The notes under the pieces were generated by a model, which saw nothing but the letters and a program-made list of their open reading frames with translations, ran no database searches and had not been told where the DNA came from. The position numbers were made by a program, and so were the translations under genes. Shown here in pieces: positions 1-29,073 of a DNA stretch of 29,073 nt (position 1 is the first letter of the stretch; each line of letters starts with the position of its first letter). The DNA is from Candidatus Heimdallarchaeota archaeon B3_Heim (GTDB lineage: Archaea > Asgardarchaeota > Heimdallarchaeia > Hodarchaeales > Hodarchaeaceae), in contig NJBF01000026.1 of the NCBI GenBank assembly GCA_003144275.1, positions 1 through 29,073 of the forward strand, given 5' to 3'.

Positions 1-318
1 CACGTAGTTACAAGTGAATAAGACCCAAGAAGTTAGGAATTTTTCTTTTCATCACCTCGCTTGGAAGAGGTTATGGAGGGAGGCTTTTTATGAATGTAAG
101 AGAGAGGGAGAGGTTAGCGAATACGAGGAATCTCGCTTTGTCGGACAAAAATGATCATGTTGAAAACGGGTAGTTATTCAATAATTCGAATATATATTCT
201 TAACTAGTATGTGCAGTGAACTCTTGTGAGTGTAGGTATTGATGAAACAGATGTAATACTCACTTTTTTATTCGTTTAATTTTTGAAACAATTTCACAAG
301 CATAATGAATAGCACAGC

Positions 319-441
319 CTACCCAAAGATTTCTCCCTGGAATACAAAAAATACCCCAACAAAGAACAAAACACCCCATGTCAGCAGGTCGATGCCTGAA
401 AAATTATGGTACCAACCCTTATTTTCATCAGCCCTTGACAT
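319..441 (-). CDS. Possible 40-aa single-pass membrane microprotein (not in ORF track)
   Basis: Hand translation: MSRADENKGWYHNFSGIDLLTWGVLFFVGVFFVFQGEIFG*. Polar N-terminus then one hydrophobic segment; ATG start, TAG stop. No family recognised. Confidence 0.25.
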   Translation of the reverse strand: MSRADENKGWYHNFSGIDLLTWGVLFFVGVFFVFQGEIFG

Positions 442-660
442 ATCATAGATATTGAAAATCTCACTTTTAAACCATTTTTTTACAAATTGAAAACTAGAAC
501 TTGACCTATAATCTCGCTGTCTTTATAGCGAATCGGTGGGGAGTAGAGCTTCAATGAACTTTATAGTAGAGAAGGATATTTTATTCACAATCTTGGTTAA
601 ATAGATTTAATTTTTCTTACATTCTGCCACTGATCGCACACGAGCGCTTGTTTCTAAACA

Positions 661-695
661 ATGTGGAAAGAGTCAGTCCTCTCGTTTACTTCGAA
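661..695 (+). repeat. Dispersed intergenic repeat, copy 1 (35-bp core)
   Basis: atgtggaaagagtcagtcctctcgtttacttcgaa; 33/35 identical to 1703-1737. Confidence 0.9.
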
Positions 696-821
696 GTTTC
701 ACTTCATTTTACCATTGTATCTCATAATTAGAAAATCAAAGTAAAAAGAAAAACGTTGGAGAAAAAAATTAAATAATTCACTTTATCCGTAATATAGAGT
801 GCCAAAGGAGAAATTCTGACT

Positions 822-1673
822 ATGAGTAATAAACCACGGTTATCAGAATCCATAGGAGTAATCGGTACAGGAATAATGGGAACTTCCCTGATTAGAGGAT
901 TATTGAAAGAAAAATTGGTGAGTCCTGATCAAATACTTGCATATGACATTATAAACGAGCTACTAATGGATCTAGTTGAAGAAACTGGTATCAATGCAGC
1001 CTTAAATAATCAGCAAATAATTGAGCAAAGCGACATTATTTTCATCTGTGTTAAACCCCAAGTATTTCTAACAACCCTCCAAAAACTGCAAATTGCTTTC
1101 ACAAGTGATCATTTGGTAATATCAATCGCTGCTGGTGTACCTTTATCCATTATAGAAGAATTAACTGGAAATGCACGATGTGTAAGGATAATGCCCAATA
1201 TGCCTTTTCAGGTAGGAGAAGGGGCAGCTGGCTATAGTCTTGGAACCAGAAATGATAATCGAGACTCAGAAATTGTCGAAATCGTCTTTGGTTCCTTAGG
1301 AAAGGTCTTTCAGTTCCCAGAATACTTGCTAGATGCAGTCACAGGTCTTTCTGGAACAGGTCCTGCGTATGTATTTGTGTTTATAGAAGCATTAGCCGAT
1401 GGAGGTGTTTTAGCAGGTTTACCCCGGCGTGAAGCACTTATTTTGAGTGCACAGACCGTTATGGGTGCTGCTAAGTTACTTTTAGAACAAAATGTACATC
1501 CAGGGATTTTAAGGGATGCTATCATGTCCCCAGGAGGCACTACAGCTTCAGCTTTGCAATTAATGGAAGCTCGTGGGTTTCGTTCAATTCTGATTGATGC
1601 TGTAGAGGCGGCAACTAAAAAATCACAATTCTTGGGCCAAAACAATCTTTCACAATCCGATCACCTTGTATGA
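822..1673 (+). CDS. proC: Pyrroline-5-carboxylate reductase
   Basis: N-terminal Rossmann GVIGTGIMG, then CVKPQ, SIAAG, RIMPN, VTGLSGTGPAYVF and the C-terminal SPGGTT signature. Confidence 0.97.
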   Translation: MSNKPRLSESIGVIGTGIMGTSLIRGLLKEKLVSPDQILAYDIINELLMDLVEETGINAALNNQQIIEQSDIIFICVKPQVFLTTLQKLQIAFTSDHLVISIAAGVPLSIIEELTGNARCVRIMPNMPFQVGEGAAGYSLGTRNDNRDSEIVEIVFGSLGKVFQFPEYLLDAVTGLSGTGPAYVFVFIEALADGGVLAGLPRREALILSAQTVMGAAKLLLEQNVHPGILRDAIMSPGGTTASALQLMEARGFRSILIDAVEAATKKSQFLGQNNLSQSDHLV

Positions 1674-1702
1674 AATCATATACGGGCAATTTCCAAGAAG
1701 AA

Positions 1703-1810
1703 ATGTGGAAATGGTCAGTCCTCTCGTTTACTTCGAAATAATAGCCTTGATGAGTCGTAAAAAGATTTTTATTGAGTCTTCTGGTCATTTGTCTGGTGGT
1801 TTCTTTTTTC
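1703..1810 (+). repeat. Dispersed intergenic repeat, copy 2 (core plus ~75-bp extension shared with copy 3)
   Basis: Core atgtggaaatggtcagtcctctcgtttacttcgaa, then taatagcctt, gagtc and tgtctggtggttt blocks that are collinear with 2591-2700. Confidence 0.9.
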
Positions 1811-1885
1811 ATGAGTTTTTCCAAAGAAGTAACAACTGGAGAAGCTTTATTTTTCATCTTAAAACCAAAATTTATCTGGATTTAA

Positions 1886-2503
1886 ATGAGTTTAATGTTT
1901 TGGATAAGCATATTAGGAGAAATTATAATTTTTCCTCTCTATATTTGGTCATTAGAACATCAGATGTTACGAAAGAAGTTCGGTAAATCCAAGGGGGAAA
2001 GAATTGGGGATATATTAGGCCTCATTTCAGGTTGGGGCTATTTTCTTTTTATGTTTGGAATATGGTTAGCTCCTCAACCACGCTTCAGTATTCCTCTTTT
2101 CTCAGAGATATCCTTAATGCTCCCAGTTGTTAATTTAAATACTCCCATCATCCATGTTCTTATCTTCTTACCTATTATTGTTGTAGTACTATGGTTTTCT
2201 TTCATGGGTGTTAAAGAGGTAACCTTTAAGGTAGCTGAAACCCATCGACCAGAGAGAGTTATTAGTACAGGAGTTTATAGACGAGTTAGACACCCTCAAT
2301 ACATGGGAGCACTGCTTGCCCATTTTGCAATATCTGTTCTTCTATCCGCACTTTACTCCTTTCTCCTTACACCCCTTATGTTTATTTATCTTTATATAAT
2401 AGCAAGAAAGGAGGAAAAAGAATTAATTCGGGAATTTGGTTCCGATTATGAAGAGTATAGAGCGAAAGTACCAATGTTGCTCCCAAAAATTAGTTTAAGA
2501 TAA
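1886..2503 (+). CDS. Isoprenylcysteine carboxyl methyltransferase (ICMT/PEMT) family membrane methyltransferase
   Basis: Several TM segments, then TGVYRRVRHPQYMG and EEKEL...FG..Y..Y...VP, the conserved C-terminal motifs of the ICMT/Ste14 family. Confidence 0.9.
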   Translation: MSLMFWISILGEIIIFPLYIWSLEHQMLRKKFGKSKGERIGDILGLISGWGYFLFMFGIWLAPQPRFSIPLFSEISLMLPVVNLNTPIIHVLIFLPIIVVVLWFSFMGVKEVTFKVAETHRPERVISTGVYRRVRHPQYMGALLAHFAISVLLSALYSFLLTPLMFIYLYIIARKEEKELIREFGSDYEEYRAKVPMLLPKISLR

Positions 2504-2590
2504 GATTCCTTTAGAAGGATCCGTTTACAATGATTCTTACACACTCCCACTAGTCTCTCTCGAGCTCATTCTTTTCTATTTAAAACAAAA

Positions 2591-2700
2591 ATGTGGAAAT
2601 GGGCAGTCCTGTCGTTTCCTCATTAGTAATAGCCTTAAAGAGTCCAAATGAGTATATGTTGACTCTCTTCTGATCTTCTGTCTGGTGGTTTTTCCTCTCC
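2591..2700 (+). repeat. Dispersed intergenic repeat, copy 3
   Basis: atgtggaaatgggcagtcctgtcgttt...taatagcctt...gagtc...tgtctggtggttt; aligns to copy 2 over ~110 bp. Confidence 0.85.
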
Positions 2701-2894
2701 CTTCCTTTTTTGTTTAGATGCTAAAATTAGATTAGTGAGTAAGAATATAAGTGACGAAAGGACTAGAAAATTACATTTCTCTCTTGTCCTCTAATTGTTA
2801 GAAGATTGGAAATGTCTATGAGTCAAAGAGAGGTGAAGAGAAAGATGCAAAAGTTTGTGCTAATATTTCCAAGCATTAGTAGCGTGGGTATTTT

Positions 2895-4550
2895 CTAGCT
2901 TAATTTAGAGTCTAATCCAAAAATACCTGGATTCATGATCTTATTCGGATCAAGCGCGTTTTTAATACTTCTAAGCGTTTTTAACCCTTCATCTCCGATC
3001 TCCGCTAGATAATTAGAGATAAACGATCGGCCGATTCCATGATGATGACTTAGAGTTCCGCCATATGCTTGGAATGTATCTAAGACCTTCTTCCTGATAC
3101 GATAATACTGGGTGAATTCGTCCTTCTCCTTCTGCGGGGCAACTAGTGTAAAATAGAGATTGGCACCATTGGGGTAAAAATGGCTTCCATGCGTCCAGAG
3201 AATCGGACATTCGGGTTTCAATATTTTTCTTGTTACACGATATAAAATCATTATATTATCCCACGTGGTACTAGTTTCAAATGTTTCAATAAGGATACCA
3301 TGATCAATGAGGGGATCACGGACAAAAGGAAGTTCATATCGTCTTTTGTACCAGCTTTTTGCAGGTCTTGATCCGATATATACTCCTTTATATCTGTTAA
3401 AAGACTTTTTTGCCTGTTTGAATGTTAAGGCAACAAGCGCGGGATCACCTTCAAACGAGAGAACACCCATACTCCGTGTTCCATCTTTATAGCCTTTTTT
3501 TTCTAAGAGTCCCAAGAGCATTCGATATGAAAAAGGCATTTTGGGGGTATCACGCATTAACGCTTGAGCTACAATATTGTGATAGGTCTCTTCGCTATCT
3601 GAAATCCTCATCACCGCAGGACGATATCCGTTCTGTAGAATCTCTTTATAGGCCAAAAGTCCTTCTTCAAAGCTTTTGAAGAAAAAAGCTGACAAACGTG
3701 TCTTTCTAGGAGTTTTCCAAACACGCAGGGTCATTTCGGTAATTATACCAAAAGTTCCTTCGGAACCGAGCAGTATATGATTGATATCGGGCCCGGTTGC
3801 TCGTGCAGGGGCTTTTCTGGTGATTAATGTTTCTCCTAAACCCGTGACAAACTTCATCCCCATCACCATATCTTCAATTTTGCCGTAAAGGGTAGAATTC
3901 TGTCCTGCACCCCGTGTGGCCGCCCAGCCCCCCAATGTACTATATTCAAATGATTGAGGAAAATGCCCAAGAGTCAACCCATAGGTTTTTAGCTGGGCTT
4001 CTAAATCAGGCCCCAAAATTCCGCTTTCAACGGTGATATATTGGGCTTCTGGATTCACATCAATTATTTTATTCATCTGTGTTAAATTTACTGCGATGAT
4101 GCCGAGGGAAGGTTCAATACCCAGCGTGACAGATGTAGCTCCAGCAACAGTTGAAAGGGGCACTTTATGTTTATTCGCTAATTGGACAACTTTAACAACC
4201 TCCTCATGACTATGAGGAAAAACCACCAGTTCAACCACGGCTGGTATATCCGAAAAACGTGAGCGAAGTGATTCCACATAACCTTGACCTAAAGAGTTGG
4301 TGATGCGAGTCCAAGGATCAGTAGTTATTTGCGTTTTATCGATTAGTTGTGTTAACTCAGATTGAAAGGTAGCCGAAAGATGGGAATCACCTAGGATAGC
4401 ATCTAACGTCTTCTTTTGCGGGTATTTTTTGGGAAGGGTATCTGGATCCATGTCTAAATGCTGAAAAACGAATTTCTTAAGCGGTTCGGTTACTTTAATA
4501 TGAGCAGACTCACGATCTCCCCATTTTGTGGCATTTTTCAGAGGTTCCAT
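2895..4550 (-). CDS. FAD-linked oxidase, alkyldihydroxyacetonephosphate synthase (AGPS/ADPS)-like
   Basis: GHFPQSFEYSTLGGWAATRGAGQNSTLYGKIEDMV, GSEGTFGIITE, GANLYF, SHHHGIG and DPNKIMNPG match AGPS-type members of the VAO flavoprotein family. Confidence 0.85.
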   Translation of the reverse strand: MEPLKNATKWGDRESAHIKVTEPLKKFVFQHLDMDPDTLPKKYPQKKTLDAILGDSHLSATFQSELTQLIDKTQITTDPWTRITNSLGQGYVESLRSRFSDIPAVVELVVFPHSHEEVVKVVQLANKHKVPLSTVAGATSVTLGIEPSLGIIAVNLTQMNKIIDVNPEAQYITVESGILGPDLEAQLKTYGLTLGHFPQSFEYSTLGGWAATRGAGQNSTLYGKIEDMVMGMKFVTGLGETLITRKAPARATGPDINHILLGSEGTFGIITEMTLRVWKTPRKTRLSAFFFKSFEEGLLAYKEILQNGYRPAVMRISDSEETYHNIVAQALMRDTPKMPFSYRMLLGLLEKKGYKDGTRSMGVLSFEGDPALVALTFKQAKKSFNRYKGVYIGSRPAKSWYKRRYELPFVRDPLIDHGILIETFETSTTWDNIMILYRVTRKILKPECPILWTHGSHFYPNGANLYFTLVAPQKEKDEFTQYYRIRKKVLDTFQAYGGTLSHHHGIGRSFISNYLAEIGDEGLKTLRSIKNALDPNKIMNPGIFGLDSKLS

Positions 4551-4757
4551 TTTCTCTACATCATCCTTGGTTTATTCATGGAAACTATAGCATTACTTAT
4601 CCCATTGAAAGTCAGGTGAGGAAAGTTGGTCATAAACATCAGATCACCATTTATAAAGATTCATTTCTCCCGATTTTTCCCTTTCAAAAGTCACCCATCG
4701 CCTATTGGCTATATTTTGCTAGAAATGTTTACCTCTCATTAACGAGCTCCTCATTTT

Positions 4758-5363
4758 TCAGTTGAGTTTTCTACTATACTTTTCTTTCAGTTCAGCGTGT
4801 AATAAATCTGAGGCATAATCTGAATATTTTCTCATCGCTTCTGCTTCTAATCGTAAACCATTACAAATCCTATTGCTTTTGTACTCTGGGCATGATTTAC
4901 ATAGATCTTCCCGGTTTACAGCTTTCCTCACTTGTCTAAAAGAAATAAATCCAAGTAGAGTTATTAAGAGCCCCATTACCTTCACGACTATCTCTTCATG
5001 TAATACAAAGGCGGAGAACGGTAAACTTAACCCAATTCCTATCCCTGCTCTAGCTAGCCGTTTTATGCTTCTCTGCTCAATTTTTATGATTTCTACTACT
5101 AGAATTGGAATCAGAATGCCAATTCCTACGAATAAATAATGAACTGGGATGAATGTTATATGGAATAAAATTAGGAACAGGAGAGCGGAAAAAAAACACG
5201 TATAGACTATACTACATCCTTGGCAAAGGTATACTCCTCTGATGTTCCAGCAATGTTTATTGTAACTAGTGCAGATAGGATGATGGGCAAACTTAAAGCG
5301 CCAAGATACCTCCCAGCGTTTAAGAAAAAGTAGAATCGCGATGGGAAAATTGATAATTTCCAC
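4758..5363 (-). CDS. Cys/His-rich integral membrane protein (DUF2085-like metal-binding motif)
   Basis: HHPIC...HC...LCQGC before four TM segments and a C-terminal CKSCPE...C; GTG start 3 nt after the YbjQ-like stop. Confidence 0.6.
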   Translation of the reverse strand: MEIINFPIAILLFLKRWEVSWRFKFAHHPICTSYNKHCWNIRGVYLCQGCSIVYTCFFSALLFLILFHITFIPVHYLFVGIGILIPILVVEIIKIEQRSIKRLARAGIGIGLSLPFSAFVLHEEIVVKVMGLLITLLGFISFRQVRKAVNREDLCKSCPEYKSNRICNGLRLEAEAMRKYSDYASDLLHAELKEKYSRKLN

Positions 5364-5365
5364 CG

Positions 5366-5716
5366 TTATCTTATTGGTGTCACTCTAACAGCAGTTCCAT
5401 AAGCTATATTTGCTGTATTACCGCCTTTACCAATTTGATCGCTATCAAACTTTAACCCAATAATGGCGTTTGCTCCCATGCGGTTTGCATCGATAAACAT
5501 ACGATTTATTGCCTGATTTCTTGCCTCAATTGCCATTTCAGTAAAAGCTGTCACTTCGCCTCCACAAGTTGATTGGCAACCTGCTATGCAATCTCCTCCC
5601 ATTCCACGACTTCTTACAGTCGCGCCAAACGCTAATCCAAAGTACTGTTCAATTTTATATCCAGGAATCTCGTCAGTTGTACTAACAAGAATTCTTTCTT
5701 GTTGCTGATATGCCAT
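5366..5716 (-). CDS. YbjQ/UPF0145 family (putative heavy-metal-binding) protein
   Basis: STTDEIPGYKIEQYFGL...GGE...AR..A..RM...A..MGANAIIG.KFD...AYGTAV is the UPF0145 consensus. Confidence 0.92.
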   Translation of the reverse strand: MAYQQQERILVSTTDEIPGYKIEQYFGLAFGATVRSRGMGGDCIAGCQSTCGGEVTAFTEMAIEARNQAINRMFIDANRMGANAIIGLKFDSDQIGKGGNTANIAYGTAVRVTPIR

Positions 5717-5863
5717 ATAAAATCACAATTTAGCTTACATTCCAAAGGGGTTTATAAATTTTCAGATTACAGTTTACTATCTTCATTTTGAGGTGATGGT
5801 TGTCAACTGGGAGTTGTGAATTGGTGGGGGGCATAGTTCTCGAAAGAAAAAAACGGATTAATC

Positions 5864-6727
5864 TTACTCTAAAGATTCCAGCTCCACTTGTTTTCCAATA
5901 GCTGCGTCATAATAGATTTTCCGTGGAGTACTTTCAAACACGCCATAAGGACAACGTTCGACACATAAATTACAACCGATACATTTTTCCTGATCTACTC
6001 CTTCCACCTGAAATCCTTCTTGCTTAAGAATTGCCTGCGAATAGCAGGTAGTTTGACAGATATTACAATCCTCATCACATTTATCGGAATTAACCACCTG
6101 ACTGATGGTGAATGAAGGTAGTAATCCCCATCTGATCTCTGGTGTATACAAACCCGCACAATACTGATCACAATTACAGATGCTATCAATGTTAGGACGT
6201 ATTCCCCAAAGGATAGTGCCATAATGTCCTTGATTTCGTCTTTCAATGATTATCTCTTTTGCTTCATCCTTATCAATGAAACGTCCCTGTCCCTCGATGT
6301 GTCGTTTCCGATTGTAACGAGCAAGATGATTGATAAAGATACAGCGAAGGTCCGCTTCACCAGATGCCCCTTTCTTACAACTACAATAATGAAGATACAA
6401 GTCCTCAGCGTTGTTAAGCACTTGAAGTAATTCATCTAAAGAAGAAGCGACTTGCCCCCCTAGAAAATTCTTTGCAAAGTAATTGTAAAATGCTTTTTTG
6501 AGGCCAGTGTATGGTTTTCGATTCGCATCTGCAGCAATATCATAAGTCGCGTTATCCACCATTTTTTGCAGACGTGCCCCATAGAAATTATACCAATGTT
6601 CACGGAATTTCCCAGGAAAGATTTTCAGAAATCTTCCTGATTGAATGTCATACGCATCTTTTTGATGGTACCAGATTTTTCGAGTATGTTGATAGCAAGT
6701 GAGGCACATAATTTGATATTGCACCAT
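5864..6727 (-). CDS. 4Fe-4S dicluster (ferredoxin) domain protein
   Basis: C-terminal CDEDCNICQTTC and CIGCNLCVERCP motifs; additional YCSC and ICNCDQYC Cys clusters. Confidence 0.85.
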   Translation of the reverse strand: MVQYQIMCLTCYQHTRKIWYHQKDAYDIQSGRFLKIFPGKFREHWYNFYGARLQKMVDNATYDIAADANRKPYTGLKKAFYNYFAKNFLGGQVASSLDELLQVLNNAEDLYLHYCSCKKGASGEADLRCIFINHLARYNRKRHIEGQGRFIDKDEAKEIIIERRNQGHYGTILWGIRPNIDSICNCDQYCAGLYTPEIRWGLLPSFTISQVVNSDKCDEDCNICQTTCYSQAILKQEGFQVEGVDQEKCIGCNLCVERCPYGVFESTPRKIYYDAAIGKQVELESLE

Positions 6728-6917
6728 TTACGATTTTAAATAGATTTGGGTAGCAATATCACTCCCGTTCTTCTTTGATGGCTGATGGGTCCTTCTTTTC
6801 AATGATTTTTTTCTCCTCGAAAGCAACTAGTAAACATTAATGCTTACATCAATCTTATTCAAGAAAAGCTAATATAGGAGGTGAGACCTTTTTCTTAGAA
6901 GCTGAAAAACTCAGGAG

Positions 6918-7820
6918 ATGAAGGAAAGAATGACAATCCCTTATTCTGGTGAAAAGATAGCTCGTGCAAATAATCTTGAGATCTGTTATGATACCTTTGG
7001 TGAAGAAACCAATCCAGCAATCCTCCTAATTATGGGGTTAGGTGAGCAAATGATAACCTGGGAAGAGGTATTTTGTAAAGAACTTGCCTCTCATGATTAC
7101 TTTGTCATTCGTTTTGATAATCGGGACGTAGGACTATCCACGAAATTTGAGGATGCCCCCGTTCCCGACATATTTGCATTGATGCAGGGTGAACCCGTAG
7201 AAACCCCCTATCAGCTGATTGACATGGCAAAAGATGCAACAGGATTGTTGGATACATTAAAAATTCGTCATGCACATGTATGTGGGGTGAGTATGGGGGG
7301 CATGATCGCTCAGACAATAGCAATTGAATTTCCAGACAGAATCCGTTCTCTCATTTCAATTATGTCACATACTGGTAATCCTGATTTACCTCTATCTACA
7401 CCAGAGGCTTCAGCTGCCTTAATAGCTCCCCCTGAACCAGAACGGACTGCTCGGATTGAACAAGGAGTAGAAATGTGGAGGATTTTTGACGGAGGAATCC
7501 TATCCTTCGATGAAGATTCCATCCGGAAACGTCTTGCACGATCCTATGACAGGTCTTTTTACCCCCTAGGAACAGTTCGGCAACTAGCTGCCATCTTTAC
7601 TTCCGGAAGGCGCACAGAAGCACTTAAATCGATTAAAATCCCCTCTCTTGTGATACACGGTGATGCAGACCCCCTTGTTCCGATTGAAGGAGGTCGTGAT
7701 ACTGCCGATTCAATTCCAGGAGCCAAATTTGTAAGTATTGATGGAATGGGCCATAATATCTCCCCTGCTCTTGCTCCTCAAATCATCAGTGAAATCCTTG
7801 ATCATATTAAACATACATAA
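6918..7820 (+). CDS. Alpha/beta fold hydrolase (esterase)
   Basis: IMGLG oxyanion motif, RFDNRDVGLS, nucleophile elbow GVSMGG, HGDADPL (Asp) and GMGH (His); SD-like caggag before ATG. Confidence 0.95.
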   Translation: MKERMTIPYSGEKIARANNLEICYDTFGEETNPAILLIMGLGEQMITWEEVFCKELASHDYFVIRFDNRDVGLSTKFEDAPVPDIFALMQGEPVETPYQLIDMAKDATGLLDTLKIRHAHVCGVSMGGMIAQTIAIEFPDRIRSLISIMSHTGNPDLPLSTPEASAALIAPPEPERTARIEQGVEMWRIFDGGILSFDEDSIRKRLARSYDRSFYPLGTVRQLAAIFTSGRRTEALKSIKIPSLVIHGDADPLVPIEGGRDTADSIPGAKFVSIDGMGHNISPALAPQIISEILDHIKHT

Positions 7821-7852
7821 AGAATTGAACAGGGCAGATTCCAGAGGGTTGA

Positions 7853-8094
7853 GGCTCGAATGAAGATATTTTGCATCCCGATAATGCAGGGATAAAAACT
7901 ACTGATAAAGGGCAGATCTAGGTGGATGAATGCCCTCATTCTTCTCAAGACAATATCTGGGCATTTGGCGATGTTAATGGCAAATTTTTGTTTAAACATG
8001 CTGGGAACAATGAGTCGGTCTTAGTTTACTATAATGCTGTTTTCAATAGGAGAAGGTAGATTACCATGAAGGACGACATGTGAGGATTTACTAA
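7853..8094 (+). pseudogene. Internal fragment of a pyridine nucleotide-disulphide oxidoreductase (dihydrolipoamide dehydrogenase/MerA class)
   Basis: Hand translation from 7853: GSNEDILHPDNAGIKTTDKGQI*VDECPHSSQDNIWAFGDVNGKFLFKHAGNNESVLVYYNAVFNR, then a frameshift to KVDYH at 8053. Matches the second FAD-binding (IWAxGD) segment of the family. TAG at 7919-7921. Confidence 0.75.
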
Positions 8095-8116
8095 AGGTGT
8101 GAGATTTAGCGATAGT

Positions 8117-9277
8117 TCATCTTATCTTCCTTCGTTTCACAAGTAATCCACTTACTATAATCAGGATACAGAACCAGATATCTGGATAGGAAGTTTTTAC
8201 CGCTGTTGTTGAGGTAGTGACAGTTGAGCTACTAGTTGTTGTTGTTACAGCCATTATATTCTCTGTTGTGTTAAAAATTAGTAATCCAATATTCCTGTCG
8301 GCTACAAATAAGATCTCGTTCTGTTTAAAGATATCATTTGTTCCACAATTTTCATAGCTATACTGTATTATTTCCTGAGGATTGGTTACGCTGCTCACAT
8401 TAATTAATTGAATTCCATTACTTATATCCGATATGTACGCTACGTTATTTATCACATGGATAGAATAATACTCGTTGTTCTCATTCGTTAATTCCGTGAC
8501 AACGGTGATATTCGTGGGATCACTTACATTCAAAATTTTTAAGCCATATTGATAATAAACTGCATACGCATACTATTCTATAATATCAAAGCTCACTAAG
8601 TAAATATCGGGATTTTCAGGATCCTCATATTTTCCTAGATAGACGGGGTCTGTTCTATTTGTAATATCAAATATTAACAATCCTTCCATTGAACTAGCTG
8701 CATATAATCGTTGGTTCACCTGCTTCAGATCAGTAATATCATCATCTGTTAAAATAGTTTTAATGTGGACTGGATTTGCTATCTTACTTATGTTAGTAAC
8801 TGTAATACTTTCTTGGGGTTGGATATGCCCATTTCCTGCATAAATGATATCCTCTATTAGCTGTATATCCCATGAGTAGTCATGGTCATATTCCGTGATT
8901 ACTCTTGGGTCTTCTGGGTTGGTACAATTTATTATCCATATTCCTCCATAACCATTTCCAATGAACACCATATTATCTTCGAGGATGAATTGATGAGCAT
9001 ACCCATTGGCTGATTGCGAAATGTGTGCTACTTGATATGGGGCCGATAGATTGCTAATATCAAAGATTCTGAAACCGCTATATCCACAACTTAAGTAACA
9101 ATATGATCCTTCTACTTTGACCGTATAGGCATCCCCTCCTGTACTCCTTCTGGCTAGTTCTATAAATTCTCCATCTTGAGATGTTTCCATCCTTGCCCCA
9201 TGTATCACATAACCATTCACTAATACTAAGTATATGAAAAGAAAAATGCTGATAGACTTTTTTCCCATTTTTCTCAC
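8117..9277 (-). pseudogene. Secreted LVIVD-repeat (beta-propeller) protein with C-terminal membrane anchor, interrupted by one in-frame TAG at 8573-8575 (nonsense mutation, sequence error or readthrough)
   Basis: ORFs 8573-9277 and 8117-8533 are in the same frame, joined by ...SFDIIE*YAYAVYYQYGLKILNVSDP, a perfect LVIVD repeat. Signal peptide at the N-terminus; Thr-rich linker, TM and RRKIR tail at the C-terminus. Confidence 0.85.
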
Positions 9278-9559
9278 TTCTGTAATCTTCCAGCTAGATT
9301 GCTGAGAATATTTTCAACACTTTTAACTCTTTAATACTTATCTTTGAAGGCAGGATCTAGCTTACTTCTTCCTTTCTTAATTTTCTTGTTAGCTATCGTA
9401 AGGAGTCACATAGCGTGTGTTTGCATTGAAACCAGAACTTTTCACTAATTGTCAGACGATTTTGATCTCGTTTCTATTTGTTTATTCTCTTCTAGTTTAA
9501 AATGGAAAATTCCCCCTCTAACTGTGGCTTGAAATGAAAAGTCCCCAGAAACTAGTATA

Positions 9560-9698
9560 GATACTTCTTTATTCTTAGATTCTGTATCTCTGGTAATTCC
9601 TTTTCAGTTGTATGAAGTACAAGTTTTTCATTTAATGCATATGCAATTACTAGACAATCAAAGTACGACAGGATCCGCCTATATTTACATTTTAATCA
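9560..9698 (-). pseudogene. C-terminal fragment of a PIN-domain (VapC-like) gene
   Basis: Hand translation: LKCKYRRILSYFDCLVIAYALNEKLVLHTTEK, frameshifting into ELPEIQNLRIK. Resembles the LSxxDxxxxAxA...LxT PIN motif. No start codon or N-terminal half. Confidence 0.5.
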
Positions 9699-9712
9699 TT
9701 AAGAGGGGATGT

Positions 9713-10513
9713 TCAGCGTTTCCTACGATAGATGACAAGTACGAAACCAATGACTCCTAGAATTTCCACTATCCCAAGAAAACTCGAAATCTTGGGAAAG
9801 GTCGTCGTCGTTGAATCTTGGGAAATAGACGATAAATTCGAAGTGCTCTCCGCTGATGTTTCTGTTGATTCTACTGTTGTTGGGGGTAAAGCTGTAGCTA
9901 CAGCAACCATTCCTGCCTCTGATAGAATAGTTTGATTTGCAGCTGTCCTGATTTGATATAAACTCACCATCCACCCGGAAAATCCATCATATATATATTC
10001 AAAGTAAGAGGTATCACCTAGATCAGGATAATCATAAGCCTGTTGCCTGAATATGTGAAAATTCTCTTCGTAGGTATAATTCCAATTTGAATTTGCACTG
10101 AATAGCTCTTGAATTAAGGATTTATTGGTTGTTGTCATAAATAAGGGTAGTCTGAGTTCAGATCTTGGAACTGTGTAATTTTCCTCCGTATGAATTGGTC
10201 CATCTGGAGTGTAGATAACCTCATCAAAAATATATTCATGTGGTTGTACATCAATTAATGTATAATTCATTCTATCCCCTACAGCGTACAATGTTATGAT
10301 AGGGGTCATTATGGTAATCTCTAAGCAAATTGAATCATTATATGACATGCCGATCTCAAAAAAGTCAGGATTTACTGATGCAATGAAAGAATCAGGAAGT
10401 TCCATCATATTTGCTGTCTGCACTAATGCTTGAGTTGTAGAAATGTTTAGAACCAATAGGAGCGTAAAAATTGTGAGGCTAATGCCCAAGATGCGTTTAT
10501 TTTTGTTAATCAT
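9713..10513 (-). CDS. Secreted, C-terminally anchored surface protein of unknown function
   Basis: N-terminal KNKR plus hydrophobic signal; C-terminal S/T-rich linker, FPKI, TM helix and RRKR tail. Confidence 0.85.
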   Translation of the reverse strand: MINKNKRILGISLTIFTLLLVLNISTTQALVQTANMMELPDSFIASVNPDFFEIGMSYNDSICLEITIMTPIITLYAVGDRMNYTLIDVQPHEYIFDEVIYTPDGPIHTEENYTVPRSELRLPLFMTTTNKSLIQELFSANSNWNYTYEENFHIFRQQAYDYPDLGDTSYFEYIYDGFSGWMVSLYQIRTAANQTILSEAGMVAVATALPPTTVESTETSAESTSNLSSISQDSTTTTFPKISSFLGIVEILGVIGFVLVIYRRKR

Positions 10514-10590
10514 ATATTTCCCTCTTTGAACTGTATTTTATTTCAGAGTATTTGGTCTATAAAAAATTTATGAATTCTGAGACCCTCGTG

Positions 10591-10625
10591 AAATGGGAGC
10601 ATGGTCAGTTCTGTCGTGTTTTTCT
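10591..10625 (+). repeat. Degenerate copy 4 of the dispersed repeat core
   Basis: aaatgggagcatggtcagttctgtcgtgtt versus aaatgtggaaatggtcagtcctctcgttta in copy 2. Confidence 0.55.
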
Positions 10626-11149
10626 AGGTAGTTTGACCTACTAGCTGTGAGGATTTGTAGAAGTGTTCTATTACTGATCAATAAAGTGCTTTTACGAGCC
10701 AGCATTTTTATTTAAAAACGAATGAAGGAGGGCTGACTAAATCCAAGGTTCTTATCCATTTAAAGGACTGAATTACTGTTATTTCGGTGGGAGAATACGA
10801 TAATTTGTTCCGTATCTTAGAATAAACGGATATGAATAAAGAAAAATATTTACTGAAGATTGAAAGTTTCCTTTCACAGAAATGTTAGAAATATGTTTTT
10901 TGATTGTTTTATTGGTATCTTTTGGTTCAGGGATATCCTTGCCAAATTTGAATTCATTTTCTCTTAATTTTCTTTTTCTACTGTTGGCTTTCGTTACCTC
11001 CATGTAATACTGGTCCAAAGGTCTATATAAAAGCTTCCACTTCATATCACAAGTGGTGTTCTTTTTGGAGTGATATTCCTTACTTTCGTGAAATGGATGC
11101 TACAAATAGTCTCAAATTATAAGAATTTCTTTTTCATTCTGTGTTTCAA

Positions 11150-11176
11150 GATTAAATTTGTCAGACAAATTTGATC
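11150..11176. promoter_or_regulatory. Near-perfect 13-1-13 palindrome, candidate operator
   Basis: gattaaatttgtc-a-gacaaatttgatc; arms are 12/13 complementary and the inner 9 bp are perfect. Confidence 0.45.
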
Positions 11177-11265
11177 ATGTATAGTTTGTTAAAAATGAGA
11201 CGATGAGTTAATTTCTCAGTCAATTATAATCGAATGGAATAAAAAAAAAGAAGGATCAAGGAAAG

Positions 11266-11499
11266 TTATTTCTTACCTTCCATTCCATGAAAGCAGAACC
11301 AGCCCCCTTCAAGTTCATTTTTGACGTAGATAGGACAATCGAAACAATTACATCCTTTATCGACAAGTTTATCTTCAGGAATCGCAGATTTCCCTCTAGC
11401 ACAGAAAAGAGCATGAGGTTTAGTTCCTCGAAGATTATTCTCCTTGAAGGTGGGACAGGTTCCACAGTAATCTTTACAGATACCCATTAATGTTGGCAT
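11266..11499 (-). CDS. Small Cys-rich protein, DUF2769-like
   Basis: CGTCPTF...LFCARGKS...GCNCFDCPIY...FC pattern typical of archaeal DUF2769 proteins. Confidence 0.75.
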   Translation of the reverse strand: MPTLMGICKDYCGTCPTFKENNLRGTKPHALFCARGKSAIPEDKLVDKGCNCFDCPIYVKNELEGGWFCFHGMEGKK

Positions 11500-11687
11500 T
11501 TAGGTCTCACCAATAAAATAGGATAAGTCGTCTGTATTTATTTTTTATCTTTATTATAGTTATTTTTTAGCTTAAGCATTTACAGGTCTTGCCTAGGTAA
11601 TGTAGTTTTACCATAAACTTTCTATTTCATCCTGGTAATTCCTGATTACCACATTCATCGATTTCTATGAATTTTACTCCTGAACCT

Positions 11688-14600
11688 TCAAATGAATCTT
11701 TTACGCCTTATTAAGAGAAAGGAACTAATAAAGATAAGAAGAGTTACTCCAAAAAGAACATTCTGCCCATTTAATCCTGGAAACACAGGAGGAACGGAAG
11801 AAGTATCAATTATCTGATCAAACTGATCTACCCTATATGTATTAGTAATAAATGCACCATATTGATACGAAATCAATTCTCCTGAGGCTGACCCCTCCAA
11901 TATTGCTACATAACTAACATCAACATACATTTGTTCAGATCCTGCAAAATTGAGAGGTAATCGTGAGGCACTGATATTCACATCAATAAAGTATTCTCCT
12001 TCTTCCCAAGAGCCAGCCACCGTTTCTCTAAAATAGGTCCAAGCTGGAGCAGCATACATATTAAGATTCAAGGTATAATATCCATATTGTAAAACAGCTA
12101 CTCTGACCCATATTGTCAATATCTCATATTTTCCATCTTGGTCAATATCCACTCCCTGATCATAGTAATTAGACTTCAAATATGCTCCAGGAGGATCAAA
12201 CTCTCCATAAGAATATACTCGGGTAGTATATTCCCTAGTTAATCGGTCTACGATATTATCATTGTAGTTTAGCAAAGAAAAATGACCTAAAGTTATTGTT
12301 AAATCATCGAAATACGTATAGAGCAATTTCGTACTGATTGTGATAGTAATATTTGCGAGGCCTTCATCAAACTGCTGGCCAAAATAATCTCCCTCATTAT
12401 AATACCAGTCAGTCGAGTATAATTGATACTCATAGGAGTAGTAACTAGGTTGTGTTACGTTGACTTCAATCTCATAGAGGATCAAATCTAAGTGATCATC
12501 AGAATCAGTATCCTCTTCAATTTCCCAGATATTTCCTGTTAAAATTATGCCCGGAGGATCAAATTCATTATATTTATAGACTCGTGTTATCAAAGGAGAT
12601 GGTTGTCGGAACACTTCCTCCCAATCCTCCGTATCAGAAATAGTAAGGTGGTAAATGACAAAGGCAGTATCCAAACGTAAGGAGTAGGGAAGTGTAACAT
12701 ACATTTGTAATGTAATATTCTGAATCCCCAAATTCAATGTTTGATGGAAATTTACCCACCTGTTGGAATCCCAGACTGGAATTAATGGTTCCAATCCAAC
12801 GTCAAAGGAATAAACTCCTGGTTGGGTCACATTTATTTCAACCTCGAGTATAAGGTCATCAATTTTACCATTTCCGTCTAAATCTTCTCCATAATCGTAA
12901 TAATTCCCTGTTAAATAGACTGCAGGGGGTTGGAATTTGGAATTCTGATAACTTCGGGTTGTATAAGGGGAAAAGGCTCGATCGACAGTATCCCAGTTAT
13001 TGTCCCGGATCTCAAAAGTTTCGATAAAAAAATCAGTATGATTGTCCGTTGCGTAAAACCTAGACATATCAAAATAAAAAGTAACATTATTGATATTTTT
13101 TCCCAACGCCATATTTATGTCTTGATCCTGATCCCAGGCAATACTTGAATTTAATGCCTTTAATCGTATATAAAACATGTAATCACCAATTTGAGAAGAA
13201 TTAACCTCACAAGTTAGTGCCAGTAGCTCATAGATGTCTTCTGAGGCCCCCTCCACACCAAAATCCCAGAACCTACCTGTGAAATACACAGCTGGCTTCT
13301 CGAACTCTGTATACTGATATTCCTGTGTAGTGTAGGGAAGCTCAATTCGAATATTGACCCCAAAATCCATTGTAAATTCTAGATATTCAATTCTAAAAGA
13401 CGTATTCCTGCGAATAGAATAGTATCTATCTGTATCGATAGCAATCGTTACATTTTGTACCCCTATTGTTACAAAAGTGCTCATTTCGTAAAAATATTGA
13501 GTCCAACATTGATCAGTTCCAGTTGTGGGTTGGAGTTCAAGGCTATATCCAAACGAACCCGTGTGAGTTACATTAACTTCAATTGTAATGATAAGCTGAT
13601 CAAATAAACCGTTCGAGTTGGAATCGTGCCCTTCATCCCAATAATTTCCTGTAGCAAATATTTGTGGATAATCAAACTCTGTATAGGAATATTCTCGAGT
13701 GGTATAAGGCCTAGGTACAAGTTGTTGTATCTCCCACTGATCATCAAGAATAGTTAGGTCTTGAGTTACGAATGGAGTGGTACTAAACATGTTGTAAAAG
13801 GGTGTTGCATCAAATATTATTGAAATGTTTGCAATCCCAACGCTCCAGTACTTATACAAATCTTGATTATATGAAAGAAATGAATCTTGGGAGGAATTGG
13901 GTGCTAAATCAAGAATTATGGTGTAATATCCTGCACGAGTACAATTAACTTCTATTATGATTTCAAGCTGATTGTAGAGCTCATTAGAATCAGTATCTAG
14001 TCCATTATCCCAGTAATTCCCTGTCAACTCCATAGAGGGAGAAGCTAAATCCTCGTAAAAAACGGATGATGTATTATAAGCCTCTGTAAGAATGTGCTGG
14101 GGTTCTCCATATAAACTCAAATGCACATAATTCATTCTAATGTAGCCACTCTTTTTAGTTTTATAGAATTCTGACGCAGATAATTGAATTTCAAGAAAAT
14201 TATGGCCTGGTTGTAAATATCCACTCCAATGGCTGCTGATTTCGTATTGTGTATCGTGTTTATCGATAGAATGTTCAAAATAAGCGGCTATCTCATAGTA
14301 TCCATAGTCGGTTACCTCAGTTTGTATTCCGATTACGATCTCATCATAAAATGTGTCATCGTCGGTATCATTCCCATAATCCGAAAACCCAGTTATCATT
14401 GCTCTGGGTCGTTCAAACTGACTGTGATTATAAGATTGAAATTGAGTTTTATACATTAAAGAAAAATTTATTTCACTAATATCTATATACCCCCACCAGC
14501 CTGGGGTATATAATCCAGCTCGTAGGAAATACGGACCATCAGTACCGCTTGCGTGTATTGGTTGGCCTGGAAAGGATAGTGATACATATGTTTCCTCGTT

Positions 14601-14951
14601 GTCGTTCACAAAATTCGAGATTCCAAGTATATTTTCTTCTTCATCAAATAGAATCCCGTAAACTCCTATTCTCTCCTGCGGATTATAATATCCTATATCC
14701 ACAACAAGTCTATTGTACAAGCCATTTCGATCATCATCAACAGGATAATCTTGCCAAGTAGTATTTCTCGGAAAAGTGGATAATTCCTCCTGTACCGCCA
14801 AATTGGGTGAATTTATATGATTATTTTCTGAGCTCCGAGAGATATCAGTCAATTTATCATTTTTTGAGACCGAATCTCCTCCCATTTGACCGAATAATGA
14901 TGTTGATAAAATTAGAAGAAGGAGAAATTTCTTAATAGGCACTGTTTCCAC
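11688..14951 (-). CDS. Large cell-surface protein with eight tandem ~123-aa beta-rich repeats and a C-terminal anchor
   Basis: Signal peptide; repeat consensus TGNYxDxGxDxDxxxxxDxLxIxIEVNVT...G..NITI...PYTTRxYxYxEFxxP; FPGL, TM and RRKR tail. Confidence 0.9.
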   Translation of the reverse strand: METVPIKKFLLLLILSTSLFGQMGGDSVSKNDKLTDISRSSENNHINSPNLAVQEELSTFPRNTTWQDYPVDDDRNGLYNRLVVDIGYYNPQERIGVYGILFDEEENILGISNFVNDNEETYVSLSFPGQPIHASGTDGPYFLRAGLYTPGWWGYIDISEINFSLMYKTQFQSYNHSQFERPRAMITGFSDYGNDTDDDTFYDEIVIGIQTEVTDYGYYEIAAYFEHSIDKHDTQYEISSHWSGYLQPGHNFLEIQLSASEFYKTKKSGYIRMNYVHLSLYGEPQHILTEAYNTSSVFYEDLASPSMELTGNYWDNGLDTDSNELYNQLEIIIEVNCTRAGYYTIILDLAPNSSQDSFLSYNQDLYKYWSVGIANISIIFDATPFYNMFSTTPFVTQDLTILDDQWEIQQLVPRPYTTREYSYTEFDYPQIFATGNYWDEGHDSNSNGLFDQLIITIEVNVTHTGSFGYSLELQPTTGTDQCWTQYFYEMSTFVTIGVQNVTIAIDTDRYYSIRRNTSFRIEYLEFTMDFGVNIRIELPYTTQEYQYTEFEKPAVYFTGRFWDFGVEGASEDIYELLALTCEVNSSQIGDYMFYIRLKALNSSIAWDQDQDINMALGKNINNVTFYFDMSRFYATDNHTDFFIETFEIRDNNWDTVDRAFSPYTTRSYQNSKFQPPAVYLTGNYYDYGEDLDGNGKIDDLILEVEINVTQPGVYSFDVGLEPLIPVWDSNRWVNFHQTLNLGIQNITLQMYVTLPYSLRLDTAFVIYHLTISDTEDWEEVFRQPSPLITRVYKYNEFDPPGIILTGNIWEIEEDTDSDDHLDLILYEIEVNVTQPSYYSYEYQLYSTDWYYNEGDYFGQQFDEGLANITITISTKLLYTYFDDLTITLGHFSLLNYNDNIVDRLTREYTTRVYSYGEFDPPGAYLKSNYYDQGVDIDQDGKYEILTIWVRVAVLQYGYYTLNLNMYAAPAWTYFRETVAGSWEEGEYFIDVNISASRLPLNFAGSEQMYVDVSYVAILEGSASGELISYQYGAFITNTYRVDQFDQIIDTSSVPPVFPGLNGQNVLFGVTLLIFISSFLLIRRKRFI

Positions 14952-15112
14952 CTTGATCTTGATATTTATTTAATAAGCTATTAAATGTGTAAACATATAT
15001 TAAAGTTATCTGAGCTCTTGTAAAATCATTATTCTCCGAGAGGGGTCTGTTCGAAACTTAAGCCTTTCAATCGGAAAATATTTATTGACGAGAATCTTCT
15101 CTAGAATGAATA

Positions 15113-16138
15113 ATGGAAATCACCAAAGGCTTGAAACAAGAAATAATAGAATGTCTTAGATTAGCACTTCCCTTTATAGGGGAAATTTCTGTCACCAACT
15201 TCCAGCGATTACTTGGAGCCGATACTGAAACATTTAGCTTCTCTTGTGTTAATAACGGTACAGAAATTCCATTAATACTCCGTCTATACAGAAAAGTCTC
15301 CGATCGTGCAGAAAATGAATATACCACATTACAAGCGCTTACTAATGCAGGTATATCAGTTCCTAAACCGTATATATGGAGGAAAACCTCTCAAACATTA
15401 TCACGTAGTTTTTTAATTATGGAAAAAATACCTGGGGAGTTGTTATCAGATTACATTTTGAAAACTGAATCAGACACCCAAAGAATGGAGGGTTTTCAGC
15501 TCTTTATTCAGGAAATGGTTAATGTTCACAAAATTGATTGGAAAATTAACTTCATTGATCAATCCTCTTTTAAAATGCCTGATATTGAGTCCAATCCATA
15601 TATATACATCGATAATCTCATTAAGTATCCCAAGAAGTTGATTAAGCTTCATAGCTTAAATGAATTGAGTCCTCTCATAGATTGGCTTGAGAAGAACAAA
15701 GTTAAGAGTGAAAATTTATCCCTACTGCATGGCGATTATCACATGAATAATATCATAATGACTCCACAAAAAAGATTAGTGGTAATTGATTGGGCCGATA
15801 TAAAAATAGGTGATTTTCGACATGATCTTGTTTTTGCAATTGTAGCCACGTCTTCTGCAGGGGTGGATGTCTCAGACACCTTCACTAACTTGTATCGAAC
15901 TAGTTCTAACAATAAGGTGAACCACATTGATTATTATATGATTTTATCCATTCTACATAATCTTTTACGGTGTTATAGTGCATTACTTGATCCCCAAATC
16001 ACAGGTGAAACTGAGACTACAAAACAAATGTTCTTTGTATCCTATATATCCTACACAAAATACCTGACACAGATTGTAAGAAGAATTACTGGCATCCATC
16101 TAACAACACTTGAGGAAGCACTTGCTACTGGAAAATGA
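15113..16138 (+). CDS. Aminoglycoside phosphotransferase (APH)/choline kinase family protein
   Basis: LILRLY, ENEY, VPKPY, FLIMEKIPG, Brenner motif LLHGDYHMNN and IDW. Confidence 0.9.
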   Translation: MEITKGLKQEIIECLRLALPFIGEISVTNFQRLLGADTETFSFSCVNNGTEIPLILRLYRKVSDRAENEYTTLQALTNAGISVPKPYIWRKTSQTLSRSFLIMEKIPGELLSDYILKTESDTQRMEGFQLFIQEMVNVHKIDWKINFIDQSSFKMPDIESNPYIYIDNLIKYPKKLIKLHSLNELSPLIDWLEKNKVKSENLSLLHGDYHMNNIIMTPQKRLVVIDWADIKIGDFRHDLVFAIVATSSAGVDVSDTFTNLYRTSSNNKVNHIDYYMILSILHNLLRCYSALLDPQITGETETTKQMFFVSYISYTKYLTQIVRRITGIHLTTLEEALATGK

Positions 16139-16153
16139 ACCATATTGATCTGA

Positions 16154-16182
16154 CACTCCCATCACTGTTTATTGAGGGAGTG
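16154..16182 (+). terminator. Stem-loop directly after the APH gene
   Basis: cactccc(a)tca / tga-gggagtg stem starting 16 nt after the stop; no long U tract, so the function is uncertain. Confidence 0.35.
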
Positions 16183-16249
16183 AAGAGATATTGGAGACTT
16201 GAGAGCCGCATTTTAGAAAGAATATCTAAACTACAGAATTATCAATGAA

Positions 16250-16852
16250 GTGACTGAAGGTGATCCGTCAGTCAAATATAATGAATTTTATCTGACACTT
16301 CACAATATGTTTGTCCTAATAGCTGGACTTCCAGGTACAGGGAAGACATTCCTGGCAAAAAACCTTCTTTCCTCGTTTTTTTCTGGATTTATCTATCTCA
16401 GTACTGATGAAGTGAGACGTCTTTACTTTGGTCTATCTGAACACCAATATATGGATTTTAATCAGAAAATCTATTCCCAGGATAAACGAGATATAGTCTA
16501 TAATGTCATAAATTTAATGGTAGACATTTTGCTAGCGCAAGGCTTTTCTGTTGTCGTGGAGGGGACTTTTTATCGTCAAGAGAAAAGGGAAAAGCTGCTT
16601 GATATTTGTAACCGTTTGAGTCATCAATACATAATTATTAAAACGATTTTTCCAGACGAATTGATGGAAGCTCGACTTCAGAATAGAGAGCGCTCCGATA
16701 ATAATGTCAGTGACGCTAGATATCAAATATATTTAGCATTGAAAGAACGTTTCGAGACAATTGTGCAACCACACCTTATTATTGATACTCAACAATCCAT
16801 AACATCTTGTATTGAGGAAGTGAAGAAATACTACGACGAAATTCCATCCTGA
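16250..16852 (+). CDS. P-loop kinase, AAA_33/COG0645 (gluconate kinase-like); likely start ATG 16307
   Basis: Walker A GLPGTGKT, STDEVR, VVVEGTFY, lid RLQNR...SDA. Confidence 0.88.
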   Translation: MTEGDPSVKYNEFYLTLHNMFVLIAGLPGTGKTFLAKNLLSSFFSGFIYLSTDEVRRLYFGLSEHQYMDFNQKIYSQDKRDIVYNVINLMVDILLAQGFSVVVEGTFYRQEKREKLLDICNRLSHQYIIIKTIFPDELMEARLQNRERSDNNVSDARYQIYLALKERFETIVQPHLIIDTQQSITSCIEEVKKYYDEIPS

Positions 16853-16853
16853 A

Positions 16854-17807
16854 ATGCTTTTGAATCCTTCCGCATATGATTACTCCGTGGAAAATGTAGA
16901 ACTACGAGAAACTCATATTTCTTGGGTCTTTCTAAGTGGTGATTTCGCGTACAAGGTGAAAAAACCAGTAAAATTTGGCGATATTCTAGATTTTTCAACC
17001 CTTGATTTGCGAAAGAAATTCTGTGAACGAGAAATTGCGTTAAATTCGAGATTTTCTCCTGATATTTACATAAATACATTTTATATTGATGATATGGGCC
17101 GAATCAATGGTTCAGGTACAATCATCGAGTATGGGGTGAAAATGAAGCGCTTACCTGAAGAATACCTCTTGGTCAACCTCCTAAAGGAAAAAAAGGTCAC
17201 CCTAGAATCCGTATCCAGGATTGCGGAAATTATTGCCACGTTTCATGCAAATACGACCAAAGTTCCCGAATATGGTGATTTAAAATTTATTGGTGAGAAA
17301 TGGGATGAGAATTTTCGTACAACGGCTACTTTCCGTTCTATTGACGAATCTTTCCGAGAAAAAGTTACATGTTTTTTACGAGGTAATCGGGGACTATTTC
17401 AAGAACGAATCAATGCCAATCGGATAACTGATAATCATGGTGATTTTCAATCCCGAAATATCTTCGTACTACCCAATCATGAGGTTCTGATATTTGATTG
17501 TATAGAATTCAGTTCCTTATTACGATATGGAGATGTAGCTGAGGATGTGGGCTTTCTTGCTATGGATTTAGATTTTTTAGATGCAAGAGAATTTTCTAGG
17601 CATTTTGTTGATATGTATGTCAAATTTAGTGGAGATGACTTAATCTTAGAAAACATTTCTTTTTTTAAATCATATCGTGCTTATGTTCGGGGTAAGGTGT
17701 ATGGTTTTCAGGCCTCTATGGAAGTTGATGACGGGAAGAAAGCGGAACTAATAGCGATGTCTGAGAAGTACTATACTCTCGCCTATCAATATTCAGAAAA
17801 CTGGTAG
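16854..17807 (+). CDS. APH-fold phosphotransferase, COG2187-like
   Basis: ETHISWVFL.G..AYKVKKPV.F..LDFSTL..R...C..E..LN.R, HGD, FDCIEF...RYGDVA.D..FL.MDL and YRAYVRGKV. Confidence 0.88.
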   Translation: MLLNPSAYDYSVENVELRETHISWVFLSGDFAYKVKKPVKFGDILDFSTLDLRKKFCEREIALNSRFSPDIYINTFYIDDMGRINGSGTIIEYGVKMKRLPEEYLLVNLLKEKKVTLESVSRIAEIIATFHANTTKVPEYGDLKFIGEKWDENFRTTATFRSIDESFREKVTCFLRGNRGLFQERINANRITDNHGDFQSRNIFVLPNHEVLIFDCIEFSSLLRYGDVAEDVGFLAMDLDFLDAREFSRHFVDMYVKFSGDDLILENISFFKSYRAYVRGKVYGFQASMEVDDGKKAELIAMSEKYYTLAYQYSENW

Positions 17808-18107
17808 ATGGTCTAACCAAGACAATGGCCCCTTCATCCTATCTCATTTTAGGTTAGATTGTGATTAAAATTTGAGTAAGAATTGAGATAGGGGGAACTT
17901 TTCCGTTCTTGTGAAATTATTAATGAATCTGTCTTGATATAGCGTATCGACAGGGTACTACTAAAAGGTTAGATGAATGGATTTTTAATATTAAGTTAAA
18001 CTTAGTTCTTATTCACATTCACACTAAACTTAATCACAATTGAGTGATATTCGGGTCTTTTTTTTGACTCTTATTTCTCACATATTGAATTATATATCGA
18101 TTAATAT

Positions 18108-18827
18108 TTGGTGATATTCCAAAGAAATATGTCATCCAAAAGGATAATGTTTGATATGGATTCTAAATTAGATAAATTATTTGAATCAAAACCTCAACCT
18201 GTCGTTTGGATTGAAGGTATAATTGGATGTGGTAAGACAACACTGACCAAGGCAATTTCTAGAAAGCTTAATTTTCGTGCTATTTATGAACCAGTAAATT
18301 TAGAATTATTAGAAATGTTTTACATGGATCAGGATCGCTGGGCATTTGCCATGCAAATTGATCTACTCCACCGCCGCTATGCATTACAAAAACTGGGTTC
18401 TTTTGAATCTATTACAGGGCAAGGGGTAGTAATTGATAGAGGGCTTCCTGGAGATCGTGTTTTTGCCAAGATGTTATATAAAGCGGGAAAAATGGATCGA
18501 ATCGAATGGGCTATTTACGAACGCGCATATTCGGTTATGACTAACTCTTTGATTCCTCCAAGTGTTATAATATTCATGGAAGTTCCTCCTGATATAGCAC
18601 GAGAACGAATAAGGAACAGAGATCGAAAAGCTGAACGTGGGGATTTAGTTCCACTTGCATATCTTCAGGAATTGGAAAATGGCTATTTAGAACTCTTGTC
18701 AGAAATTGAATCGGCATATCCCGCATGGAGTAGAGGAATGAAAGTGATAAAACTTCCATTTAATACCTCCGATGAATCCGAGGAGTCCATCAATAAAGTG
18801 ATCGGTATAATACAGGACTTAATATAA
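18108..18827 (+). CDS. Deoxynucleoside kinase family protein (likely start ATG 18129 or 18147)
   Basis: IEGIIGCGKTT, YEP, FAMQ, IDR...GDRVF, RIRNRDRKAE lid and YLQEL...Y. Confidence 0.9.
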   Translation: MVIFQRNMSSKRIMFDMDSKLDKLFESKPQPVVWIEGIIGCGKTTLTKAISRKLNFRAIYEPVNLELLEMFYMDQDRWAFAMQIDLLHRRYALQKLGSFESITGQGVVIDRGLPGDRVFAKMLYKAGKMDRIEWAIYERAYSVMTNSLIPPSVIIFMEVPPDIARERIRNRDRKAERGDLVPLAYLQELENGYLELLSEIESAYPAWSRGMKVIKLPFNTSDESEESINKVIGIIQDLI

Positions 18828-19364
18828 ATGGTCCATATTAATATTGAGTTTAAAGCAAGATGCGACAATCCCGAGAGAATTCGTAAGATTCTCTTATCCG
18901 AGAATCCAGTGTTCAAGGGGAAAGATCACCAAATAGATACGTACTTTATTGTAGAGTCTGGACGCTTGAAACTTCGAGAAGGGAATATCGAAAATGCATT
19001 AATCCATTATGAAAGACCGAATGTTGCGACTGCCAAACAATCAACCGTTCTTCTTCATCATCCTGAATCAGATAACACTTCTTCATTGAAAGAAATACTG
19101 ATAAAAACCCTAGGTATTTTAACTGTAGTTGATAAGGAACGTGAGATTTATTTTATTGATAATGTTAAATTTCACATTGATTACGTGAAGAATCTAGGTC
19201 ACTTCATAGAAGTGGAAGCAATCGATAACGATGGGTCAATTGGTACTCAAAAACTTCAGGAACAATGTGATCATTATCAAAAGTTGTTCCAGCTGTCTGC
19301 GGAAGATCTAATTGAAGTATCATATTCAGATTTGATTTCGTTATCTGATAACAAGGTAAGTTAG
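18828..19364 (+). CDS. CYTH-domain protein (class IV adenylate cyclase / triphosphate tunnel metalloenzyme)
   Basis: N-terminal ExExK-like NIEFKA, QIDTYF, RLKLRE, KEREIY, FHID.V..LG.FIEVEA. Confidence 0.92.
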   Translation: MVHINIEFKARCDNPERIRKILLSENPVFKGKDHQIDTYFIVESGRLKLREGNIENALIHYERPNVATAKQSTVLLHHPESDNTSSLKEILIKTLGILTVVDKEREIYFIDNVKFHIDYVKNLGHFIEVEAIDNDGSIGTQKLQEQCDHYQKLFQLSAEDLIEVSYSDLISLSDNKVS

Positions 19365-19369
19365 TTAAT

Positions 19370-19690
19370 ATGCCATCTCTGAAAGAACATCCTCCATTAA
19401 TTGCCTACCAGAAGTATGTAGCTGAATTAGAAAAGGAGAGGGAATTTAAAGACCAATCTGTGGTTGATAAATGCTTATTACTCGGGGAAGAAGTAGGAGA
19501 ATTGTTCAAAGCTGTCCGAAAGAAAGAAGGGTTGAATATTGATCTTAATTCAACCCCCTCCCAAATTTCATATGAATTAGTAGATATTTTCATATTCCTG
19601 TGTGCAATTGCTAATCGTTATGACATCAATTTAGAAGATGCTTTTCGAGAAAAAGAAGAAATAAATAAAAAGCGTCAATGGACCAAATAG
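19370..19690 (+). CDS. MazG-like all-alpha NTP pyrophosphohydrolase
   Basis: LGEEVGELFKAVRK, ELVDIFIFL..IAN...INLE.AF..K...N..R.W. Confidence 0.92.
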   Translation: MPSLKEHPPLIAYQKYVAELEKEREFKDQSVVDKCLLLGEEVGELFKAVRKKEGLNIDLNSTPSQISYELVDIFIFLCAIANRYDINLEDAFREKEEINKKRQWTK

Positions 19691-19893
19691 CGACGGGAAC
19701 GTCGTCAAATCATGCTTTCATACGAGAATTTCTTTATTTTTCATTTATATAGGATTTTCTCCGTTATGGGGGAAAACTACGTTATACAACATAGAAAAAT
19801 GTCGTTTATCGTTGGAAGGAAAGAAATTTCATAGGAAGAGTTGGAAACTTCAGTGGTGTTAGAAATAATTTATTTGGGAGGAGAGTCCTTGAT

Positions 19894-19919
19894 TCCTTGA
19901 GTGAATAAAAACTCAAGGA
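19894..19919. other. 9-8-9 perfect inverted repeat upstream of the integrase (candidate recombination site or SD-sequestering hairpin)
   Basis: tccttgagt-gaataaaa-actcaagga; the right arm overlaps aaggag, which ends 10 nt before ATG 19931. Confidence 0.6.
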
Positions 19920-19930
19920 GATAAGAAAAA

Positions 19931-21364
19931 ATGACCGTTCTGCGAGAATTAAAATCTATAATGGAAGATCCAAACCTAAAGAATAAAGAGAAGAAGAAAA
20001 GAGTGGACGAGCACCTTCTCGCTGAAGACTATATAAAGGATTGGGTAGACTGGAGGGCTGATGCATCGACCTCCAGAGATAAAGACGCCGTCAGGATGAA
20101 CTGCCTTAATATGCTTAGAAGATACCTAATGTTCCTAGTATCCAACGAGGATAATCTGGAACTAACTCTCACGGATCTGAAAGATGAGGCTTTAGAGGAT
20201 GGTATTGGTACTAAAGCTTGGAGGAGAATTCAGCAATACTACAACTGGTCTCTAGGACGTGAGATTACTAGTTATGAGAAAACTAAGAAGAAAACTAAGA
20301 CACTTAGATCAGCTTATCAGAGCGCTCATGTGAATATTCGTGGATTTTACTCTAAAGGAGTTCACGTTCATTTCTCTGCACGATATAAAGGGCCTAGAGA
20401 AGCAACAAAATCATCCTCGAATGTCGTAGAGACCGACAGAAAGCTTAAGCTTATTATTAGAGATAGCGAAGGTAACCGTGTCCTTGACCGCGAAAAAATT
20501 GAGAAATTCTTTGATCTCTTACCTAAACGTGAACAGGTTATCTTTGGTATCATTCTTACTGCAGGAGGGCATGATATTAAGGATGTCCTCCATATTCGAC
20601 TTGGGGATGTTAAAAACCAAGAGAGGTTCTTAGATAATGGGAAGTACTTCATCTTTAAAGGAAACAGGAATAAGGGTGGTGAACCCTTCATCTGTCTTGT
20701 CGCTCGGTGGGCTACTGAACTAATAATTCGATACAAAAATAATAATTGGATAGACGAAGATAGTGACAATGAATTCTTCTTTAAGCCTGCACTTTATGAC
20801 AAGAATAGCGATGGTAATGGGAGAGATAACACAGAAGACATTCCCGCTCTCTCTCCCAAGATAGTTTCCTACAACTTCCGCAAGGCCGCAATTAAGTCAG
20901 GACTAGTAAAAGAAGACAGAAGACGAAAGCAGGGTGAATATAATCAATTGAGACCAAAGAGATTCAGGCACGTCTTTGAGACGTTGATAGAGTACTATGA
21001 GGTGAAGTTCAATTGGCCTAGGAATGTCGCTTATTGCTTTATGGGACACAGCCAAGACGAACATCAAAGATATTCAGAAACCCAACTAGACGAACTACTA
21101 GACTTCTATAAACAAGTAGAGAAGTACTTAACCCTTGATGTCGTTGTCATACGGTCAGGTGAACCAGAAGTCTTGGCAAATATTGTCAGTGGCGAAGTTC
21201 AGACTCTTAGAGGTGAAAATCAAGAATTAAAGACTAGACTGGGTGAATTAGAGACGACTGTGGACGAATTGGTGAGTAACGTCCATAGGTATGAAGAACT
21301 GATTACGGGCACAATGCGTCCAGAAGGCCAACAATCTATACGTGAAGCATTTGAAGAGGAATGA
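19931..21364 (+). CDS. Tyrosine recombinase/integrase family protein with a C-terminal coiled coil
   Basis: Box I-like GGHDIKDVLHIRLGDV, RNK loop, box II KRFRHVFET, FMGHS and Tyr381. Confidence 0.85.
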   Translation: MTVLRELKSIMEDPNLKNKEKKKRVDEHLLAEDYIKDWVDWRADASTSRDKDAVRMNCLNMLRRYLMFLVSNEDNLELTLTDLKDEALEDGIGTKAWRRIQQYYNWSLGREITSYEKTKKKTKTLRSAYQSAHVNIRGFYSKGVHVHFSARYKGPREATKSSSNVVETDRKLKLIIRDSEGNRVLDREKIEKFFDLLPKREQVIFGIILTAGGHDIKDVLHIRLGDVKNQERFLDNGKYFIFKGNRNKGGEPFICLVARWATELIIRYKNNNWIDEDSDNEFFFKPALYDKNSDGNGRDNTEDIPALSPKIVSYNFRKAAIKSGLVKEDRRRKQGEYNQLRPKRFRHVFETLIEYYEVKFNWPRNVAYCFMGHSQDEHQRYSETQLDELLDFYKQVEKYLTLDVVVIRSGEPEVLANIVSGEVQTLRGENQELKTRLGELETTVDELVSNVHRYEELITGTMRPEGQQSIREAFEEE

Positions 21365-21527
21365 TTCTTCCACCATCTTCTCTCTTTTTTAGTTGTATCT
21401 TTATATGTATCTAAGGATGCCCCCGATTTATTAAAAATCTTTAATTGAATTCCTACTTTTCATATAGATTTAAAATTTTAGAAAAATATAAATTTGAATA
21501 CTCATTTCAATTTTCAGGGGACGACTA

Positions 21528-23063
21528 TTGATTACAAAAATATTCATAAAGAACTTTAAGGGATTTGGGGAACCAATACAAGAAATTCCTCTCAATAAGA
21601 TTACTCTAATATTTGGGGCAAATAGTGCAGGTAAAACATCAATCATTCAGCCTCTCCTTCTTCTTAAACAAACGCTTGAAGAAGCAAGTGACCCTCAAAC
21701 CGTTTTACTTCCTAATGGATATATGATCTCATTGGGAAATTATAGAGAATTTGTATTTAAACACGAAACAGATAGAGAAATATTCATTGGTTTTGAAGTA
21801 GATCATAAAGATTATTTAGGGTATCAATTTAATCTAAAAAAAAATATTTTATCTATCTCTGGTTTTAATGGAAGAATTAGTTCCAAAAAAGTAAGAAGAT
21901 TGACTAGAGGAAGAATTAAGAGAGAATATAATTTTTCTGGTAAACGATTAAAGAAAGGAAGCTATACAATAACATTAGATGATATTGAGAATGTTCTTGC
22001 ACAAGAAATCGATAGAACTTTACAGAATTTGTTAGAAGTGGGTTCATTTGAAGAGATCTTGTCTAAAAAGAAATATAGAAATTTAAGGACATATTTCATT
22101 AGAGAAATGGAAAAAAGCGACGAAAAAGATCCCACTGTCTTTATAAATAAGATGAATGATAGATTTCAAGACTTGAAACGACATGTTCAGGATTATGATA
22201 TATTAAAACACTTTACAAAAGAAGTAGTTGCTCTTGAAAACCCTTTACTATTAAAAATCAAAGATACTAGAAGATTTTATGATCTAAGGATAAAATCGGA
22301 CCTAGATAATGGTGAAAATTTCCTTGTAGATTTTATTAGGGAAGAAATTCGTTTTCCATATCTCTACCGTCTTTTAACATCTGTTCACGATATTTTTGCT
22401 AGAACATTACAATCATTAATTTTCATTGGTCCTTTAAGAGAGGAGCCTATTCGAATCTACACATACTCAGGAAATATACCCTCTACTGTTGGTATCGAGG
22501 GAGAATTTACAGCAGAAATGTTATATTATTCACAGACTATTAGAGACTCTATTAATAACAAATTTAAAGAATTAGATATAAAATACCAAATTAATGTTAC
22601 ACCTATTAGTGAACATGAAAATGATATATTTCGTATCAAACTAACTGATCAAATTATTAAAACAGACGTTACTATTACTGATGTTGGTTTTGGCCTAAGT
22701 CAAATCTTACCAATAATAGTTCAATCCTATGCCCTTGAACAAGGGACAATTTTCATTGAACAACCTGAAATACATATTCATCCTAAATTGCAAACCGAGC
22801 TAGCTCAATTGTTTTATGAAAGGATTACAGAAAATCAAAATATTCAATTCATAATTGAAACCCATAGTGAACACATTATATTAAGACTTCAACGATTAAT
22901 TCGAAAAGGATTGCTAAATCCTAGTGATATATCTATATTATATGTTACTAGAGAAAATAAAGGCATCGCATGTAAACAACTGAAATTAAACAACAAAGGT
23001 AATTTTATAGATCATTGGCCTGAAGGCTTTTTCGAAGAAGCGTTTATAGAAAGGTTCGGGTGA
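21528..23063 (+). CDS. ABC-type ATPase (AAA_15/AAA_21) with DUF3696-like C-terminus
   Basis: IKNFKGF, Walker A GANSAGKTS, signature DVGFGLSQILP, Walker B/D-loop IEQPEIHIHP, ETHSEH and terminal DHWPEGFF; TTG start. Confidence 0.92.
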   Translation: MITKIFIKNFKGFGEPIQEIPLNKITLIFGANSAGKTSIIQPLLLLKQTLEEASDPQTVLLPNGYMISLGNYREFVFKHETDREIFIGFEVDHKDYLGYQFNLKKNILSISGFNGRISSKKVRRLTRGRIKREYNFSGKRLKKGSYTITLDDIENVLAQEIDRTLQNLLEVGSFEEILSKKKYRNLRTYFIREMEKSDEKDPTVFINKMNDRFQDLKRHVQDYDILKHFTKEVVALENPLLLKIKDTRRFYDLRIKSDLDNGENFLVDFIREEIRFPYLYRLLTSVHDIFARTLQSLIFIGPLREEPIRIYTYSGNIPSTVGIEGEFTAEMLYYSQTIRDSINNKFKELDIKYQINVTPISEHENDIFRIKLTDQIIKTDVTITDVGFGLSQILPIIVQSYALEQGTIFIEQPEIHIHPKLQTELAQLFYERITENQNIQFIIETHSEHIILRLQRLIRKGLLNPSDISILYVTRENKGIACKQLKLNNKGNFIDHWPEGFFEEAFIERFG

Positions 23064-24073
23064 ATAAGGTGCAAATGATCTTTAATCTATCAATATGTGC
23101 CAGTTGTTTTTATAGTGACAATTCTTTGAAATCAACTTTACAATTCCTACTTAATCAGTTCAATAATTCGCTTCTTTTAAATTTGGGTACGCTAGTCAGT
23201 GAGCTTTTAAATCTATTTAGTTCTATTCTAGTACAAGATACAAAAAAGGATTTTCAAACATTATTATTAGAATACAATAAACGTAATAAAATCATTGAAT
23301 TTCAAATGAATGAAAATAATTCTATCTGTGAGATTAATCAGTTTCTGTCGGAACAGAAAGTTTGGATTTTGTTTTCAGAAGAGCAGAAGCCAGAAAGTAT
23401 TAAATCTAATACTTGTTCACAATGTTTAATAGCCTTGAAAGAGGGTATATTAAATATTGAACACCTAAATTTGAAGTATAACTTACCTCAATCTCAAGAA
23501 TTTCGTTGTTGCACCTCTGATACATGGGATTTATTAAGAACGCAAATCATTGAACCTTTATCGATTGGTAGTTCAAAACTCGAACTTTATGATATTTTTT
23601 TAGGAACTGATTTAGTTTATTTCTCAGAAAACCCAAAGAGTAATCCTTTAACTGATAGTGAGTGGATTTATACAATTCATCGAATTCTTAAAACATTTGA
23701 AGACGTCAGTTTATATAAGGATAAAAAATTTATAGTTCATACTCTTGTTAAATGTGACAAGATAGATAAAGTAGCACAATATGCCAGAGAGATCAAGAGA
23801 ACGTTTTTGAAAACGAATAATATTCAATTGACTTTCAAATTCTATAAATATCAAGGTGATGCTCCTAGACGTTTTACACACGATCGTTATCTTTTTTCAG
23901 AGAATATTGGGATTTCAAGCGGGATAGGATTTGATTTAATTATCCCAGATCGAGACACTATTCGTAGAGAGTCTCAATTTACCGTAATAGGAAATGAAAC
24001 AATTTTAAAGGTCATTAATCAGCATAGAGGGTTAACCAGAAGAGATCGAATTCTTGGAACACTTACAGTTTAA
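23060..24073 (+). CDS. Uncharacterised partner of the ATPase with a C-terminal HDR motif (PLD-nuclease-like, inferred)
   Basis: 4-nt GTGA overlap with the ATPase stop; C-terminal LELYDIFL...FTHDRYLFSENIGISSGIGFDLI. Confidence 0.7.
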   Translation: MNKVQMIFNLSICASCFYSDNSLKSTLQFLLNQFNNSLLLNLGTLVSELLNLFSSILVQDTKKDFQTLLLEYNKRNKIIEFQMNENNSICEINQFLSEQKVWILFSEEQKPESIKSNTCSQCLIALKEGILNIEHLNLKYNLPQSQEFRCCTSDTWDLLRTQIIEPLSIGSSKLELYDIFLGTDLVYFSENPKSNPLTDSEWIYTIHRILKTFEDVSLYKDKKFIVHTLVKCDKIDKVAQYAREIKRTFLKTNNIQLTFKFYKYQGDAPRRFTHDRYLFSENIGISSGIGFDLIIPDRDTIRRESQFTVIGNETILKVINQHRGLTRRDRILGTLTV

Positions 24074-24100
24074 ATATATTAAAAATCTCTAATTGACAAT

Positions 24101-24331
24101 TCACATGCATAATTCTAATGTTCGTCCATTTACGAATAACAATTCCTTCCATTTTTCTTTGATCTTTTTACGTTCATCCTCAAATTGATCGGATAACCGT
24201 TTTAAAAACAATAAACCAAAGATATAATGCTTATAATACGCAGAATCAATACTCTCGCGTAGTATGTCAGCTGATTGTCATAAAAACTTTTCTAATTTGT
24301 CTAATGTCAATTTATCTTTATATTTTTCCTT
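24101..24331 (-). pseudogene. hsdM: 5' fragment of a type I restriction-modification methyltransferase (HsdM N-terminal domain)
   Basis: Hand translation: KEKYKDKLTLDKLEKFL*QSADILRESIDSAYYKHYIFGLLFLKRLSDQFEDERKKIKEKW. Matches the HsdM_N consensus LExxLWxAADILRGxxDxxxYKxYIxxLLFLKRLSD, with TGA at 24278-24280 in place of the conserved Trp. Confidence 0.88.
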
Positions 24332-24342
24332 TTAATTCGAAT

Positions 24343-24618
24343 TTATATAGAACAACAAATCTTTTGTGGATTTCGTTTCGGTTTCCTTGGTATCTTCTTT
24401 TTAACAACATATTTTAGTGCAGGTTGCTTTGGTTGGCAGTTTTCCAAATGATAGCGATAGCGTGTTTTTGTTCTAAAGATTCGAAAACAATCATGACACA
24501 CAATCAATTTGGAGTGGAATTCTGTTATGTGAGCGACAAATTCCTCACGACGAGTGAATCGAATTGGACACCCTTTGGGGCAGTTCACAACAAATGGCAA
24601 TAATGGTGAAAAAGTCAT
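24343..24618 (-). CDS. Double zinc-finger protein (C2H2 plus C2HC) with a basic tail
   Basis: CPKGC...HITEFH and CHDC...HLENC. Confidence 0.8.
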   Translation of the reverse strand: MTFSPLLPFVVNCPKGCPIRFTRREEFVAHITEFHSKLIVCHDCFRIFRTKTRYRYHLENCQPKQPALKYVVKKKIPRKPKRNPQKICCSI

Positions 24619-24942
24619 CTAATCCCATCGGGAGGCGATATAAAGCACACAAATTCCTGTATCAGCGGCATTAACGATCCACAGTTTGTCAAATTTTAGA
24701 TTTAATATCTGCGTTAAATCGCCTGCTACTATAGGAATTGGATTGTTAGTTTTTTCATTAAGAACTATGTCGAAATTTGAATCAGATCGAAGAACTTTCA
24801 GCTCGTTGTACGTATGAACGACTTTTTCAAGATCGAATTCCTCGTTGTTCCTAGACTTGGTTAAATCCAGCGTAATGATCCTATAATGAAGATTTAATCG
24901 CTCTTTTACAGGATTTGCATTTTTTAATGTTTCGCTCATCAT
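24619..24942 (-). CDS. Hypothetical beta-strand-rich protein
   Basis: Alternating hydrophobic strands; SD-like gagg upstream; stop abuts the next ATG. Confidence 0.75.
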   Translation of the reverse strand: MMSETLKNANPVKERLNLHYRIITLDLTKSRNNEEFDLEKVVHTYNELKVLRSDSNFDIVLNEKTNNPIPIVAGDLTQILNLKFDKLWIVNAADTGICVLYIASRWD

Positions 24943-25032
24943 AAAACCTCATTTAAGGTTGGGAGTGGACGGCAGTGAAGAAAACCGTCCAAACCCTGAT
25001 GGATATCGGTGTGATGTTATGAACTATAAGCA

Positions 25033-25389
25033 TTAACTCCATCGGTATTGCTCGGGGTATATCCTACGCAATCGACGTTGGCCTAAACGATTTCGCTGAC
25101 CTGTTAAAGTAGCAGTTTGTTCAACAGGCATAAATTTATCTACTATACCCTGAATTCGGGCTTGAACCAACACTTTTCGTGCATCTATTGACTCTCTAGT
25201 TGGAGGAAATACAGGCATTAGAATTGTCGTTGGAGAGGTTTGACCAACTACTCGACGTCTTTTGAAGAATTGAGCAGCTACATCACCATCGACAGCTACG
25301 TCAGATTCCTCTTCTTCTTCAACTGGTAATTCACCAGTCTGTCTTCTTAGTCGAGTTTTATTTCTTAATTGTAATAATCGACTTGCCAT
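25033..25389 (-). CDS. Hypothetical protein with Arg-rich termini and an acidic tract
   Basis: SD aaggag upstream; RNKTRLRR, EEEEE, FKRRR and RNRLGQRRLRR segments. Confidence 0.75.
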   Translation of the reverse strand: MASRLLQLRNKTRLRRQTGELPVEEEEESDVAVDGDVAAQFFKRRRVVGQTSPTTILMPVFPPTRESIDARKVLVQARIQGIVDKFMPVEQTATLTGQRNRLGQRRLRRIYPEQYRWS

Positions 25390-25424
25390 TATTCCATAAA
25401 CTCCTTTTAATTTGTAATATTCTT

Positions 25425-25577
25425 CTATCCTAATGATCTAAATCTCCTAATTCTAAATCTTTGTCTAAACAATCTCCTACTTCGTATTCGTTGGCCAATC
25501 TGTGGATTGAATCGAGCGGGATGTTGTCGAGGTTCAACAAAATTTGATCCTTTTCTAATACGATCTGTAAATCTCAT
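25425..25577 (-). CDS. 50-aa arginine-rich protamine-like protein (not in ORF track)
   Basis: Hand translation: MRFTDRIRKGSNFVEPRQHPARFNPQIGQRIRSRRLFRQRFRIRRFRSLG*, 15 Arg of 50. Fills the gap between two co-oriented genes; ATG lies 8 nt after the upstream stop. Confidence 0.7.
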   Translation of the reverse strand: MRFTDRIRKGSNFVEPRQHPARFNPQIGQRIRSRRLFRQRFRIRRFRSLG

Positions 25578-25585
25578 TTTAATCA

Positions 25586-25894
25586 CTAAGCTAATATACG
25601 GAAAGCACCACGAACGATACAGTATTCTCTCTCGTCATATTCACCTTCTAACACAATAAGATGATTCATCGCTGGCCCAGGCTCCACTATAATAGTCTCC
25701 TTGATTCCCGATATCAGCGTATCAACCCCACCTTCAATTCTGATAGCTTTTTTTGTCCTCCATCTCCAAATAGGAATTCTTCCAGCACCGAATCCTTTTA
25801 TAAGATAATTTGGTGTTCCTATTCTATGTTTTACATGGATTTGTTTAATTAAGATATCAGGAGGTGAAATAATACTTTCTACCATTACGTTCAC
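25586..25894 (-). CDS. Hypothetical protein of the element
   Basis: Co-oriented ORF in the compact operon; no recognisable motif. Confidence 0.65.
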   Translation of the reverse strand: MNVMVESIISPPDILIKQIHVKHRIGTPNYLIKGFGAGRIPIWRWRTKKAIRIEGGVDTLISGIKETIIVEPGPAMNHLIVLEGEYDEREYCIVRGAFRILA

Positions 25895-25930
25895 TCTTTA
25901 AAACTAAGATAGATTCAAACTACATTAAGC

Positions 25931-26146
25931 TTACTCATGGCCTGCAAGTAATTTCTTGACGATAATGTCCAGTTGACGCTTGATGATGTCCATATCTTGA
26001 TGTATGAACGATTCACGACCGCTTTGTTCAAGATAAAAAACGATAGCTTCTCTAACATATTCACTACGTCTAATGTTCCATTTCTCACAGACTTTATCAA
26101 CCTGTTGTAGAACCTTGTCAGGAAAATAAACGGTAATAGGTTTCAA
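25931..26146 (-). CDS. Ribbon-helix-helix (CopG/Arc-like) transcriptional regulator
   Basis: MKPITVYFPDKVLQQVDKVCEKWNIRRSEYVREAI: alternating beta ribbon, helix A, and the SEYVREAI helix B; TTG start. Confidence 0.9.
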   Translation of the reverse strand: MKPITVYFPDKVLQQVDKVCEKWNIRRSEYVREAIVFYLEQSGRESFIHQDMDIIKRQLDIIVKKLLAGHE

Positions 26147-26288
26147 CTAGCGTCTATCCTAGGATCAGTGTCCACCATAGTTTGATACTCTAACATCTGT
26201 AAATGATTATTATGATTAATTAATGATTCTTTTAGACTCTTTAGGAGGCTGTCATTGGTGTCCACACTTACTAATTTGCTCATAGAAA

Positions 26289-26768
26289 TCACTCTGATTG
26301 TAAAGACATTCCTTTTGCCATTCTTTTTGCCTTAGCAAGTTCTTTTGCAGCTATTTTTTCTTCTACTGTGGGAGGAGCTGGTGGTTCAAAAAATCTGCGT
26401 CGTGGTGGAGGTTGAGGTGTGTCCACTTCTTGACCAGAATTTTGTTGGACAGGAGCTGTTTGAACTTTGAAACTAGACACACGTTGCCTCAAGTTTCTCA
26501 CTAATTGTCCGCTAAGAACAGGATTATTCGGTTCGGGTGCATTAGGTGGTACCATTTGTTGGACAGTGGGACTCAATGGAGGATTCGCGGGCTGATTAAC
26601 CGATAGGCTTGGTTGATTTTCTTGACTTTCAGCGACTACTACTAGTATCTGCGATGGAGACTGTTTGAGATTCTGTACTTTTTTCTGTATCTTAATCATT
26701 TTCTTGGTCAGCTTGTCACTTAAATAATCAAATATTCCGTAATCATCATCTTCTGACATGTTTATCAA
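26289..26768 (-). CDS. Pro/Gln-rich, largely disordered hypothetical protein (start possibly ATG 26759)
   Basis: Composition; 4-nt overlap with the upstream gene stop. Confidence 0.75.
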   Translation of the reverse strand: MINMSEDDDYGIFDYLSDKLTKKMIKIQKKVQNLKQSPSQILVVVAESQENQPSLSVNQPANPPLSPTVQQMVPPNAPEPNNPVLSGQLVRNLRQRVSSFKVQTAPVQQNSGQEVDTPQPPPRRRFFEPPAPPTVEEKIAAKELAKAKRMAKGMSLQSE

Positions 26769-27688
26769 CTCTCCTTAATTATTTGCGGGGAATCTCTTTC
26801 TAATATGGCTAAAATTCCTTGATCACCAGTGCTTGTCACAGATTCTCGTAATTGTTGACGTTGTTCTGCCGTTTGTTTCCTAGCTGCCTTCTTATCTCTA
26901 AAATCTTCAACGATTAAGTCCACGAAGGTATTTACTCCTTTAACCATTGTTCTATCCATTTCTGTCTTAAAATCTGATACATCTTTAGTTATTTCAGTCT
27001 TAAGTTTCTGCATTTCTAGTTTGAAATCCTGTTGAATCTTGATTAATTCAATATCAGTCTTATGAGATGATCTAATTTGAGCTAATTCTTTCTCATGATT
27101 CCTCTTTAACTCATCTTCCATGCGTTTGTGAAGATTTTCTATTTCTCTATCTTTTGCTTTGAGTATATCTTCCCGTTGTCGCTCTTCTTCAAAGAATGCT
27201 CGTTGACTTTCTTGTTCTCGCTCAGGAACACCTAGTCTATCACTAATATTCTTTTGAGCCAATCTTTCTTTCAGGATTGCAGTTTCTCTTTTCAATTCAC
27301 TAATTTCTTGCTCTTCATCTGGTAAAAATTCGGTCTCGATTGGTTTGAGTCGTACCACTGTTGAACCGCTTACCGCTTTGGCTTTTTTCTTAGTCTTAGG
27401 AGCAATTTTAAGCTCATCAGCATAATGCTCACGAAATTCCTGATAATCATGGATGGTATCGTGGCGACTTTTCCCTAACACATGGCCTGATAAAGATTTT
27501 AGTGTATCGAAGCTAGCGTCACACCATGAGCATCCCCACTCTTTTTCAATGGAAGTAGTGGGGTCTGTATCTGGAGGTACTTGGTCTATACCATTTAATT
27601 CACTAGGAGCATGGATGGACGAAATTTTGCTGTCTGTCTGTTCCATCGCTTCCTCCTCATTATTAATTTCTTTTGTCATTAGAATCAT
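26765..27688 (-). CDS. C2H2 zinc-finger plus long coiled-coil protein
   Basis: CSWCDASFDTLKSLSGHVLGKSRH, followed by ~130 aa of E/K/R-rich heptads. Confidence 0.85.
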   Translation of the reverse strand: MILMTKEINNEEEAMEQTDSKISSIHAPSELNGIDQVPPDTDPTTSIEKEWGCSWCDASFDTLKSLSGHVLGKSRHDTIHDYQEFREHYADELKIAPKTKKKAKAVSGSTVVRLKPIETEFLPDEEQEISELKRETAILKERLAQKNISDRLGVPEREQESQRAFFEEERQREDILKAKDREIENLHKRMEDELKRNHEKELAQIRSSHKTDIELIKIQQDFKLEMQKLKTEITKDVSDFKTEMDRTMVKGVNTFVDLIVEDFRDKKAARKQTAEQRQQLRESVTSTGDQGILAILERDSPQIIKES

Positions 27689-28004
27689 CTATTCTCTTAA
27701 TCTTATGTAAGTTCAAGGACTAAATTGTAATATTTCTGGTTGCTTCTCCAGCAAAGCCACACTAAAACAAGTCTTATTCTTAGGTTCTTAGAAATTAATA
27801 GAAGATTTATGGGTTTCTCTTTTCTAAGTGGACACATCAAGATATAATGGACATATACTAGATGGTGTCCAAACATTCAAATAGTATAAGTGTCCTTACC
27901 AAGAAGTAGTAACCAATGAAATGATTATCACAGATAATAGCTATAAGAGAGTGCCGGAACCAGGAAGTCTGTCCAATAAATAGTGACGGACAGCATTCTT
28001 ATAG

Positions 28005-28259
28005 CTACCTGGTTTGATAATCATCTCCTTCGTCTTCTAGTTCACTTAGAATAATACCCCAAAGAGTAGATTCTTTTATCCCATAAAATTCAGCTAGTTC
28101 TTCCGCCGTTTTATGTTCCCTGAAGAATTGATCACGAATACCGATAATTTTAGGCCTAAAGTTTTCGGTAATTGTCGAAGTATTCCCATTATTGGATAGT
28201 GGACAGATATAGTGGACACATACTTCTTTACGCCGCAGGCCCCATGGCCGAACACCCCC
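28005..28259 (-). CDS. Putative small HTH protein with no ATG/GTG/TTG in frame (frameshifted after ATG 28189, or non-canonical start)
   Basis: Stop-to-stop open frame encodes ...NTSTITENFRPKIIGIRDQFFREHKTAEELAEFYGIKESTLWGIILSELEDEGDDYQTR*; KTAEELAEFYGIKESTL is an HTH pattern. Confidence 0.55.
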   Translation of the reverse strand, partial: GGVRPWGLRRKEVCVHYICPLSNNGNTSTITENFRPKIIGIRDQFFREHKTAEELAEFYGIKESTLWGIILSELEDEGDDYQTR

Positions 28260-28330
28260 CTATATAATGCTCGGAAGATAGATATTTTTAGTATTAATTA
28301 TAGGGCAATGCGACTATGGGGCCTTGCGGC
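28232..28330. other. ~100-bp imperfect inverted repeat with GC-rich arms and an AT-rich centre (candidate origin or structured element)
   Basis: gccgca-ggccccat (28232-28245) pairs with atggggccttgcggc (28316-28330); inner ccctata / tataggg pair. Confidence 0.7.
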
Positions 28331-28338
28331 CTGAATTA

Positions 28339-29073
28339 CTAAGAAATAGAATCATCAGCTAATTGGACATATAAATAGTAGGTCTTCCTTGGTTTGTTCT
28401 TTAAGTCGCGGAATGATTCAATTTCTCCCTTCGGATTCAATCTACGCCAAACTTTAAACAAAGGGGTAGTTAGGTATTGTTTGTTTTTATATACTGGTTC
28501 GACATCTCTATCATCACAAATCTGTAAATACACCTCCCAAACGTCATCTATCCACACCTTGTCACTTTTACTTGGAATTAGCTGTTTAGCTAGTTCATCT
28601 ATTGGAGTACTCGATCTAGTCTCAAGTAAATCACGTTTTACTTCATAATCATTATAATCATCAATAAATCCCCTTCGTCTCAATAAACGACTCAATCCCA
28701 GCAAAAAGAGGTTTAATTGGCCGCTCCTTTCTTTTGGGGTGTTAAACTCTGCTAAAATCTTATGTTGAGGTCTATCTTTTGGGGTACCTCTAAATCTATG
28801 ATGAAACGTGCTAACAATAATTCGATCCATCAAAGCTTCATCAAGTTCCATAGGAGGTATCTGGTTGAGATCACAAAATAGTTTGGCATTGTTAATAAAC
28901 TTAAATTGAGCCTTGTATATAGGTCTACCAGTCACAGGATTCCCTCCTGTTAAAGCTTTAAAAATTCCAGAAGGTAAGAGTTTATTTGATCTCCTTTCTC
29001 CCGCAAAATTAGCATTTTTACCATAGAGAGCAGCTATGTGTTTCGCAGAGTCTTGACCCGCAATTTGATCTAA
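28339..29073 (-). CDS. D5/P4-like superfamily 3 primase-helicase, C-terminal part (5' truncated by the window edge)
   Basis: Frame is open to the edge: ...ALYGKNANFAGE...FKALTGGNPVTGRPIYKAQFKFINNAKLFCDLNQIP...ALMDRIIVSTF (Walker B, motif B', motif C, Arg finger), then a winged-helix-like tail. Confidence 0.92.
   Translation of the reverse strand, partial: LDQIAGQDSAKHIAALYGKNANFAGERRSNKLLPSGIFKALTGGNPVTGRPIYKAQFKFINNAKLFCDLNQIPPMELDEALMDRIIVSTFHHRFRGTPKDRPQHKILAEFNTPKERSGQLNLFLLGLSRLLRRRGFIDDYNDYEVKRDLLETRSSTPIDELAKQLIPSKSDKVWIDDVWEVYLQICDDRDVEPVYKNKQYLTTPLFKVWRRLNPKGEIESFRDLKNKPRKTYYLYVQLADDSIS

Follow-up and report, generated by a model that had tools for sequence, protein, structure and literature searches.

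A ∼20-kb integrative element with an unusual att system in a Hodarchaeales (Asgard) chromosome

RESULTS

Gene content of the locus

The window analysed here, a stretch of 29,073 nt, is positions 1-29073 of contig C50, which totals ∼67 kb and whose remaining 38 kb were also examined (Table 1). As an earlier note on this DNA had described, the MazG stop codon (19690) is followed by an ORF which its homologues and predicted fold identify as a tyrosine recombinase, then by a cargo gene pair (21528-24073), and then by a tight minus-strand block (24343-29073) reaching a D5/P4-type helicase. Position 29073 is a 10-N scaffold gap within the helicase gene and no boundary of the element; a 42-nt overlap, 93% identical, lies on both sides of the gap. 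Beyond the window the insertion encodes the N-terminal half of the helicase, a Zn-ribbon protein, a lipase-like protein, two large surface proteins and a WD40-CHAT protein.

Table 1. Features of the element (window positions equal contig C50 positions)
Feature	Position	Strand	Remarks
attL core	19701..19726	+	GTCGTCAAA-TCATGC-TTTCATACGAG; chromosome/element junction 19718/19719
Conserved left-end sequence, putative P' arm of attP	19716..19835	+	contains TTTATATA box; recurs at other genus loci
Divergent tyrosine recombinase, 477 aa, C-terminal coiled coil	19931..21364	+	homologues, invariant residues, AF2/Foldseek
AAA_15/AAA_21/DUF3696 ABC-type ATPase, defence type	21528..23063	+	Pfam, PADLOC
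337-aa ATPase partner	23060..24073	+	start overlaps ATPase stop; no known family
91-aa C2H2 zinc-finger protein	24343..24618	-	Pfam zf-C2H2, E 1.5e-6
107-aa backbone ORF	24619..24942	-	no family match (Pfam, PHROG, NCBIfam)
118-aa ORF, Arg-rich ends and acidic stretch	25033..25389	-	positional and sequence counterpart at end of L080
53-aa very basic ORF, R/F-rich C-terminus	25425..25586	-	counterpart with same RFR-rich tail, L080 4608-4862
102-aa backbone ORF	25586..25894	-	41-43% identical to L080 97-aa ORF
71-aa ribbon-helix-helix (CopG/Arc-like) regulator	25931..26146	-	Pfam RHH_3 1.1e-5; PHROG transcriptional repressor
159-aa Pro/Gln-rich ORF	26289..26768	-	positional L080 counterpart only (219 aa), no detectable similarity
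307-aa protein, C2H2-like zinc motif and long coiled coil	26765..27688	-	one homologue, P0010
P4/D5-type SF3 helicase, C-terminal half	28339..29073	-	TIGR01613 positions 117-303
Zn-ribbon ORF (beyond window)	29922-30185	-	
Lipase-like hydrolase (beyond window)	30577-31350	-	
965-aa secreted protein (beyond window)	32190-35087	-	
1385-aa WD40-CHAT-like protein (beyond window)	35372-39529	+	
132-aa ORF (beyond window)	39577-39975	+	
attR (beyond window)	40061-40084		GTCGTAAAA-TAATAT-TTTTACGAC; chromosome resumes ∼40076

The recombinase gene starts ∼205–210 nt inside the left end. Its product had no match of its own in Pfam (even at E 5), PHROG, NCBIfam or PDB sequences. Seven homologues with 25–30% identity carry PF00589 (Phage_integrase), and residues K248, K343, R346, H373 and Y381 are invariant in all eight sequences. 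The catalytic set has Lys instead of His (K343-x-x-R346), and the canonical Arg-I position (TG-x-R) is His in the element's recombinase and Ala in the homologues, with the invariant R200 and R246 as candidates for the Arg-I role. Nearly all of the top 30 Foldseek matches to the AF2 model (pLDDT 64) are tyrosine recombinases, the best being XerA, Cre, XerH, lambda Int and IntI. XerA (5hxy) matched with E 1.2e-4 and probability 1.0; TMt was 0.55 for the catalytic core of lambda Int (1ae9), IntI (2a3v) ranked in the middle, and full-length matches gave TM values of 0.27–0.44. Judged by homologues and predicted fold, the integrase is a divergent tyrosine recombinase; its activity is putative, because the Arg-I position is non-canonical, Pfam gives no direct match and the AF2 model is moderate. 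In SSV-type ('suicidal') archaeal integrases the att site lies within the int gene, which is split on integration; this type was rejected, since the int ORF is intact and attL lies upstream of its start. The family was found in one other genome among 82 of the class, and within the genus only in G000 and G004 (two genes, 32% identical). Its nearest relatives include Nitrososphaeria and Bathyarchaeia genomes.

Of the cargo pair adjoining the integrase, the ATPase strongly matches the profiles of DUF3696/AAA_15 defence systems in PADLOC (NsnB, 8.5e-63; HEC-03B; PDC-M55A), and the 337-aa partner is without a family in Pfam, PHROG or PADLOC. Homologues of the ATPase are present in other genus genomes without the partner, as judged at the DNA level.

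Four DNA-binding proteins had been predicted in the minus-strand block. Family matches bear out the ribbon–helix–helix (RHH) protein (RHH_3, ∼1e-5) and the C2H2 zinc finger, and a C2H2-like motif is present in the 307-aa protein, but the predicted HTH protein matched no family. The 307-aa protein has a single homologue (47% identity) among 5.8 billion proteins, in which its CxxC...HxxxxxxH motif is kept, and no true homologue in 399 other Asgard genomes. Seven genes of the backbone are syntenic with the environmental contig L080, where the counterpart of the 307-aa protein is 47% identical and that of the RHH protein 41% identical, and where the basic ORFs keep their order. The block was not found in the 399 other Asgard genomes, IMG/VR or GenBank phages, and an Atlas search with the 102-aa ORF gave no usable lead.

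The helicase gene runs past the gap to contig position 29914, giving a whole protein of ∼507 aa. Coverage of TIGR01613 is complementary across the gap (2-112 in the N-terminal half, 117-303 in the C-terminal half), and, with the assembly gap interrupting the gene, neither half reaches the 108.7-bit cut-off on its own. The N-terminal half contains D5_N (PF08706, 31.4 bits against a cut-off of 22.4) and a Walker A motif, GKCGTGKT. These profile matches place the helicase in the P4/D5-type SF3 family. It had been called an SF3 primase-helicase, and the helicase part of that description stands; the primase part does not, since only ∼88 residues precede D5_N and neither an AEP nor a Toprim domain was detected by Pfam or NCBIfam. 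A primase-helicase fusion (AEP-S3H or Toprim-S3H) was rejected on the same grounds. The best non-self relatives among 1.8 billion representatives are at most 41% identical, and relatives with at most 35% identity occur in 10 of the 399 Asgard genomes.

The right-hand 10 kb of the insertion resembles ordinary cellular cargo.

Ends of the element and empty sites

Three genomes of the same genus, the sister G013 (97% identity) and the more distant G003 and G018 (76–78%), are empty at this locus, joining C50 sequence ending at 19718/19729 to sequence resuming at 40058/40294. A marine-sediment metagenome contig, 97% identical, continues from 19718 into TACGACAATCGATTTC. In these three genomes and one environmental contig, position 19718 is joined straight to ∼40076, and the insertion is therefore ∼20.36 kb long. 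The ∼20-kb block is a real mobile element integrated in a Hodarchaeales (Asgard) chromosome, with its integrase at one end, as the earlier note had proposed; the extent then given (19691-29073) was half the true length, the right end lying beyond the window. Nor are the backbone genes ordinary conserved chromosomal genes, since the whole block is missing at the same site in all three relatives and the 307-aa protein is without a true homologue in the 399 other Asgard genomes.

Both ends of the element are palindrome-type sites of 24–26 nt. An intact hairpin, GTCGTCAAA-TCATGC-TTTTACGAC, lies 10 nt past the MazG stop in empty genomes and is kept at the empty site in G013 and G003. Past 19718, these two genomes and the environmental contig read TACGACAATC, the empty attB. 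Both attL and attR are derivatives of this hairpin. The precise empty site in relatives and the hybrid att sites at both ends are those of site-specific recombination. However, attL and attR have different spacers (TCATGC and TAATAT, respectively), whereas identical overlap regions are required in classical tyrosine recombination. No further att-like sites were found inside the insertion. The earlier note had suggested looking to the right for an attR in the form of a direct repeat: an attR is indeed there, but it is a palindromic hybrid site sharing a TTT core and no direct repeat.

The earlier reading of no tRNA or tRNA half between the MazG stop and the integrase holds. ARAGORN found no tRNA gene over the whole 67-kb contig, Rfam gave no match at 19600-19960 around the junction, and a tRNA-gene target is ruled out in the absence of any tRNA or tRNA fragment there. 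A target other than a tRNA gene is less unusual than had been implied, however, since 29 of 68 Thaumarchaeota integrated elements lie in intergenic or protein-gene targets (PMC6563490).

Hairpins, left-end copies and cassettes in the genus

Copies of the conserved left-end sequence, 77–95% identical, occur at at least 12 loci. With a sequence model of it, 15 strong copies were detected, all of them within the genus and spread over 7 of the 22 genus genomes; four metagenomes contain the stretch in multiple copies, and no conserved RNA fold was found in it. The hairpin was searched for as GTCGTMAAA-N6-TTTKACGAC with at most one mismatch, the reversed pattern serving as control. The pattern is present in 20 of the 21 other genus genomes, at 2–9 copies each, against two matches to the control within the genus; outside the genus it occurs in 1 of 61 class genomes. 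By these pattern counts the hairpin site, newly found here, is specific to the lineage of the element's genus. Seven of eight sites in G000 are intergenic, and the reversed genome has none.

The left end also bounds one-gene cassettes lacking an integrase, at 15 loci, and these cassettes have empty sites of their own. One of them, a 0.96-kb cassette in G007:C52 with intact-hairpin empty sites in G002, G014 and G075, is a second insertion of the same architecture. The genes carried in such cassettes are SRPBCC, PNPOx-like, RM, membrane-protein and luciferase-like genes, and tandem motif-bounded units are found in G004:C357. The element-side arm TTTCATACGAG and its 50–100-nt tail move with the inserts and not with the chromosome. 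The recurrence of this site and element end around small gene cassettes at other places in the genus suggests that a common system moves them.

We tentatively propose a cassette exchange peculiar to the genus as a possible, if less than even, account of these patterns. Conserved intergenic 9-6-9 palindromes would be the landing pads for units of 0.65–20 kb, each with the TTTCATACGAG arm and a 50–100-nt tail with a TATA-like box; strand exchange would take place at the spacer edge, heterology being tolerated. On this view the 20-kb element, with its integrase, would be the autonomous member of the system and would act in trans to move the one-gene cassettes. Since its left end is common to integrase-less cassettes bounded by the same sites, the element's recombinase may indeed act on them in trans. 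Equally, the integrase family is confined in the genus to two genomes and the left-end motif occurs in seven, so another recombinase could serve the sites.

Origin of the insertion

It is likely that the block is an integrative element of ∼20.36 kb, to be classed as a 'cryptic integrated element', plasmid-like in appearance and with no recognised virion genes, which entered one Hodarchaeales lineage by site-specific recombination. The recombinase would most likely bind, as dimers, the 9-nt inverted arms (GTCGTMAAA) lying ∼6 nt apart. Strand exchange would fall on the TTT where the spacer meets the right arm of the intergenic hairpin 3' of the MazG-like gene, leaving a hybrid site at each end of the element. 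We infer that the element's own recombinase made the insertion, and likewise the exact points of cleavage; the 60–115-nt conserved left end would form an accessory (arm-type) part of attP. Replication as an episome would be served by the helicase, the small Zn-ribbon gene and the RHH regulator. The cargo would then be twofold: the DUF3696-ATPase defence pair beside the integrase and, on the right, a module coding for surface, lipase-like and WD40-CHAT proteins.

The right-hand 10 kb may have joined the element separately. On this composite reading, which we regard as somewhat unlikely, the autonomous element would span ∼19.7–30.4 kb, from integrase to Zn-ribbon, and the lipase-like, 965-aa, WD40-CHAT and 132-aa genes would be a cargo module or older cassette accreted at the same hairpin and now moving with it as one unit. 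The halves do contain different types of gene and their GC is slightly unequal (0.350 versus 0.334; flanks 0.364–0.368), the lipase has a paralogue on C32 (61% identical) and homologues scattered across the genus (65–76% DNA identity), and there is precedent in the tandem units of G004:C357. However, neither an att-like hairpin nor the left-end motif lies between the halves, even with 4–5 mismatches allowed, and both are missing together, with one clean junction, in all three relatives.

The hairpins could instead be host sites, terminator-like or bound by a chromosomal Xer-type recombinase, with a host enzyme making the insertions and the element's recombinase irrelevant to the cassettes or directed at another target. 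In several species hairpins occupy orthologous intergenic positions and have the same spacer, which points to conservation at the level of the host; GTCGCCAAACAAGACTTTGACGAC, for instance, is present in G000, G009, G012 and G013, and G018 and G073 have a version of it that differs by one base. The 9-6-9 layout is like that of dif-type sites, XerA is the integrase's best structural match, and the left-end motif is more widely spread than the integrase. We nevertheless think this unlikely. Where a dif site would be single, each genome has 2–9 or more of these sites, and their spacers vary; the integrase gene is ∼210 nt away from attL, where an element's own integrase is usually found; and the TTTCATACGAG arm and tail go with the inserts.

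It is less probable still that the element is a provirus or virus satellite, its small basic, zinc-finger and other backbone proteins serving in the virion or in hijacking of packaging. The integrase, P4-family helicase (TIGR01613), Arc/RHH regulator and defence hotspot, here a defence pair directly adjoining the integrase, are reminiscent of P4-like satellites and also of NMV2S, a putative satellite from Asgard archaea that is described as having an Arc-like regulator together with a helicase-primase (bioRxiv 10.64898/2026.08.12.739948). Structural proteins could also be concealed among two very basic small ORFs and five ORFs without a family. Any capsid genes had been placed beyond the window's right edge; with the contig extended, no viral hallmark was detected in the rest of the insertion, and across all ORFs of the 20 kb neither Pfam nor PHROGs gave a match to a capsid, portal, terminase or membrane virion protein. 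The element thus appears capsid-free by profile search, and divergent structural proteins may be present. No relatives were found in IMG/VR, GenBank phage and virus records give only generic P4-type helicase matches, no helper virus was identified and no spacer-like matches to the island were found elsewhere in the source genome.

That the block is ancestral and was deleted in relatives is very improbable: the polarity of presence and absence does come from parsimony over four genomes only, but the block is precisely missing in three genomes at two levels of divergence and in an environmental population, a perfect palindrome stands at the join in two empty genomes against two hybrid half-sites in the occupied one, an integrase lies at the edge, and the content is otherwise unseen in the genus.

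For the favoured reading, an integrative element inserted by site-specific recombination, the attL, attR and attB sequences are defined at the level of single bases, so that a pair of substrates could be synthesized for this very divergent tyrosine recombinase from an archaeon, and possibly a site-specific integration tool developed for the host's group. To our knowledge, exactly mapped ends are available for few Asgard mobile elements, and we know of no genetic system for the host's archaeal group. Island finders based on tRNA genes would overlook this whole class of element. If the left end and the genus palindromes form one recombination system, it would explain how accessory genes (defence, RM, small enzymes) are shuffled singly from one chromosomal site to another in the prokaryotes most closely related to eukaryotes. 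The cassette exchange, if true, would be a system like integrons or pdif modules but assembled from other components, in the lineage of archaea that stands nearest to eukaryotes.

Comparison with known systems

Recombinase-less units bounded by short imperfect-palindrome sites are known from integron gene cassettes (attC × attI, IntI; also in archaeal integrons), from the pdif modules of Acinetobacter plasmids and from cis-mobilisable elements (CIMEs) flanked by ICE att sites. Integrons have a fixed platform with integrase, attI and Pc, and their sites are 57–141 nt long. The cassettes described here are likewise units of one to few genes without a recombinase, differ in locus across genomes and can be in tandem, and their crossover would lie at one edge of the site and tolerate heterology of the spacer. 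In contrast to integrons, there is no fixed integrase/attI/Pc platform, sites are 24 nt, each unit has a conserved 60–115-nt tail with a TATA-like box, and only 15 strong left-end copies are present in 22 genomes. An integron was rejected, there being no array beside the integrase, palindromes of the 9-6-9 type and no match to an IntI profile.

Two inverted arms around a ∼6-nt spacer, and a recombinase whose best fold matches are XerA, Cre and XerH, are shared with archaeal XerA/dif, XerH/difH and Cre/loxP. Unlike in those systems, sites are numerous in each genome and vary in their spacers, and the recombinase is extended by a long N-terminal region, ends in a coiled coil and lacks the first catalytic Arg at its canonical position; unlike Xer/dif, the site serves integration of foreign DNA and not dimer resolution.

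The likeness to P4-like satellites and NMV2S extends to the antiviral cargo slot by the integrase and the lack of capsid genes. No cos/pac site or capsid-redirecting genes were identified, however, and, unlike either, the element carries 10 kb of cell-surface cargo, the only sequence similarity found being that of the helicase superfamily. NMV2S, of Lokiarchaeial origin, is described as a small circular element of high coverage (4-mer = 15.2 kb) with a Cas4-like nuclease (bioRxiv 10.64898/2026.08.12.739948). HeimV1 and the aloposons share an Asgard host, and HeimV1 is also integrative with a tyrosine integrase, but it integrates beside tRNA-Gly and not at a hairpin (Wu et al. 2022, PMC8813620). 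HodV1/2, also from an Asgard host, belong to the head-tailed viruses and have capsids of the HK97 fold (PMC13700489). Beyond generic helicase similarity, the element is without matches in viral collections.

The closest parallel is with the cryptic integrated elements of Thaumarchaeota, of median size 17 kb, 15 of 68 mapped elements being intergenic (Krupovic et al. 2019, PMC6563490). The element shares with them a tyrosine integrase, a near-median size, a replication helicase, cargo of the defence/restriction type and an intergenic target, and lacks viral or conjugative hallmarks. It differs in its Hodarchaeales host and in a helicase without the usual AEP primase domain; in place of direct repeats it has a palindromic att site of 24 nt, in which attP and attB are identical at little more than a TTT core, and its element-side arm is common to integrase-less cassettes. 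The earlier suggestion of an undescribed Asgard family of mobile elements is thus borne out in part: the kind of element, a cryptic integrated element, is already described, but the att system is unusual.

Extent and ends of the insertion

The ends of the inserted element were mapped by BLAST of the 67,362-nt contig C50 of the source MAG (G000; 3.95 Mb in 103 contigs) against the syntenic contigs of three other genomes of the genus. The first of these, G013 (97% identity), aligns to C50 16153-19729 and then straight to 40058-53905, the two segments overlapping by 30 nt in the subject; the alignments of G003 (78%) and G018 (76%) skip from 19718 to 40294 and from 19674 to 40258, respectively. 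The join in G013 is a perfect 9-6-9 palindrome, GTCGTCAAA-TCATGC-TTTTACGAC, beginning 10 nt past the MazG stop, and G003 has the same hairpin site with two changes. A marine-sediment metagenome contig of 1013 nt, 97% identical to the flank, goes from 19718 into TACGACAATCGATTTC, which is the empty form of the site. In C50 the chromosome-derived parts meet within TTT at 19716-18 and 40076-78, so that the inserted DNA amounts to ~20.36 kb. All three relatives share the sequence downstream of 40058, which is therefore chromosomal and lies outside the element. The GC content is 0.350 in the left half of the insertion, 0.334 in the right half and 0.364-0.368 in the flanks.

A direct-repeat search for the attachment sites across 19-32 kb, of the kind that the earlier note had proposed, returned only chance-level pairs, and it was the genome comparison that gave the ends. 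No further att-like site was present within the insertion, even at 4-5 mismatches, and the right end (39.4-40.1 kb) has no repeat elsewhere in the genus. The same note had seen no tRNA gene as a target, and indeed ARAGORN finds none in the whole of C50.

Immediately to the left of the element, window positions 15113-19690 are taken up by nucleotide-related genes, all on one strand: an APH-type kinase, an AAA_33/zeta-toxin-like kinase, a second APH-like protein, a deoxynucleoside kinase (a weak PADLOC VakA match), a CYTH protein and a small MazG. The make-up of this run resembles nucleotide-depletion or nucleotide-modification defence loci. It is chromosomal, because the comparison, which covered 16153-19729, shows conservation in G013 and, for the part from 18156 on, in G003 and G018 too.

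Features of the insertion and related loci (positions in C50 unless a genome is named)
Feature	Position	Strand	Details
attL (left junction)	19701-26		GTCGTCAAA-TCATGC-TTTCATACGAG
477-aa ORF	19931-21364	+	tyrosine recombinase, by fold and homology
AAA_15/AAA_21/DUF3696 ATPase	21528-23063	+	matches PADLOC NsnB (8.5e-63), HEC-03B and PDC-M55A
337-aa ATPase partner	23060-24073	+	start overlaps ATPase stop; no known family
Backbone block, tightly packed	24343-29073	-	ORFs of 91, 107, 118, 53, 102, 71, 159 and 307 aa, then helicase
Helicase N-half	29084-29914		
87-aa Zn-ribbon ORF			follows helicase N-half
Membrane-anchored lipase-like hydrolase			follows 87-aa ORF
965-aa secreted protein			follows hydrolase
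1385-aa WD40 protein	35372-39529		caspase/CHAT-like tail
132-aa ORF			last gene of the right half
attR (right junction)	40061-84		GTCGTAAAA-TAATAT-TTTTACGAC
attP (predicted circle junction)			right end of element ...GTCGTAAAATAATAT joined to TTTCATACGAGAATTTC
attB (empty site)			GTCGTCAAATCATGCTTTTACGAC
DUF3696 ATPase relatives	G007:C27; G009:C1:4330884-4332589; G014:C382; G012:C342; G017:C119; G015:C1		
Hairpins with spacer CAAGAC	G000:C94:8224-8247; G013:C30:3877; G012:C271:10986; G009:C1:3452205; G073:C32:10374; G018:C114:48874		

Hairpin sites and the left-end motif across the genus

When searched with the pattern GTCGTMAAA-N6-TTTKACGAC, allowing at most one mismatch, 20 of the 21 other genomes of the genus contain the hairpin, in 2-9 copies each; it occurs once in 61 genomes of the class outside the genus, and a reversed control gave two matches within the genus. 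Seven of the eight hairpins in G000 are intergenic, and the reversed G000 genome has none. Some sites are orthologous between species and have the same spacer. In six species, seemingly orthologous hairpins share the spacer CAAGAC, the G000 copy sitting in a 183-aa ORF; their conservation suggests either that they have a host-level function or that unoccupied sites are highly stable.

The sequence immediately inside the left junction, over 60-115 nt, has copies of 77-95% identity at further loci of the genus. They share TTTCATACGAGAAnnTCTTTATTTTTCATTTATATAGG..., prolonged in some copies as ...ATGTCGGGAAACTACGTTATCCAGCTTAGAAAAATTTCGTTTA, and upstream of each lie a CGTMAAA half-site and a variable spacer, the similarity among copies ending exactly at the start of the C50 insertion. 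A sequence model of this left end finds 15 strong copies in 7 of the 22 genomes of the genus and none elsewhere in the class. The adjoining genes are varied and encode a SIS-domain protein, a histidine kinase, a beta-lactamase-fold protein, an S15 peptidase, a cupin, an Eco57I-type RM protein and a luciferase-like protein. Four metagenomes from different studies each contain 1-6 separate contigs with the left-end stretch; their upstream sequences differ, and several run downstream into the same sequence. By terminal overlap, none of the small motif-bearing contigs is circular. We rejected a structured RNA as an account of the tail (RNAalifold gave -1.5 kcal/mol and one compensatory pair), and an Rfam search of the junction region and the tail gave no match.

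A second insertion with the same anatomy is found in G007:C52, where a 0.96-kb unit carrying one SRPBCC gene is bounded by ATCGTCAAA-TTTTAC-TCTCGTACGAG and the tail on one side, and by ATCGTAAAA-ATAGAT-TTTGGTGAC on the other. Three genomes (G002, G014 and G075) have the same flanks with the hairpin alone between them, and other genomes have inserts of 0.7-12 kb at this locus. The SRPBCC gene occurs at other loci in five further genomes; the copy in G012:C235, 92% identical, ends at an attR-type hairpin whose spacer differs from that of G007:C52, and the left-end motif was not found at that locus. Further cases are a 0.65-kb unit whose PNPOx-like gene is broken (G011:C14), two motif-bounded units in tandem (G004:C357) and a left-end motif at the border of a strain-specific region with an RM gene (G000:C11). 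At positions 1531-1560 of G004:C357 (L037) the bulged arm is on the left, as CTTCGTATGAAA-GAACTA-TTTGACGAAG, with the conserved tail after it as usual, which implies that the two arm types can swap sides.

Mosaic arrangements at hairpins, in which no simple insertion could be recognised, are seen in G013:C104, G013:C145 and G000:C76. On the last of these, a block of ~17 kb (29497-46450) is missing in the sister genome G013 (C104), with flanks 91-97% identical; the two genomes diverge again at an att-type hairpin (C76:47156-47179), ~0.7 kb past the block.

The recombinase and a possible route of integration

The 477-aa protein itself has no Pfam match, even at an E value of 5, and none in PHROG, NCBIfam or PDB sequences. 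The only relatives found among 5.8 billion proteins are seven, at 23-30% identity, and all seven contain PF00589. Invariant in the alignment are K248, RPKRFR (K343, R346), GH373 and Y381, spaced like the K, HxxR, H/W and Y positions; His or Ala occupies the usual Arg-I position in this family, R200 and R246 being invariant alternatives. The AF2 model (pLDDT 64) matches XerA (E 1.2e-4, probability 1.0), Cre, XerH, lambda Int and IntI. On predicted fold and homology, the protein is accepted as a tyrosine recombinase, and we infer that it is catalytically competent. Within the class, the family is found in one other genome, G004, as two genes of ~32% identity in unrelated contexts; at these nearest homologues (G004:C298 and C70) only the single gene is common and hairpins are absent. 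The family is sparse in Bathyarchaeia, Nitrososphaeria, Thorarchaeota and Hadesarchaea, and an alignment-based scan of IMG/VR with patterns found no member.

In the route that we favour, dimers of this integrase would bind the 9-nt arms, and strand exchange would take place at the boundary between the spacer and the right arm. The spacers of attL and attR differ, as do the attR spacers of two copies of one cassette. Hence either heterology would be tolerated, as in Tn916-, CTnDOT- or integron-type reactions, or a single strand pair would be exchanged and the junction resolved by replication. The conserved tail may serve as an accessory segment of attP through which units without an integrase would stay mobilisable in trans, in a CIME-like manner. 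The integrase family is, however, much rarer than the left-end motif, which speaks against a single system, so that the action of a host enzyme at these sites, in place of the element's own integrase, stays a serious rival.

Gene content of the insertion

The ORF layout described in the earlier note, with an integrase-type ORF, cargo and a tight minus-strand block, was recovered in the window. Among the DNA-binding proteins that it listed, a C2H2 zinc finger (91-aa ORF, 1.5e-6) and an RHH_3 protein (71-aa ORF, 1.1e-5) can be recognised; its HTH protein was not found in the window. Genes with ~70% DNA identity to that for the ATPase are present in six other genomes of the genus, and the partner gene downstream appears to have been swapped among genomes, since the similarity stops at the ATPase stop codon.

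The window ends at a run of 10 N (C50 29074-29083) inside the helicase gene. This gap is an unmerged scaffold join, with 42-nt stretches on either side that are 93% identical (3 mismatches); the two contig ends probably represent slightly different strains, in which case the helicase sequence over the join would be a chimera of variants. The N-half has a D5_N domain (31.4 bits) and a Walker A motif. Profile positions 2-112 of TIGR01613 (P4-family primase C-terminal domain) fall on the N-half and 117-303 on the C-half, and from this complementary coverage the two pieces form one helicase of ~507 aa. It lacks a primase domain, as only ~88 residues precede D5_N. HMMER finds 3718 relatives among 1.8 billion representative proteins, the best 41% identical, and in Asgard genomes relatives occur in 10 of 399, at no more than 35% identity. 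A search of the C-half against longer proteins gave no homologue, a scan of IMG/VR with the helicase gave no match, and the one same-genus locus examined (G017:C9) has only the single gene in common and no hairpins.

Beyond the right edge of the window, where the earlier note had placed capsid genes, if any, none of the genes of the insertion has a capsid, portal, terminase or conjugation match. The 1385-aa WD40-CHAT protein encoded there is a cargo of the mobile element. Besides an N-terminal membrane anchor and a second transmembrane segment, it contains 14 WD40 repeats, Ig-like segments and a caspase/CHAT-like domain that is cytoplasmic and bears the motif SGHG...LRACSS.

Backbone genes and class of element

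For the 307-aa protein, a large protein collection yielded one homologue, 47% identical, on an environmental contig of 5.1 kb (L080). The gene order of that contig is that of the window: helicase, 307-aa homologue, Pro-rich ORF, RHH protein (41%), 102-aa homologue (41-43%), a very basic ORF and an ORF with an acidic-then-basic N-terminus, the helicase being a different, DUF3987-like protein. The backbone is thus a family, small but real, of mobile-element genes, which searches of 399 other Asgard genomes, IMG/VR and GenBank phage records did not detect; a tblastn search of GenBank phages with the 307-aa protein also gave no match. The 102-aa ORF had no usable match in the ESM Atlas, its own model having a pLDDT of 0.36. 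Tandem repeats or iterons as marks of an origin gave nothing convincing, and no CRISPR-spacer-like match to the island was found elsewhere in the G000 genome.

As five backbone ORFs are uninterpretable, a satellite or provirus is a possible reading. With an integrase, a replication helicase, a regulator, defence cargo, an intergenic target and no virion or conjugation genes, the element is of the archaeal cryptic integrated type, a kind that is already known. Such elements in Thaumarchaeota have a median size of 17 kb, and 15 of the 68 mapped integrated elements of that group have an intergenic target (PMC6563490); non-tRNA targets are listed too in a review (PMC8371274).

Follow-up and report, generated by a model that had tools for sequence, protein, structure and literature searches.

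Two plus-strand genes of the window, by which we mean the whole 29,073-nucleotide stretch analysed here, probably form one operon encoding a sensor-less two-component relative of the Menshen (NsnB-NsnC) and HEC-03 systems, carried as element cargo beside an integrase gene in a Hodarchaeales-type Asgard archaeon; we give this joint reading a probability of about 0.65. The first gene encodes an ABC ATPase and the second a partner protein that is the putative effector:

21365 to 21527, plus strand: AT-rich intergenic stretch (GC 0.264) upstream of the ATPase gene, the presumed promoter of the pair.
21528 to 23063, plus strand: NsnB-class ABC ATPase gene, 511 amino acids from a TTG start (Pfam AAA_15/AAA_21/DUF3696, PADLOC NsnB).
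23060 to 24073, plus strand: partner open reading frame, 337 amino acids in the longest frame, from GTG 23060.

Both reading frames are present where an earlier note on this DNA had placed them. The same note took them to be translationally coupled through a GTGA overlap, and GTGA does occur in the sequence, but the genes are probably not arranged in this way. In the database gene call the partner starts at M6 (ATG 23075, 332 amino acids), every homologue in the alignment starts opposite M6, and positions 23067-23072, just ahead of that ATG, read AAGGTG. Since the homologue starts and the AAGGTG together make an 11-nt gap likelier than an overlap, we set the GTG start aside and take ATG 23075, from these sequence features, as the probable start. 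Under either start the two genes are tightly linked. Homologous pairs have intergenic gaps of 6-16 nt, and in more distant Asgard pairs the two genes either share 4 or 8 nt or lie no more than 47 nt apart; the TTG or GTG start of the ATPase, with the same N-terminal strand, is kept among homologues. The pair is AT-rich, as the note had seen from a correct hand count of 13/60 G+C at 21781-21840: its GC content is 0.298, whereas the window as a whole has 0.363 and the flanks have 0.368-0.375. Across the 47 kb examined, 2.5-kb stretches have a mean GC of 0.356 (sd 0.023), and the lowest of them (0.292) starts at 21801, within the pair.

The ATPase is indeed of the DUF3696 type, as expected from the earlier reading, and can be assigned to the NsnB class. 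It matches AAA_15 (9e-26), AAA_21 (1e-18) and DUF3696 (PF12476, 3.3e-08) in Pfam, and its best PADLOC matches are NsnB (2.8e-62), HEC-03 (HEC-03B, 6.3e-57) and PDC-M55A (8.3e-52), followed by weaker PADLOC and PDB matches to AriA, GajA, PtuA and an OLD nuclease. Its motifs, with invariance scored over six homologues, are:

21615 to 21641, plus strand: Walker A, G30-ANSAGKT-S38, invariant.
22428 to 22448, plus strand: GPLREEP segment with Arg304 at the Q-loop Gln position; G301, P302, L303, R304, E306 and P307 invariant.
22686 to 22703, plus strand: GFGLSQ, a G-x-G replacing the SGG signature motif; G387, F388 and G389 invariant.
22752 to 22769, plus strand: Walker B variant FIEQPE, with E411-Q412 replacing the D-E dyad, invariant.
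22857 to 22874, plus strand: H-loop/sensor ETHSEH (H446), invariant.
22914 to 23051, plus strand: C-terminal DUF3696 tail, residues 463-508 (the PF12476 match).

The three deviations (E-Q, Arg for the Q-loop Gln, and G-x-G) are kept in all six homologues and are of the NsnB type: in NsnB the Q-loop Gln is likewise changed to Arg and the signature replaced, while the Walker B position reads E-N (Li et al., NAR 2025, PMC12065111). An intact Walker A combined with this degenerate catalytic set suggests a slow, switch-like ATPase.

The second protein was expected, from its C-terminal residues, to carry an HDR variant of the PLD fold, and this was borne out by structure comparison and by the family alignment. 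Its parts are:

23075 to 23500, plus strand: N-terminal domain, about residues 6-147, with a hydrophobic strand followed by S-x-C-A-S-C-F and no acidic residue.
23501 to 24070, plus strand: C-terminal domain, about residues 148-337, with a PLD fold of the MIT_C / PB-PLD1 type.
23591 to 23593, plus strand: Asp178, directly behind the first strand of the PLD domain, conserved in 7/7 full-length family members.
23879 to 23887, plus strand: H274-D275-R276 (HDR), a variant of the HKD motif, invariant in the family alignment.

The C-terminal half adopts the PLD alpha/beta fold, with MITD1 as its closest structural match, and it carries the conserved HDR and Asp. Invariant across the family are H274, D275, R276, Y277, G284, G288, G290 and D292. 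The motif, H274-x-R276-(x)4-[E/N/D]-(x)6-G288, occurs once per protein; set against the HKD consensus HxK(x)4D(x)6G(G/S)xN, the His remains, the Lys has become Arg, and the Asp position, seven residues after the His, is E, N or D across the family. A distant Asgard partner (G015) has H-E-R at the HDR site and the Asp178 equivalent within VDRYLG. Even with E values up to 10 allowed, no model in Pfam, PADLOC, NCBIfam or PHROG matches this protein or any other of the 8 family members, which agrees with the earlier statement that HNH, TOPRIM and PD-(D/E)xK motifs are lacking (no such family matched in Pfam, PADLOC or NCBIfam) and extends to PIN, for which PADLOC and Pfam gave no match in any of the 8. 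The MIT_C model (PF16565) likewise matched no family member at E up to 10, the relation being structural only; the PADLOC models of the NsnC, HEC-03 and PDC-M55 partners gave no sequence-level link, and a family profile run against PDB sequences returned chance-level matches only. An NsnC-like two-domain architecture is half borne out by the structural model, for the C-terminal domain only.

Canonical Menshen includes NsnA (Li et al., PMC12065111), a ParB-DUF262 plus ParBDB protein encoded upstream of NsnB, and no such gene lies upstream of the ATPase here. That no DUF262 gene is present had been remarked on before, and it holds beyond the locus: Pfam scans of the pair's neighbours found none, and searching the entire genome, which is 94% complete, with PF03235 gave none either, while the positive controls matched. 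The 477-amino-acid gene upstream of the pair was considered as a divergent NsnA and ruled out, being tyrosine-recombinase-like. It forms one side of the surroundings of the pair:

19931 to 21364, plus strand: tyrosine-recombinase/integrase-like gene at the edge of the element (Atlas features 0.98 to Phage_integrase clusters).
24140 to 24331, minus strand: remnant of the N-terminal part of hsdM, truncated and interrupted by a TGA, right next to the 3' end of the pair (HsdM_N 4.6e-15 with the TGA read through).
28339 to 29073, minus strand: 3' part of a primase/helicase gene whose frame continues past the window end (DUF5906 1.4e-4; PHROG DNA primase 1.2e-15).

The integrase-like gene is recognised by structure (TM 0.62 by query, up to 0.84 by target) and has no sequence match in Pfam, PHROG or PDB. 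The pair sits between this gene and the minus-strand element genes (24343-29073), and its orientation, shared with the integrase-like gene, is opposite to the element backbone, as the note had said. Its further claim of carriage by an integrated element is supported in part: the integrase-like and primase/helicase genes speak for it, but no att repeats were found (a comparison of 17500-20000 with 24000-47000 for exact repeats of at least 13 nt gave a single 15-mer only) and there is no tRNA within the window. The hsdM stump shows that defence genes have turned over where this archaeal integrative element carries its cargo. Restriction-modification genes recur around related pairs, with type IIG genes three genes off in two close loci and DNA methylase, ResIII or Eco57I genes beside three distant loci, an association that is a raw count given without a background rate.

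Of 22 genomes of one Asgard genus, 7 have the partner family, in each case immediately after the ATPase gene; the order of ATPase then partner is kept in all six carrier genomes other than this one and in one metagenome contig, and the linkage is strict. Reading frames of 155-339 amino acids also follow, in tight linkage, the genes of eight more distant Asgard DUF3696 ATPases, one behind each. These include one PIN protein (L058), two with a DUF2103-like C-terminus, which is another published NsnC effector type, and the H-E-R PLD-type homologue G015. None of the eight ATPases has an adjacent NsnA; four of the five distant-locus genomes tested do have DUF262 genes, all elsewhere, and the fifth has none. 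Sequence searches reaching beyond the partner family returned about 15 Asgard proteins and nothing else. No bridge to bacterial NsnC was found by an exhaustive phmmer search of 1.84 billion representatives, by two profile searches of 5.8 billion proteins at E up to 10, or by a pattern scan of 185,579 species genomes. The partner family is Asgard-restricted and has no model in PADLOC v2. Among public sequencing runs, none of RNA is listed for the pair, and one of DNA holds a small share of its words.

The suggestion that the system is undescribed is not upheld in that form. The HDR-type, MIT_C-like PB-PLD1 is known as an effector domain of Menshen NsnC, with a PLD fold nearest MIT_C, a D/E after the strand and the HDR motif (PMC12065111). 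HEC-03 consists of an NsnB-like ABC ATPase and a VapC-like PIN protein; it is validated against phage, requires both genes and is toxic when induced (bioRxiv 10.1101/2024.01.29.577857). The pair resembles Menshen in its ATPase (NsnB as best PADLOC match, the DUF3696 tail, the degenerate Walker B, Q-loop and signature), in having the ATPase gene followed by the effector gene, with polymorphic effectors (PLD-like, DUF2103-like, PIN) in related loci, and, compared by published description, in the C-terminal MIT_C-like PLD fold with HDR and conserved Asp. It differs in having no NsnA at the locus or anywhere in the genome, in a partner without detectable similarity to the PADLOC NsnC models, and in its host, an Asgard archaeon; the published survey, which took NsnA as its seed, reports bacterial lineages. 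Where NsnC has its inPIN, the partner has the N-terminal domain listed above, with its hydrophobic strand and cysteine motif. With HEC-03 it shares the two genes, the related ATPase, the lack of a separate sensor gene and, in L058, the PIN partner, but here the partner is about twice as long, with a PLD-fold domain added, the acidic residue that active PINs have is missing from its first strand, and the HEC-03 partner model does not match it. For PDC-M55, a PADLOC candidate, only the ATPase side matches. Septu (PtuAB), PARIS (AriAB) and Gabija (GajAB) also couple an OLD/AAA_15-type ABC ATPase to a regulated nuclease effector, but with HNH or Toprim effectors, no DUF3696 tail and far weaker ATPase matches; and unlike MITD1, the protein with the C-terminal MIT_C domain, the partner has no MIT domain and stands in the context of an ATPase-coupled effector. 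The literature search gave no paper in which a pair of ATPase and PLD protein without NsnA is named and no work on PDC-M55; for Menshen-like systems of Asgard archaea it yielded census papers only. The pair is therefore best described as an archaeal variant of the ATPase-effector core known from Menshen and HEC-03, and what is new is the combination: NsnA is missing, the effector is of the PLD type, the partner family is confined to Asgard archaea, and an integrative element carries the pair.

We infer complex formation, trigger, substrate and defence phenotype only by analogy. In the Menshen models two DUF3696 tails clamp the N-terminal domain of NsnC; here the lineage-specific N-terminal domain of the partner would presumably dock on the ATPase. 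As in those models and in Septu, PARIS and Gabija, the ATPase oligomer would hold the effector inactive. The expected assembly is an ATPase dimer or tetramer clamping the partner, and a prediction of the 1:1 complex, with a score of 0.02, speaks neither for nor against it. Because no NsnA is present, an infection cue would be sensed by the ATPase itself, its nucleotide state would change, and the effector would be released or re-arranged. Single-HKD PLD enzymes require two motifs for one active site, and activation would therefore probably involve effector dimerisation. Once active, the effector would cut phosphodiester bonds, those of nucleic acid being the most likely substrate, and stop the virus or the infected cell.

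Of the other explanations, two are unlikely to a similar degree. The marginally stronger one concerns the last step: since MITD1, the closest structural match, is known for binding membranes and not for enzyme activity, catalysis by the PLD domain is not assured, and the domain may be non-catalytic, binding membranes like the MITD1 C-domain, or may act on lipids by hydrolysing phospholipid. The MIT_C domain occurs also at the C-terminus of BrxL. Nearly as improbable is an addiction or stabilisation module, similar to a toxin-antitoxin system, in which a PLD-fold toxin checked by the ATPase would serve to retain the element and would not be antiviral. A compositionally foreign pair beside a mobile-element integrase would suit it, as would the Pfam annotation of AAA_21 as AbiEii/type IV TA-like and the toxicity of HEC-03 on induction; against it, the other six genus genomes carry the pair in chromosomal contexts without this integrase, and validated anti-phage systems use ATPases of this class. 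Moreover, a system can serve both abortive-infection defence and addiction, and the choice is partly a matter of emphasis.

Very improbable, in our view, is decay from a three-gene Menshen system, with nsnA gone and the remaining genes no longer working. NsnB being the best PADLOC match, the NsnA of canonical Menshen and the decay visible in the adjoining hsdM remnant would fit such a history, but both frames are intact, the DUF262-less two-gene layout recurs with conserved catalytic motifs in 7 genus genomes and 8 distant Asgard loci, no DUF262 was found anywhere in the 94%-complete genome, and HEC-03 shows that a two-gene form can work. We hold it just as far-fetched that these are an Asgard-own lineage of sensor-less ATPase-effector immune modules whose HDR-type PLD is of the MITD1 C-terminal type, so that a eukaryotic ESCRT-associated domain would derive from an archaeal, perhaps membrane-acting, immune effector.

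As a sensor-less relative of Menshen and HEC-03, the pair would extend this class of ABC-ATPase-controlled effectors to Asgard archaea. There the core of ATPase and effector moves on its own, with no DUF262 sensor, and its effector can be exchanged (PLD-like, PIN, DUF2103-like), which implies that sensing would lie with the ATPase itself or with the N-terminal domain of the effector. Since the partner family is missed by the Pfam and PADLOC v2 models, such pairs are probably under-counted in archaeal defence censuses. At 2.5 kb, the two genes offer a compact test case for whether HDR-type MIT_C-like PLD domains are enzymes, and they would equally suit the question of how a single-motif PLD effector stays off and is then switched on.

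The two genes of the pair and the remnant that follows them are laid out as listed here.

21528-23063, plus strand: ATPase ORF (gene 1), TTG start, 511 aa
23060-24073, plus strand: partner ORF (gene 2), longest frame, GTG start, 337 aa
24140-24331, minus strand: hsdM remnant, HsdM N-terminal domain, about 48 residues, with an in-frame TGA (Pfam 4.6e-15)

The GTGA overlap from which the earlier note had deduced translational coupling is present in the sequence, but we favour ATG 23075, 11 nt past the ATPase stop, as the start of gene 2, because the sole database copy of the partner begins at M6 (332 aa), the start residue of every homologue aligns with M6 (partner-family alignment A2), and AAGGTG lies ahead of this ATG at 23067-23072. 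For the ATPase, the TTG start is backed by its homologues, whose own TTG or GTG starts fall at this N-terminal strand too. In close homologues the gap between ATPase and partner measures 6-16 nt, and in more distant pairs the genes either overlap, by 4 or 8 nt, or lie no more than 47 nt apart; tight linkage is a trait of the family. The AT-richness noted earlier holds, the hand count of 13/60 G+C being exact: GC is 0.298 in the pair vs 0.363 in the window, and of all 2.5-kb stretches in the 47 kb examined, the one with the lowest GC begins within the pair, at 21801 (minimum 0.292; mean 0.356, s.d. 0.023). The pair also runs opposite to the element genes, as had been described, with the minus-strand genes of 24343-29073 facing it.

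Gene 1 encodes a DUF3696-type ABC ATPase, as proposed, matching Pfam AAA_15 (9e-26), AAA_21 (1e-18) and, at its C-terminus, DUF3696 (3e-08). Its top PADLOC models are Menshen NsnB (2.8e-62, the best), the HEC-03 ATPase (6.3e-57; named HEC-03B in PADLOC and HEC-03A in the preprint) and PDC-M55A (8.3e-52), and matches to AriA, GajA, PtuA and AbiL are far weaker. No close solved structure was found, the best matches, an OLD-family nuclease and PtuA, both being weak. In an alignment with five homologues (A4), Walker A (G30-ANSAGKT-S38) is invariant and the H-loop His is His446. Walker B, which reads D-E-P-E in other AAA_15/OLD-family ATPases, is I-E411-Q412-P-E, the Q-loop Gln position is occupied by Arg304 in a GPLR-x-EP segment, and the SGG signature is replaced by G387-F-G389. 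The lack of an acidic side chain at the catalytic-Glu position points to slow hydrolysis, and the protein may act as a nucleotide-state switch. All three deviations are common to Menshen NsnB, whose described peculiarities are E-N, Arg and G-x-G (Li et al., PMC12065111). The five other genus members in A4 share a helical insert of which the window ATPase lacks about 65 residues (columns about 200-330). A second, more distant AAA_15-type ATPase is encoded in the same genome (G000:C4:89069-89437, minus strand); its frame spans 435 aa and matches the ATPase profile in the C-terminal part at E 5e-18.

With E values up to 10 accepted, no member of the partner family matched Pfam, PADLOC, NCBIfam or PHROGs. 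Sequence searches, both exhaustive and profile-based, recovered only about 15 relatives, 32-37% identical to the window copy and all from Asgard MAGs labelled Heimdall-, Hod- or 'Promethearchaeota'. Invariant in A2 are F-x-H274-D275-R276-Y, Gly284/288/290, Asp292 and R302-R303-E304-x-Q306, and Asp178 is kept in all full-length members. In an AF2 model built on A2, residues 1-154 are poor (pLDDT below 50) and about 155-337 are usable (block means of about 60-86, falling below 50 at 182-185 and 288-305). The usable part is modelled as a PLD fold, and since it matches PLD folds the earlier structural guess was correct. MITD1 is its closest structural match, followed by Streptomyces PLD (8.9), Moritella PLD (8.7) and phosphatidylserine synthase (7.9), and PLD-family nucleases rank below these: SauUSI (7.8), NgoAVII (7.1), Zucchini (6.9), NucT (6.8), Nuc (6.6) and BfiI (6.5). 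Foldseek was concordant on PDB (PLD at 1e-4, PLD3, MITD1) and on AFDB clusters (MITD1-C/PLD entries), and an Atlas search returned MIT_C and PLDc_2 rows among its results.

In Menshen, NsnC starts with an inactive PIN-like domain, which AlphaFold 3 models place between two clamping DUF3696 tails. A fold search with the poor N-terminal model of the partner gave no matches. Throughout the Asgard ATPases of this class, the partner opens with a hydrophobic strand and then D/S-P (h-h-h-D-P in several); at this position the window family has Ser and no acidic residue, an observation that fits, without proving, an inactive first strand of a PIN domain.

When 400 genomes of the phylum were sampled, the partner family was present in 7 of the 22 that belong to the window's genus, with no credible match outside it; two extra-genus hits (E about 6e-4) were rejected, as they cover only 50-77 profile positions and contain stop codons. 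In each genus case an ATPase homologue (41-64% identity) lies directly upstream, and the window pair is the family's most divergent member (ATPase 41-49%, partner 32-35% identity to the rest). At one Heimdallarchaeota locus (L003 6001-7984, CP070760.1, genome G064) gene calling splits the ATPase 5' of the partner homologue into three genes of 226, 174 and 178 aa; only the C-terminal 178 aa match, and the sequence contains N's there, so that the ATPase may be broken and the partner intact.

Distant ATPase relatives were found by profile in 34 of the 400 genomes (19 of 85 genera), and in all eight loci fetched an ORF of 155-339 aa follows the ATPase gene closely. One partner is a 155-aa PIN protein, HEC-03-like (L058 6711-7178); two (L060 6936-7793, L062 6841-7659) have a C-terminal DUF2103-like domain (PADLOC CARF_DUF2103, 1e-6 and 1.6e-4), another published NsnC effector type; and that of genome G015 is a distant homologue over the full length, in which V-D-R-Y-L-G stands at the conserved Asp and F-P-H-E-R at HDR. 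This variety suggests effector swapping among Asgard DUF3696 ATPases, as in Menshen. Restriction-modification genes lie within a few genes of two close and three distant loci, a plain count without a background rate.

The pair is best read as a Menshen NsnB-NsnC core without NsnA or, equivalently, as an HEC-03-type two-gene system with a PB-PLD1/MIT_C-like effector. Menshen membership fails on NsnA: the absence of DUF262 reported earlier extends from the window neighbours to the whole 94%-complete genome (PF03235 unmatched; control genomes matched). Four of five distant-locus genomes tested have DUF262 genes, all away from the ATPase loci, and the fifth has none. A decayed Menshen, which this absence might bring to mind, is unlikely because the two-gene form is conserved across the phylum. 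Genus homologue pairs sit in chromosomal contexts without the window's integrase, and we give little credence to the pair being an addiction module of the element. Hardly more probable is that the MIT_C-like domain acts on lipids or membranes or has no catalytic activity.

Membership of the window partner in HEC-03 is unproven, and PADLOC v2 would leave the pair uncalled. The searchable literature describes no ATPase plus PLD pair lacking NsnA and no Asgard examples; Azaca and Mokosh, known PLD-type nuclease-NTPase systems, have helicase-type NTPases.

Nuc, BfiI and other PLD nucleases with a single HKD motif are active as dimers. By analogy with these and with the Menshen models, the effector would be sequestered by an ATPase oligomer until infection altered the nucleotide state of the ATPase; set free, it could dimerise, complete a two-His active site and cut nucleic acid. 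Experiments on HEC-03 have established that such an ATPase and one partner suffice for defence, both genes being needed (bioRxiv 10.1101/2024.01.29.577857).

The integrated-element context described earlier stands on gene content, since neither att repeats nor a tRNA was found. The 477-aa product of the upstream gene (19931-21364, plus strand) is tyrosine-recombinase-like by Atlas features (0.98 to integrase clusters) and predicted structure (TM against these clusters 0.62 by query and as high as 0.84 by target), with no Pfam, PHROG or PDB sequence-model match, and a primase/helicase gene lies on the minus strand at the window end. Directly 5' of the integrase, a run of six nucleotide-metabolism-like genes (15113-19690, plus strand: APH-type kinase, AAA_33/zeta-toxin-like kinase, a second weak APH, deoxynucleoside kinase, CYTH and MazG-like pyrophosphohydrolase) could be a nucleotide-modifying or nucleotide-depleting cluster of host or element DNA. 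A 1087-aa ORF (11688-14951, minus strand) matches nothing in Pfam at E up to 0.01.

The hsdM remnant begins 12 nt past the stop of a zf-C2H2 gene and abuts the 3' end of the pair, which thus occupies a former type I restriction-modification site; the truncated gene is sequence evidence of defence-gene turnover there. The system, which the earlier note supposed might be undescribed, has a PLD-type domain of a kind already published as an NsnC effector type (PB-PLD1). What is new is an archaeal, element-borne, lineage-restricted member of the Menshen/HEC-03 class, with a predicted function.
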